From Actinomycetota bacterium (GTDB lineage Bacteria; Actinomycetota; Thermoleophilia; Gaiellales; Gaiellaceae): DNA of 38,900 bases. Of the stretch, positions 1-38,900 are shown in pieces; positions within the stretch are counted from its first letter, which is position 1, and each line of letters begins with the position of its first letter. The DNA is taken from assembly GCA_013817555.1 (NCBI GenBank), contig JACDCN010000001.1:1-38900 (forward strand). The letters run 5' to 3'. The notes below the pieces were generated by a model. It saw only the letters and a list, made by a program, of their open reading frames with translations. It was not told the DNA's origin and did not search any database. The position numbers and the translations under genes are program-made.

Positions 1-97
1 GACTGTACCAGGACGCTGCCGACGAAGGAACGCGATAACCGCGCCGCTCGGCGTCAGCCTTCGCCGCCGTGAACATGCGCCAGCTAGGCTCAGTCAT
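1..97 (-). CDS. Hypothetical protein, 5' part only (runs off the window)
   Basis: ATG at 97-95 overlaps the stop of the upstream gene (ATGA). The frame is open to position 1: MTEPSWRMFTAAKADAERRGYRVPSSAASWYS... Confidence 0.4.
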   Translation of the reverse strand, partial: MTEPSWRMFTAAKADAERRGYRVPSSAASWYS

Positions 98-963
98 CAC
101 AGGCTTTCCACGTTGCCAGGATCGTCCGTATGACCGCACGGCCAAATAAGTTCGAAGTGGGTATGCGTCCGCCCGTCCTTCACAGTCTCTGTTCGCTTCA
201 ACTCCCGCGGCGTCCCGCATACCAAACAGATCCCGTAGAACATCGCCTGCTCAATCTGTCCCGGAGTCCACTCCCGCGTCATCCCCGCACCCGCTTCCTT
301 GGTTTCCTCGAGGGGGACAGCTTCGGGATATGCGAACCTCACCGGCTCGTGCGACTCAAGAAACACGTCGAGGTGCATCTCGAAGTTCGTCCCTGAAACG
401 AGCGGCTCGCCGGTCGTACCGCAGACCATGAGTACCACTCGCTCCTCCCCCGTTGTCAGTTCTCTCCACACGTCTCCGTGGTTGACGCGCACGACATCGT
501 GTTGGGTGCGGATCGCGTGCTTCATCGCCCCTCCTCGGATTTCCCGTAAGACAGCAACTTCCTTGCGCAACACATCCCTCTCCTCCAATGCAGCGGAGTA
601 ACCCACCTCACGTTGCTCGACCGTTGCTCGCGCCTCGTCCCGCTCCTCCTCGGCCACGTCCGCCCGCGCTCTTTCTTCTTTCCGGCCTGCTCGCTCTGAT
701 TTGGCCCAACGCAGCGCATCCGCCCGCTCCTTCTCGGCTATGGCTACTGCCGCATCCGTGATCGGGATGATCTCGTCCATCGCCTTTTGCAGCACGGCCC
801 GCTCCTCCTCGGCTCTGAGAAGTAGGGAGTGGAGGCGGGTGACTTCATCAGCCAGAAGATCGAGCAGGGTCGCCGCGTACCCCGCAGACCCGCCGCGATG
901 CCACTCAGCAGACTTTCGTGCCTTCGCCACCAGCGTCTCCGTCTCGGGAGCTACGTCAGTCAT
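97..963 (-). CDS. Hypothetical protein with a long coiled-coil and a Cys/His-containing C-terminal region
   Basis: ORF 97..1011 trimmed to ATG 963, which forms an ATGA overlap with the stop of 960..1256. There is an E/R/A-rich heptad-like middle, and the C-terminus contains CLVCG...WPCGH. Confidence 0.6.
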   Translation of the reverse strand: MTDVAPETETLVAKARKSAEWHRGGSAGYAATLLDLLADEVTRLHSLLLRAEEERAVLQKAMDEIIPITDAAVAIAEKERADALRWAKSERAGRKEERARADVAEEERDEARATVEQREVGYSAALEERDVLRKEVAVLREIRGGAMKHAIRTQHDVVRVNHGDVWRELTTGEERVVLMVCGTTGEPLVSGTNFEMHLDVFLESHEPVRFAYPEAVPLEETKEAGAGMTREWTPGQIEQAMFYGICLVCGTPRELKRTETVKDGRTHTHFELIWPCGHTDDPGNVESL

Positions 964-1256
964 GCGCTGGGCTCGCACAGCGGCTCCTGCTTCAACTTGA
1001 AGAGGGTGCACTCAGCCGGAACCACGTACGTGATGCCGTTAGAGAACGTGTGCTCCCGCTCGGGGATGAGCATGTCGAGGATGACCTTGCCGGGGTGCTC
1101 TTTCTCGTTGCACAGCTCGTAGGCGAAGAGCAAATGGGCGTCCCAGATGGGGCAGCCCTCAGCGCCTTCGCCCGGACGTTGCTCAAAGTGCTCGCAGCGG
1201 AAGCAATACTGCTCCTGGTACGTCAGCCCCTCGGTGCCGTTGGCGAAGTAGGCCAT
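960..1256 (-). CDS. Conserved-looking Cys-rich small phage protein (function unknown)
   Basis: ORF 960..1286 trimmed to ATG 1256 (ATGA overlap with the upstream stop). Sequence: MAYFANGTEGLTYQEQYCFRCEH...GCPIWDAHLLFAYELCNEKEHPGKVILDMLIP. Confidence 0.6.
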   Translation of the reverse strand: MAYFANGTEGLTYQEQYCFRCEHFEQRPGEGAEGCPIWDAHLLFAYELCNEKEHPGKVILDMLIPEREHTFSNGITYVVPAECTLFKLKQEPLCEPSA

Positions 1257-1819
1257 CAGCAGCCACGTCCCCACGACGCGCTCCAATGCGAGTCGTCATT
1301 GCCACTCCAACGAGCCCAGCCGCCTGCCAACGCCTGCCCGAGCGCACTTCTCCAAGCCACGTCGTCACCGGGATCGCGCAGGTGCTCGGGAACCTTGAAG
1401 TCACGAGAGCGCAGGTGGTCGAGAGCGCGGCGATACATGCCCCGGAACGTCGAAAATCTGAACTGGAGATTGCCGCCTACGGTGTCCGAGTCCCGGAGCC
1501 ACGTCGAGTAGCCCTGCCCGCCGTACCCGACCCATCTTCCGTGACCGCCCTCGGCGGCGGAACAGGAGATCAGCCAGCCAGAGGTGCCGGGAAACACGCG
1601 CTGAACCTCGTCTACGGCTCTCAGCCAGGCTCGCCCGCCATCGTAATAGGCGTAGTCCCGCAGGACGTAGCGGCGCTCCTGGAAGCGTTCCAGGGCGAGG
1701 CGGGCGTGGTATGCGCGAGCTTTCCAGCGGTGAGCGAGGAGGAGAACGCGGGGGCAGGCGACGGCGTGATTCCTCGCCGACAGGATCCTGGACAGACCTG
1801 CTCCCCTCCTCTGCCCCAT
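1256..1819 (-). CDS. Hypothetical protein, tentatively lysozyme/transglycosylase-like
   Basis: This is the C-terminal 187 codons of ORF 1256..2239, and the first canonical start in frame after gene 1888..2073 is ATG 1819. The segment WLISCSAAEGGHGRWVGYGGQGYSTWLRDSDTVGGNLQFRFSTF loosely resembles the Rpf/transglycosylase CES-GG...GGLQF..sTW pattern. Confidence 0.4.
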   Translation of the reverse strand: MGQRRGAGLSRILSARNHAVACPRVLLLAHRWKARAYHARLALERFQERRYVLRDYAYYDGGRAWLRAVDEVQRVFPGTSGWLISCSAAEGGHGRWVGYGGQGYSTWLRDSDTVGGNLQFRFSTFRGMYRRALDHLRSRDFKVPEHLRDPGDDVAWRSALGQALAGGWARWSGNDDSHWSASWGRGC

Positions 1820-1887
1820 CTGGGCGCGGTGATGCGTCCACCGCGAGATGTAGAACCGTAATCCGGCGCGATGCTGCGGGCAATGCT

Positions 1888-2073
1888 CTACGTTTCGTGC
1901 GGCCAGTTCGGATACAGCCGGTCGAAGTGATCGTAGGCGTCTGAGATTGCCTTCTCGTATGCCTCCCGTTCCTTGCGCGTGAAGGTGTGCTCCTCCGAGT
2001 TCCCCCACTCGTTGAGCCAGCGGCCGAAGTCGGCCAGATTGGTCGGCGGCTCCACCTGAATTTTGGTAGTCAA
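1888..2073 (-). CDS. Hypothetical protein (61 aa)
   Basis: The composition looks protein-like, and a GAAAGGAGAGGG Shine-Dalgarno sequence lies just upstream of ATG 2073. Confidence 0.55.
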   Translation of the reverse strand: MTTKIQVEPPTNLADFGRWLNEWGNSEEHTFTRKEREAYEKAISDAYDHFDRLYPNWPHET

Positions 2074-2139
2074 AGCCCTCTCCTTTCGCGCCAGCGGCGC
2101 TAGGAATCGTCAATGAGATGAAGGTCGCGAGTGTCACGA

Positions 2140-2604
2140 TTACGAATCGGATGAATCCGTCTCCTTTTGTTGTTTCGACGGACTCTTCGGCGTCCGCCCT
2201 TGTCTCGCGCGTGAGCGCGCTTCGGCTTCTCGTTGGCATTGGCGACAGCGAGGCCGGCCATCTGTGCGGTAGGTGATGTTCTCAGGAATACGCGGATGTC
2301 CATTCGCGCAATGGGTGTCAGAAGCACCTGACGTAAGTCGAAAGTGCTCCACGCGCGTCACAGTTCTCAAATGGGCTGGATTCACACACAGCTTGTCTCC
2401 ACACTCGTGATGAAGTTCGCAGCCCTCAGGAACCGCCCCGACGAGTAACTCGTAAACAAAGCGATGTGCCTGGGCATTTCCTTCCGAACGTCGTCCTAAC
2501 GCAAAGCGTCCGTACTTTCCTGAGACTGCACCGAGCCACGGCCAGCATTCGGCATCCGCCCCGCGTTGCGTGAGACTCCAGAATCGTTCAGTTGCGCTCG
2601 TCAT
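2140..2604 (-). CDS. HNH homing-type endonuclease (HNH_3-like)
   Basis: Motifs: CWPWLGAVSGKYGRFAL...AHRFVYELLVGAVPEGCELHHECGDKLCVNPAHLRTVT. ATG 2604 is preferred over TTG 2628. Confidence 0.75.
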   Translation of the reverse strand: MTSATERFWSLTQRGADAECWPWLGAVSGKYGRFALGRRSEGNAQAHRFVYELLVGAVPEGCELHHECGDKLCVNPAHLRTVTRVEHFRLTSGASDTHCANGHPRIPENITYRTDGRPRCRQCQREAEARSRARQGRTPKSPSKQQKETDSSDS

Positions 2605-3076
2605 CACTCTCCGAGGGTTGGATGGCAAGCGCGTAAACGCCGCGCTCGCGTCGCTCGATCAGGCCGTATCGCAACAGCCGATTGATGAGCGTGGGGGTGT
2701 ACGAACCCACTGGAAGCAGGTCGCGGATCTCAGTGAATCGGTGCGGTCGCTCGGCGAGAGCGGTGAGCACCATGCCTACCGTCTCTCCCTGTCCTCTCTT
2801 AGCGAGCGCCTGCCGCTTGTACGCACATGCTAAACAGCGCTCTGAGGTTCCTCGCCCGTGGCCGTTGTAGCGTGTCTCGGCTCCACACGACTCACACGTC
2901 CCCCGTCGCCGCTGCTTGGCCGCGCTGGAGAGCTTGCGTCCGCGTTCAGCAAGCGCGGGATTTACATACCGAAGCGCGGTCGACGGGGAGACGCCGAGTT
3001 CTTTTGCAATCTGCCTATGGCCGAACGCGCCGGAAGCGTAAAGCTCTCTGGCCCGCTCTTGAAGCGATACGCTCAT
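2588..3076 (-). CDS. DNA-binding protein with an N-terminal HTH, a central CxxC...CxxC zinc ribbon and a C-terminal winged-helix-like part
   Basis: HRQIAKELGVSPSTALRYV is HTH-like, followed by CESCG...CLAC. ATG 3076 forms an ATGA overlap with the upstream stop. Confidence 0.6.
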   Translation of the reverse strand: MSVSLQERARELYASGAFGHRQIAKELGVSPSTALRYVNPALAERGRKLSSAAKQRRRGTCESCGAETRYNGHGRGTSERCLACAYKRQALAKRGQGETVGMVLTALAERPHRFTEIRDLLPVGSYTPTLINRLLRYGLIERRERGVYALAIQPSESDDERN

Positions 3077-3315
3077 CGCCCCACCCGCTTCACCGACGTC
3101 GGATCAGCGGAGGCTTGCTCAAGAGAGAGGAACTTGAGTTCTGACTCCGAATACCTCAGCTCACGGCCATCCTCGAATCTGACCAGGAAGTCCCTCCGGG
3201 GAGCAACGCGCCATCGCGTGCTCTGCCGCCGCTCCGTTTGGATGACCGTTCCCACCTGCCCGCGGTACTCCGAGTTGGCGTTTTCGTGGATGCGAACGAG
3301 AAGCACGTCGCTCAT
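3073..3315 (-). CDS. Hypothetical protein (80 aa)
   Basis: ORF 3073..3597 trimmed to ATG 3315, which forms an ATGA overlap with the stop of the 46-aa ORF. Begins MSDVLLVRIHENANSEYRGQVG... Confidence 0.55.
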   Translation of the reverse strand: MSDVLLVRIHENANSEYRGQVGTVIQTERRQSTRWRVAPRRDFLVRFEDGRELRYSESELKFLSLEQASADPTSVKRVGR

Positions 3316-3452
3316 CGCTGCTTCACCGACACCAACGTCAGAAGCCAGAGCGCAAAGAGAGCGCCCACGGCGAGGGCTCCGAGGGTGCGGGAGTAGAGGG
3401 GAACGGTGGCGAGGGCACAGATCACCACGAACAGGGGCCAGCCGCGAGTCAT
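3312..3452 (-). CDS. Small membrane protein (46 aa, two hydrophobic segments), below the ORF-track cutoff
   Basis: Hand translation: MTRGWPLFVVICALATVPLYSRTLGALAVGALFALWLLTLVSVKQR. It has ATGA overlaps at both ends (3452 and 3315). Confidence 0.5.
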   Translation of the reverse strand: MTRGWPLFVVICALATVPLYSRTLGALAVGALFALWLLTLVSVKQR

Positions 3453-3760
3453 GCGGCCTGCCGTTCAATTGCGATACGTTCAAGCCGATAGCGGGTGCTG
3501 CCGCAGCCCGAGCACACGCGCTGATGCGTCTGTGGCTGTGGCCCGAGATCAGGAAGCCCGTACTTCTCCACCGCGAACGCGAGAGCGCGCAGACCATCCG
3601 CTGTGATGCGCACCCACTGGTAGTACGGCGGCTTCCACTCTGCCGTTACCCACCCATGTCTGAGCATGGAATCCGTCTTACGCTTCGTGAATGACAAGCC
3701 AGCAGAGCCGCTTCCGAGCGCACGAAGCATGTCGTACTGGTTTTGGGTCGGAGTCCTCAC
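3449..3760 (-). CDS. Hypothetical protein (103 aa)
   Basis: GTG 3760 is preceded by GGGGGC and by the conserved leader module. A C-terminal CSGCGS motif is present. Confidence 0.6.
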   Translation of the reverse strand: MRTPTQNQYDMLRALGSGSAGLSFTKRKTDSMLRHGWVTAEWKPPYYQWVRITADGLRALAFAVEKYGLPDLGPQPQTHQRVCSGCGSTRYRLERIAIERQAA

Positions 3761-3768
3761 GCTGCCCC

Positions 3769-3838
3769 CTGGTCAGATCCGGTGGCTAGCCTCCATTGGG
3801 CAAGGGCGGGAAAACCTGCCCTTTGGGCACTAGACGCC
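3769..3838 (-). promoter_or_regulatory. Conserved start-proximal leader module, copy A (carries a 27-nt hairpin insertion at 3803-3829)
   Basis: 3769-3802 matches 4732-4765 at 32 of 34 positions. 3830-3838 (CTAGACGCC) is identical to 4766-4774. The module ends 8 nt before GTG 3760. Confidence 0.6.
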
Positions 3839-4039
3839 AACGCGATCACGAATCTCTCATCGAGGCTCGGGCCGAGCGGTGTCACTCCGGGCGGTGCAAC
3901 TGGCCCCGACGACAAGAGACTCATTCGGGGCTGCCTGTCCGTCCGGACTGGCTACCGGAATCCGTCCTGGGCGGGCTGTCTTTGGCACTTAGCGCAGCTC
4001 CCCGCTCCAGGCTCTTAGGGAGTGCGGCCCCGTTGAAGG

Positions 4040-4723
4040 TCATGCGGCGACTCCTGCGCGGATGTGCTGGAGGAGTTGGTAGCCGATGAGTTCCGTGTAG
4101 GGCGGGGGGATTGCCTCTGAGAGTTCGTCCCGGTTCATCCAGTCGATGCCCATAGCCTCACGGCCGCGATCGGTGCCGACGTGCTTACGTCGAAAGCGCG
4201 GGCCACCCGAAGGCGTGTTGCGATCAATCTGCTTCGAGCGCTCGAGGACGGTGTGCCCGAACACGAGCAACCAGTCGCCCGAGTGATCTCCGCACGGTGG
4301 CACCATGATCGGGAAGTTGGCCTCGAACAGTCTGTGCCGTTTCACGTTTACGCCGACCGAAAGACCGCAGATCGTTACTGCGTTCTCAAGCGGGGCACCG
4401 GGCACGTTCTCGATGACGTAGGGCAGGCCCGTCTCTTGGAGTAGCTCCCGAGTCTCAGCGATCAGGTCGGGATGATCGGTGCGCCCGTGAATGTTGTTAG
4501 CGACCAAGTACGCCTGACACGGCGGGCTCGCGTGGATCGCGTCGAAGTCACGACTGATCCCGATGTCTGCCGTGAGCGTTGCCAGTGCATCCGCCTGGTG
4601 AAACTCGAACGGATACCGCGGCTGAGCTTTGATGTCCACGCCCACGACCTCGAAGCCCGCTCGGTGGTAGCCCATAGCTGCGCCGCCTGCGCCGCAGAAC
4701 AAATCGAGCAGCCGGGGCTTCAT
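4040..4723 (-). CDS. DNA (cytosine-5) methyltransferase, small phage type
   Basis: Motif I DLFCGAGG, motif IV SPPCQ, motif VI ENV, a RHRLF motif, and a C-terminal EAIPPPYTELIG motif. Confidence 0.9.
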   Translation of the reverse strand: MKPRLLDLFCGAGGAAMGYHRAGFEVVGVDIKAQPRYPFEFHQADALATLTADIGISRDFDAIHASPPCQAYLVANNIHGRTDHPDLIAETRELLQETGLPYVIENVPGAPLENAVTICGLSVGVNVKRHRLFEANFPIMVPPCGDHSGDWLLVFGHTVLERSKQIDRNTPSGGPRFRRKHVGTDRGREAMGIDWMNRDELSEAIPPPYTELIGYQLLQHIRAGVAA

Positions 4724-4731
4724 GCCGCCCT

Positions 4732-4774
4732 CTGGTCAGATGCGGCGGCTAGCCTCCATTGGGCACTAGACGCC
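4732..4774 (-). promoter_or_regulatory. Conserved start-proximal leader module, copy B (no insertion)
   Basis: Minus strand reads GGCGTCTAGTGCCCAATGGAGGCTAGCCGCCGCATCTGACCAG, followed by AGGGCGGC and ATG 4723. See copy A. Confidence 0.6.
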
Positions 4775-4846
4775 TTACCTCGACAGAGCGTGCGGAATCC
4801 GCCTGTTTGAGCCAAAGTCTGCGGGCGGGTTTCTAGCGGCATGGAT

Positions 4847-5776
4847 TTATAGGTCGGCCAGTGAGAAGGTTGCGAGCTTGTCGGAGACGTCCTCGATCGA
4901 AAGGTGGCCGTAGATGTCCGCCGTAGTTCGAATCGAGACGTGCCCCATTAGCAGTTGACGTTCCTCGAGCGAGAGACCGGCCAACCGCATGAGCTCGTGG
5001 TAGGTGTGGCGCGTGGCATGGGGACGGAGATAGGGAACCTTCGCCCGTTCGATCAAAAGCGAGTACCAGCGCGAATACGTCGTGTCGCCCATCGGCCAGC
5101 GCCTCGAGATCACGTTCCCGCCGCCAGGTTTGGTGTACCAGAGGTGATCCCACGGCCTGAGCCCTTCGGTGAGGTCGAGGTCAGCGACGGCCTGGAGAGC
5201 TCCGGGAGTCAGTGCGACGATACGATCCTTACCGCCCTTGCCCTCGCGCACGATCAGGCGTCTGCGATCGAGGTCGACGTGCTCACGGCGTAGGCGTCTG
5301 GCTTCTGCCTTTCGTAGCCCGGAGCCGAAGAGGATCGCGAAGAGCTGCCCGTCAGGTGATGGAAGCGCCTCGAGCGAGGCAACCTGGGCGATGGTGAACG
5401 TGCCCTCCACCCGGCGCTCGGGGTGCTTGATCGTCGCCACCTTCCGCATCGGGCTCTTGTCGATTCGGTCCTGCTGCTCGGCCCACACGAAGAAGCGGTT
5501 GATGATCGAGCGGACGATGTGCCGGCTACGTTTCGGGGTCGCACTCAGGACGGCGTTGATGTCGTCCGACGTGAACTCCGCAAGCGTCTTCTCGGGGTGA
5601 GCCCGCAGGAGTGGAGCCACCTTGCGGACGTACTCGTAGAGCGTGCGATCGGCTTTGCCTTCCAGTTCCAGGTAGACGAGCCAGTGAGCCAGATCGCCTG
5701 CGGCCCGCGCCTTCTCGTGGCGCACGTCTCGCAAGAGGGAAGCGAACCCTACGTCACGGTATGCGAGCGTGCTCAC
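4847..5776 (-). CDS. int: Tyrosine recombinase / phage integrase (XerC/D-like size)
   Basis: An N-terminal SAM-like domain is followed by a catalytic region with ...LRKAEARRLRREHVDL..., HATRHTYHELM, LMGHVSIRTTADIYGHL. GTG 5776 forms a GTGA overlap with the DUF1508 gene stop. Confidence 0.9.
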   Translation of the reverse strand: MSTLAYRDVGFASLLRDVRHEKARAAGDLAHWLVYLELEGKADRTLYEYVRKVAPLLRAHPEKTLAEFTSDDINAVLSATPKRSRHIVRSIINRFFVWAEQQDRIDKSPMRKVATIKHPERRVEGTFTIAQVASLEALPSPDGQLFAILFGSGLRKAEARRLRREHVDLDRRRLIVREGKGGKDRIVALTPGALQAVADLDLTEGLRPWDHLWYTKPGGGNVISRRWPMGDTTYSRWYSLLIERAKVPYLRPHATRHTYHELMRLAGLSLEERQLLMGHVSIRTTADIYGHLSIEDVSDKLATFSLADL

Positions 5777-5982
5777 GGAAACTTCCTAAACGGCTTGGCC
5801 GTCGTATCCACCAGCTCCACCCGTAGCGACTCAGCCACCTGGCGAGCCGAGCGCTTGGCTGAGAATTTCGTTGTGAACGACTCCGAGACAGAGATTGGCT
5901 CGCCGTTGGCGGCTACGAGGCGGAAAAAATAGCCCGGCAGGATGCGGCCGTTGCCTCGGAAGATCTCTACGCGACCGCTCAC
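5773..5982 (-). CDS. DUF1508 (YegP-like) domain protein
   Basis: GYFFRLVAANGEPISVSESFTTKFSAKRSARQV matches the YegP/DUF1508 repeat pattern. GTGA overlap at 5982. Confidence 0.7.
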   Translation of the reverse strand: MSGRVEIFRGNGRILPGYFFRLVAANGEPISVSESFTTKFSAKRSARQVAESLRVELVDTTAKPFRKFP

Positions 5983-6197
5983 GCCTCAACCTCGACCAGC
6001 CTGATGAACGGGGTCTTGAACGTCGCCATGAGCGGATCGCCCGCCCACATATCGACTGCGACGCCCGAGAAAATCCGAGAGATGTCCGTCTCGCGACCAT
6101 CGTAAGCGACGAAGATGAATCGCTGATGGCTCCCGAGGCGCGGGTGACCGACAGGATCAGTAGCCACTGTCTCGATACGGATGTGCTCTCGGTTCAC
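5979..6197 (-). CDS. Hypothetical protein (72 aa)
   Basis: It is coupled to its neighbours by GTGA overlaps at both ends. Confidence 0.5.
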   Translation of the reverse strand: MNREHIRIETVATDPVGHPRLGSHQRFIFVAYDGRETDISRIFSGVAVDMWAGDPLMATFKTPFIRLVEVEA

Positions 6198-6457
6198 GCT
6201 GCTGCCTCCTCGGCGTATAAAGCGACGGCTGCGGCTAGACGCTCGCGTTCTTTCTCAAGGATGTGATCCAGGTTCCACGAAGCGATCTCCCAAGCGACTT
6301 CGCGCAAGGTTTCAGCGCACCGACAGTTACCAGCCACGTCGTAACGTCGAGCGACCGCTTCCAGAATCTCGCAGTGGACCGAGGTATCACCTACGCTCTT
6401 GCGCCCCTCTTTGTAGCCCTCGTCATAGCCTTCGTCCCAGTGGCAGCAGTCGCTCAC
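6194..6457 (-). CDS. Hypothetical Cys-containing protein (87 aa)
   Basis: GTGA overlaps at 6457 and 6197. Begins MSDCCHWDEGYDEGYKEG... Confidence 0.5.
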   Translation of the reverse strand: MSDCCHWDEGYDEGYKEGRKSVGDTSVHCEILEAVARRYDVAGNCRCAETLREVAWEIASWNLDHILEKERERLAAAVALYAEEAAA

Positions 6458-6642
6458 GCCGCTACCTCGTCTCGTTCGGATGTTTCCTGGGACGCCGCTG
6501 TCGAGTCGACGACTGTGGTCGTCTGGGAAGGGAGCGACGCCCCAGGATCTTGGAAATCTTCATCCTCTGCCATGACGCGATCGCGCCAGGCTTCGTAGGC
6601 GTTCTCGGTTCCGGCATCCCAGTCCACTTCGTAGGCCCTCAT
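6454..6642 (-). CDS. Hypothetical strongly acidic protein (62 aa)
   Basis: ATGA overlap at 6642. The sequence is D/E-rich with almost no basic residues. Confidence 0.5.
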   Translation of the reverse strand: MRAYEVDWDAGTENAYEAWRDRVMAEDEDFQDPGASLPSQTTTVVDSTAASQETSERDEVAA

Positions 6643-6905
6643 GCGACAGGGCTCCTTTGGCCGGCTCCCCGAAGAGACTCGTCTTGGAGCACCGTGGCAA
6701 GCGCGAAGGCGTAGGTCCAGAACTGCCAGTGAGGACGCTCGTGCGTCTCGAGGAACTTGGCCGTCGTCTCGCGGATCTCACGGTGAGCGTCTGCTTCGTC
6801 GTTCGGAACGCGATAGCTGAAGACCGACGTGTCGGGTGAAGACTCTTTCCGGGGATGAGGCACTCGGCGTCCGCAGCCTTCGCAGGTCTGTCCGGGCTCG
6901 GTCAT
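6639..6905 (-). CDS. Hypothetical protein (88 aa)
   Basis: ORF 6639..6950 trimmed to ATG 6905 (ATGA overlap with the SWIM gene stop). A CEGCG motif is present. Confidence 0.5.
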   Translation of the reverse strand: MTEPGQTCEGCGRRVPHPRKESSPDTSVFSYRVPNDEADAHREIRETTAKFLETHERPHWQFWTYAFALATVLQDESLRGAGQRSPVA

Positions 6906-7153
6906 CGCTCCACCGCCGTGACGCTCCAGAGCGCTTGCATATGCGAGCAAGCCGTTCGAGCCGGACAGGTGCAGCCCCAGCGCTCGAAGTCGGGCTGATA
7001 GCCGAGCTGGTAAACCTCGCCCGAGTCACCGCGACACTCCGCAACGATCAGGTTTCCCTCGACCTGGAGCACGCGAAGACGGCCGCTGGTGAGCAGACGC
7101 TTGGCCTTCTCAGCCGCATTCACGCGGCCGGGACGCTTGGTCTCGGCGCTCAT
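6902..7153 (-). CDS. SWIM-type zinc-finger protein
   Basis: WGCTCPARTACSHMQALW fits the CxCxnCxH SWIM signature. ATG 7153 forms an ATGA overlap with the upstream stop. Confidence 0.7.
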   Translation of the reverse strand: MSAETKRPGRVNAAEKAKRLLTSGRLRVLQVEGNLIVAECRGDSGEVYQLGYQPDFERWGCTCPARTACSHMQALWSVTAVER

Positions 7154-7422
7154 TGCGGATCCCCCTCGACGCGAGCAAGCCCGCAGCGTGGGCACCAGTG
7201 AACGCGCTCCTGAGTCTGGGTGCGATTCCTACGATCGCTCGGAAGCGGAGCCTCGAAGCGCTCGGCGTACGACTCACGTATACGCCGACGGATCTTCCAG
7301 AGCGGAGTCATGCGCTCGGTGATCTCGTCGAGAGCTTTGAGGAAGTCGGCCTGTGCCTCCAAGACCTCACCCGTCTCGGGATGGATGAAGGGCACATCGA
7401 GGGCTGCCTGAGTCACGACCAT
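7150..7422 (-). CDS. Hypothetical protein
   Basis: The start is either ATG 7422 or GTG 7416 (a GTGA overlap with the stop at 7413-7415). A C-terminal CPRCG motif is present. Confidence 0.5.
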   Translation of the reverse strand: MVVTQAALDVPFIHPETGEVLEAQADFLKALDEITERMTPLWKIRRRIRESYAERFEAPLPSDRRNRTQTQERVHWCPRCGLARVEGDPQ

Positions 7423-7700
7423 TTCTCCAAGCATCCAGAGACGCAGCGCGGCCCATCATCTGGTGACCAGAGGATGAGATCACCCTTGCCAAACTCAGCA
7501 GAACAGACTGAGCAATGACCGCCGAAACGAGAGCGAATCTCTATCCAGCGAACGGCGGACTTAGGATTATCCCAGCCCAACAGACGTCGCTTCCAACCTT
7601 TCGACGGAGGCCATGACACACCCCACTCGGCTAGCTGTTTACGCGACCATCCACCCTTCGGAGAACGCCCTGCCTCGATCTGCTCCTCACTAAGCCTCAC
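7413..7700 (-). CDS. Hypothetical protein (95 aa)
   Basis: GTG 7700 forms a GTGA overlap with the primase stop. Contains HCSVCS...C..GC. Confidence 0.5.
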   Translation of the reverse strand: MRLSEEQIEAGRSPKGGWSRKQLAEWGVSWPPSKGWKRRLLGWDNPKSAVRWIEIRSRFGGHCSVCSAEFGKGDLILWSPDDGPRCVSGCLEKWS

Positions 7701-8707
7701 GCGACCAAGACCTCAGCCCGCTCAGCGACGAGCTCTCGAATGACGTTCCTCGCGGCCTTCCGCGACGTCGTGTCCCAGGCCGACTTGAGCAGGTGATCCC
7801 CGATGTCGCGGCCGTCGTTCATCTTCGAGCCGATGTCGATGACGTGGTTCTCGATCCCCGCCTTGTCGAAGTCGTAGGAGGCCGCTCGCATGAGCGCTCG
7901 GCCCTGGTCGTCGCAGTCGGGGAAGAGCACGATCCGCAGGAACCTTGCGAAGCGCTCGGCCCACTTGCGATGCCAGCCCGCCCCCTGCCACGACCCCGGG
8001 CGTTGAGTCGAGATCGTGGGCTTGGAGACGGATCCCGGTAGGCCGATTGCCGTCAGCCCCACCGTGGTCATCGAGATCGCAGTGCCTTCGCCCTCGACGA
8101 GGAACAGAACCTCAGCCGGATCGAGTCGTTCGGGAGAGGGCCAGGGGAGTCGCGACTTGCCCTTCCCGGCGAGGATCTTCCTGCCAGTGGCGAAGGGGTC
8201 GTAGCGCAGAACGTCGTGCAGCTTGCCGTCCGAGGTTCGGACGGGGAGCGTGAGACGCGATCCGTCCCAGCCCACTTCCAGACGTTCCAGAGCTTTAGCG
8301 GACCAGCCACGGCCGTTTCGGATCTCCATGCCCGCCGACTCGCCGATGACATGACCGAAGCGAAGACGGTTCAAGACTTCGGGCTCGTGCTGTAAACGCA
8401 CGGCGCAGGCGTAGGACTCGAGCTCGATCGCTCGCCAATCTCGGCGGCGAGGCTTGCGCTCACCGGCAGGCGTATCGTCGAGGACGAGATCCGACCATTC
8501 GATTCCAAGCACTCGCCGGATCTCGTCGTAGTCACAGCCGGCGAAGCAGTGAAGGTTGATCCACTTCGCACCCGCCCGGATCCCCATGTCGTCGGTCGAG
8601 GTTCCGCCGTGAACCGGGCAGCGGGACCGGAAAGTTCCGTTCGCCTGGGGACGTACGCTCTCCAGTTTCGAGAGCACGACCTCGAGCTTCTCGTGCAGCT
8701 CGCTCAT
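7697..8707 (-). CDS. DnaG-like DNA primase (zinc-binding N-terminus plus Toprim domain)
   Basis: ORF 7697..8965 trimmed to ATG 8707 (ATGA overlap with the stop of 8704..8916). RSRCPVHGG...HCFAGC looks like a zinc site. FLVEGEGTAI and VLFPDCDDQG look like the Toprim E and DxD motifs. Confidence 0.8.
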   Translation of the reverse strand: MSELHEKLEVVLSKLESVRPQANGTFRSRCPVHGGTSTDDMGIRAGAKWINLHCFAGCDYDEIRRVLGIEWSDLVLDDTPAGERKPRRRDWRAIELESYACAVRLQHEPEVLNRLRFGHVIGESAGMEIRNGRGWSAKALERLEVGWDGSRLTLPVRTSDGKLHDVLRYDPFATGRKILAGKGKSRLPWPSPERLDPAEVLFLVEGEGTAISMTTVGLTAIGLPGSVSKPTISTQRPGSWQGAGWHRKWAERFARFLRIVLFPDCDDQGRALMRAASYDFDKAGIENHVIDIGSKMNDGRDIGDHLLKSAWDTTSRKAARNVIRELVAERAEVLVA

Positions 8708-8916
8708 ACGAGCGTCTCCTGGTGCACGTTGATCCCGGCCTTGAATCGAGCGATGCAGGCCGTGCAAGCGAACTCGTCGTGAGCCTTGCGAAGAACGACA
8801 TCCGAGCCACCGCGCCGCGACTGCGCCGTGGCCTTGCGCTCCCAGCCCGAGATGAGCCGATACGCGAACGACTCGTCGAGTGTCTGCGAGCAGAACGTGC
8901 AGCTGACGTCGCTCAC
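8704..8916 (-). CDS. Small zinc-ribbon protein (70 aa)
   Basis: CTFC...CTAC cysteine pairs. It is coupled to the primase start. Confidence 0.55.
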   Translation of the reverse strand: MSDVSCTFCSQTLDESFAYRLISGWERKATAQSRRGGSDVVLRKAHDEFACTACIARFKAGINVHQETLV

Positions 8917-9053
8917 GCTTTGCCCCGAATCGAAATTGCCTTGCGCGCGAACCGTTCAGGCTCAAAGTGGAAATTGAGAAGGTTCAAAGACAGGTATTTC
9001 AAAGCTCTTAATCGGGACGGGACGGGAACGCGCACGCGCGGCTGCGCGCGAGT

Positions 9054-9095
9054 CACGGTTGCGTTACGGTTCGCGTTACGGTTCCCGTTACGGTC
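9054..9095. repeat. Iteron-like tandem repeats with a 12-bp period (GCGTTACGGTTC about 3.5 times)
   Basis: Reads CACGGTT GCGTTACGGTTC GCGTTACGGTTC CCGTTACGGTC. It lies next to GGGAC repeats (9014-9030), a GC-only stretch (9029-9050) and an AT-rich patch (about 8961-9013). Confidence 0.65.
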
Positions 9096-9423
9096 ATGTT
9101 CGCTTTCTGAGCGATCGCATTCGGTCAGCCGCAGTCGGATCTTTGGGCTGATATTTCGACCAGTCGTTGACAGCACAGAAATCACCCTGGTCACGAACGA
9201 GACCGAACTCGAGGAACCTGTCGAGCTGCACTTCCCGAACGGCTCGAGGCCCACGAGGAGTCGCGAACATCGCGTGGCGGATCTCTTCTCGAGCGAAGAC
9301 GCCGCCGTTTCGCTTTCTCGAGCAGTAGGCCCAAAGAGCGATGAGGGCTCGGTACTCGGCGTCTGTGAGATCACCGACCTTCCCGTTAAGAGGCATCGAG
9401 TCATCTATTCGAAGCCACGTCAT
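9094..9423 (-). CDS. Hypothetical replication-region protein (MTWLRIDD... type N-terminus)
   Basis: ORF 9094..9453 trimmed to ATG 9423. The N-terminal MxWxRxDD...K...L pattern is common in phage replication-module proteins, and the gene sits beside the iterons and the primase. Confidence 0.5.
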   Translation of the reverse strand: MTWLRIDDSMPLNGKVGDLTDAEYRALIALWAYCSRKRNGGVFAREEIRHAMFATPRGPRAVREVQLDRFLEFGLVRDQGDFCAVNDWSKYQPKDPTAADRMRSLRKRT

Positions 9424-9565
9424 CAGTCGGCCTCGCGTCGACGAGGGCAACAAGCGTGAGCAGCACCTCTCGCTCTTGCGGAGTCAGTTCGACGACGTCC
9501 GCCTTCCACGAGTCCGGCCAACGCTCGACTCTCTTCTTCGCGATGATCGACTCGGCCTTATCCAC
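9401..9565 (-). CDS. Small hypothetical protein (54 aa), below the cutoff when trimmed
   Basis: GTG 9565 shares its G with the SSB-like gene stop (TAGTG). Sequence: VDKAESIIAKKRVERWPDSWKADVVELTPQEREVLLTLVALVDARPTDDVASNR. The rest of ORF 9401..9991 is an Arg-rich shadow. Confidence 0.4.
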   Translation of the reverse strand: MDKAESIIAKKRVERWPDSWKADVVELTPQEREVLLTLVALVDARPTDDVASNR

Positions 9566-10035
9566 TAGAACGGGATGTCGTCGTCGACGGAGACGCCTGC
9601 CGGCACGGTCACGGGCTCCCGCGCTGGGGCTTGGGGTTCGTTGTCGAGCGGAGTGCTTTCCGGCGCGCCTCCGATCCGATCCCAGTCGATCGCCTCTCCA
9701 CTTCCGAGTGGCCGATCGACCTTGACGCGGTAGCCCACGTAGTCGTTCCCGCCGTTCGTGGAAATCTTCCCGTGGTACTTGATCCCGATGCGCTCCCCTG
9801 ACTGCGGGCGGGCCTTCGACATCTCGTTCCGCAGAACGGTGTGCATCAGCCAGACCGCACGTTCGGAGCCGTCCTCGAGCCTCACCGTCGCAACCCAGCA
9901 GGCTCCGTAGGCGGTGGAAGCTGAGGTCATCTCGACGAACGTCCCGATCAGCGGATTCGGGTTGTCTTCTCCTCCTTGATCGGGCCTCCACGCCTGCGCG
10001 AGGGACTGATCTAGGGATGATGCAAAGTCGCTCAT
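9565..10035 (-). CDS. Single-stranded-DNA-binding-like protein with a canonical SSB C-terminal tip
   Basis: It ends ...VSVDDDIPF, identical to the bacterial SSB acidic tip. This is preceded by a P/A/E-rich linker and a roughly 110-aa beta-rich N-terminal domain that does not look like the canonical SSB OB sequence. ATG 10035 forms an ATGA overlap with the HNH stop. Confidence 0.65.
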   Translation of the reverse strand: MSDFASSLDQSLAQAWRPDQGGEDNPNPLIGTFVEMTSASTAYGACWVATVRLEDGSERAVWLMHTVLRNEMSKARPQSGERIGIKYHGKISTNGGNDYVGYRVKVDRPLGSGEAIDWDRIGGAPESTPLDNEPQAPAREPVTVPAGVSVDDDIPF

Positions 10036-10385
10036 GCGACTTCCTCCAATCGGATTGTGTTTACGGAGTAGTTCCTGTCCAGCCACGCCTCAGCGCGCTC
10101 ACCGAGTCGGAACCGCAGATAGGCGATGTGAGCCTCTGAGAGGCTCTCTCGCAGGGCTGCGCGGGCTAATGGATCACGGGCTTCGACTCGTGCGTGACAG
10201 ACGCGACAGAGCGGTACGAGGTTCACCATCACGTCGTCCCCGGAATGAGAACGGGGAAGCACGTGATGGAGCTCGATCGGATACTCCTCGCAGATCCGGC
10301 AGCTAGCGCCCTTGAACGCAGCATGGATGTCTTCCCACTCCTTCTTCGTCGCGCGGTAGCGCTTCGAGGGCTTGGGGTCAGGCAC
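10032..10385 (-). CDS. HNH endonuclease
   Basis: Contains CRICEEYPIELHHVLPRSHSGDDVMVNLVPLCRVCH. Confidence 0.85.
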   Translation of the reverse strand: MPDPKPSKRYRATKKEWEDIHAAFKGASCRICEEYPIELHHVLPRSHSGDDVMVNLVPLCRVCHARVEARDPLARAALRESLSEAHIAYLRFRLGERAEAWLDRNYSVNTIRLEEVA

Positions 10386-10599
10386 AGGGAACCCGCTTCA
10401 AGTAACCGTTCAACTCAATGACTTCCGCCATGCCTGCGCTCTCGTCGACGTCGCACCTGAACCCGCTCAACTCGCCTCGCTTGCGAAGCGCGATGGCGGC
10501 CATGCGAACAGCGATGCCGTTTTCACAACTGCGGTAGAGCGCGTACACGGCTTCCTCAATCTCGAGGATGTCCTGCGCTTTGCGTTCGTCAGGTGTCAC
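10378..10599 (-). CDS. Hypothetical protein (73 aa)
   Basis: ORF 10378..10671 trimmed to GTG 10599 (GTGA overlap with the upstream stop). Confidence 0.5.
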   Translation of the reverse strand: MTPDERKAQDILEIEEAVYALYRSCENGIAVRMAAIALRKRGELSGFRCDVDESAGMAEVIELNGYLKRVPCA

Positions 10600-10802
10600 A
10601 GCAACCCGATCCACTGAGCGCTGAGCCAGGCCCAGCCGACGAGCAGGATGAGCGCGGTCCAGATGAGGCAAGCGAGGAAGAAGTCAGAGACGAAAGAGTT
10701 TTCGGCGGAAGGGAGCGCTAGTTCGCTCCACGGCGGTCCTGCTTCCTGGGGAAGGGGGAGGAGCGCCGTTTTGACTTCCGCCGAATTTGAGGAGAGGCTC
10801 AC
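10596..10802 (-). CDS. Small membrane protein (68 aa)
   Basis: The C-terminal hydrophobic segment is FFLACLIWTALILLVGWAWL. GTG 10802 forms a GTGA overlap with the 57-aa ORF stop. Confidence 0.5.
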   Translation of the reverse strand: MSLSSNSAEVKTALLPLPQEAGPPWSELALPSAENSFVSDFFLACLIWTALILLVGWAWLSAQWIGLL

Positions 10803-10972
10803 GCGGCCTCGTCCAAAAGTCGGAGTGCCTCCCGCGCCAACCGCTTGATCCGAAGACGCCGGATCATCGCGTCGGCAACGGCCTGAGAGCGTTCCTGCTC
10901 GGCGCGGCGATCGGCGAGGATTTGGCTGCCCTCGCGGACGTTGAAGCCTGTACGTTCGGTGGTCATGGTCAT
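10799..10972 (-). CDS. Small hypothetical protein (57 aa), below the ORF-track cutoff
   Basis: Hand translation: MTMTTERTGFNVREGSQILADRRAEQERSQAVADAMIRRLRIKRLAREALRLLDEAA. ATG 10972 forms an ATGA overlap with the Cro-like gene stop. Confidence 0.45.
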   Translation of the reverse strand: MTMTTERTGFNVREGSQILADRRAEQERSQAVADAMIRRLRIKRLAREALRLLDEAA

Positions 10973-11166
10973 GCTGCTACCTCCTCCTCGAGTTCCTCGA
11001 CGGGCACGTCGTAGATGTCCGCGAGCGCGAGCAGGTGCATCCGCTTCACGTCGGTCTTGCCCTTCTCCCAGCGCTCCAGCTGCTTAGGACTCATGCCGAG
11101 ACGGGTCGCTACATCGGCACGCGAAAGCCTGCGGGCCTCTCGGATGGTCTGAAGGTGACTGGACAT
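10969..11166 (-). CDS. XRE-family HTH regulator (Cro-like, first gene of the early operon)
   Basis: LSRADVATRLGMSPKQLERWEKG is a classic XRE helix-turn-helix. It is transcribed divergently from the plus-strand regulator. Confidence 0.85.
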   Translation of the reverse strand: MSSHLQTIREARRLSRADVATRLGMSPKQLERWEKGKTDVKRMHLLALADIYDVPVEELEEEVAA

Positions 11167-11216
11167 CGAGTCTGGACTTTACACAGACACACTGTCTATG
11201 TCAAGATGTCAAGAAC
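11167..11216. promoter_or_regulatory. Divergent switch region with candidate operators
   Basis: A 50-bp gap lies between divergent HTH genes. It contains the inverted repeat AGACA-cac-TGTCT (11185-11197), the tandem 8-mer ATGTCAAG twice (11198-11213), and the -35-like TTTACA (11178-11183). Confidence 0.5.
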
Positions 11217-11657
11217 GTGTCCGACCTATACCTCGATCTTCGGCGCAGAATCCCGCTGGTGGCGGAGTGGACAGACGTAGGCGACGAGGAGATGGAACGG
11301 GCGCAGGCCAGACTCGGCCTGAGCGACGAGCGGCTTGCCCGGCTGATCCCGATCTCGGCGAAAACCTGGGTCAGGTGGAAGCGACGTGGACAGATCCCGA
11401 CGCACTACCTGCCGAAGGTCGCGCCGATCCTCGGCTTCGAGATCGTGCCGATGGAGCCGGTCGAGATTGCTGTCGCGACTCAGACGAGCGTCGTCACGCC
11501 AGACCTCCGCGAATCACTCGCAGAACTGGTCGAGCTGTCTCGCCGTCAGGCCGAGATTGCCGAGCGCTCCGAAGCTGCGCTTGGTCGTATCGAGCTCGCC
11601 ATTCGCGAGACAGACGCAGCGCCTCGGCGAGTGCGTCGCGTTGCGAAGAACGCGTAG
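11217..11657 (+). CDS. Putative lysogeny repressor-like DNA-binding protein (146 aa)
   Basis: It is one of only two convincing plus-strand genes. LARLIPISAKTWVRWKRRGQIP is HTH-like, and the C-terminus is coiled-coil-like. GTG start at 11217. Confidence 0.55.
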   Translation: MSDLYLDLRRRIPLVAEWTDVGDEEMERAQARLGLSDERLARLIPISAKTWVRWKRRGQIPTHYLPKVAPILGFEIVPMEPVEIAVATQTSVVTPDLRESLAELVELSRRQAEIAERSEAALGRIELAIRETDAAPRRVRRVAKNA

Positions 11658-11746
11658 CGGTGACTTCTTCCTGCCTACTCATTCCTGCCCGCCCTCACCG
11701 CAGGAGCGGGACGACGACACTAATCGACTAATCGGACGGAGGGAAA

Positions 11747-12034
11747 ATGACGTCAACCGAGGTGGTCGCCGAACGTATGAGTTCCGAGGAGCGAGCCCGG
11801 ATACTCGAGCTCGAGGTGTCAAGCCAGGTTCGCAAAGGCTGGCGAGTCGTCTCTCAGACACAGACTCAGGCCCAGCTCGTGAAGGGGAAGCCGACGAACC
11901 ACATCCTGCACCTCATCCTCTCGATCATCACCGTGGGGGCGTGGCTGATCGTGTGGATTCTGGTGGCCTTACTCGCCGGCGAGAAGCAGAAACACCTCTC
12001 GGTGAACGAGTGGGGTGGAATCAGCCGGAGCTAG
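11747..12034 (+). CDS. Small membrane protein, co-oriented with the repressor-like gene
   Basis: GGACGGAGGG RBS followed by ATG 11747. The hydrophobic segments are NHILHLILSIITVGAWLIVWILVALLAG. The tandem 8-mer ACTAATCG occurs twice at 11719-11734, just upstream. Confidence 0.65.
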   Translation: MTSTEVVAERMSSEERARILELEVSSQVRKGWRVVSQTQTQAQLVKGKPTNHILHLILSIITVGAWLIVWILVALLAGEKQKHLSVNEWGGISRS

Positions 12035-12125
12035 TAGCTCCCCAGTGTGCGTGCCCGCACCCGCCGCGACCATTCCCGATGAGTAACGAGCCATGTGAAC
12101 TCGCCTATCGGCCACTAACGGCGGG

Positions 12126-12722
12126 TCAGACTCCTAGTCGTAGAGGGTGGCGGGTGACGTAGAGGCTCGGTGCCGCGCCGTAGGTGACGATCAGCCGAGG
12201 CGGGTCTAACGTCGCATGATCCCAGGATGCGTACCGGAAGTGGTTGCCGCCTCCCGATGTAGGCGCTCCTCCGCTGACGTGCATTCGCAAGCCCGTGAAG
12301 CCAGTCTTGTTGATGTTGCTAAGGGCTAAGAGCGCGAAGTCGTTGTCGGCAGACTCAGAAAGACTGGCGATGGCCGTCCCCGCATGAGCATCGCTACCAA
12401 CCGTAGAGGTGTAGTCGCTGCTGTCGGGCGTACCCATGTCGTACCACTCAAGAGTGACCGAGCGCCCGTTCCAATCGTCTATGTTAAAACCGCGCACACG
12501 AAGAACAGCCGACGTGACAGTCTCACCATCGGGAATCGAGGACGTGTCCCAGCGCATACAGGAGACACTGAGGTAGTAGATGCCCCCTCCCAGAGTCTTC
12601 GACGGGTTATCTTCCGTGCGAGTCGGGTCGCTCGCTGTATACGGTGGAGGGTAGGACGCACCCTCTCCATCGAATCGTACATCGTGATCCGACTGCGCGA
12701 TCGCGAACTCGACAGTCGGCAC
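12126..12722 (-). CDS. DNRLRE-like beta-sandwich domain protein (tentative)
   Basis: ORF 12126..12848 trimmed to GTG 12722, which lies 1 nt after the upstream TAG with GGAG upstream. SCMRWDTSSIPDGETVTSAVLRV and the C-terminal DPPRLIVTYG resemble the DNRLRE-type pattern. Confidence 0.5.
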   Translation of the reverse strand: MPTVEFAIAQSDHDVRFDGEGASYPPPYTASDPTRTEDNPSKTLGGGIYYLSVSCMRWDTSSIPDGETVTSAVLRVRGFNIDDWNGRSVTLEWYDMGTPDSSDYTSTVGSDAHAGTAIASLSESADNDFALLALSNINKTGFTGLRMHVSGGAPTSGGGNHFRYASWDHATLDPPRLIVTYGAAPSLYVTRHPLRLGV

Positions 12723-12723
12723 C

Positions 12724-13914
12724 CTACGCTCCGACCGTAACGCCGTTGGCCGCGAGCTTGTCAAGCCAACGCTGCCACTCAGCCTGCTCCGTGGCTTTCG
12801 TGATCGGATCGGGAAGTCCCGTGTTCTGTCCGTAGTACGCCGACGCATCCGGAAGCCACATATCGTTTCGCTGCCCGTTTGCCTTCACCCAGCCGACGAC
12901 GTTGTTGGTCATGCGGTTGTTGCCCCAGTTGGGGTGGCTATCGGCATTCCAGGCCATGAGACCGACGTTGGCTGCCGCGAACAGGTTGCCCGCGTCATCC
13001 CGACCGTCGAAGATCAGGCGGTTGTCGTGAGCCCAGTTGTTAGCGCCCGCCGAGTAGAACCCGATTCCCAGGTTTACGGTATTCAGGATGATGTTGTTGT
13101 AAATCTCGCAATCATGGGCACCGGCATCGCAGATGATCCCCGATCCTGAGTAGCCGCCTGCGAGGGTGTCGGGGTAGGCACCGTTGATGTAGTTGTCGTG
13201 AATCTTCGCCCAGCCTGCACCGCCGTACATGTTGATGACGTCTTCGACGCCGCTCTTTCCAAACTCGTTGATGATCTCGTTCCAGGAGACATCGAATAGG
13301 GCAGGCTGTTGCGTTGCGTTCGCCGCCTGGAAGAAATGGCTCCAGTCGCCCGGACTTCGCACCATGTTCCGGCCCTTGTTCTTCGTGACCACGATCGTTC
13401 CGCCCGCCTGGATCGCATCCAGCCGGATGCCCCAGGTGTGAAGGATGGTGCAGTTCTCGACCCGGATGGACTTGAAGCCATAGCCGTAGACAGCCTTGCC
13501 CACACTTCCGGGTGCTCCTTCCAGAGTGGTACGTCTAACCGTGAGTTGGGCACCAGCGAAGTTGGCGTCGATGAGCGGAGACGCGCCCGTGTTCTTGATG
13601 TACGAATCCTCAATGATGACGGGCTGCGCGGTCTGAATCTTGACGGCAGCATTGGCACCGTCTCCGACGATTGACCCCTTGTACGTGCCGCCAGTAGTAA
13701 TCGTCCTCGGAAGCGTTCCGGTTGGCGGAGGAGGAGGCGGCGGGGGAGGCTCGACAACCGCGCCGATCTGAGCGAACAGGTCGAGCCCCTTCCTCCACTG
13801 TGAACCCGCAGGCGGACCTTCGGGCCAGCGGGGAGCGCCATTCGACTTGAGATAGCCGACGGTCGTTTTCTTCAGCTCGACAATCCCGGCGTCTTTTAAT
13901 TCCTTGTCGGTCAC
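12724..13914 (-). CDS. Right-handed parallel beta-helix protein with an N-terminal domain and a poly-Pro linker (candidate polysaccharide depolymerase)
   Basis: ORF 12724..13965 trimmed to GTG 13914 (GTGA overlap with the pectate lyase stop). It has a PPPPPPPPP linker and repeated beta-helix-like rungs (NN.I.N..., IHDNYING, IYNNIILN, AHDNRLIF). Confidence 0.7.
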   Translation of the reverse strand: MTDKELKDAGIVELKKTTVGYLKSNGAPRWPEGPPAGSQWRKGLDLFAQIGAVVEPPPPPPPPPTGTLPRTITTGGTYKGSIVGDGANAAVKIQTAQPVIIEDSYIKNTGASPLIDANFAGAQLTVRRTTLEGAPGSVGKAVYGYGFKSIRVENCTILHTWGIRLDAIQAGGTIVVTKNKGRNMVRSPGDWSHFFQAANATQQPALFDVSWNEIINEFGKSGVEDVINMYGGAGWAKIHDNYINGAYPDTLAGGYSGSGIICDAGAHDCEIYNNIILNTVNLGIGFYSAGANNWAHDNRLIFDGRDDAGNLFAAANVGLMAWNADSHPNWGNNRMTNNVVGWVKANGQRNDMWLPDASAYYGQNTGLPDPITKATEQAEWQRWLDKLAANGVTVGA

Positions 13915-15602
13915 GGTGAGTGGCTTCCACGCTGAACAACGTTGAGCGCCTCGACCCCGTAGCAACTCGCACCCTTCGAGAACTTCACGCTCGACGCCCC
14001 GCCGTTCCAGGTATTCGTGCGCTTCGTCGACTGCGAAGACGAGAAGCGGTAGCCGTCAGCACCGGGGACCGGATCCCAGCCGAGAGTGATCGTGGTCGCG
14101 GTCTGCGAGACAATTCGGAGAGCGAGAGCACCGCTCGTTGGACATGCAGGAGCGGGCTCAGTCGTCGTAGGCGGCGGCTCCGTCGTAGTCGGGGGAGGCT
14201 CTGTGGTGGTCGGCGGAGGAGGAGGCGGCGCGGATCCGCTCGGACCGTTCAGGTACTCCTCGATGTTCGTGTAGCCGTCGCCGTCCTTGTCGGCTGCCGA
14301 GTCGTCGGAGTTGCTCGCATCCAAGCCCTGCGTCCGCTCCCATACGTTCGGCATCCCGTCGAGGTCGTCGTCCTCGCAGGGCGTTCCCGCCGCGAGCGCG
14401 GGCCAACCCCCGACGTCGGCGGGCGAGCGGATATAGCCCTGATTGATCGAGGGGTCGAGACTGTGGCCGCGCGTTCCGTCTTTCACGCTCTGGACGATGC
14501 GCGCGTCCACTGTGTCTCGGCGCGAGAACCAGGAGCCGGCGCAATCGAGCCCGCGTGAGTTGCCCGCGTCGTCGAGTACCTTCGCGTAGGCCGCCTGCGC
14601 GCTGTCCGTCGTCACCTGCGGAGCGTCGTAACGCGAGCCGACACCAGGGCCAGGTGCAAAGGTGGCACCTACATCGGCGTAGTTACCGGATAGGAAGTAG
14701 CCGCCGTTGAAGGTCGTGAGCTTGACGTAAGTCTTGCTCTGCTTCGTGTTCGGGCCGGGCTTCACGTAGTTACCGACGAAGTTGACCTTCGGCGAGAGCT
14801 TCAGGTTCGCGCCCGAGAAGTTCCAGTTGTAGACGACGTTGTTGACCCAGTCGAGCGTCCCCGCGATGTCCACGTTGGGGTTTCGCTGGTTGTTGTGCGC
14901 GACGAGGTTGTGGTGGAGCGTGTAGGAGCCAGGGTTGTTGTCGGACCCGAGCACAAAGCCCTTCATCGCGGTCGCGAGGTTCTCGGCCGGGAGGCTCTCG
15001 GCGACGAGGCTGTGCTGCATCGTGACGTCGTGCGTCAGCGCGTAGAAGATCACCATCTCGTCGCCCGACCAGGAGACGGAGACGTGATCGAAGACGACAT
15101 TGTGAGCTGCGTTGGTGCCGCTCGCCGTCCCACCTGCGTTGACGCCGATGTTGTGGACGTCCTGGATCGCCGTGCCGGGGCGGTGGCGCATGTAGCGGTA
15201 GACGACGTCGTGCGTTTTGATCCTGACCGCAGCTTCGTTCGTTCCTGCAGAGCGGATCGTGATGCCACCGCCAGGAGCAGTCTGACCGGCGACGGTGAGG
15301 AAAGGGTTGCTCACCTCGATGCTGCTCTGTAGCGCAATCGTGCCCGCCACCGAGAAGACGCAGATACGCGGCCCGCTCGCGATCATGCACGCTCGGAGAG
15401 TTCCCGGCCCGGAGTCGCTGAGACTCGTGACCCTGATGACCTTGCCGCCGCGACCGCCCGCGGTATCCACTCCAAAGCCCTCGGCCTCCGGGAATGCCTT
15501 GACGCTCGCAGCCGATCCCGTCAGCAAGACGACGCTGCCAGTGGCGACCGTGACCGCAGCCATTACGCCCAGCGCAGCGACAGTTCGTTTGCTCGCAGTC
15601 AT
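13911..15602 (-). CDS. Secreted pectate-lyase-like (PL1-type) enzyme with a Ca-binding TSP3-like repeat, PT linker and FN3 domain
   Basis: The signal-peptide-like N-terminus is MTASKRTVAALGVMAAVTVATGSVVLLTGSAASVKA. FPEAEGFGVDTAGGRGGKVIRVTSLSDSGPGTLRAC, VVFDHVSVSWSGDE and HNNQRNPNV...WVNNVVYNW are PL1 hallmarks. DDDLDGMPNVWE...DKDGDGYTNIEEYLNG is followed by PPPPPPTTTEPPPTTTEPPPTTTEP and an FN3-like end. Confidence 0.85.
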   Translation of the reverse strand: MTASKRTVAALGVMAAVTVATGSVVLLTGSAASVKAFPEAEGFGVDTAGGRGGKVIRVTSLSDSGPGTLRACMIASGPRICVFSVAGTIALQSSIEVSNPFLTVAGQTAPGGGITIRSAGTNEAAVRIKTHDVVYRYMRHRPGTAIQDVHNIGVNAGGTASGTNAAHNVVFDHVSVSWSGDEMVIFYALTHDVTMQHSLVAESLPAENLATAMKGFVLGSDNNPGSYTLHHNLVAHNNQRNPNVDIAGTLDWVNNVVYNWNFSGANLKLSPKVNFVGNYVKPGPNTKQSKTYVKLTTFNGGYFLSGNYADVGATFAPGPGVGSRYDAPQVTTDSAQAAYAKVLDDAGNSRGLDCAGSWFSRRDTVDARIVQSVKDGTRGHSLDPSINQGYIRSPADVGGWPALAAGTPCEDDDLDGMPNVWERTQGLDASNSDDSAADKDGDGYTNIEEYLNGPSGSAPPPPPPTTTEPPPTTTEPPPTTTEPAPACPTSGALALRIVSQTATTITLGWDPVPGADGYRFSSSQSTKRTNTWNGGASSVKFSKGASCYGVEALNVVQRGSHSP

Positions 15603-15603
15603 C

Positions 15604-15855
15604 CTACGGCTGCGGCGGATCGACGTCGGCCGGCAGAGCGGAAGCCGAGTCGGGAGCTCCGACCTGCTTCGATGCCAGCGACATCAGCACCGAGTAGACG
15701 CCTGCCATCGAAGCGGTTCCGAGCAGGAACTTGAACGAGGGATCAAAGGCGTTCGAGAACTGGTCGAGGGTGACTGCCGCCAGGAAGCCCTGAAGGAAGG
15801 TCTTGCCGAGGCGTTCTGCGGCATCGGCGAGGAAGCGCTTGGTATCTGCGCTCAT
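15604..15855 (-). CDS. Holin-like protein (r1t-holin-like pattern)
   Basis: AAAGGAGA RBS. The RLGKTFLQGFLAAV... pattern is followed by the hydrophobic segment LLGTASMAGVYSVLMSLA. Its stop lies 1 nt before the pectate lyase ATG. Confidence 0.5.
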   Translation of the reverse strand: MSADTKRFLADAAERLGKTFLQGFLAAVTLDQFSNAFDPSFKFLLGTASMAGVYSVLMSLASKQVGAPDSASALPADVDPPQP

Positions 15856-15878
15856 GAGGTGTTCTCCTTTCGGGAGGG

Positions 15879-16091
15879 TTAGAACAGGATCCGAAGAGCC
15901 TCTGAAACGCTCGCACCGCGCTTCAAGAGGTCGCAGGCTTGGTGAAGATCGATGTGCGGCTTCTCTGCCAGCCGCATTGCCGTAAGGACGGGGTAGCCGG
16001 CGTCGATGAGCCGATCCATGCGCCAGGCGATGACGCCGAGCGGCTGCATCGTCTCGTCGCCGGTGTCTTGGTCGGTGAGGACGCGTGTCAT
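15879..16091 (-). CDS. Hypothetical protein (70 aa)
   Basis: ATG 16091 forms an ATGA overlap with the upstream stop. Confidence 0.5.
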   Translation of the reverse strand: MTRVLTDQDTGDETMQPLGVIAWRMDRLIDAGYPVLTAMRLAEKPHIDLHQACDLLKRGASVSEALRILF

Positions 16092-16522
16092 GGCTCCAAC
16101 GAGAACAGCAGCCGCTCGGTGCGCGGGCGCTCGGAGATCGTCCGCACGAGGAGAACGCCCCCGACGTTGGAATACAGCCCCGTCCCTCCGACCACAGCCA
16201 TGACGTAGCTAGAACGTGACTTGCGCGTACCGGTCGTTTGGATGCGTCCCTTGGGGAAGTTGTATGTCCCGAAGCAGTACGCGGTTGCTGAACCTAGCGG
16301 CCCACCCGATCCGATGTCTCTACAAAAAACAGCGGCCCACCCGATCCGGTTGCCGTGACGGTCGCGGATCGTCGAGACCTGCACGTCCGGCCCGTCGAGC
16401 CCACGCTCGAAGTCGGTCACGGCGGTGACGCGGATGAGTGCTGGCCCGGTGATCGATTGTGCGCCGCTGGCCCCGACGACGGCGACGATAGCGAGAACGA
16501 AGGCCACGAGGACGAGGCGCAT
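16088..16522 (-). CDS. Secreted protein, dirigent / allene-oxide-cyclase-barrel-like (tentative)
   Basis: The signal peptide is MRLVLVAFVLAIVAVVGASGAQS. AVVGGTGLYSNVGG resembles the GGTG.Y..A.G motif of dirigent-like barrels. Confidence 0.55.
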   Translation of the reverse strand: MRLVLVAFVLAIVAVVGASGAQSITGPALIRVTAVTDFERGLDGPDVQVSTIRDRHGNRIGWAAVFCRDIGSGGPLGSATAYCFGTYNFPKGRIQTTGTRKSRSSYVMAVVGGTGLYSNVGGVLLVRTISERPRTERLLFSLEP

Positions 16523-16981
16523 CTACCTCACCACCTCGCAGGTTTGCGTGGAGGACAACTCGGCATGGGCAATCTCTAGGTTCTCCCGTATCCGAACGAG
16601 TCGAGCCTTAGCTTCCCCGACGGGTGCGGCTTTGATCGCCAGCTTGGTCTCGATCAGGAACGGGACGACGAGCGCAGCGTCGAGCGTCGCCGTCGTGTTG
16701 CAGAGAGCGGCGATGACGCGGCGGTTCTCCCCCGTGAGCTGTCGCGTCTGGCGAGCCTGCCAAGCGACAACGAGGAGAACGAGGAAGGCGATGAGAACGA
16801 CAGCGGCGAAGGAGAGGGTGACGTTCCGAGCGAGCTTCCGACCGCGCGGCCCGCGCTCTCCCGGCGCACCCGGCTCTCCCTGAACGCCCCGGATTCCCTG
16901 CCCTTCGATCCCCTCGATTCCCTGGACGCCCTGGACGCCTTGCGGCCCTCGACTCCGGGGAGTCTCGCTCACGGTCGCCAC
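16523..16981 (-). CDS. Membrane protein with N-terminal collagen-like G-X-Y repeats
   Basis: GPQGVQGVQGIEGIEGQGIRGVQGEPGAPGERGPRG is followed by the TM segment LSFAAVVLIAFLVLLVVAW and an 85-aa C-terminal domain. The start is GTG 16981 or GTG 16972 (a GTGA overlap with the upstream stop). Confidence 0.65.
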   Translation of the reverse strand: MATVSETPRSRGPQGVQGVQGIEGIEGQGIRGVQGEPGAPGERGPRGRKLARNVTLSFAAVVLIAFLVLLVVAWQARQTRQLTGENRRVIAALCNTTATLDAALVVPFLIETKLAIKAAPVGEAKARLVRIRENLEIAHAELSSTQTCEVVR

Positions 16982-17112
16982 CAGACGAGCAGAGTGATGA
17001 TGACGACGAGTCCGACGTAGACCGGGATGAACGCGATCAGGCGGACGATCCCCTGGATGATCCGGTCGAAGACTCCGAGCGGACGGCCGTTCCGAGGAAG
17101 CCAGTTATGCAT
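16969..17112 (-). CDS. Small single-TM protein (47 aa), lysis cassette
   Basis: ORF 16969..17301 trimmed to ATG 17112 (ATGA overlap). Sequence: MHNWLPRNGRPLGVFDRIIQGIVRLIAFIPVYVGLVVIITLLVWWRP. Confidence 0.55.
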   Translation of the reverse strand: MHNWLPRNGRPLGVFDRIIQGIVRLIAFIPVYVGLVVIITLLVWWRP

Positions 17113-17303
17113 CACTCCTCCTCCGGCTCTTTCGCTGCGTCCTTGACCGTCTTGTAGAGCAACAGCCCAGCCGCCGGGACGAACCCCGGAGTCACCTCCG
17201 TATGCCCAAGGACGAGCGCAAACGTCAACACGACCGTGAGCAAAAGCCCGACGTAGCGAACGATCGTCGGTAGCGCATCGTCTAGCTGGCGTCGTGACCA
17301 CAC
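17112..17303 (-). CDS. Holin candidate (63 aa, two TM segments, charged C-terminus)
   Basis: VRYVGLLLTVVLTFALVLG and GFVPAAGLLLY are hydrophobic segments, and the tail is KDAAKEPEEE. It lies downstream of the lysins. Confidence 0.6.
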   Translation of the reverse strand: MWSRRQLDDALPTIVRYVGLLLTVVLTFALVLGHTEVTPGFVPAAGLLLYKTVKDAAKEPEEE

Positions 17304-17334
17304 TACGCCCCCTTCGTCCAGGTTCCTTCGCCGT

Positions 17335-17406
17335 TCACGCGATCAGCACCACGTAAACGAGGATTCCGAGAACTGCACCCAGTACGACCCAGGCCCATAT
17401 AGGCAC
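17335..17406 (-). CDS. Tiny TM peptide (23 aa), below the ORF-track cutoff
   Basis: The AAAGGAG RBS (17418-17412) is followed 5 nt later by GTG 17406. Sequence: VPIWAWVVLGAVLGILVYVVLIA. Confidence 0.4.
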   Translation of the reverse strand: MPIWAWVVLGAVLGILVYVVLIA

Positions 17407-17418
17407 GGTCACTCCTTT

Positions 17419-18027
17419 CTAGGCGAGTAGACGTTTGAGTTGCGCCCCGACGCTCGGAGCACCATGCGAGTAGTTCGTCTTGTGCGCGAGCTGCTTCCCC
17501 CTGCCGAGCAGCCGCTCGACGTTAATGCCGACATGGACGTGCGGACCGCCGCCGATCGAGTGGTTGAGGACGACGCCGATCTTCTCGCCCTTGTCGAACT
17601 TGCGGCCGGTGGCCGGTGCCGAGACGAGATGCCCGAACCAGTAGTCGAGCTTGCTCTTGCCGCTCGCGTAGAAGGCGTCGCCGGGACGGGAGCTCGACTG
17701 CCTCGTCACCGTGAGAGCTTCCGGCGCGATGATCACGCGGCCTGGGACGTAGGCGTCGTCGAAGGCGGGGTAGAGGGAGATGCCCTCGGTCGCGTGCGTC
17801 AGGTCGTGCAGAAGGACGCTCTTGCCGCCTTCCCATACAGGACCGAGAGCGGGCACCTTGTCCGTCGGCTTCGGTGGCTTGGGAGCGGGCTTGAGATCGT
17901 CGTCGAGGGCTTGCAGCGCACCGCACGCACGTCGCCAGTGACCGCCCGTAGGGTCGTAGCCTTCCTTGGTCAGCTTCAGCTCGGAGGTCGCCGCGGCGAG
18001 GAGCTTGCGGCGCTGCGTATCGGTCAA
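17419..18027 (-). CDS. M23/LytM-type peptidase (endolysin component)
   Basis: Contains GDAFYASGKSKLDYWFGHL...GEKIGVV...GGPHVHVG. TTG 18027 forms a TTGA overlap with the lysin stop. Confidence 0.7.
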   Translation of the reverse strand: MTDTQRRKLLAAATSELKLTKEGYDPTGGHWRRACGALQALDDDLKPAPKPPKPTDKVPALGPVWEGGKSVLLHDLTHATEGISLYPAFDDAYVPGRVIIAPEALTVTRQSSSRPGDAFYASGKSKLDYWFGHLVSAPATGRKFDKGEKIGVVLNHSIGGGPHVHVGINVERLLGRGKQLAHKTNYSHGAPSVGAQLKRLLA

Positions 18028-18614
18028 AGTAGGTACTCCGCGAGGTAGATCCCGTACGCCGGGAACCGCGAGACGTACTGCTGGTAGTCAGCGAGCGGCG
18101 CGTTGTAGATCCCGAACACCGGCTGCGAACGCGACCAGCCGAGCTGCTGCGTGGCGCGGAAATTCATGTCGTCCGGGTTCATCCCCGGCGAGTCCCCGAT
18201 GTAGCTCTCGGTCAGGCACTCGTAGCCGAGGTCGATGAGCGGCTTGGCCTTCTCCGGCTGCGGTACACCGTTCCCGTCCGTCATCGGCGTGAAGTTCGTG
18301 ATGATCGCGTGGTGCATCGCAGGACGCGGAGCCGCGAGAATTCCCAGCCGGTCGCCTTCCGACTCACACTCAGCGATCGTGAAGTCCGCGTCAGCCGGCG
18401 TGTTCACGACGTTGCCACCTTCGGTGAACCAGGGACCAGCCTTGAGTCCTGCTGCGTGACAGGCGTGGCGGAACGGTCCCCAGCGGTCAGCGTTTGAGTA
18501 GTCGTCCAGCTCGAGCGCAGCCCAGCGGTAGCCGAGACTCTTCGCCTTCTCCGCGAACTGGACGGGGGAAAGGTCGCCTTCACGGAATCCAAGCTCAAAA
18601 CCCCACGCGATCAG
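18024..18614 (-). CDS. Putative glycoside-hydrolase-like lysin (GH25-like TIM-barrel pattern, tentative); 5' end unresolved
   Basis: The ORF track starts at GTG 18407, but the same frame reads as good protein up to 18614 (LIAWGFELGFREGDLSPVQFAEKAKSLGYRWAALELDDYSNADRWGPFRHACHAAGLKAGPWFTEGGNV...). That stretch contains no ATG, GTG or TTG. See the finding. Confidence 0.5.
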   Translation of the reverse strand: MIAWGFELGFREGDLSPVQFAEKAKSLGYRWAALELDDYSNADRWGPFRHACHAAGLKAGPWFTEGGNVVNTPADADFTIAECESEGDRLGILAAPRPAMHHAIITNFTPMTDGNGVPQPEKAKPLIDLGYECLTESYIGDSPGMNPDDMNFRATQQLGWSRSQPVFGIYNAPLADYQQYVSRFPAYGIYLAEYLL

Positions 18615-18895
18615 GACCCCGGGAAAGGGCTTGTGGAGGGCCGCGCCTCCAAGACGGCCAGGCGGTCGGCTTGCTTGTTCAGGCGCTCCGTGTGCGCGTC
18701 GAGGTCGCCCTTGTGGTCGGCGAGCTGTACGTCGTGACGGGCAACGACGTCGCGCTGTGCTCTGAGTCCCTTGATGAACTCGGGAAGCTGGCTCCAGACA
18801 GTGATCGTGGTTCCGTCTGGGCGCTTGGGAATTGCCTCCTTTAGCCGGGCACTCCAGCCGGCAGCGTCGAAGTCGGGCAGTTTGGGAACAGCCAT
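18611..18895 (-). CDS. Hypothetical coiled-coil protein (94 aa) preceding the lysins
   Basis: GGAGG RBS followed by ATG 18895. It ends ...SPFPGS with CCCGGGG two codons before the stop. Confidence 0.6.
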   Translation of the reverse strand: MAVPKLPDFDAAGWSARLKEAIPKRPDGTTITVWSQLPEFIKGLRAQRDVVARHDVQLADHKGDLDAHTERLNKQADRLAVLEARPSTSPFPGS

Positions 18896-18918
18896 CAGCG
18901 AACCTCCGGGAATGAGAA

Positions 18919-18936
18919 GGGCCGCTTTCGCGGCCC
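18919..18936 (-). terminator. Candidate intrinsic terminator or attenuator hairpin between the tail and lysis genes
   Basis: The minus strand reads GGGCCGC-GAAA-GCGGCCC followed by TTCTCATT. It lies in the 78-nt gap after gene 18974..19615. Confidence 0.4.
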
Positions 18937-18973
18937 GGTGTGGGGAGCTTGCTTTGCGGTCAGCACTTGCAAC

Positions 18974-19615
18974 TCATACGGGTGGGATGGTGAATGGCTG
19001 GAAGAGAATCTCGAGGAACGTGTATTTCAGCTCGTTGTCGGAGATGCCCGTCACGTTCCGCGAGCCGACGGTGACGTAGCCGTTGACGTGTCCGCCTAGT
19101 CCAAAGTTGGGCCAGAAGGTGTTGGGGGGATCTCCGCCGTAGTCCGGCAACGGATAGATGCGTGTGATGGTCGTGACCATGAAACCGGTGGCGTTGTAGC
19201 CTTGAGTTGACCCTCCATATCCGCCGTCGGGATAACCGAAGGGAGCGTCGCTGTCGTTCCACTCCTGCTTGTGGTCGGTCACCAGATCGTTCAGCAGCAT
19301 GCCCATCGTGATCGTGTAGTGGCCTGCTTGTTTCAACCACACTGACCACGCGAGATCGGTGCTCATTACCGGGTCGGGGTTGTCCGATGACTGCCGTGCC
19401 TCAAATACGGTCGAATCACTGGTCTCCCACCAGTCGTACCGGGTCTGTATGTTCGTCGTTCCTACACCGGTGATCTCCGCCGTCAACGGGCTGCCGGTGT
19501 AGCGCATCCAGTAGGCACGGAAATAGGAACCTCCTCCAAAGCACGAAGCCGGAATCGGATCCTCCCCACCAGGACAGTGATCCCGACCGTGCTTGGATGG
19601 CTTGAGATCACCCAT
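18974..19615 (-). CDS. Hypothetical W/Y/G-rich tail-tip protein (213 aa), receptor-binding candidate
   Basis: ORF 18974..19846 trimmed to ATG 19615 (ATGA overlap). It is the last gene of the tail block and has an aromatic-rich, beta-like composition. Confidence 0.55.
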   Translation of the reverse strand: MGDLKPSKHGRDHCPGGEDPIPASCFGGGSYFRAYWMRYTGSPLTAEITGVGTTNIQTRYDWWETSDSTVFEARQSSDNPDPVMSTDLAWSVWLKQAGHYTITMGMLLNDLVTDHKQEWNDSDAPFGYPDGGYGGSTQGYNATGFMVTTITRIYPLPDYGGDPPNTFWPNFGLGGHVNGYVTVGSRNVTGISDNELKYTFLEILFQPFTIPPV

Positions 19616-19968
19616 CAGATCGCGTAGGCCCGAAACTCCCAGGAGCTTGAGTTGATGTCGATCCAGATCCGCAGCGAGTCGCCTGACTGCTGGTAGAAGA
19701 CCCTGACGGCGCTCCCCTTCAGTCTGACGAGCTTTACCGCCCCCGCAGCGACCGTGACTGCGTTGTCGGCCAGCGCGATCCCACCGGCTGTCACGTAGGG
19801 GGTCACGAAGGTAACGTCGAGACTTCCTGCCGAGGTGTTCTTGCACTCGACGATGCAGTCCGTGCCACCATCGAGGTAGTGATCGCTCGTCGCATTCCCC
19901 GCTGTGACTGCTGGCTGCGAAGTTCCAAGTTCGGCGACGGGCTCGATTGGGATATTTACTCGCGGCAT
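19615..19968 (-). CDS. Hypothetical tail-tip protein (117 aa)
   Basis: AAGGAG RBS followed by ATG 19968. It lies between the Dit-like gene and the 213-aa gene. Confidence 0.55.
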   Translation of the reverse strand: MPRVNIPIEPVAELGTSQPAVTAGNATSDHYLDGGTDCIVECKNTSAGSLDVTFVTPYVTAGGIALADNAVTVAAGAVKLVRLKGSAVRVFYQQSGDSLRIWIDINSSSWEFRAYAI

Positions 19969-19978
19969 TCGTTCTCCT

Positions 19979-21202
19979 TTAGAAGCTGAAGTCCCAGTAA
20001 GCCCGTGGCGAGAGGTCGAGGCTCATCTCGACCAAGGCATAACTTCCGTTCAAGGGCCGGATCGAGTAGCGAACGCCCTCGATGAAATACTCGGCGTTGA
20101 CCGCAATGCCCGGGTTCGTCACCTGCAAGGCGATGATGTCCGAGATGTCGGCGTGGCAGAGAACGTCCCACGTCGCTCCTGCGTTCTCGTGCCCTGGTCG
20201 GATCGACTTGAACGTGAGGTCTTCGACCCGGATCTGAGGAGTCGCGTAGTTGTCGACGTAATACTGGGCGAACTGGAGCGTTGCGTCGTTCGCCTCGAGA
20301 TTGTTGAGATCGTCGTAGAAGGTGAGCAGATTCTCGGCAGACCAGGAACGCAGGCCGTAGGTCGAGATCGAGCCAGAGTCGGTGACGATCTGGTTCTCGA
20401 TGTCCGCGTCGAGAATCCCCTCTGGAGTCGCGAGCGCTGCGTTGATGATGTTCTTGCGGGATGAACCCAAGCGAAGCCTGCGGATGTGGGCACGTCCTGA
20501 GTTACCCAGACAGGCCGCTCCGTCGCCGGCGTCGTATGTAGTGATGTGGTACTGAGCGTCCCCCGGATTGAATCTCGCAAGTCTTCCGTGAAACGTGAAC
20601 GTCCCGTCGCGCTGTACGAAGACATTGGCGACTCCGGGAAACTCTGCGTCGGCGGCGTCATGGATTACGGTGAGAAGGTTCGTCCGAGGCGCATAGACGG
20701 TGTCCTTGATCTGAACGTTCCCTGTGAAAATCTCCGTGACTCCCTCGAACCCGGACTCGGCGATGGCCGTGTTGATCCGATCCTGTGGGATCTCCTGCTC
20801 GTAGAAGATGTTGCCGTCGTCCACTGTCGAGGGCAGTGGAAGAATCCCGTTGACACCCGGAGCAATCTCGATCGAGGCGAGGAAGTCGAGAGCATCCACG
20901 AGCACGACGTCGACGCGAGTGACCACCTGGGAGTCGTCGAGGTCATACAGCACCTCGTCGACGATGCCCTCAAAGATGACACCGCTGCTGCCGACCGGAT
21001 TGGCGAGCTCGATCGTTCCATTCGCACCGACGAAATCCGAGATCGAGGAGCCCTCGACGTAGTTGAGGGACACCGTTGCGGTGCCGGTGCCGGTGCGGTC
21101 GAGCTCGTCCTGGCGTCCTCGGGTGATGGAGATTTCTCGAACGCGGCTGTGAACTGCCGAGACGTCCTCGCCCCCGAGAGTGACGGTGACACCGCCAGCC
21201 AT
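19979..21202 (-). CDS. Distal tail protein-like (siphovirus tail family) protein
   Basis: It lies immediately downstream of the tape measure. The N-terminus MAGGVTVTLGGEDVS...ISITRGRQDELDRTGTGTATVSL is typical of Dit-type proteins. Confidence 0.65.
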   Translation of the reverse strand: MAGGVTVTLGGEDVSAVHSRVREISITRGRQDELDRTGTGTATVSLNYVEGSSISDFVGANGTIELANPVGSSGVIFEGIVDEVLYDLDDSQVVTRVDVVLVDALDFLASIEIAPGVNGILPLPSTVDDGNIFYEQEIPQDRINTAIAESGFEGVTEIFTGNVQIKDTVYAPRTNLLTVIHDAADAEFPGVANVFVQRDGTFTFHGRLARFNPGDAQYHITTYDAGDGAACLGNSGRAHIRRLRLGSSRKNIINAALATPEGILDADIENQIVTDSGSISTYGLRSWSAENLLTFYDDLNNLEANDATLQFAQYYVDNYATPQIRVEDLTFKSIRPGHENAGATWDVLCHADISDIIALQVTNPGIAVNAEYFIEGVRYSIRPLNGSYALVEMSLDLSPRAYWDFSF

Positions 21203-23632
21203 CTAGCCGACACCGAGATTCTTTCCGCCATGCCTGCCACGTCTGGATGAACTCGAGCGGCCAGCTCGCTTCTGAAGATCGCGCAAGACCACGCTGCCCA
21301 TCTCACGTCCGTCGAGGTTAAAGTGGACATGGATCGGAGGAACCGCGTCAGTAGTTCTGGTTGAAGACGCAAGGGGCGATCCCACGGCAAACCCGAACGC
21401 GCTTGTATGCGATCCGCTTCTGATGCCAAGGTTCCGCCGTCGGAGTTCTTCAGCCTGCTCCTGCGTGAGATTCAAACCCTTGAGAAGCTGCTGCGTCGAG
21501 CGGATGCCGCCGCGGGTGAACTCACCACCGATGTCGGATTCCTTGGAGCCCTCATTCAGCGCAGCGGCGATGTCGTTGAACATCTGCAGAATCGACGACC
21601 GGACTTCCTTGCCCACAGCCCCGAACTGACCCGCGAGCACCCTGGCGATTCCTGCGAGCTCGGAGCGAGTCTTGCCGGTATCGAGTGCCGTTCCTTTGAG
21701 CTGATCACGTAGAGAACCGAGACGCCGCTGGAGTGCCTGCGTACTCGGGGTCCGCTGGTCGCCCTCACGCGTGAGACCGATCGCCTCGAACTGCCTACCC
21801 TGCCGCTGCTGTCGCTGGAGTTGCCGCTGCTGTTGCTGGAGTCGGTTTCGCTCCTGAGCCAGATCAAAAAGCTGACGCTCGAGCTCGACCGTTCTTCCTT
21901 CGACGTCGACCTGCGCTCTGAGTGCCCGCTCCTGAGCAGCGATCGCCCGGAGATCGTCTTGCAAACCCGCCGTAGCCTCCGCGCGGTCACGTCGCAAGCC
22001 AAGAGTCTCCATCAGCTTGTCGAACTCCTCACGCTGCTTCTCAGCAGCGGTCTTGGCCGTTCGCGTGACGACAGCAGCAACTTTCGCCACCTGCGTGATC
22101 TGTCTAGCCTCCCGCGACCTGGACTCGATGACCTTAGTGACAGACTTGACCTGTCTAGCCCCGGTCGTGTCGTCCTCTGCTTCTTTCTCGAGCGCACGCC
22201 GACGATTGGCTGCTGCCCCTTCCTCGCGCTGCCCCGGAAGTTCGACACCTACTGCGGCGACGACCTTCTTCCCGTTCAGCGCGTCGAGCTCGCCGGCGAA
22301 AGAGCGTAGGTTTTCTCGCGCCACATTGATCTGATCGGACACGCCCTTGAAGCTGTCTCCGATAAAGGGGAGATGTGAGGCGGCATCAGCAACGAGAGAC
22401 AGACCACCAAGGAAGTTGTCGAGCGCCTTCACGATGATCGACACGCTGCGAGTGAAGACCTCGGCGAGCACCCGCACGATGTCGCTCATCTTCTCGATGA
22501 CGGGGATCGTGATCCTGAAAGCAGCCGGGATCACCTTCTCGAAGAGAAAGACGATCGTGGGCCGCGCCACTGTCCATATGGCAGCGAGCGATTCACCGAG
22601 GTTGGAGAGAATGTTCCGAAGGTTGCCGCTGTTGGCGTCGAAGATCTCTATGACGCTTGCCCACATGTTCTGAATGACCTGTACGACCTCGCGCACGACC
22701 GGAAAGACGTGCTGGCGAAGCGGCTCGAGAATCGAGGAGCTGATCCGCTGCAACTCGGGAAGCCTGCTGGTGAACGCATCGACGAGAGAGCTAAGAGCCG
22801 GACCGACAGCAGCGCTGATCCGCTGAACGCCCTGCTCGATCTCGGGGATGAAGTTGGCGAACGATCCCAGGACTCGCGCCAGTGGTTCAGCCACAGCCCC
22901 GACGAGGTTCCCGAATGCATTGCGGAACGCCTCACGGAGCTTCGTTAGTTGCCCCGGCAAGGTATCGCCGAGTGCCTTGGCCGACCCTCCGACCTGCGAC
23001 TCGACCTCCCGCAGAATGAGTTTCTGCGCGTCGAGCATTCGGTTCGTCTCGACGAGCGCCTTGATCGAATCGCGCTGCTTCTCCGTGAAGGTCACGCCGG
23101 CGCGAGCCAGCGCGGTCATGCCCCGCACAGGATCATTCAGCGCCTTGCCGAGCTGCTTGGCGGTCGTGTCGATGGCACCGAATCCTGCAACCGAAAGATC
23201 GACCGCAGCCTTCGTCGCCCGGTCGAAGACCTGATTGCCCTGACCGAGCTCGTTCCGCACATTCTTGAAGGTGAGGAGCAAGTTCGAGCCAGAGGCGACA
23301 AGTTCGTCGTCGATGCCGGAAAGGTTCTGTATCGCTCCCGCAAGACGGGTCACGTCCGAGGCTGTGACATTCGCGATCCCGCCCGTTGACTTGATGGCCG
23401 CATTGGTCTGCGCGGCAACCTTCTGCTGCTCAGAGAACTCGGCTATCCCCGCACGAAGCGCACCCGATACAGCGTTGATGCCGGCGCGAACACCCTCGAA
23501 GATGAACGCCGATTTGATGACTGAGCCAGCACCGATCGAGAAGCGCTGTGTGGCATTCGTCGAGCTCCGAAACGCGCGTAGAAGATCGCGCTCGTCACCG
23601 ATGATCTTTACGGTGAGCGTTCTGTCAGCCAC
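21203..23632 (-). CDS. Tape measure protein (809 aa)
   Basis: It has a long alpha-helical composition, TMP-like N-terminal motifs (...NAAIKSTGGIANVTASDVTRLAGAIQNLSGIDDE...LLLTFKNV...), a Q/R-rich coiled coil, and the expected position after the chaperone genes. Confidence 0.9.
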   Translation of the reverse strand: MADRTLTVKIIGDERDLLRAFRSSTNATQRFSIGAGSVIKSAFIFEGVRAGINAVSGALRAGIAEFSEQQKVAAQTNAAIKSTGGIANVTASDVTRLAGAIQNLSGIDDELVASGSNLLLTFKNVRNELGQGNQVFDRATKAAVDLSVAGFGAIDTTAKQLGKALNDPVRGMTALARAGVTFTEKQRDSIKALVETNRMLDAQKLILREVESQVGGSAKALGDTLPGQLTKLREAFRNAFGNLVGAVAEPLARVLGSFANFIPEIEQGVQRISAAVGPALSSLVDAFTSRLPELQRISSSILEPLRQHVFPVVREVVQVIQNMWASVIEIFDANSGNLRNILSNLGESLAAIWTVARPTIVFLFEKVIPAAFRITIPVIEKMSDIVRVLAEVFTRSVSIIVKALDNFLGGLSLVADAASHLPFIGDSFKGVSDQINVARENLRSFAGELDALNGKKVVAAVGVELPGQREEGAAANRRRALEKEAEDDTTGARQVKSVTKVIESRSREARQITQVAKVAAVVTRTAKTAAEKQREEFDKLMETLGLRRDRAEATAGLQDDLRAIAAQERALRAQVDVEGRTVELERQLFDLAQERNRLQQQQRQLQRQQRQGRQFEAIGLTREGDQRTPSTQALQRRLGSLRDQLKGTALDTGKTRSELAGIARVLAGQFGAVGKEVRSSILQMFNDIAAALNEGSKESDIGGEFTRGGIRSTQQLLKGLNLTQEQAEELRRRNLGIRSGSHTSAFGFAVGSPLASSTRTTDAVPPIHVHFNLDGREMGSVVLRDLQKRAGRSSSSRRGRHGGKNLGVG

Positions 23633-24028
23633 TCAGACACGCTCCCAATGACGGCCCATGTCCTGGAGAAGATCCTCCACCGCAGCAAGCACGCGGGGAT
23701 GGTTCGCCTCGAGCGCCGGCTCCATCGGACGCTCCAAGAGAAGACCAGCGAGGTTTGGTCGACGCCTACCACCTCGTCTTGACCCTCGTTCTCGCGGTGC
23801 GACGTACACACTCGAACGCGTCACCCCGATACGCATCCGCGACCAGGGAAGCCCGATCCTCGGAATGGCGGAACTCGCCCTACTCTCTGCATCGCTCCTG
23901 ACTGGCTCGGCAGCTTCCCGCAGCGTCTTCCTGAGGTCGCGGCTTAGCTGCTTGTCGACGCCCGCGAAAGCTCGCTGGAGCTCGCGCAGTCCTTCGACGC
24001 GCACAATGCGTTCTGAGGCTGCTGGCAT
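23633..24028 (-). CDS. HK97 gp10-like tail-completion family protein
   Basis: IVRVEGLRELQRAFAGVDKQLSRDLRKTLREAAEPV... and ...LLLERPMEPALEANHPRVL match the gp10-family pattern. Its ATG directly follows the stop of the chaperone -1 frame. Confidence 0.65.
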   Translation of the reverse strand: MPAASERIVRVEGLRELQRAFAGVDKQLSRDLRKTLREAAEPVRSDAESRASSAIPRIGLPWSRMRIGVTRSSVYVAPRERGSRRGGRRRPNLAGLLLERPMEPALEANHPRVLAAVEDLLQDMGRHWERV

Positions 24029-24627
24029 CTAGTCGTCGTCCCGTTCGTAGAGAGCGCTAAACAACTGCGCCGCTCCTATGAGATCGCTTGGGTGCAATGG
24101 CCCTACGTCGAAAGGACCGATAGAGGGGAGGACGTGTCCGATCTGGTAATCCCAGTAGGAACGTGGGTCTCGTCCGGTGGGTCCGAATCGCTCGGTGAAA
24201 GACCCCCAGAAGCCGATCCATTCGAGGGCGTCTCGGAAGCGGACGGCTTCACGAGCTCGATCGGTGAGGGGGTCACTTCCGGGGGGACCTCATCACCCCC
24301 ATACAGGGCGAGAGTCGCCGCCAGGATGTTCACCTGGCCGACGATCTCACGAACCTTCGACTGGCTCTCTCCAGGATTCCCTCGAGCGTAGGCGACGTGC
24401 AGAAGTGCTTTCTTGAACCCCGGCGACTTTGCGAGTTTGAGGATCTGCCGTTCGTGCTCGTCCTGCTCGTCCTTGCTCGACCTCGGGTCTGCCGGGGCGA
24501 AGTCCTCCACCACGGAACCTGAGTAGTCATAGAGCACCTGGCCCTCGTCCATGTTGAACGTGTCGAGAGTCGGGATCAGGTACGTCTTGCCGTCGATGAC
24601 GAACCCGGACTCTTTCTCTTCTGTCAC
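24029..24627 (-). CDS. Tail assembly chaperone GT-like product via a -1 programmed frameshift
   Basis: The -1 frame is open from 24289 to the TAG at 24031-24029. It encodes the protein-like GSDPLTDRAREAVRFRDALEWIGFWGSFTERFGPTGRDPRSYWDYQIGHVLPSIGPFDVGPLHPSDLIGAAQLFSALYERDDD, which ends exactly at the next ATG. Confidence 0.6.
24103..24627 (-). CDS. Tail assembly chaperone (G-like, zero-frame product)
   Basis: It lies between the major tail and tape measure genes. AAAGGAG RBS followed by GTG 24627. After codon 116 the frame becomes low-complexity S/P/T-rich. Confidence 0.65.
   Translation of the reverse strand: MTEEKESGFVIDGKTYLIPTLDTFNMDEGQVLYDYSGSVVEDFAPADPRSSKDEQDEHERQILKLAKSPGFKKALLHVAYARGNPGESQSKVREIVGQVNILAATLALYGGDEVPPEVTPSPIELVKPSASETPSNGSASGGLSPSDSDPPDETHVPTGITRSDTSSPLSVLST
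24280..24286 (-). promoter_or_regulatory. -1 slippery heptamer C CCC CCG
   Basis: It has the X XXY YYZ form in the zero frame (gtC CCC CCG), 2 nt after the last -1-frame stop (24292-24290). Confidence 0.6.
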
Positions 24628-24684
24628 GGAGCTCCTTTCGGTAGAGGAGCGAGATTGGCCCCACCAGGGCGAGGCCGCTCTCGC

Positions 24685-25101
24685 TTAGGTGCCGCCGCCG
24701 CTCGTGATGCCAGCTTCGTCGGCAGGCTTCGCCGCAAACGGCATGGTCGAGACCGAGCCGCGGGTGTTCGCAGGACCGAACTGGTTGATCGTGCAGTTGC
24801 CCGAGTAGGTTTCGGCTGCCGCGTTGAGCAGTCCATTCGGCTGCCACGAGATCGGCACGATGGCGCGCGTGGCGTGGATCGGATAAATGAGAGCCGCCAG
24901 TTCCGCGGTGTAGAACGCCTCGCCCGAGAATCCCTGGGTCGTACGCCCCGGCAGCGTCTCGTCGTTACCCGAGACCGAGAACCCCGAGACGTCTTCCTCC
25001 GAATGCTCGGACGAGAATCCGAACTGGCGGAAGAAGTTGGAAACGTCGGTTCCGTCGATGATGATCTTGTCGTGACGGGCGACGAGCTTGGTAAAAGCCA
25101 T
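24685..25101 (-). CDS. Major tail (tube) protein candidate (138 aa)
   Basis: It lies directly upstream of the G/GT chaperone. GGGAG RBS. A stem-loop follows the stop. The C-terminal tail is ...AAKPADEAGITSGGGT. Confidence 0.6.
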   Translation of the reverse strand: MAFTKLVARHDKIIIDGTDVSNFFRQFGFSSEHSEEDVSGFSVSGNDETLPGRTTQGFSGEAFYTAELAALIYPIHATRAIVPISWQPNGLLNAAAETYSGNCTINQFGPANTRGSVSTMPFAAKPADEAGITSGGGT

Positions 25102-25117
25102 TGCCTATTGCTCCCTT

Positions 25118-25360
25118 CTAACGACTGAGGAGCCTTTCGGCTCCTCGTTGGTCTGGTGTATGTGGGCTGGCTAACCAGCCCTGGGGAAACTCGAAGCTCC
25201 CTGGTAAGAGCGCGGGCTCGACCCGCTCGAGGAGCACGATGTCTCCACGTCTGACCGCACGATGCTCGGCGTTCGGAGCGATCTCCGCGATGAACTCGGT
25301 GCCCGGTTCATGGCCCCGGTAGCGTCTGACTCCGATGACGCGGTAGTGCCCGTGCGTCAT
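25118..25360 (-). CDS. Hypothetical protein (80 aa)
   Basis: ATG 25360 forms an ATGA overlap with the glycosyltransferase stop. Confidence 0.5.
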   Translation of the reverse strand: MTHGHYRVIGVRRYRGHEPGTEFIAEIAPNAEHRAVRRGDIVLLERVEPALLPGSFEFPQGWLASPHTPDQRGAERLLSR

Positions 25361-26121
25361 GCCGCCACCAGTTCGCGGGCGTAGTGGGAGGACATCTCGT
25401 CGAGCGCATCGGCGGGGAAGACTTCGGCTAGCGTCTCGAACGGGTCACCGAAACTCTCTCCGCGATGCCGCGCCTCGATCGTGCCGTAGGGATTGAGCTG
25501 GATGCCGGGGCTCTTCCAGTCGACGATCTGGCGGGGGTCGATGTCCCGATGCTCTACGCGGAGCCGAGGGTGAGCCTTTCGCAGATTCAGCAGCATCGAG
25601 GTATCACACGCTCGCTGGCGATCCTCGTCCGCAGGGCGGAAGTTGCGGTGGGCCATGACCTGACGCGGATACACCCGGATTCCGCAGCCGCCTTCGTAGT
25701 CGAGGAAGCGGGTTGTCATCTCCCTGCCGTCCTCCCGCACGAACGAGATGCGCTGGAAGCCGAGCACGGTGTTAGCTCCGGGAAGGTCGAGGAAGATCTG
25801 GTGATCAACCCAGTCATCCGAGCCACAGGGGGCAACGTAGTCAGCCGGTCGCGGGTTGTAGCGAGGGTCGCACGCGAGCTGGATCCCATCGTTGAAGCGC
25901 CGCGACACGAAGTGGTTATCCCGCTCGATCGTCCCGAACCCGAAGACGTCATCTGTTCGTTCTCGCAGCTCCTCGAGGTTGTCGCGGTCGGCAATGACCA
26001 CAGCCGTCGCTTCGATACCTTCTTCGCTCAGCGCGTCGCACGTTCGTCGCAACTGGCGCAGACAGATCGCCGCAAGCGGGAGCCGCCCGTGTACGGGCAC
26101 ACAGAACCAGAGAGATGGCAT
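25357..26121 (-). CDS. GT-A fold / family-2-like glycosyltransferase
   Basis: ORF 25357..26160 trimmed to ATG 26121 (ATGA overlap). The N-terminus is WFCVPVHGRLPLAAICLRQL, and CGSDDW is DxD-like. Confidence 0.7.
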   Translation of the reverse strand: MPSLWFCVPVHGRLPLAAICLRQLRRTCDALSEEGIEATAVVIADRDNLEELRERTDDVFGFGTIERDNHFVSRRFNDGIQLACDPRYNPRPADYVAPCGSDDWVDHQIFLDLPGANTVLGFQRISFVREDGREMTTRFLDYEGGCGIRVYPRQVMAHRNFRPADEDRQRACDTSMLLNLRKAHPRLRVEHRDIDPRQIVDWKSPGIQLNPYGTIEARHRGESFGDPFETLAEVFPADALDEMSSHYARELVAA

Positions 26122-26867
26122 CAGGCAGCAACCGCCACGGGGAACGCCTGCTTCCACCAATCGCTGTGGATCAGAACATGAAGCTGGCCCGCTTCGCCCA
26201 GCCGTTCGGCCACCACATCGAACGGCTGCGACCAGCGCCCGCTCGAATCCGAGAGGTATTCGCCACGCGAGAGCCAGTTCGGGTCGTACTCGAGACCATA
26301 GGCGCGACGGGAGATCGGCTTCAGCGGGCAGATGACCCCTTCGTGCTCGAGTAGTCGATCAAGCTTCCCGTAAGCCGGTCGGGGCGACTCCGTAAACAGT
26401 TCGTCGTTGACGAAGTGGGAGGAGTGGCAGAGGTTGTCTCCGTGAGCCACCGCACCGACCACACGCACACCCGCCGAGCGTAGTTCGGAGAGCGCTTCGG
26501 TCAGGATCTCGTGAGGATCACGACGCTGCCGCAACGCCTCAGCGATTGCGTTGACATGGATTCCGACCTCGTGTCCTAGCTCCTCGAAGCGGGGGGCGTA
26601 GGCAAGCATTTCCTCGCCCCAGTAGTGCGAGTCGTGGAGCAGGAAGTAGGTCGAGGCGTAGCCGTGCTCGAACTCCCACTCGGCGAAGGCAAGCGCGGTC
26701 TCGAAGGAGCCGAGGTTGTCGTCGATGTCGTGCCGAAGCCCGATCACATTGGTCCCCGTGTCGCCCTTGAAGACGTCACGCATCGGCACCACGCGGTCGG
26801 CCCGAGACAAAAGCGCCGAGTCGAGCTCGACGAGGTCAGCAGCAAGAAATGGCTCCTTGGCTCTCAC
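26121..26867 (-). CDS. Polysaccharide deacetylase (CE4/NodB-like)
   Basis: RHDIDD (TFDD-like motif 1), ELGHEVGIHV (H-x-x-x-H motif 2) and VLIHSDWW (LxH motif 5). GTG 26867 forms a GTGA overlap. Confidence 0.7.
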   Translation of the reverse strand: MRAKEPFLAADLVELDSALLSRADRVVPMRDVFKGDTGTNVIGLRHDIDDNLGSFETALAFAEWEFEHGYASTYFLLHDSHYWGEEMLAYAPRFEELGHEVGIHVNAIAEALRQRRDPHEILTEALSELRSAGVRVVGAVAHGDNLCHSSHFVNDELFTESPRPAYGKLDRLLEHEGVICPLKPISRRAYGLEYDPNWLSRGEYLSDSSGRWSQPFDVVAERLGEAGQLHVLIHSDWWKQAFPVAVAA

Positions 26868-27352
26868 TTCTTCAGCACCAACCAGAAGACGCCAGCCGTG
26901 CGAGCGTAGAGCGAGTCCGTCCAGCCGGCGGGGACGGTGTAAGTCCCTAGCTGCTGGTTCGTGACTGTGACCGTAACGGCCTTCTCAGCGAGCGCACACC
27001 AAAGACCGAGACTCTTGAGCGACCGCTGCTCGGTTTCGCCGGTAAATGTGTCGACAGAGACGACGTCCCATTTCACGTCATCGAGCCAGCGCTCAGCGAA
27101 CTCCCAGGCGTCGTCCTCGAAGAATCCCCACTCCTCGGGGTAGAGCTCCTGCATCTCGCTCAGGCGTTCGCCGTCCGAGTCGACGCAGGTTGTCAGCAAG
27201 CCCGCCTCGGCGAAGTGGACGGCATCGTTATGTCCGAGGAACGCTGCCGAGAACAGACACAAGCCCGTCTCGCAACCATCGAGCAGGTATGTCGGATACG
27301 GACGAGCTTGCATCGCGACATGCTCGAGCGTGGGATAGGTCACAGTTCCCAT
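26864..27352 (-). CDS. Rossmann-type methyltransferase-like protein (tentative)
   Basis: YLLDGCETG (motif-I-like), TCVDSD (motif II), DAWEFA and WDVVSVDTF (motif IV-like). The call is weak without a profile search. Confidence 0.4.
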   Translation of the reverse strand: MGTVTYPTLEHVAMQARPYPTYLLDGCETGLCLFSAAFLGHNDAVHFAEAGLLTTCVDSDGERLSEMQELYPEEWGFFEDDAWEFAERWLDDVKWDVVSVDTFTGETEQRSLKSLGLWCALAEKAVTVTVTNQQLGTYTVPAGWTDSLYARTAGVFWLVLKK

Positions 27353-27981
27353 GCGACCTCCATCGGCTCAAAGCCAAGCTTCGTCTTGAAGTAACGCAAG
27401 CCATCCGTACCGGAGTCAGCGCGGTTGTAAACGAAGTACCCACCGAGCGAAGCCTGCTTCTCAACCGCTCCCTGAAAGAGCAGGTACATGACGTCCTTTG
27501 CGAGATGGTCGCCATGACCGAGGATGCTCGATACCAACGCCAGGTCGCCGACGCGGTAGAGCCAGAGATACGCGGCCAGCGTCCCTCGCACGTCGAGCAC
27601 GCCGTAGGTACGGATCGCATGCCGCGGGCACTCGTACTCGGGAAGCGTGAGGTAGTGATTCCGTTCCCGGTAGCCCCCGCTCATCGGACGGCCTTGACGC
27701 TCTCCGAGCGATGTGTTGATCGCGTAGATGTGCTCGTCGAAGTCCTCTCGTGCGATCTCGGCGAAGTGGTAGCCGAAACGCTCAGCGCGGTCGGCACGCT
27801 TGCGGGCTGTACGGTGCTCTTCCCGCCAGGAATCAACGCTAGAGGGCACAGGAAGCACGGAGCACGTCTCGTAGCCCTTGGACAACTGCTTGTGTAGGGG
27901 GAACGCGAACGGGGCGCAGGACGCGAAGTCGCAGGCGGTCTCTAGGGAGATCGCCACGCCGGTCATCGTCTCGGTCGTCAT
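27340..27981 (-). CDS. FemAB/CelD-type GNAT-fold acyl- or aminoacyl-transferase-like protein
   Basis: The pattern ...RKRADRAERFGYHFAEI...AYLWLYRVGDLALVSSILGH...DVMYLLF...GLRYFKTKLGFEP resembles Acetyltransf_6/FemAB-like proteins. ATG 27981 forms an ATGA overlap. Confidence 0.55.
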   Translation of the reverse strand: MTTETMTGVAISLETACDFASCAPFAFPLHKQLSKGYETCSVLPVPSSVDSWREEHRTARKRADRAERFGYHFAEIAREDFDEHIYAINTSLGERQGRPMSGGYRERNHYLTLPEYECPRHAIRTYGVLDVRGTLAAYLWLYRVGDLALVSSILGHGDHLAKDVMYLLFQGAVEKQASLGGYFVYNRADSGTDGLRYFKTKLGFEPMEVAWEL

Positions 27982-28433
27982 GAGCGGGCCGGGATCACCA
28001 GGAATCGCCAGACGACGCCAATGTGAACATTGGCTCCATCAATGGTGGGCACGAGCACGAACCCGGATTCGCTGACGAGCTCGACATCAGAAGCGTGCCC
28101 GCCAATCGTCGGATCGTCGTAGAGAGCTTGAACGAGACAGAGATCATCCTCGTCGTCTTTGAGAGCGAGAAGAACGTCTTGGTTCGCCTCATGGTCGGTC
28201 GGCGAGACGCGAGCCCGGACGTTGAGGAAGTAGCCACCCATGACCTCGGCTGCGACCTCTCCGAATGATGCGGTGTCATCGTCTCGCGACGGGTCCGCGG
28301 GGAAGATGTCGATTGAGGGAGTGGTGGGGTTGAGCACCATGCGCGGCTCCACCTGAAAGTCCCAACTGGAACCCGCAACGGCCTGGCTGATCTGATCCGC
28401 CATCTCGTCCATGATCGTTCTGAGAGCACTCAA
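27978..28433 (-). CDS. Hypothetical virion protein in the neck position (151 aa)
   Basis: It follows the gp6-like adaptor. The start is uncertain (TTG 28433 or ATG 28412). Confidence 0.45.
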   Translation of the reverse strand: MSALRTIMDEMADQISQAVAGSSWDFQVEPRMVLNPTTPSIDIFPADPSRDDDTASFGEVAAEVMGGYFLNVRARVSPTDHEANQDVLLALKDDEDDLCLVQALYDDPTIGGHASDVELVSESGFVLVPTIDGANVHIGVVWRFLVIPARS

Positions 28434-28452
28434 GCCAGCACCCCACTGAGTC

Positions 28453-29064
28453 TCAAGCTAGCCCCCAGCGCTCTTTTAACGGCGCAAGCATGAAGGCGTA
28501 CTTGTCCCAGGAGTTACGGGCGAGATGGGTGGACCCAAACTCAGAGCCGATGCCCGCAAGACCGAGAGGCACTTCCTGGAGGAACCACCACTCAGCCGCC
28601 CGCTGGAGGTTCACCTGCACGACCAGAGCGGGCGGTGAGGCATAAGGCTCCACGAGATCAAGCTCCATGTCGATCTCGAACGCCGCCGCCTCGATGACTC
28701 GCCTGAGCGACTGCCACCTCTGGCTCGCGTTCACCTTCAGGATCCGGGCCAGTTCCTCCACGGTCGCATAGGCCGCTCGACCGGCGACGTTCTGCACTGG
28801 AAGAGTCGGCTGCTCCTCGTCGCCGCTCAGGTCCCGGAAGACGAGTCGATACCAGAGCTCGAGCGTGTCGGAAGCGTTCTCCGTCGTGAGCGAACGCGAA
28901 GCCGGAAACTCGGGATCGGCATCGACGGGAGAGATCGTGATCGTGTCGATGACGTTCCACGGTCCAGCTTCGAGCGCTGCCTCCTCGACGTCGATCTCCG
29001 TCCAGGGGTTGCCGTCGTAACGCGGGGCTGGGGTATATCCGAGGAAGGTGATGACCTGGCTCAC
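28453..29064 (-). CDS. Head-tail connector/adaptor (gp6-like) with an extra N-terminal domain
   Basis: The C-terminal half YATVEELARILKVNASQRWQSLRRVIEAAAFEIDMELD... matches the gp6-like adaptor pattern. The N-terminal 95 aa or so form a beta-rich extra domain. GTG 29064 forms a GTGA overlap. Confidence 0.65.
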   Translation of the reverse strand: MSQVITFLGYTPAPRYDGNPWTEIDVEEAALEAGPWNVIDTITISPVDADPEFPASRSLTTENASDTLELWYRLVFRDLSGDEEQPTLPVQNVAGRAAYATVEELARILKVNASQRWQSLRRVIEAAAFEIDMELDLVEPYASPPALVVQVNLQRAAEWWFLQEVPLGLAGIGSEFGSTHLARNSWDKYAFMLAPLKERWGLA

Positions 29065-31178
29065 GAGAGCACCGGATCCTCTGCGTTCTGTATGCGTCCG
29101 ATCGTTATCACCTCGTCAGAGAGATTCCCGCCGGCTTGCTGCTCGGCGTGCTCGATGTAGCCGACCGTGATCGGTCGGTTCGCGATGTGGCCCAGGTTGC
29201 CGTAGGCCAGGAAAGGTGCAGGCATCGGCCCGAGGGTGACCGCATCGCGCGAAGGCGTAGGTGCAGATGCCGTCGCGGTAGCAGCCCCAGGAAAGACCCT
29301 GATCGAGACAAGGGGGATTCCAGCACTCGCGGTAGCCGACGCTGGCTGAGCGAAGACGGTGGCACTGCCAGGAGTGGTAGCGGTGACCCCAGGAGTCGGA
29401 GCGTTCGTGCTCGCATTGGCAGAACCGGGGAAGACCCTGATTTCCGGTATGGGCGAGAGGCCGGAGCCTGTCCCTGCGGCTGCACTAGGTAGAACCCGAA
29501 CCTCGAGAGCGGGGGCCGGTGCGCTTGCGTCTGCGCTTGCGGCAGGGGAAGCGACAGTGTCGTCCACCCGTCGAGCCGGTACAGGAGCAGACGACGTTCC
29601 GCTGGACGCGCCTGGGAAAAGGGTGAGCTTCGGAAGTGGCGCAGGGCCGGAAGCAGTCGCCGAAGCCGCAGGCGAGATGACCGTGCGATCTGCAGTTGTC
29701 GAGAGCGCAGGAACCGGAGCGCTTGCGTTCGCGAGCGCCGATGCTGGAGCAACCCTGACCCCTGGAACAGGAACAGGTCCCGAGCCTGTCGCACTCGCAG
29801 CACCGGGGGCCACGGTGACCCTTGGGAGCGGAGCCGGCGCAGAGGCGGTCGCCGATGCTGCTGGAGCAGCAACCGTTCCACCAACCGACGACGAGATACT
29901 AGGAATAGGAGCGCTCGCATTGGCGATTCCGGCTGCCGGAGAGACCCTGACCTCTGGAACTGACGTAGGCCCGGAAGCGGTGCCTGTGCTCGATGCGGGA
30001 AGGACACGAACCTGGGGAACCGGGCTGGGTGCTGAAGCCGTAGCAGACCCCGCAGGAACGGCAACCGTGTCATCCGTACGGAGACTCGGGACAGGGCCGC
30101 TCGCAGTCGCAGAAGCGCTCCCAGGGGCCACGGTGACCTTCGGGAGCGGTATCGGTGTAGAGCCTGTCGCACTCCCAGCTGTGGGAAGAACCGTGATCTT
30201 CGGAAGCGGGAGTGGAGCGCTTCCCGTGGCGCTTGCCGCTGGAGCGACAACGGTGTCGCTGACACGAACGACAGGAATCGGCGCAGAGGACGTGGCTGAA
30301 GATGCGGCAGGAGCAACTGTGACCTTCGGAAGAGGGATAGCCCCAGAGCCAGTCGCGCTTGCAGCGGCTGGAGAGACCCGAACCCCTGGAACGGGAATCG
30401 GCCCTGAGCCTGTCGCACTTGCAGCCCCAGCAGGGGCCACCGTGACCTTGGGAAGTGGGATCGGCGCAGAAGCCGTCCCAGAGGCCACAGGCGTGACGAC
30501 GGTGGCATTCGTCGCGATGACGAGCGTGGGTATTGGTGCACTTGCCGTTGCGCTGGCAGCAGCAGGGAGAACCGTGACCTTTGGAACCGGGACGGCAGCC
30601 GAAGCTGTGGCGCTTGCAGAGAGCGGAGCAACAAGAATGTCCGCAGCCGAGACACCGTTGGACGCGGTAGCCGCAGCCGCTGCAGGAGCCACTCTGACCG
30701 CAGGAACAGGTGACGGGCCTGAGCCCGTCGCAGATGCTGCAGCAGGAAGAACCCGTACTCCAGGAACTGCAAGCGGAGCCGAGGCGGTTGCACTGGCGGC
30801 GACAGCAATGATCGTGTCATTGGTGCGAAGGGTCGGAGTCGGTCCCGATGCTGTCGTGCTGGCCGCAGCAGGGGCAACAGTGACTTTCGGAAGCGGGAGA
30901 GGAGCGGAACCATTAGCGCTCGAAGCCGCTGGAAGAATCGTGACCTTCGGAACAGGAAGCGACGCAGAACCAGTCCCACTTGAAGCCGCAGGAGCAATGG
31001 TGACCCTCGGAACCGGAACCGCTGCGCTTCCAGTGGCGCTCGCGGCGTTCGGAACAACGATGGTGACGTTGACCGGGCCTGCAGTAGTCGGTACCAGGCC
31101 GCCGAGGAAGCGCGGTCGAGGATCAACACGAATCGGCCTCTCACGAAGCCGTCCCGCGTAAAGAAGACGAGAGGCCAC
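29061..31178 (-). CDS. Tandem-repeat A/P/S/T/V/G-rich protein (705 aa), candidate virion fibre or decoration protein
   Basis: GGGAGG RBS lies 8 nt before GTG 31178, and the stop is coupled to the adaptor start. There are about 30 units such as VTVAPAASSATGSGPIPLPK, with unique N-terminal (about 40 aa) and C-terminal (about 65 aa) ends. Confidence 0.75.
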   Translation of the reverse strand: MASRLLYAGRLRERPIRVDPRPRFLGGLVPTTAGPVNVTIVVPNAASATGSAAVPVPRVTIAPAASSGTGSASLPVPKVTILPAASSANGSAPLPLPKVTVAPAAASTTASGPTPTLRTNDTIIAVAASATASAPLAVPGVRVLPAAASATGSGPSPVPAVRVAPAAAAATASNGVSAADILVAPLSASATASAAVPVPKVTVLPAAASATASAPIPTLVIATNATVVTPVASGTASAPIPLPKVTVAPAGAASATGSGPIPVPGVRVSPAAASATGSGAIPLPKVTVAPAASSATSSAPIPVVRVSDTVVAPAASATGSAPLPLPKITVLPTAGSATGSTPIPLPKVTVAPGSASATASGPVPSLRTDDTVAVPAGSATASAPSPVPQVRVLPASSTGTASGPTSVPEVRVSPAAGIANASAPIPSISSSVGGTVAAPAASATASAPAPLPRVTVAPGAASATGSGPVPVPGVRVAPASALANASAPVPALSTTADRTVISPAASATASGPAPLPKLTLFPGASSGTSSAPVPARRVDDTVASPAASADASAPAPALEVRVLPSAAAGTGSGLSPIPEIRVFPGSANASTNAPTPGVTATTPGSATVFAQPASATASAGIPLVSIRVFPGAATATASAPTPSRDAVTLGPMPAPFLAYGNLGHIANRPITVGYIEHAEQQAGGNLSDEVITIGRIQNAEDPVLS
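29260..31060 (-). repeat. Degenerate coding tandem-repeat array with a period of about 57-63 bp
   Basis: GTGACCTT-type landmarks recur about every 60 bp. No stop codons occur in three of the six frames (ORFs 29061..31178, 29108..31180 and 29359..31161). Confidence 0.8.
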
Positions 31179-31180
31179 AC

Positions 31181-31933
31181 TTACAACCTCCCGCTATCCC
31201 AACCCACGGGCACACGGGGTGCTTTCAAGATGTCGGGGATGACAGCAGAGGCAACCTCCGGAGGTTTCAACGCGACCACGAGATGCGCCTTGTACGAAAC
31301 AACTGCCTTCGTGTAAGTCGTGGCCGTAAATGCACCCGCAGTCGCCTTCTCTCCCGTGATAAGCCCGAGCCAGCCGCCGTTACCCGAGGCGAAGGCGTCG
31401 TCGTAGCGTTCGGTGACACTCGTCAGGTCGGCGTTCGTATGTGCCGACATCTCGGCGGTGCCGCCTGCAAGATCCGGCTTCGCGTGGGCGATGAAGACCG
31501 CGATCAGGCACTCACCTACCGAGGTCGTGCCTCCCGTGGCCGAGCCCGTCCCGTCGTCCACAGTCTCCGAGGATGCAATCGTCGTGTCCCAGGGATTGCC
31601 GGTCGCAATGCAGCCCGAGAAGGCAACGCGGTAGGCCCCGATGTGGTTGCCGGGATCGTTCGTGATCGGATCAGCTAGACCGGTCGCCCAGCGCCGCCAA
31701 TACACGGTCAGCCGGGTACGGAGCAAAGCATCGGTCGCATGAGGAGCGGAAACGGGAGAGCCTGTTACCTCGACGAATCCGCCCGTCGTCGTCAGCGATA
31801 CCGCCTCGTCCATCGACTCGCAGACGAGGAACTCGATGTCGTCGGTAGCTAGACCGGCTGGGGCGGCATTGACGGTGAGCGTTCCGATGGATTCCAGCAG
31901 CGTTCCAGCCGCACGAAAAGCTGGTACGGCCAC
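31181..31933 (-). CDS. Hypothetical virion-type protein (250 aa)
   Basis: GTG 31933. It has a beta-rich composition. The start is somewhat uncertain because GGAGG abuts the GTG. Confidence 0.55.
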   Translation of the reverse strand: MAVPAFRAAGTLLESIGTLTVNAAPAGLATDDIEFLVCESMDEAVSLTTTGGFVEVTGSPVSAPHATDALLRTRLTVYWRRWATGLADPITNDPGNHIGAYRVAFSGCIATGNPWDTTIASSETVDDGTGSATGGTTSVGECLIAVFIAHAKPDLAGGTAEMSAHTNADLTSVTERYDDAFASGNGGWLGLITGEKATAGAFTATTYTKAVVSYKAHLVVALKPPEVASAVIPDILKAPRVPVGWDSGRL

Positions 31934-31936
31934 CTC

Positions 31937-32371
31937 CTATTCGTCCCAAGTGACTTTGACCACACACACCTGACCAGTACCGATGGGAACGAGCCCGATT
32001 CCCGCCGTCGCGCCGAGTGCCGTCTCGAGCCCCGTGTCGCCGAAGGTGGCGATGTCGCCCGAGCCGATCGCGGCTCCGAGCTGCATGATCTCGCCCGTAC
32101 GATCAACGATAGTTGCGTCAGCCGTCCACAAACCAAAGACGGTGCCGATCGCCGTCGGAGCGTCAGGGCGGTGTTTTACCTCTGCCTGTCCCGTACCTGC
32201 CGTGCCGCCCGTGAAGCGCACTACCTCGTACTGGCAGACAACTGCCGTCGTATTGACGAGCTTGATCTCACGCACTTGTACCGAGACGGTCGCCGTCGAG
32301 AGGATGCCGAAGATCGGGCGCAAAGCAACTCCCGCGCCTGCCGCGACCATGCCCGATGAGTACCTAGCCAT
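31937..32371 (-). CDS. Hypothetical virion-type protein (144 aa)
   Basis: AGGAG RBS followed by ATG 32371. The composition is G/A/T/V-rich and beta-like. Confidence 0.55.
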   Translation of the reverse strand: MARYSSGMVAAGAGVALRPIFGILSTATVSVQVREIKLVNTTAVVCQYEVVRFTGGTAGTGQAEVKHRPDAPTAIGTVFGLWTADATIVDRTGEIMQLGAAIGSGDIATFGDTGLETALGATAGIGLVPIGTGQVCVVKVTWDE

Positions 32372-32382
32372 ATCTCACACTC

Positions 32383-32505
32383 CTATCGAATGGTCACGTT
32401 GCCGAAGGGCGGGGTCTGGCCAGTGGATTCAGTGAGCAGCGAGCCGGAGGAATCTTCGAGCGTGAGCTTGCTGGTGCCGTCTTCTTCTCTGACGATGAAG
32501 GACAT
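32383..32505 (-). CDS. Small hypothetical protein (40 aa), below the ORF-track cutoff
   Basis: Hand translation: MSFIVREEDGTSKLTLEDSSGSLLTESTGQTPPFGNVTIR. Its ATG abuts the stop of gene 32506..33021, and its stop lies 11 nt before the next ATG. Confidence 0.4.
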   Translation of the reverse strand: MSFIVREEDGTSKLTLEDSSGSLLTESTGQTPPFGNVTIR

Positions 32506-33021
32506 TTACACTCTCACCACTCTGATAAAGCCAGGACGTCGGTTTCCTGCACCACCTGCACCGGCGTAAACGCTCATCGCGTTAGCGGCGCTCCGAGTAG
32601 CCCTGATCGAATACGTGCGAGAGCCAGAGGCCGGAATCATGTCATCGCTTACGGCATGGATAAACCCTGAAATCCCGAAGCTGGAGGCAACGATGTATAC
32701 CTCGGCGAGATTGCCTATAGAAGCTCCGTCCTCGTAGAGGTGCACTGACATCGTGTCTCCTGCGTTATTCCCGGCAAAGGTACAAGCCATGAACTCCACG
32801 CGAATAGGAGTCACTCCATCAGCCGTGAATGCAGGAGCAGTAACGATCGTCGTTGCGGTCGTTACTGAAACCTCGGCCGTGAACTCGGCGTAAGCCAGTT
32901 CGAATCCAGGCAAGATCGAGGACGAGAGCTTCTTCGTTGCGCCGGAAGAAGCGATGACAAGCTGATCCGTCGCCGCAAGCGTGGCGGCTGCCGTCAATGC
33001 GCTGATCTTTGAGTCGGCCAC
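32506..33021 (-). CDS. Fibre-like protein (171 aa) with a tail-fibre-type N-terminal motif
   Basis: KISALTAAATLAATDQLVIASSGATKKLS resembles the conserved N-terminal motif of many phage fibre proteins. GTG 33021 shares a base with the upstream TAG. Confidence 0.55.
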   Translation of the reverse strand: MADSKISALTAAATLAATDQLVIASSGATKKLSSSILPGFELAYAEFTAEVSVTTATTIVTAPAFTADGVTPIRVEFMACTFAGNNAGDTMSVHLYEDGASIGNLAEVYIVASSFGISGFIHAVSDDMIPASGSRTYSIRATRSAANAMSVYAGAGGAGNRRPGFIRVVRV

Positions 33022-33377
33022 TACTGCACCGCGTGAATCCGCTCACGCCCGCGTTCGTTGATCTTGACTGTCCGATTTCCCTGCACGTCCTCGCCCGTGG
33101 TAATCGAAGCTCCGAGCATCTGCTTGTGAAGCCAAAGGGGGATCGTCACGGTGTCGTCTTCTGAGGCTTTCCCTGCATCGACGAGCATCTTGGTGAGCGA
33201 GAGGCAGAGTGAGGACACCTCGGCGGCGAAGTCGGCCAACTGCTGTTTCGCCCGTCGTTCGTCCTGCAATGCGACGTGGGTGATGCGATACAGCTCCTCA
33301 ACCGGAGGCACCTCCAGGGGAGCAGGGGAACTCCCCCGGAGGGTTGCCACCGGAGCGTTGATGAGAACGTCTTTCAC
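33021..33377 (-). CDS. Hypothetical protein (118 aa)
   Basis: GTG 33377 forms a GTGA overlap with the upstream stop. Confidence 0.5.
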   Translation of the reverse strand: MKDVLINAPVATLRGSSPAPLEVPPVEELYRITHVALQDERRAKQQLADFAAEVSSLCLSLTKMLVDAGKASEDDTVTIPLWLHKQMLGASITTGEDVQGNRTVKINERGRERIHAVQ

Positions 33378-33811
33378 GCTGCGACGATCTTGATGACCCC
33401 GTCAGCGTGATATTGGATTGTGAATGTGCCGGACGAAACCGTCTCGTCACCACCAAAATCGATGTACGAGAGAAGTTCGTCCGCCGACGTCGCACCGCCT
33501 CTGTCCTTGTAGACGACCGCAATACGAGCCGTGAAGCTCGCCGTCGTCCACGCGGAATCAGCAGCGTCCAGGGAGAGCGTGTTCGTCCCCCCGGTGTAGA
33601 CACGAGTCGGAGACGCGAGCGCCTGACCATCGGCGGTGTAACCAGTACCGATGACCTCGTTCGTGGCGTCGTTGAAGAAGTCATGCGTGTCCTGGTTGGG
33701 AACGTAGGTCGAGGTGTGCAACGACACCTTGATCGTGTCCACCGTCCAGTCGATGTCCGCGTCGGTGATGTGATCGAGCGCGAGCCCGTAGATGAAGGCT
33801 GTGACTGGCAT
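33374..33811 (-). CDS. Hypothetical virion-type protein (145 aa), possible capsid accessory
   Basis: Its ATG 33811 shares a base with the upstream TAA. The composition is beta-rich, and it lies two genes after the major capsid gene. Confidence 0.5.
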   Translation of the reverse strand: MPVTAFIYGLALDHITDADIDWTVDTIKVSLHTSTYVPNQDTHDFFNDATNEVIGTGYTADGQALASPTRVYTGGTNTLSLDAADSAWTTASFTARIAVVYKDRGGATSADELLSYIDFGGDETVSSGTFTIQYHADGVIKIVAA

Positions 33812-34062
33812 TAGCTATCGCCTCCTGGTGCTTTGGCCTCGGACTTGGCCTGAGCCGTTGCCGCTTCGATCAAGACGTCGAGCTCTCCTGGTGAGATCCC
33901 GTCGAGAATCGAATCGGCTCGAGCCTTGGCAGAACGCTCGTCACGCACCTTCGCGATCCGGTCTTGCGACTCACCGATCTTGGAGCGCTCGGCCTGCAAC
34001 TTCTGGTTCTCGGCTTCGAGCTCCTTGTCGGAGAGGTCCCGGTAGTGCTCTAGAGAAGGCAT
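33811..34062 (-). CDS. Hypothetical coiled-coil protein (83 aa)
   Basis: It lies immediately downstream of the major capsid gene and has a charged heptad-like sequence. Confidence 0.5.
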   Translation of the reverse strand: MPSLEHYRDLSDKELEAENQKLQAERSKIGESQDRIAKVRDERSAKARADSILDGISPGELDVLIEAATAQAKSEAKAPGGDS

Positions 34063-34080
34063 GACTAGCCCAACCCCTTA

Positions 34081-35334
34081 CTAGCTCGCGGTCGTAATCA
34101 TCGCGAAGGAGCCGTCGTCCACGACGGCAGCCTCGAACGCTCCGATCAGACCGACCTCGACGCCACCGATCGCCGGCTCGACGACCCGGAGCTCGACCGG
34201 AGCACCAGCCGTCTCAGCGACGAGCAGGCCGTCGTTGTCGCCAACCACGACGACACCGGCGTCCATGCCGCGGGACACGACGACGTTGAGCGGGCCAACT
34301 CCCTGTGCGGACACGGACAGGAACTGCGTGAACGCGTCCGAAGTGAGCCCGAGCAGGTAGCCGTAGCGGTCCGGGGCCATGTAGAGCGTGTCAGCCAGCC
34401 GACCTGAGTTGGCGAACACCTCTGCGTAGCCAGCACCGATCGCCGTCATGAACTGCGCGAACGTCGGCGTCGGGCCGATCGGCGCGGCGATGTTGTTCGA
34501 GAACGCCGAGCCCTGAAGCACCTGAGCCGCGTCCTGCTCCGTCTTCAGCGCGTAGTCGGCTGCGACGAGACGGAACCACAGGTCGAGCGCGTTCGGCGTC
34601 GACCAGTTGATCGCCTGCCATGACAGGTCACCGCCACCGAGGTACGTGGAAGCGCTCTTCGTGACCATGTCGATGACCATTCCGGTGTTGCCAGCCTCCG
34701 TCTTCTGAGTCGCCTGAACGGCCACGACGGGAGGCGTGGTGATGACCGGGTAGGTCAAGACGCCCCGCTCGAGCGAAGCACGCATTGCGCTCTCCACAAT
34801 CGGACGGGACGAGTCGATGATCTGGAAGATTTCCGCGATGTGCTGCGGGGGGATCAGGCCGGCGACGTTGGACGACAGCGTGTTGGCCGGGACTCGCTTG
34901 AGGAGCTGCAGCCGCTCCTTCGCACGCTGCAATTCCATCGGGTCACCGAGCTGCATGGCGATCTTGCCGACCTCACGGCCCTGGCCGGAGAGGATGACGT
35001 CGCGGGCATACGCAGCCATCGTGCGGTAGATGACCTGGTCGCCTTCGACATCGATGCCATCCTGCGTCCCGGCAAGCGTCCTACGGATCGCCTTCGACGC
35101 TTCGATCGCTAGCCGATTCTTCTCGACAGAATCGGAGAGGTTCTTGATCTCCACGTCGAGGTCAGTGGCTCGCTCGCGGTACATCGTGACCTGGGTGTTT
35201 TCCGCTTCGGAAAGCACCTTGTCATCACGAGTCTCAACAGCGGCGAGCAGGTTTTCATGCAACTGCTGGTTGACGTCTCGCTCGTCGAGGAGACGTGAGA
35301 GCCGCAGTTCGCTCTGTGTAGTTGGTGCGCTCAT
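34081..35334 (-). CDS. Major capsid protein, HK97 family
   Basis: 417 aa. An N-terminal coiled-coil delta-domain-like 100 aa or so is followed by an HK97-like body. It follows the prohead protease. Confidence 0.9.
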   Translation of the reverse strand: MSAPTTQSELRLSRLLDERDVNQQLHENLLAAVETRDDKVLSEAENTQVTMYRERATDLDVEIKNLSDSVEKNRLAIEASKAIRRTLAGTQDGIDVEGDQVIYRTMAAYARDVILSGQGREVGKIAMQLGDPMELQRAKERLQLLKRVPANTLSSNVAGLIPPQHIAEIFQIIDSSRPIVESAMRASLERGVLTYPVITTPPVVAVQATQKTEAGNTGMVIDMVTKSASTYLGGGDLSWQAINWSTPNALDLWFRLVAADYALKTEQDAAQVLQGSAFSNNIAAPIGPTPTFAQFMTAIGAGYAEVFANSGRLADTLYMAPDRYGYLLGLTSDAFTQFLSVSAQGVGPLNVVVSRGMDAGVVVVGDNDGLLVAETAGAPVELRVVEPAIGGVEVGLIGAFEAAVVDDGSFAMITTAS

Positions 35335-35338
35335 GCGC

Positions 35339-36079
35339 TTATTCCTCCGAAGTTGGCGTTTCCGTCGGGTGGCGGGTGCCGTCTTCGGGGGTGCCGGTCT
35401 CAGCCGGGGTGTCCGTTTCTGCGGGGTGCGCTTGGTATCGCTGCGGTAGACGAATGCCGAGACGTCGGCAGCGTTCGATCATCTCGGGATCAGGCTCGAC
35501 GGGAAGAAGTTCCTCGTCGAGCATGGCTGACTCGCGGATTGCGAGAACTTGTGCGCCGGAGTAGGCGGGCTCGCGGCAAAGCGCGATGCCTACCAAGTGC
35601 GCCTTCACGCGCCGGACGATGCCGTCGCGGTTGCGTACGGACTTCTTCTCGACGGCCTCGAGCGAGATGCCGCCGAATACGCCCTCGCGCACGAGCATGA
35701 GTGCCTTGTCGCCGTCGGGCGTCTCGTGCAGCTTGAAGGATCCGTACAACCCGTCCTCACGCTCAAGCAGCGCCTTGCCGTGTCCGACGATGCCGGCGAT
35801 ACCCGCCTGGTGCTCGACGTTGACGAGCACGCGATTCGCGGCGCTCGACTGACCCTCGAACGCACCAGGCGACCACTCCTCGGTATACGGCATGCCTTTA
35901 GCAACGCCGCCAAGACCGTCGTTGTGGGTGATGCGTTCGCCGTACGGAACGACCCGCACGTCAATGGTGCGGCCGTCACCTTCCGACATCTCAGCGGCGT
36001 ATGCCCTACGAATAAGGCCGCTTTCGCGGCCCTGGTCTTCACTCTCGACGTTGTCGAGTTCTGTCTCCAGCGTGCTCAT
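35339..36079 (-). CDS. HK97-family prohead protease (S78-like)
   Basis: Contains ...IDVRVVPYGE... and GHGKALLEREDGLYGSFKL. ATG 36079 forms an ATGA overlap with the portal stop. The C-terminal tail is P/T/E-rich. Confidence 0.88.
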   Translation of the reverse strand: MSTLETELDNVESEDQGRESGLIRRAYAAEMSEGDGRTIDVRVVPYGERITHNDGLGGVAKGMPYTEEWSPGAFEGQSSAANRVLVNVEHQAGIAGIVGHGKALLEREDGLYGSFKLHETPDGDKALMLVREGVFGGISLEAVEKKSVRNRDGIVRRVKAHLVGIALCREPAYSGAQVLAIRESAMLDEELLPVEPDPEMIERCRRLGIRLPQRYQAHPAETDTPAETGTPEDGTRHPTETPTSEE

Positions 36080-37215
36080 CCGGTACCTCCGATTACTGTC
36101 AACGGCCGCGCCGGTTGTTGCGCGGGTGACGCCTTCGCGACCTGGGAAAGTTGAGGGTCGTTGTCGTCCGATAGATCGCTGAGCTCGGCGAACGTGTCAG
36201 CGGCGTCGAATGCGACCCATTGACCGCGCGGAAGCATCTGCGCGCTGAACGCGTTGGCGATGCGAGTCGCCGTCGTCCGAAGCTCGAAGCGCCACCACAT
36301 CTCGCCGAGCGCGGCAGGGTTCTGATACGTGAGCCCGCCCTGCAGCGCCATATTCAAGAGCACCGAGGGAACGCCGAAAGCGGTCGCCAACGCCCGCGCA
36401 TTGAACTCCTGCGTGTCAAGGAGCGAGAGATCGGCCGGGTTGAACGACAGGGGTACGAAGTCGAGCTCCGGTGGAAGAACCGGCGGGAGCCCACCGCGGC
36501 TCGTGGTGGCTGCGCCCCACTGTGCCTGTAGCGCTTCAGCCTGCTCCTTCGACAGCTTGCGCTCCGACTTGAGAACCGCCTGCGGGATGCCGCCCGTGTT
36601 CACGGTCATCGACTGGTTCCCGGCTGCGAGCAACCCCCAAGCCGTCTGCGCGTACGCACGAAGCGCGGAGCTTCCGTGCGCCGCATTCGACGGGTTGCGG
36701 TCGATCTGCACGACGCGGCGGGGGTCTAGGATCTCTTCGCCGAGCTTCCACTCGCGCGCACCGTCCACCATGCGAATCTCCACGCCGCTCGAGTCGAGAA
36801 CGGTCCACGTTCGCGCGAAGCCGTCAGCGTAGAAGTCGGTGATGTATTGGCAAGAGAAGCCCCAGCCGTAGAGCTGCGCGACGATCGCGTGTAGGGCGTC
36901 ACCGATGCCGTTCGGATACCAGTTCGGATCCGGGCTCGACACCCACGCCGGTTCGGGTGCTCCGTGGAACTCGAGCGGCATCGAGGCGATCTGCTGCGCG
37001 TTCAACTGAATGCAGCGGTTGGCGACCCACACGCGGTCTGTGAGCGCTGCGTTGCCGGGGAACCATGCTCCGGTCGTCATCCCCTGCTCGGCGAAGAAGT
37101 TGGGGATGACCGAGTTGAACAGATCCATACGCGTGCCCTCGAGCGGTTCGGGCTCCACGCGCTTTAGAAGTTCCTCTCGAGCCGACACCAGATCCTCGAG
37201 GTAGGTGCGGTTCAA
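36076..37215 (-). CDS. Portal protein, HK97 family
   Basis: Portal-like sequence (...QLNAQQIASMPLEF..., GGIPQAVLKSERKLSKEQAEALQAQW). The start is probably TTG 37215 (TTGA overlap with the terminase stop) or ATG 37128. The ORF-track start 37431 lies inside the terminase gene. Confidence 0.88.
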   Translation of the reverse strand: MNRTYLEDLVSAREELLKRVEPEPLEGTRMDLFNSVIPNFFAEQGMTTGAWFPGNAALTDRVWVANRCIQLNAQQIASMPLEFHGAPEPAWVSSPDPNWYPNGIGDALHAIVAQLYGWGFSCQYITDFYADGFARTWTVLDSSGVEIRMVDGAREWKLGEEILDPRRVVQIDRNPSNAAHGSSALRAYAQTAWGLLAAGNQSMTVNTGGIPQAVLKSERKLSKEQAEALQAQWGAATTSRGGLPPVLPPELDFVPLSFNPADLSLLDTQEFNARALATAFGVPSVLLNMALQGGLTYQNPAALGEMWWRFELRTTATRIANAFSAQMLPRGQWVAFDAADTFAELSDLSDDNDPQLSQVAKASPAQQPARPLTVIGGTG

Positions 37216-38684
37216 AAGATCGCCACCTCTCCGACGTCGTTCTCGGTCGCCGACCAGAGCGCGAGCGTGGCAGCGACGAGTGGCGAAATGTTCACGGTCG
37301 ACTTGGTGCGTGACCACGCCCAGCGATCGACGAGCGGACGAGCCTTGGCACCGCGGATCGCAGAGTCGAGCTCCGGCTGCCCCAGGTGCCTGAGCGTCTT
37401 CTCGCCCACGCAGTCGACGAAGAGACCGCACGCCTTGCCGTAGTCGCCCGAGTCCATTCGCTTGACCTTGATCCCGGCCTCGTCGAGACGATTGGCGATG
37501 GCTGCACTGGGCCCGAAACCGTCGCAGACCACTTCGGCGATCTCGTGCGTTCGGTACAGGTCGATCAGCCGATCGACGAGCCAGCCGGTGCCCGAGCGGC
37601 AGGCGATCACTTCGACCATCATCTTGCCCGTCTCGCTCCTACCGGCAGCGACGATCGAGGAGTGACGTTCCGGCGAAACATCGCAGGAAACGCACACCGG
37701 ATCAATGAGCACTTCGTCGGGATCGAGAACGTCCGCCCACAGCTCGGGAGAGATGAGAACATCGGCGGAACCGTCCGTCGCCGGCCAGTCACCCACGCCC
37801 AGAAGCTCGACAGCGAACGTGCGAGGATCCAGCGAGCGCTGCTCTCGCGCCATGTGCTCCTCGGAGATGCGGATGCCTAGACCTGGGTTCGACGAGCGCC
37901 AGAGCTCGACGTCGAGTGCCTGCGCTTCCGAAAGATCGTCGGGGTGCTCTCCCTCGACTGAAAACTCGATGTATCCCAGCGACTCATCGTCTCCCCGCAG
38001 CCCGCGTTCACGAATACGAGCCCATACGATCCCGTGGTCGTGGATCTCTTGATCGACGGCCGAACCGGTGTAAACGAGTTGCGGGCCACGCGGAGCCTTG
38101 GACGCGCGCAGCGTCGGCATCATCGCGCCGTGCGATGCGCCGTTGATGATCATGGCCTCGTCCAAATTCAGGTAGTCGACGCCGGCGAAACCACGGAGAC
38201 CTGACTTCGTACGAGTGACGAAGCGCATGCGGGTTCCGTCGGGCATGTAGATCCCCTCTTGCCCATGCGAGCGGCGGATCTGCTTGACCTTGAGGTCAGC
38301 GCTCTCGACCAGTTGCTCGAGACGTAGGAAATGCTCCTCCGAGGTCTTGAACTCATGGGCCGAGTGAACTCCCAGCTTCTCGCCGGTGATGCCGGCCAGC
38401 AGCGCGAGCTCTCGCACCTCGAGGACGACGCCCTTCCCGTTCTGACGGGTGACGTTGATCCCGAACTCGAAGTGCAGCCAGCGCTCATTCGCTCCGACCG
38501 ACATGAGATCGCGTAGCGCCTCGGCTTGCCAGTCGTCGAGAATCATCCCAGCCGCTGCCGCGAGCTCGATCGCCTCGTCTGCAAGGGTCGACGTCCAGGC
38601 ATGAACCGCGTGGATGCGCGGGCCGGTCGCGAGAGCTACCACCGGCGCGACTGCTTCCTCGCCTGCTGGGTTGCTCTGTTGCAA
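37212..38684 (-). CDS. terL: Terminase large subunit
   Basis: 490-aa ORF with a terminase-like ATPase and nuclease layout (DDWQAEALRDLM, GKGVVLE, VDYLNLDEAM). It lies between the HNH and portal genes. The start is TTG 38684 or GTG 38642. Confidence 0.9.
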   Translation of the reverse strand: MQQSNPAGEEAVAPVVALATGPRIHAVHAWTSTLADEAIELAAAAGMILDDWQAEALRDLMSVGANERWLHFEFGINVTRQNGKGVVLEVRELALLAGITGEKLGVHSAHEFKTSEEHFLRLEQLVESADLKVKQIRRSHGQEGIYMPDGTRMRFVTRTKSGLRGFAGVDYLNLDEAMIINGASHGAMMPTLRASKAPRGPQLVYTGSAVDQEIHDHGIVWARIRERGLRGDDESLGYIEFSVEGEHPDDLSEAQALDVELWRSSNPGLGIRISEEHMAREQRSLDPRTFAVELLGVGDWPATDGSADVLISPELWADVLDPDEVLIDPVCVSCDVSPERHSSIVAAGRSETGKMMVEVIACRSGTGWLVDRLIDLYRTHEIAEVVCDGFGPSAAIANRLDEAGIKVKRMDSGDYGKACGLFVDCVGEKTLRHLGQPELDSAIRGAKARPLVDRWAWSRTKSTVNISPLVAATLALWSATENDVGEVAIF

Positions 38685-38900
38685 CTCGCGTGGCTCGGCC
38701 CAAGGTAGCCGCGACGGTCGTCACAATGGTCGAGATCCCAGAGCTGGCCGGGAACGATCAACTCGCCGCATCGAGCGCAAGCCGTCCGTCCCCATGCCAC
38801 GATTCGGGCGTATCTACGCCGAAGTGCCTGATGTCCTGCCCCGTAGCCGCGAGCCGTCGCGTTCTTTCGCGCCTTGCGGCGATTGCGCGATGGTCGGGGA
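38636..38900 (-). CDS. HNH endonuclease (3' part; the 5' end is outside the window)
   Basis: Hand translation of the frame ending at TAG 38638-38636: ...RRKARKNATARGYGAGHQALRRRYARIVAWGRTACARCGELIVPGQLWDLDHCDDRRGYLGPSHASCNRATQQARKQSRRW. This is the classic packaging-associated phage HNH. Confidence 0.8.
   Translation of the reverse strand, partial: PRPSRNRRKARKNATARGYGAGHQALRRRYARIVAWGRTACARCGELIVPGQLWDLDHCDDRRGYLGPSHASCNRATQQARKQSRRW

Follow-up and report, generated by a model that had tools for sequence, protein, structure and literature searches.

The window analyzed here, a stretch of 38,900 nucleotides, carries four consecutive, overlapping genes (ORF1 to ORF4) within a phage virion operon. 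On balance, we favor reading this cassette as a late-expressed, cytoplasmic system that adds a sugar to proteins of the phage's own virion and subsequently edits it. The four genes, together with the structural genes that bear on this reading, are as follows.

27340 to 27981, minus strand: ORF1 (213 aa), probable acyl- or aminoacyl-transferase of the GNAT clan (Acetyltransf_6, FemAB/CelD-like), the least secure of the four assignments
26864 to 27352, minus strand: ORF2 (162 aa), divergent Rossmann protein resembling class I SAM-methyltransferases
26121 to 26867, minus strand: ORF3 (248 aa), predicted barrel of the CE4/NodB superfamily, putatively a de-N-acetylase, whose active-site motifs are non-canonical as a set
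25357 to 26121, minus strand: ORF4 (254 aa), predicted GT-A-fold, GT2-like glycosyltransferase
25118 to 25360, minus strand: 80-aa ORF, a small neck protein or glycosyltransferase partner, as judged from its ATGA overlap with ORF4 and its position after it
28453 to 29064, minus strand: putative head-tail connector protein (203 aa), assigned by position only, directly upstream of the cassette
27978 to 28433, minus strand: second putative head-tail connector protein (151 aa), assigned in the same way
24685 to 25101, minus strand: putative protein of the tail tube (138 aa) and candidate target of glycosylation
34081 to 35334, minus strand: major capsid protein (MCP, 417 aa), candidate glycosylation substrate
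29061 to 31178, minus strand: repeat protein (705 aa), putative fibre or decoration protein and alternative candidate substrate

A previous sequence-only reading had placed four enzyme genes at these coordinates, and all four are present, as are the motifs it quoted from ORF3 (RHDIDD at residues 45-50, GHEVGIH at 98-104 and LIHSDWW at 232-238) and ORF4 (GSDDW at 100-104), the key residues of which are invariant in 101 and 121 homologs, respectively. The overlaps that it described were recovered at 27981 (ATGA), 27352 (13 nt), 26867 (GTGA) and 25360 (ATGA), but ORF3 and ORF4 meet at 26121 in TGATG, overlapping by 1 nt, and not in an ATGA. A start of ORF4 at the ATG at 26121, and not at the upstream TTG at 26160, is supported by the orthologs, every one of which begins with MPSLWF or MKSLWF. 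Gene order and the start/stop overlaps bear out a cassette that lies inside the virion operon and is coupled to structural genes. None of the four proteins reached threshold in Pfam, NCBIfam or PHROG, and no signal peptide or transmembrane segment was identified in any of them. A tblastn search with all four against 50,697 phage records returned no match; with no counterpart among approximately 50,000 phage genomes, these are four new protein families.

Structural modeling allows ORF4 to be confidently predicted as a GT-A-fold glycosyltransferase. Its AlphaFold2 model (pLDDT 93.4) gave 70 fold matches in the PDB at E<=1e-3, mostly to GT-A glycosyltransferases with some IspD-type nucleotidyltransferases, and including chondroitin synthase, TarP, GlcAT, b4GalT7, GlfT2 and PBCV-1 A64R. 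The ortholog profile matched the GT2 structure 3bcv (E=0.006) with the DxD of GSDDW aligned to DSDD of 3bcv, and none of 121 sequences departs from D102 or D103. These fold matches and the conserved DxD agree with the GT-A/GT2-like assignment of the sequence-only reading, which pointed to GSDDW; Pfam Glycos_transf_2 (PF00535) matched neither ORF4 nor any of 10 orthologs.

The model of ORF3 (pLDDT 96.4) similarly permits a confident prediction of a CE4/NodB-like barrel, as six of the top seven Foldseek matches in the PDB are CE4-family proteins (among them 2vyo at E=3.3e-4, 2j13, 6h8l and BA3943), with Bc1960 and BA0150 placed lower; match probabilities were 0.96-1.0 and TM-scores only approximately 0.3-0.5. 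Invariant across 101 sequences are R45, H46, D47 and D49; H99, E100, H104 and N106; H142 and G143; and H230, H234 and D236. The RHDIDD segment, which contributes H46, D47 and D49 to this set, lies at the end of strand 41-48 and is Asp-rich rather than a canonical TFDD-type DD motif, while the LxH of motif 5 is found in LHVLIH234SD, which closes strand 229-234 with L232 and H234 invariant. The CE4-like designation holds for the fold, but the metal motif is not canonical: the second His of motif 2, H(S/T)xxH, is absent, position +4 in GHEVGIH104-V-N-A-I108 being Ile, and for this reason the putative deacetylase activity is only plausible. Other invariant histidines (H99, H142 and H230) might stand in for the missing metal His. 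Pfam Polysacc_deac_1 (PF01522) matched neither ORF3 nor 12 orthologs. The PDB title of BA3943, one of the best structural matches, calls it a pseudoenzyme, and 2vyo, also among the best, is not known to have demonstrated activity.

ORF2 had been described as a Rossmann methyltransferase-like protein, and at the profile level it does resemble the class I SAM-methyltransferases, of which it appears to be a divergent member. The top five PDB matches of a 70-sequence family profile are all SAM-methyltransferases (2fhp, 3c0k, 2as0, 2igt and 1wxw; E 0.003-0.03), with alignments that cover motifs II-IV. Across the family of 289 representatives the acidic motif residues are conserved, with D58, D81 and D101 invariant or nearly so, and the glycine-rich motif I (GxGxG) is degenerate, reading LFSAAFLG in ORF2 and LFxAGFxG in the family consensus. 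The sole methyltransferase signal from Pfam is a weak Methyltransf_25 match in the ORF2-like region of one homolog, P0326.

For ORF1, the FemAB/CelD-type GNAT fold originally proposed is less secure than it was made out to be: signals recur in that direction but all are sub-threshold. Pfam PF13480 scored 14 bits (E=0.056) against a gathering score of 22 bits, reaching a best E of 0.011 among the 4 of 12 orthologs with matches. Residues 131-205 align weakly to the AAC(3) GNAT, distant homologs gave weak matches to PF13420 and PF00583 only (E=0.13), and homologs from Massilia are named 'BioF2-like acetyltransferase domain-containing' in UniProt, the one piece of support from an outside source. 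The ORF1 profile found no match in the PDB. From these similarities we infer the fold, and with it a probable GNAT/FemAB-like acyl- or aminoacyl-transferase.

All four genes occupy the same slot in 11 of 11 first-found related viral contigs and, in a wider survey, in 26 of 30 related loci spanning the slot, a recurrence that excludes a chance arrangement. The cassette behaves as a core feature of the clade, with divergence like that of the capsid, and ORF2 was not detectable at two clade loci. At one locus (L030) the enzymes have been relocated within the virion module, in the orders terL-ORF1-ORF2-ORF3-portal and adaptor-ORF4. We also considered acquisition as a lysogenic-conversion moron. 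Promoter and terminator counts did not exceed the shuffle expectation and none flanked the cassette, while its GC3 (0.77-0.78) and codon usage match those of the structural genes; with all four genes in most loci as well, this candidate was rejected.

Domain fusions and gene neighborhoods argue, at the level of sequence comparison, for a single carbohydrate pathway. P0002 combines ORF1-like and ORF3-like domains in one protein, two ORF3-like domains are fused to a sulfotransferase in P0001, and an ORF2-like domain is fused to Glycos_transf_2 (GT2) in P0275. Cellular ORF1 homologs from Micromonosporaceae adjoin a TarS-like GT2, a GT4 and a protein with a DMFA2_C domain (N,N-dimethylformamidase beta-subunit-like in Pfam), and the neighboring GT2 proteins carry the TarS linker domain. 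Genuine GT4 and Methyltransf_23 genes additionally occur in the cassette slot of related phages. The P0001 and P0002 fusions are consistent with a logic of deacetylation followed by substitution of the freed amine. Heparan-sulfate NDST-type enzymes deacetylate and then re-substitute the amine, and P0001 and P0002 may be analogous in pairing a deacetylase-like with a transferase domain, although both are large cellular or metagenomic multidomain proteins.

That the virion is the target is supported by the overlaps with structural genes, the lack of a promoter or terminator of the cassette's own, its matching GC3 and codon usage, its presence at 26 of 30 loci, its confinement to the virion module at L030, and the absence of signal peptides and transmembrane segments. 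Circumstantial support comes by analogy with the Cluster O (Corndog family) mycobacteriophages. The TerL, portal, protease and MCP have homologs in Cluster O, with 26% identity over 92% for the MCP; all cultured phages in the collection that are related through the MCP infect Mycobacterium, and the placeable ones belong to Cluster O. Mycobacteriophage virion glycosylation is reportedly treated by Freeman et al. in 2023. Virion glycosylation by phage is known from a few mycobacteriophages, and the C-termini of Cluster O capsid and tail-tube proteins are reported to be glycosylated (PMC12619734, PMC11600133, PMC12363180). The corresponding C-termini here also end in Ser or Thr: the MCP terminus ...ITTAS hardly varies over 86 loci and coincides at the end of the alignment with ...PLVGS of the FoulBall MCP, and each of the 26 tail-tube sequences examined from the clade has Thr or Ser as the last residue of its C-terminal tail. 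The repeat protein comprises approximately 29 copies of the 20-residue unit ASATGSAPxPxPKVTVAPAA, with peaks in its autocorrelation at lags of 20 and 62, and has a composition of 22% A, 15% P, 12% S and 10% T; relatives encode other repeat or collagen-like proteins at this position or within the enzyme cassette.

The labels 'neck' and 'major tail' that the sequence-only reading gave to the flanking genes are drawn from gene order, the tail tube gene lying directly upstream of the tape measure and of ORFs that resemble chaperones. For 28453-29064 and 24685-25101, profiles built from orthologs detected no relative of solved structure, and single-sequence scans of both found no Pfam or PHROG family. 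The 203-aa connector protein resembles the FoulBall head-to-tail adaptor (201 aa) in size and position, with no homology detected.

The parallel with Cluster O extends to gene organization. Cluster O phages, FoulBall among them, carry a cassette of an O-methyltransferase (OMT) and three glycosyltransferases within the structural operon, between portal and protease, and the placement seen here was accordingly less novel than had been claimed. As in the known mycobacteriophage systems (Cluster O, and Cluster F with the Che8 glycosyltransferases), a phage-encoded predicted glycosyltransferase is paired with a methyltransferase-like protein, and as in Cluster O the genes are embedded among structural genes of the operon, start codons overlapping stop codons. 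The slot differs, being between neck and tail here, and one glycosyltransferase takes the place of three. Profile searches found no match of any cassette enzyme to FoulBall gp33-36, and because the enzymes are not detectably homologous to the Cluster O OMT and glycosyltransferases (of the Che8 gp110/Corndog gp38 type), the parallel is one of analogy. The CE4-like putative deacetylase and GNAT-like putative acyltransferase are absent from the FoulBall annotation and from the mycobacteriophage literature accounts consulted. There is therefore a precedent for enzyme cassettes in morphogenesis operons; what is new is the editing pair of putative deacetylase and acyltransferase. The present clade is uncultured and probably infects actinobacteria, and glycosylation of its virions is a prediction.

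We infer the following scheme, including its donor sugar and acceptor proteins, the sequence of its steps and their convergence on a single glycan. ORF4 would glycosylate Ser/Thr with a nucleotide sugar as donor, probably adding a HexNAc; the likely sites are in C-terminal tails exposed on the capsid (...ITTAS) and tail-tube (...GIT..T) proteins and/or in the S/T-rich repeat protein. ORF3 would then strip the N-acetyl group to expose an amine, ORF1 would re-acylate that amine, possibly with an aminoacyl group, and ORF2 would methylate either this amine or a hydroxyl. Rhizobial Nod-factor tailoring relies on these four classes of enzyme and on the same plausible step logic, where a GlcNAc glycoside is made (NodC, GT2), de-N-acetylated (NodB, CE4) and then N-methylated (NodS, a SAM N-methyltransferase) and N-acylated (NodA) on the amine, all in the cytoplasm. 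The resemblance was put forward as analogy and not homology, and so it stands, as no cassette protein matches a Nod or other family at Pfam threshold; moreover, the acceptor is presumed to be protein here and is a chitooligosaccharide for Nod, and ORF4 is a small soluble GT-A protein in contrast to the membrane-bound processive synthase NodC. A further analogy is offered by the chloroviruses and giant viruses, where a virus-encoded cytoplasmic GT-A enzyme (PBCV-1 A64R, one of the ORF4 fold matches) glycosylates the virion and PBCV-1 also encodes methyltransferase and acetyltransferase tailoring steps, although these are eukaryotic giant viruses of unrelated capsid architecture, with N-linked or atypical glycans and no sequence homology. 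By extension, an abundant uncultured clade of probable actinobacterial siphophages may build an edited amino-sugar on its virions through a dedicated, phage-encoded and Nod-factor-like GT-A/CE4/Fem-GNAT/SAM-MTase pathway, a proposal that we advance tentatively.

It is unlikely that the cassette instead modifies a host envelope glycopolymer (teichoic-acid-like or other wall polysaccharide) or its cytoplasmic lipid-linked precursor, altering receptors, as prophage TarP does, for superinfection exclusion or to keep progeny from adsorbing to debris. The prophage-encoded wall-teichoic-acid GlcNAc transferase TarP is among the best fold matches of ORF4, and this fold together with the teichoic-acid-type clusters around cellular ORF1 homologs, with their TarS linker domains, would fit a cell-wall glycopolymer equally well; a tyrosine-recombinase-like protein noted by eye at 4847-5776 makes lysogeny possible. 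Set against this are the missing promoter, terminator and compositional signature of a moron, translational coupling to neck genes, the core status and capsid-like divergence of the cassette, its retention within the structural module when relocated, and late expression, which would leave little time to remodel a wall. A role in hypermodification of phage DNA, with a modified base glycosylated and decorated before packaging, we regard as very improbable. In its favor, phage Mu has in Mom a GNAT-like protein that modifies DNA and is encoded by a late gene. DNA is also a common target of phage glycosyltransferases (PMC12619734, citing Pyle 2024). However, inspection of the window by eye found no hydroxymethylase or base-modification gene, the cassette sits among head and neck genes and not in the replication module, and saccharide substrates are suggested both by the CE4-like fold and by the gene neighborhoods of cellular homologs.

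The proteins might alternatively form no single pathway, some being catalytically dead scaffolds or assembly factors or acting by direct acetylation or methylation of virion proteins rather than on a sugar. The departure of ORF3 from the CE4 metal motif and its likeness to CE4 pseudoenzymes, the degenerate motif I of ORF2, the unproven fold of ORF1 and the two loci without a detectable ORF2 all lend weight to this idea, and a mycobacteriophage tail protein is reported to be methylated (PMC13445384). We nevertheless consider it improbable, as His, Asp and Glu at the C-terminal ends of the ORF3 barrel strands are invariant in 101 sequences, the acidic methyltransferase residues are retained throughout the ORF2 family, and fused homologs join an ORF1-like to an ORF3-like domain and an ORF2-like domain to GT2.

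Glycosylation and editing of the virion by the cassette would extend the virion glycosylation known in a few mycobacteriophages and, if true, would be the first instance in which a glycan on a bacteriophage particle is edited after its transfer, by deacetylation and re-acylation; the four families responsible have no curated assignment. The 80-aa ORF trails ORF4 at every related locus where it was detected, including L030 with its relocated ORF4.

The window, a complete metagenomic contig of 38.9 kb, encodes a siphovirus-type phage, and ORF1-ORF4, here called the cassette, lie within its minus-strand late operon.

Late operon of the phage (coordinates, strand, feature)
37212-38684, minus, terminase
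36076-37431, minus, portal (PF04860, E=1e-29)
35339-36079, minus, S78 prohead protease
34081-35334, minus, capsid
between capsid and 705-aa repeat protein, minus, several small ORFs
29061-31178, minus, 705-aa repeat protein, followed by two connector-sized ORFs and then the cassette
27340-27981, minus, ORF1
26864-27352, minus, ORF2
26121-26867, minus, ORF3
25357-26121, minus, ORF4
downstream of ORF4, minus, 80-aa ORF, then 138-aa putative tail tube, then two chaperone-like ORFs
21203-23632, minus, tape measure

The four ORFs are present as the sequence-only reading had described them, as are the motifs it quoted, whose key residues are invariant in 101 ORF3 and 121 ORF4 homologs; the junction overlaps also stand, except that ORF3 and ORF4 meet in TGATG (a 1-nt overlap) and not in ATGA. 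Pfam, PHROGs and NCBIfam scans of ORF1-ORF4, the Pfam part of which had been proposed with that reading, gave nothing significant, Pfam scans of individual ORF3 and ORF4 orthologs were uninformative, and neither tblastn of the four proteins nor blastn of the region produced a match in 50,697 deposited phage records. Metagenomic homologs are plentiful: 503 for ORF3, 1,275 for ORF4 and, for ORF2, 289 cluster representatives at 50% clustering. Profiles of ORF3 and ORF1, and a broadened ORF1 profile, found no match in the PDB, where single-sequence searches yielded only noise, such as a spurious ParE match for ORF3.

As modelled by AlphaFold2 (pLDDT 93.4), ORF4 is a GT-A glycosyltransferase. The 70 PDB fold matches of the model at E<=1e-3 are mostly GT-A glycosyltransferases, with some IspD-type nucleotidyltransferases, and include chondroitin synthases, GlcAT, b4GalT7, GlfT2, TarP (a prophage teichoic-acid GlcNAc transferase) and A64R (a chlorovirus capsid glycosyltransferase); independently, the ORF4 ortholog profile matched the GT2 structure 3bcv (E=0.006) with the DxD aligned. 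For the ORF3 model (pLDDT 96.4), entries of carbohydrate esterase family 4 (CE4) make up six of the seven top PDB fold matches, and Bc1960 and BA0150 come further down; the CE4 matches (2vyo, 2j13, PdaC, BA3943, Bc1960 and BA0150) have probabilities of 0.96-1.0, but TM-scores of only about 0.3-0.5. Its invariant polar residues (H46-D47-x-D49; H99...H104; H142; D207...W212; H230...H234-x-D236) are found where the barrel strands end on their C-terminal side, which is the location of the five CE4 motifs, but position 108, at which the H(S/T)xxH metal motif has its second His, is Ile, and ORF3 is thus best described as CE4-like and probably active with a non-canonical site. BA3943, among the best fold matches, is a pseudoenzyme according to its PDB title. 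The sole look-alike of ORF3 among catalogued viral structures is one uncharacterised protein of an uncultured phage.

ORF2 is methyltransferase-like: the top five PDB matches of its 70-member family profile are SAM-dependent methyltransferases (E 0.003-0.03), and the alignment spans the beta2 acidic residue, motif III and a DPP-like motif IV, matched in the window by the segments TCVDSD, DDAWEF and WDVVSVDTF, while motif I is degenerate. The weakest of the four assignments is that of ORF1 as a candidate GNAT-clan protein, to which sub-threshold signals from several families of the clan point (PF13480 in 4 of 12 orthologs, PF13420, PF00583 and AAC(3) structures); where comparable, these signals share one half of the protein, and the Massilia homologs carry the UniProt name 'BioF2-like acetyltransferase domain'. 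That the four ORFs are mis-called neck or structural proteins was rejected, because ORF3 and ORF4 have, with high confidence, the folds of enzymes.

Three independent lines say that the four ORFs act together, and on sugars: domain fusions, the cellular context of ORF1 homologs and the neighbours in related phages. Two metagenomic fusion proteins came to light through a concatenated four-protein query, an insensitive search that returned only these two and missed the window's own proteins. In the first (P0002, 863 aa) an ORF3-like domain is combined with an ORF1-like one and with a C-terminal region that has no assignment, and the second (P0001, 984 aa) places a Sulfotransfer_3 domain between two ORF3-like (CE4-like) domains, a layout resembling the deacetylase/sulfotransferase NDST. 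In a further protein (P0275), Glycos_transf_2 is fused with an ORF2-like domain. Full-length chromosomal homologs of ORF1 in Catellatospora and in a Micromonosporaceae MAG (L014, Catellatospora sichuanensis, 3964-11094; L015, 7683-13454) are flanked by TarS-linker GT2 or GT4 enzymes and by large proteins with a DMFA2_C domain (Pfam: N,N-dimethylformamidase beta-subunit-like; E down to 1e-218), neighbourhoods that may represent a cellular 'glycosylate, de-acylate, re-acylate' module. In related phages the cassette slot holds extra canonical GT4 (E=3e-15) and Methyltransf_23 genes, more small glycosyltransferase-like ORFs, and collagen-like or Laminin_G_3 proteins. Many relatives also carry, between ORF2/ORF1 and ORF3, extra ORFs of ~195-218 aa that the window lacks (L002 7336-7917, L008 6892-7485, L005 7445-8047, L006 8591-9187 and 7951-8604); their N-termini are GT-A-like (e.g. 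'VTACLVTRGD...IVWDNS'), and Pfam scans of them gave nothing significant.

The main rival to a role in virion modification is that the cassette modifies a host wall glycopolymer, as the TarP-like fold of ORF4 and the TarS-type neighbourhoods of ORF1 homologs would allow, and we consider it unlikely in view of the operon. The cassette overlaps neck genes at both its ends, it was not found to have a separate promoter or terminator, its GC3 and codon usage are those of the neighbouring genes, and its divergence rate is about that of the capsid; recent acquisition as a moron was rejected on the promoter, terminator and codon evidence. All four genes are present in 26 of the 30 loci of the clade (related viral contigs) that span the slot. 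In one viral contig (L030, IMGVR_UViG_3300037070_002929, 454-8898) the cassette genes are relocated, yet still lie inside the virion module, in the order terL, ORF1, ORF2, ORF3, portal, protease, major capsid protein, adaptor, ORF4, 80-aa ORF, g27978 homolog and tail tube. The four proteins are all predicted to be soluble and cytoplasmic, which suits substrates synthesised in the cytoplasm and speaks against action on mature wall polymers. Somewhat less probable than the wall reading is that some of the four have independent or non-catalytic roles, against which the domain fusions count, and a part in DNA hypermodification we hold to be very improbable.

The most telling result on the target is the kinship of the capsid with Cluster O mycobacteriophages. 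Capsid relatives in the phage collection comprise 37 Mycobacterium phage records and no others, those that can be placed belong to Cluster O, and TerL, portal and protease are likewise homologous to Cluster O proteins. The structural operon of FoulBall, a Cluster O phage, has four enzyme genes between portal and protease, one for an O-methyltransferase and three for glycosyltransferases, so that the placement of glycosylation enzymes among morphogenesis genes is already known. O-glycans have been reported on the C-termini of capsid and tail-tube subunits of Cluster O, F and C phages (PMC12619734, PMC12363180, PMC11600133). Across 86 loci of the clade the capsid C-terminus, ...ITTAS, hardly varies, and all 26 clade sequences of the putative tail tube that were examined have Thr or Ser as the last residue of the C-terminal tail. 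On virion proteins, ORF4 would place a HexNAc on Ser/Thr, ORF3 would then de-N-acetylate the attached sugar, ORF1 could re-acylate the freed amine (an aminoacyl-tRNA donor is conceivable because its closest family is Fem-like), and ORF2 would methylate.

Further candidate acceptors are the S/T-rich repeat protein and the collagen-like proteins of relatives. The 705-aa protein (29061-31178, minus) is built from about 29 tandem copies of a 20-residue unit, ASATGSAPxPxPKVTVAPAA, and shows a super-period of 62 residues; in the DNA its repeats are so strongly diverged that TRF finds 2.3 copies only. GC and AT skews are strong across the region, and two other frames contain long spurious ORFs there (29108-31180, 29359-31161). 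Collagen-like (G-x-y) repeat proteins lie between ORF3 and ORF4 in several relatives (L003 2333-5611, L002 8561-9928, L008 8162-9319), as does a Laminin_G_3/ConA-like protein in L002 (10279-11076); L002 and L008, the two with the capsid region covered, have no variable module between capsid and adaptor, and a fibre or decoration module thus appears linked to the enzyme cassette.

Phage virion glycosylation has been recognised only recently. To our knowledge it has so far been found in only a few mycobacteriophage clusters, with glycosyltransferases and an O-methyltransferase as the described enzymes. What is new here is the CE4-like and GNAT-like editing pair, a large uncultured clade with the cassette as a core feature, and four proteins that appear, on sequence comparison, to have no homology to any protein in the 50,697 phage records. 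If the cassette works as proposed, a widespread environmental phage lineage (hundreds of homologs) joins the phages with virion glycosylation, phages can do more than attach a sugar in that they also deacetylate, re-acylate and methylate it, and four uncharacterised protein families gain a functional context. Because glycan shields change how antibodies recognise mycobacteriophages used in therapy (PMC12363180, PMC11600133), new tailoring enzymes could serve as engineering parts. The fusions and cellular ORF1 neighbourhoods also give a hint that wall-glycopolymer synthesis in actinobacteria includes a 'deacetylate, then N-substitute' module that has so far gone unrecognised.

Six neighbours of the cassette had no significant match in Pfam, PHROGs or NCBIfam, and profile searches of the PDB with the adaptor and the putative tail tube were likewise negative. 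The label 'major tail protein', assigned by position, is weakened by close homologs (59-64% identity) directly after the capsid gene and before the adaptor in three related loci (L013 8750-9166, L068 3529-3942, L069 4893-5306), which point either to relocation of the gene or to a further function of this small protein family, for example in decoration. In L013 (Nitriliruptoraceae MAG contig JBBDSV010000026.1), bacterial genes, including a truncated LeuA-like ORF, adjoin a capsid C-terminal fragment and phage genes at about 7941-8750, in either a degraded prophage junction (which would be a host clue) or a chimeric assembly; we rejected it as firm host evidence, as the junction looks abrupt and could be a mis-assembly or binning artefact. 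Other features were assigned by eye.

Further features assigned by eye (coordinates, strand, feature)
17419-18027, minus, M23-peptidase-like protein, possible endolysin
16523-16981, minus, small protein with a collagen-like G-x-y stretch and a hydrophobic segment
13911-15602, minus, 563-aa protein with an N-terminal hydrophobic segment and a pectate-lyase-like core, then thrombospondin-type Asp-rich repeats, a (PPPTTTE)n linker and a C-terminal FN3-like region
12724-13965, minus, 413-aa beta-helix-like protein adjoining the 563-aa protein
4847-5776, minus, tyrosine-recombinase-like protein
4040-4723, minus, C5-cytosine DNA methyltransferase (PPCQ and ENV motifs)

The tyrosine-recombinase-like protein makes a temperate lifestyle possible. 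The 563-aa and 413-aa proteins look like polysaccharide depolymerases, which suggests an encapsulated or EPS-producing host.

Follow-up and report, generated by a model that had tools for sequence, protein, structure and literature searches.

What does a phage do with a 705-residue protein that is built largely of short Ala/Pro/Ser/Thr-rich repeats and encoded in the middle of its structural operon? The question is raised by a 38,900-nucleotide stretch of an Actinomycetota bacterium assembly (GCA_013817555.1, contig JACDCN010000001.1, positions 1 to 38,900), referred to here as the window. The source of the repeat gene is an uncultivated temperate phage, probably actinobacterial, and similarity of its TerL is the sole pointer to actinophages. 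Megablast with 19 kb of the window returned no match, viral contigs searched with the repeat protein yielded no related loci, and a scan of GTDB representative genomes for prophage relatives, using the capsid protein and then a capsid alignment, found none.

The gene and its reading frame

The coding features of the locus are as follows.

29061-31178, minus strand: repeat-protein gene, 705 aa, GTG start and TGA stop (from the ORF list and homologues)
31187-31192, minus strand: Shine-Dalgarno sequence GGGAGG, 8 nt before the GTG at 31178 and 6 nt before an alternative GTG at 31180 (from reading the sequence)
29061-29064, minus strand: GTGA, in which the stop codon overlaps the start of the next gene (translational coupling)
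29108-31180, minus strand: alternative sense +1 ORF, 690 aa, rich in R/L/S/F/P, judged a by-product
29359-31161, plus strand: antisense ORF, 600 aa, a compositional by-product

Three frames are open over the gene, as the preliminary description had stated: sense 0 (705 codons), sense +1 (690 aa) and one antisense frame (600 aa). The frame-0 product contains 22% Ala, 15% Pro, 12% Ser, 11% Val, 10% Thr and 7.5% Gly, and its peptide repeat is kept in homologues whose other frames are closed. Substitutions at codon positions 1, 2 and 3 number 224, 214 and 392 against the L022 orthologue, and 70, 57 and 184 against the L026 orthologue. Because homologues keep its peptide and third positions carry an excess of substitutions, the A/P/S/T frame (29061-31178) is a real gene under purifying selection. 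The frame annotated at the outset stands, and the sense +1 ORF is ruled out as the real gene by the same homologues and substitution patterns. The antisense frame has 4 stops where 3.0±1.2 are expected when synonymous codons are permuted; it is rejected because this count equals the compositional expectation. Gene callers can be misled by the three open frames, and in L026 the antisense ORF was called.

The GTGA overlap with the next gene, reported previously, is present in the sequence (…TCGTGAGCC…). At the other end of the gene, a -1 frameshift fusion with the preceding 250-aa gene is excluded, since a TAG closes the repeat frame six codons ahead of the GTG, and the junction between the two genes contains no slippery site.

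Anatomy of the repeat protein

The protein is divided into a short module at each terminus and a long central array.

31068-31178, minus strand: N-terminal module, aa 1-37 (MASRLLYAGRLRERPIRVDPRPRFLGGLVPTTAGPVN), basic, with a motif that recurs in homologues
29244-31067, minus strand: repeat array, aa 38-645, 28-29 units of 20-24 aa (from unit HMM, autocorrelation and profile)
29688-30257, minus strand: three consecutive regular super-repeats, aa 308-369, 370-433 and 434-497, each of 20+20+22/24 aa
29061-29243, minus strand: C-terminal module, aa 646-705 plus stop codon, with short "G-x-I" mini-repeats

Identity of the protein to itself is 0.315 at a lag of 20 residues (z = 15.9) and 0.285 at a lag of 62 (z = 13.5), as compared to 0.121±0.012 in 2000 shuffles of the 705-aa protein, among which the highest identity at any lag was 0.179. 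The unit HMM places 28-29 units at residues 41-644, with spacings of 20 (19 times), 21, 22 (4 times), 24 (3 times) and 26 residues. The unit profile is V-[TR]-V-[AL]-P-A-A-A-S-A-T-[AG]-S-[AG]-P-[IV]-P-[VL]-P-[KR], and Ser13 is invariant in all 25 clean units of the window protein. The earlier outline of three parts, about 30 degenerate units and a three-unit super-repeat is supported.

At the DNA level, the copies share a mean of 52% and a maximum of 72% nucleotide identity, and TRF detects just 2.3 copies of a 60-nt unit. Where a pair of units shares an amino acid, the same codon is used in 29.2% of cases (random choice gives 0.20-0.41, depending on the residue). Because the DNA copies have diverged and codons are random while the motif is kept, the array is old and held by selection on the peptide. 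The earlier claim of an old array under selection is in keeping with synonymous sites that are saturated between units.

No hydrophobic signal sequence is seen on reading the N-terminal module. P0039 contains a duplicated version of its motif (58% identity), and a weaker match is found in the L009 protein encoded at the same position in the operon (a "slot-mate"). The C-terminal module (…GHIANRPITVGYIEH…ITIGRIQN…) is 21 aa shorter in the close relatives L026 and L027. The slot-mates L009, L010, L016/P0006, L022, L023 and P0010 also finish in mini-repeats of a similar kind, G-[RSH]-I, and P0018 is an identical fragment of 54 aa.

A rare repeat family

The repeat belongs to an unnamed 20-aa A/P/S/T stalk repeat family, defined here by P0001-P0055 and by tandem units of the form [VLI]-[RT]-[VIL]-x-P-[PA]-A-A-[TS]-A-[TS]-A-S-[AG]-P-x-P-x-x-x at ~20-aa spacing. 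The window protein belongs to it by its 28-29 tandem units with this spacing. Among 1.84 billion representatives, 51 matches to the repeat were found; the unit HMM matches 244 units in 41 proteins, and phmmer E-values reach 1e-56. Across 129 homologous units, an aliphatic residue (V/L/I) occupies position 1 in 71% and position 3 in 87%, and A7, A8, A10, A12, S13 and P17 are conserved family-wide. The 62-64-aa lag also occurs in the homologues P0003, P0004, P0007, P0008, P0011 and L022_637, and the 20-residue lag is likewise shared with homologues of other lineages. Repeat number varies, with relatives ranging from 313 to 705 aa, and indels between orthologues measure 20, 22 or 40 aa, so that sister-phage proteins differ by whole units. 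In P0015, P0016, P0017 and P0019 the arrays lie between globular domains, GHL15 and Laminin_G_3 among them, and P0013 and P0014 carry PF13385.

Searches with the repeat protein gave no match to any fibre family in Pfam (E ≤ 0.1), PHROG or NCBIfam. In the PDB, phmmer returned spurious Fab matches alone (E ≥ 0.0035), and a profile of the super-repeat had no match at E ≤ 10. Tblastn against 50,697 phage records was also negative, probably owing to the low-complexity filter. By these searches, the repeat is a rare module that is spread over several phage lineages and has no described structure.

Position in the structural operon

The repeat gene lies between the capsid gene and the neck and tail genes, and is flanked as follows.

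34081-35334: capsid gene, preceded by a protease gene
31181-31933, minus strand: upstream gene, 250 aa, separate and unfused
28453-29064, minus strand: downstream gene, 203 aa, with an FN3/Ig-like beta-sandwich (aa 1-95) and a helical C-terminal half (aa ~100-203)

Such a location was initially called unusual, a view that the relatives contradict. In L016, L022 and L023 the repeat gene is found in this slot too, with the same gene immediately downstream; L026 and L027 share the slot as far as their short contigs reach. The family repeat is also found in the head modules of L018/L019, L020 and L021, as it is in those of L016, L022 and L023, and in unrelated lineages it is flanked by the capsid gene on one side and HCP/SU10_adaptor genes on the other. 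The family is thus usually encoded in the phage head module, beside a presumed head-tail adaptor gene. The slot-mates encoded by sister phages are fibre-like repeat proteins of other kinds, with similar termini and periods of 20 aa (L009), 22 aa (L011) and 23 aa (L010). The L009 slot-mate contains only 3% Pro, and profile comparison between its unit and the window unit detected no homology.

A homologue of the 203-aa protein is encoded downstream of the slot gene in L009 (across an inserted HNH gene), L010, L011, L016, L022, L023, L026 and L027. The family has 144 unannotated homologues, some of only 112 aa that cover the C-terminal half alone, and its extreme C-terminus is strongly conserved. 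AF2 models the window protein at a pLDDT of 88, with a helical C-terminal half of about 105 aa. Against adaptor families it has no sequence match in Pfam, PHROG, NCBIfam or the PDB, and hhalign to the PF24163 protein of L018 gives a probability of 0.2. Because Foldseek returned FN3-like matches only, dominated by the N-terminal domain, a head-tail adaptor fold is not confirmed; the adaptor label is plausible and positional. The helical C-terminal half, the stand-alone 112-aa versions and the conserved extreme C-terminus speak for it.

The upstream 250-aa protein has no detectable homology to the N-terminal domains fused to repeats in P0004 and P0006. A split gene, in which it would be the detached N-terminal domain of P0004, P0006, P0010 and L010, was rejected after a non-significant BLASTP comparison. 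By eye, a 254-aa protein encoded nearby in L022 is visibly similar to it.

The cassette of putative enzyme genes starts three genes, not five as first counted, downstream of the repeat gene. These cassette enzymes have weak or no family matches; in the PDB, members W267 and W248 gave one weak glycosyltransferase match (3bcv, E = 0.012) and otherwise spurious ones. A specific link between cassette and repeat protein, which the preliminary description implied, is not supported, since the cassette is conserved in sister phages without the repeat protein (L002 and L015).

A proposed virion stalk

We give even odds to the repeat protein being a stalk or fibre on the virion surface, at the head or neck. 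What points to this placement is synteny together with translational coupling; the presence of the protein in the virion, its attachment site, fold, oligomeric state and adhesive role are inferred. The neck location is conjectural because the adaptor identity of the 203-aa protein is unconfirmed.

The protein would be a structural virion accessory, a long stalk or fibre of ~29 conserved 20-residue units grouped by threes into 62-64-residue super-repeats. Each unit would comprise two short strand-like segments punctuated by fixed prolines. The first segment would carry the aliphatic i/i+2 pattern (V-x-V), and in the second Ala would alternate with Ser/Thr (A-S-A-T-A-S-A), presenting a small-residue face and a hydroxyl face. 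Units may stack or pair into a regular rod that is probably beta-rich and possibly oligomeric. Specific work would fall to the short terminal modules. One end, most likely the C-terminal "G-x-I" module, would dock at the head-neck junction of the virion, possibly by binding the exposed-type FN3-like domain of the 203-aa protein, a candidate docking partner encoded by the coupled downstream gene; the remainder would project outward.

In larger relatives, the stalk module spaces lectin-like (Laminin_G_3) and glycosidase-like (GHL15) domains, so the family probably serves to display modules that bind or act on glycans of the host surface or the environment, with stalk length setting their reach. 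No binding or enzymatic domain can be recognised in the window protein itself. In the window, the tape measure gene is followed by ordinary genes for tail-tip fibres and depolymerases, so the repeat protein would be an accessory rather than the main receptor-binding protein.

Alternative explanations

AF2 modelling of the full repeat protein as a monomer, from a shallow alignment of 13 sequences, gave a mean pLDDT of 34 and almost no secondary structure, with short strands at only four V-T-V motifs and no solenoid. Values were below 50 in 665 of the 705 residues. Such values are equally expected of a disordered chain, and 15% proline is high for regular beta structure. It is conceivable, if doubtful, that the protein is a flexible mucin-like spacer: an unstructured Ala/Pro/Ser/Thr chain forming a glycan brush for shielding or adhesion, with Ser/Thr at positions 9, 11 and 13 O-glycosylated in the cytoplasm by phage-encoded enzymes. 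Both the composition and the A-[ST]-A-[ST]-A-S-A-P core resemble the contexts of actinobacterial O-glycosylation, and in relatives the arrays serve as inter-domain linkers. The head modules of L018/L019 and of L020 contain glycosyltransferase genes (GT2 and GT17, with an epimerase, in the former and GT1 in the latter), and the weak 3bcv match falls within the conserved cassette of the window. Strict 20-residue spacing, the aliphatic i/i+2 pattern and a super-repeat shared across lineages, however, are unexpected of a disordered linker. The units have conserved hydrophobic positions and a constrained length, neither of which characterizes a disordered mucin-like sequence, and an equal period occurs in the L009 slot-mate at a Pro content of just 3%.

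Pmt-type O-mannosylation is coupled to secretion, and because no signal peptide is seen on reading the sequence, this host pathway cannot act on the repeat protein. The original suggestion of host-type O-glycosylation, as in high-GC Gram-positive bacteria, is accordingly not supported; only phage-encoded cytoplasmic glycosyltransferases could modify the protein. Enzymatic identities in the cassette are weak, and its equal presence in L002 and L015 argues that it is not dedicated to the repeat protein. In favour of phage enzymes, capsid glycosylation of this origin is reported for Che8 and Rita, mycobacteriophages of cluster F1 (cited in PMC11256854), and virion glycosylation is proposed for Corndog gp35-38 (PMC4351075). 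According to PMC11256854, however, it is the major capsid proteins of Che8 and Rita that carry the glycans, and no dedicated repeat protein is involved.

It is improbable, though somewhat less so than the explanations below, that the protein is a side fibre attached to the tail or baseplate, its gene lying in a stretch of the structural operon that holds variable cargo. The capsid-to-adaptor interval of sister phages contains tail-protein-like, hydrolase-like and polysaccharide-lyase genes. The fibre genes of L003, L006 and L015, whose products have what we take to be tail-fibre N-termini from reading their sequences, lie in or near this region, and a 171-aa neighbour in the window has a presumably fibre-like N-terminus. 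Adjacency and coupling are nevertheless consistently with the presumed adaptor gene and not with tail-tip genes, and a set of fibre and depolymerase genes is already present in the window after the tape measure.

A non-virion assembly factor, acting as scaffold or ruler for a possibly prolate, Corndog-like head with length encoded in repeat number, is very unlikely. The capsid protein is distantly related (26%) to those of cluster O phages, which have prolate heads (PMC4351075), and repeat number does vary among relatives (313-705 aa). Fusion of the repeat to lectin-like and glycosidase-like domains would be senseless for an internal ruler, however; L002 and L015, with similar capsid proteins, lack the repeat protein, and the capsid gene has the usual protease gene ahead of it.

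Dual coding, in which the sense +1 frame is also translated into a 690-aa Arg/Leu-rich protein, can be given almost no credence: its 689 codons contain 0 internal stops (7.0±2.0 expected from the gene's own codon usage and 10.1±2.7 from that of its neighbours; P = 0.001-0.007 over both models), the frame is open in the close relative L026 too, GGGAGG precedes both GTGs, the GTG at 31180 directly follows the stop of the upstream gene and is in frame with it, and 19 of 20 Val codons before an A-starting codon are GTC, but the +1 product is only 63% identical between close relatives (83% for frame 0), distant family genes (L009, L010, L016, L017, L018, L020 and L021) have 11-21 stops in this frame, third positions on the coding strand are purine-poor (A 14%, G 26%), and the product resembles an out-of-frame read of a GC-rich gene. 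Much of the stop depletion is attributable to a genome-wide C|A codon-junction preference, and the open +1 frame, although unusual (P≈0.005), is judged a by-product without conservation as a protein.

Comparison with known systems

The proposed virion stalk resembles several known fibrous proteins. Triple beta-spiral shafts are found in the adenovirus fibre, reovirus sigma1 and PRD1 P5. They consist of tandem pseudo-repeats of ~15-20 residues with alternating aliphatics and fixed Pro/Gly turns; like the proposed stalk, they are long thin shafts leading from a small anchor module to a distal module, with repeat number determining length. In contrast, the repeat protein lacks sequence similarity to any solved chain, and its 20-aa unit has four prolines, Ala/Ser/Thr alternation and a single-chain three-unit super-repeat.

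Head and neck fibres and decoration proteins include the phi29 gp8.5 head fibre, the collagen-like SPP1 gp12, and T4 fibritin and Hoc. These are likewise accessory, non-essential-looking, fibrous products of head/neck operons, and an outward appendage with an adhesive or stabilising role is proposed here from the inferred location. They are built from coiled coils, collagen GXY repeats or Ig-like domains and are not known to contain this 20-aa unit, and no homology was detected. Collagen-like phage fibres, exemplified by a 152-aa protein of the window (16523-16981) and a 1092-aa GXY protein of L002, are also low-complexity Ala/Thr/Gly/Pro-rich arrays in structural operons, with small unique flanks and a length set by repeat number. 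Their period is 3 (GXY) and they match Collagen models in Pfam and PHROG, whereas the repeat protein has a period of 20 and no such match; neither G-X-Y triplets nor PF01391 was found (Pfam, E ≤ 0.1).

In composition, the array is like the Pro/Thr/Ser/Ala-rich O-glycosylated linkers of actinobacterial glycoside hydrolases and like Ala/Pro-rich antigens such as mycobacterial Apa, and arrays in relatives similarly connect carbohydrate-binding and hydrolase-like domains. Those linkers are secreted, short and without regularity, and the enzymes that modify them are coupled to secretion; the array has great length, a strict period and conserved hydrophobic positions, and no signal peptide is seen. 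The mycobacteriophage glycosylation systems (Che8/Rita and Corndog) share enzyme genes inside the virion structural operon of an actinophage-like genome, and the capsid protein of the window phage is distantly Corndog-like. The Che8/Rita system differs in that its glycans sit on major capsid proteins, according to PMC11256854, and not on a dedicated repeat protein; the window cassette, with its weak or absent family matches, occurs without the repeat gene in L002 and L015.

Significance

If present on the particle, the protein would add a new repeat architecture to the few designs known for phage fibres and stalks, namely the coiled coil, collagen, triple beta-helix/beta-spiral and Ig arrays. 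Taken further, the unit and its 62-64-residue super-repeat might form an undescribed fibre architecture, perhaps a single-chain pseudo-threefold rod with three units per layer, that serves as a portable head-neck stalk displaying lectin or glycosidase modules, its Ser/Thr face possibly phage-glycosylated; this fuller picture is speculative and rather unlikely as a whole. The stalk module itself is modular, varies in length by whole units, and recurs in phage lineages that are unrelated, where it separates carbohydrate-binding from hydrolytic domains; this gives it interest for the biology of phage host range and, as a spacer, for protein engineering. The repeat protein is a concrete candidate for a head/neck appendage in uncultivated actinophage-like viruses, and the capsid-to-adaptor interval of this group is a hot spot for adhesin-like cargo.

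Genome context of the repeat gene

The window reads as the genome of a temperate siphovirus-like phage, and its temperate habit follows from the presence of an integrase gene. The principal predicted features are as follows.

Predicted features of the phage genome (coordinates in the window, strand, description)
37212-38684, minus, TerL
36076-37431, minus, portal
35339-36079, minus, protease
34081-35334, minus, capsid protein
between the capsid and repeat genes, minus, six small or medium genes with no assigned function
29061..31178, minus, repeat gene (GTG start, 705 aa, from the ORF list)
28453-29064, minus, 203-aa gene, with a GTGA overlap with the repeat gene
27978-28433, minus, 151-aa gene
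25357-27981, minus, four-gene putative enzyme cassette
23633-24028, minus, Neck1/tail-completion
21203-23632, minus, tape measure
16523-16981, minus, collagen-like fibre
13911-15602, minus, pectate-lyase-like protein, 563 aa (phrog_27797, E = 3e-50)
12724-13965, minus, beta-helix protein, 413 aa (weak right-handed beta-helix match PF13229, E = 4.5e-4, below the Pfam cut-off)
4847-5776, minus, integrase

The capsid protein shares 26% identity with its counterparts in cluster O (Corndog) mycobacteriophages, TerL stays below 40% identity to the terminases of actinophages, and no prophage relatives were found in GTDB representatives. The 563-aa and 413-aa proteins encoded past the tape measure gene are probably depolymerase tail spikes. 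The 171-aa protein (window 32506-33021) has no database match and starts with MADSKISALTAAATLAATDQLVIASSGATKKL, which we take to be a motif of phage fibre or spike proteins.

Sister phages, known from metagenomes, have the same operon and capsid proteins 47-73% identical to that of the window. The cassette proteins W213, W162, W248, and W267 (named by their length in amino acids) are conserved in every sister locus long enough to contain them, whether or not the repeat gene is there. Searches give them only weak family matches, one GNAT-like (E = 0.056) and one to a glycosyltransferase (3bcv, E = 0.012). The motifs of W248 suggest a CE4 deacetylase and those of W162 a methyltransferase, and the cassette as a whole may serve to modify the virion or glycans.

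The 203-aa protein is matched by 144 homologues, all unannotated, some of which are 112 aa long and correspond to the C-terminal half only; these stand-alone helical halves come from metagenomes. Its AlphaFold2 (AF2) model (pLDDT 88) begins with an FN3/Ig-like beta-sandwich (aa 1-95) and continues as a helical half. The position of the gene fits the label of head-tail adaptor given in the preliminary description, but sequence and profile searches returned no adaptor match and Foldseek of the model gave FN3-like matches only, so that the label is a reasonable positional guess. In three related loci (L002, L003, and L006) the N-terminal half of the homologue is not alignable with that of the window and looks like another domain. 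L003 also carries two paralogous adaptor-like genes (2219-2851 and 6070-6702) that flank a cluster with a 582-aa fibre-like gene.

Anatomy and age of the array

The repeat protein is rich in alanine (22%), proline (15%), serine (12%), valine (11%), threonine (10%), and glycine (7.5%). Its self-identity is 0.315 at a lag of 20 residues (z = 15.9) and 0.285 at a lag of 62 (z = 13.5), against 0.121±0.012 in 2000 residue shuffles, where no lag gave as much as 0.18. Twenty-five clean units served to build a unit HMM, which places 28-29 units at residues 41-644, spaced by 20 (19 times), 21, 22 (4 times), 24 (3 times), or 26 residues. The unit profile is V-[TR]-V-[AL]-P-A-A-A-S-A-T-[AG]-S-[AG]-P-[IV]-P-[VL]-P-[KR], with Ser13 in all 25 clean units, and units combine into super-repeats of 20+20+22/24 aa (e.g., aa 308-369, 370-433, and 434-497). 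The ends are unique (aa 1-37 and about aa 646-705). Autocorrelation, the unit HMM, and these ends bear out the earlier account of a three-part protein with degenerate repeats and a super-repeat.

Units are on average 49% identical to one another as protein and 52% as DNA, where the maximum is 72%. When an amino acid is common to two units, both use the same codon in 29.2% of cases, as expected of random synonymous choice, and TRF detects only 2.3 copies of a 60-nt unit in the array DNA. The array is old, and the peptide is what is maintained; the earlier proposal of an old array under selection agrees with the diverged DNA copies, the random synonymous codons, and the preserved peptide.

Reading frame

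Codon statistics alone are ambiguous on the frame, with a log-odds score below 0 in all frames. GC3 of the repeat gene is 0.56; its neighbours have 0.70-0.82, with the 171-aa gene as the one exception (0.60). Codons that end in T are over-represented in the repeat gene, GTG and CTG are about 3-fold under-represented, and valine is encoded by GTC 19 times out of 20 when the next codon begins with A. Across 29-31 kb the plus strand has positive GC skew and positive AT skew.

The annotated frame is settled as the gene by homologues. The A/P/S/T repeat peptide is common to 14 word-indexed hits and 51 exhaustive HMMER hits. Differences by codon position number 224/214/392 against the orthologue in the sister locus L022 (50% amino acid identity) and 70/57/184 against a close relative in L026 (83%), and in seven repeat-family genes that are more distantly related the +1 frame is interrupted by 11-21 stops. 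The preliminary description had allowed that another frame might be the real one; homologues and codon positions give no support to that frame.

The +1 frame (29108..31180, minus strand) has no internal stop in 689 codons (P ≈ 0.001-0.007), where 7.0±2.0 would be expected from the gene's own codon usage or 10.1±2.7 from that of its neighbours; no neighbouring gene in the window is depleted of +1 stops in this way. Its GTG start (31180) comes immediately after the upstream gene's TAA and in the same frame, and a GGGAGG Shine-Dalgarno is common to this GTG and the true GTG at 31178 (junction 31176-31192). Dual coding, in which the +1 frame is also translated, draws on this openness and start, but the +1 translation is only 63% identical to that of L026, compared with 83% in frame 0, and the frame is closed in the seven distant relatives, which makes dual coding scarcely credible. 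The stop depletion also traces to purine-poor third positions and to the GTC|A codon-junction preference, which is common to neighbouring genes too, and the openness is treated as a probable by-product that is not conserved as protein. An antisense 600-aa ORF was rejected as a gene, having 4 stops where 3.0±1.2 are expected with synonymous codons permuted. Multi-frame openness has nonetheless led to mis-annotation: on the close-relative contig the public gene call is an antisense 487-aa ORF (L026:13-1476, minus strand), not the repeat gene.

A rare phage repeat family

PHROG, Pfam, and NCBIfam contain no match to the repeat protein; in the PDB it gives only spurious Fab hits, and the super-repeat profile gives none at E ≤ 10. 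A search of 1.84 billion cluster representatives returned 51 proteins at E ≤ 1e-3 and 16 at 1e-10, with the consensus [VLI]-[RT]-[VIL]-x-P-[PA]-A-A-[TS]-A-[TS]-A-S-[AG]-P-x-P. Across 129 homologous units, an aliphatic residue occupies position 1 in 71% and position 3 in 87%, and the 20/42/62-64 lags recur in most members. The repeat gene is real and under selection, and it belongs to a rare phage repeat family that is uncharacterised.

In the large members P0015 (1815 aa), P0016, P0017, and P0019, arrays of 3-12 units connect globular domains that include GHL15 (PF14885) and Laminin_G_3 (PF13385), the latter also found in P0013 and P0014. P0004 and P0006 have a common 230-aa N-domain (36% identity), although their phages differ. 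The 250-aa protein encoded upstream in the window was considered as a relative of such fused N-domains and rejected; its gene stands apart, and comparison with those N-domains showed no detectable relation. In the window protein the stalk is bare, with no more than small modules at the two ends. The N-terminal motif of this protein recurs, duplicated, in P0039, and the "G-x-I" mini-repeats of its C-terminus also terminate P0010 and the proteins at the same position in L009, L010, L016, L022, and L023; in the close relatives L026 and L027 the C-terminal module is 21 aa shorter.

The same position in other phages

The gene immediately upstream of the 203-aa homologue is a true orthologue in L022 (637 aa), L023 (651 aa), and L016 (P0006, which has the extra N-domain), and L026 and L027 carry 3′ fragments of close relatives there. 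The window and L022 proteins differ by gaps of 20, 22, and 40 aa, and therefore by gain or loss of whole units. Other sister phages have different repeats in this slot: 12 exact 20-aa units (RTTTSSASLPLTLTVATAGT; 3% Pro) behind an N-terminal motif similar to that of the window (L009:11056-11997), 22-aa units (DPGAYTVTGxxATLARGLFL; L011:8193-8957), or 23-aa units behind a globular N-domain (L010:2310-3926), all with short G-x-I-like motifs at the end. L002 and L015 have no repeat protein in the slot. After its enzyme cassette, L002 encodes a 1092-aa collagen-like protein (8338-11616) in which nearly the whole chain is GXY triplets (GATGVTGATGATGVT…) and the C-terminal domain is globular.

Outside the sister phages, the repeat gene follows GT2, GT17, and epimerase genes and is flanked by an HK97-type capsid gene and PF24163 "HCP" (L018/L019); is flanked by SU10_MCP and SU10_adaptor (L021); or neighbours an SU10-type portal gene, where a GT1 gene comes after that for the capsid (L020). 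In the P0004 locus (L017) the portal is of Mu type, and a sortase gene (PF04203, L017:16180-16695) is found some 3 kb further downstream than the repeat gene. The location had been called unusual; its recurrence in the head modules of sister and unrelated lineages makes it characteristic of the family.

The capsid-to-adaptor interval of sister phages also holds polysaccharide-lyase/SWM-repeat, hydrolase-like, and tail-protein-like proteins (L022:3790-5577, L016:5897-8818) and seems to be a favoured site for cargo genes of the adhesin or depolymerase kind. The structural operons of L009 and L023 each contain an inserted homing-type nuclease gene: in L009 an HNH nuclease read from sequence (11997-12506, between the repeat and adaptor-like genes), and in L023 Endonuclease VII (PF02945, 2664-3014, after the capsid gene).

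Structure and proposed role

An AF2 model of the repeat protein from a 13-sequence alignment has a mean pLDDT of 34 and contains no more than four short strands, each at a V-T-V motif. Such a model is compatible with an extended and flexible chain as well as with an obligate oligomeric fibre of an orphan family. Over a random coil we favour a regular rod, probably rich in beta structure, because of the strict unit length, the conserved aliphatic i/i+2 positions, the Ala/Ser-Thr alternation, the super-repeat that spans lineages, and the proline-poor 20-aa array in the L009 slot.

The reading we prefer, with about even confidence, is a virion-surface stalk or fibre. A glycosylated mucin-like spacer is unlikely. 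O-glycosylation as in high-GC Gram-positive bacteria had been suggested, but host-type O-mannosylation is improbable because no signal peptide is seen in the repeat protein, and only cytoplasmic, phage-encoded enzymes could modify it. Capsid proteins of Che8 and Rita are reported, in work cited in PMC11256854, to be modified by phage-encoded enzymes, and similar modification has been suggested for Corndog (PMC4351075). A side fibre attached to the tail is less likely still, and an internal ruler or assembly factor very improbable.

As a virion-surface stalk, the protein would dock at the head-neck junction by one terminal module, most likely the conserved C-terminal one, with the FN3-like domain of the coupled downstream 203-aa protein as candidate docking site. 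The array of units would set the reach of the stalk, and in relatives the distal globular modules would bind or cut glycans. In this predicted role, the repeat protein would fall within the known fibrous and stalk proteins of phages.
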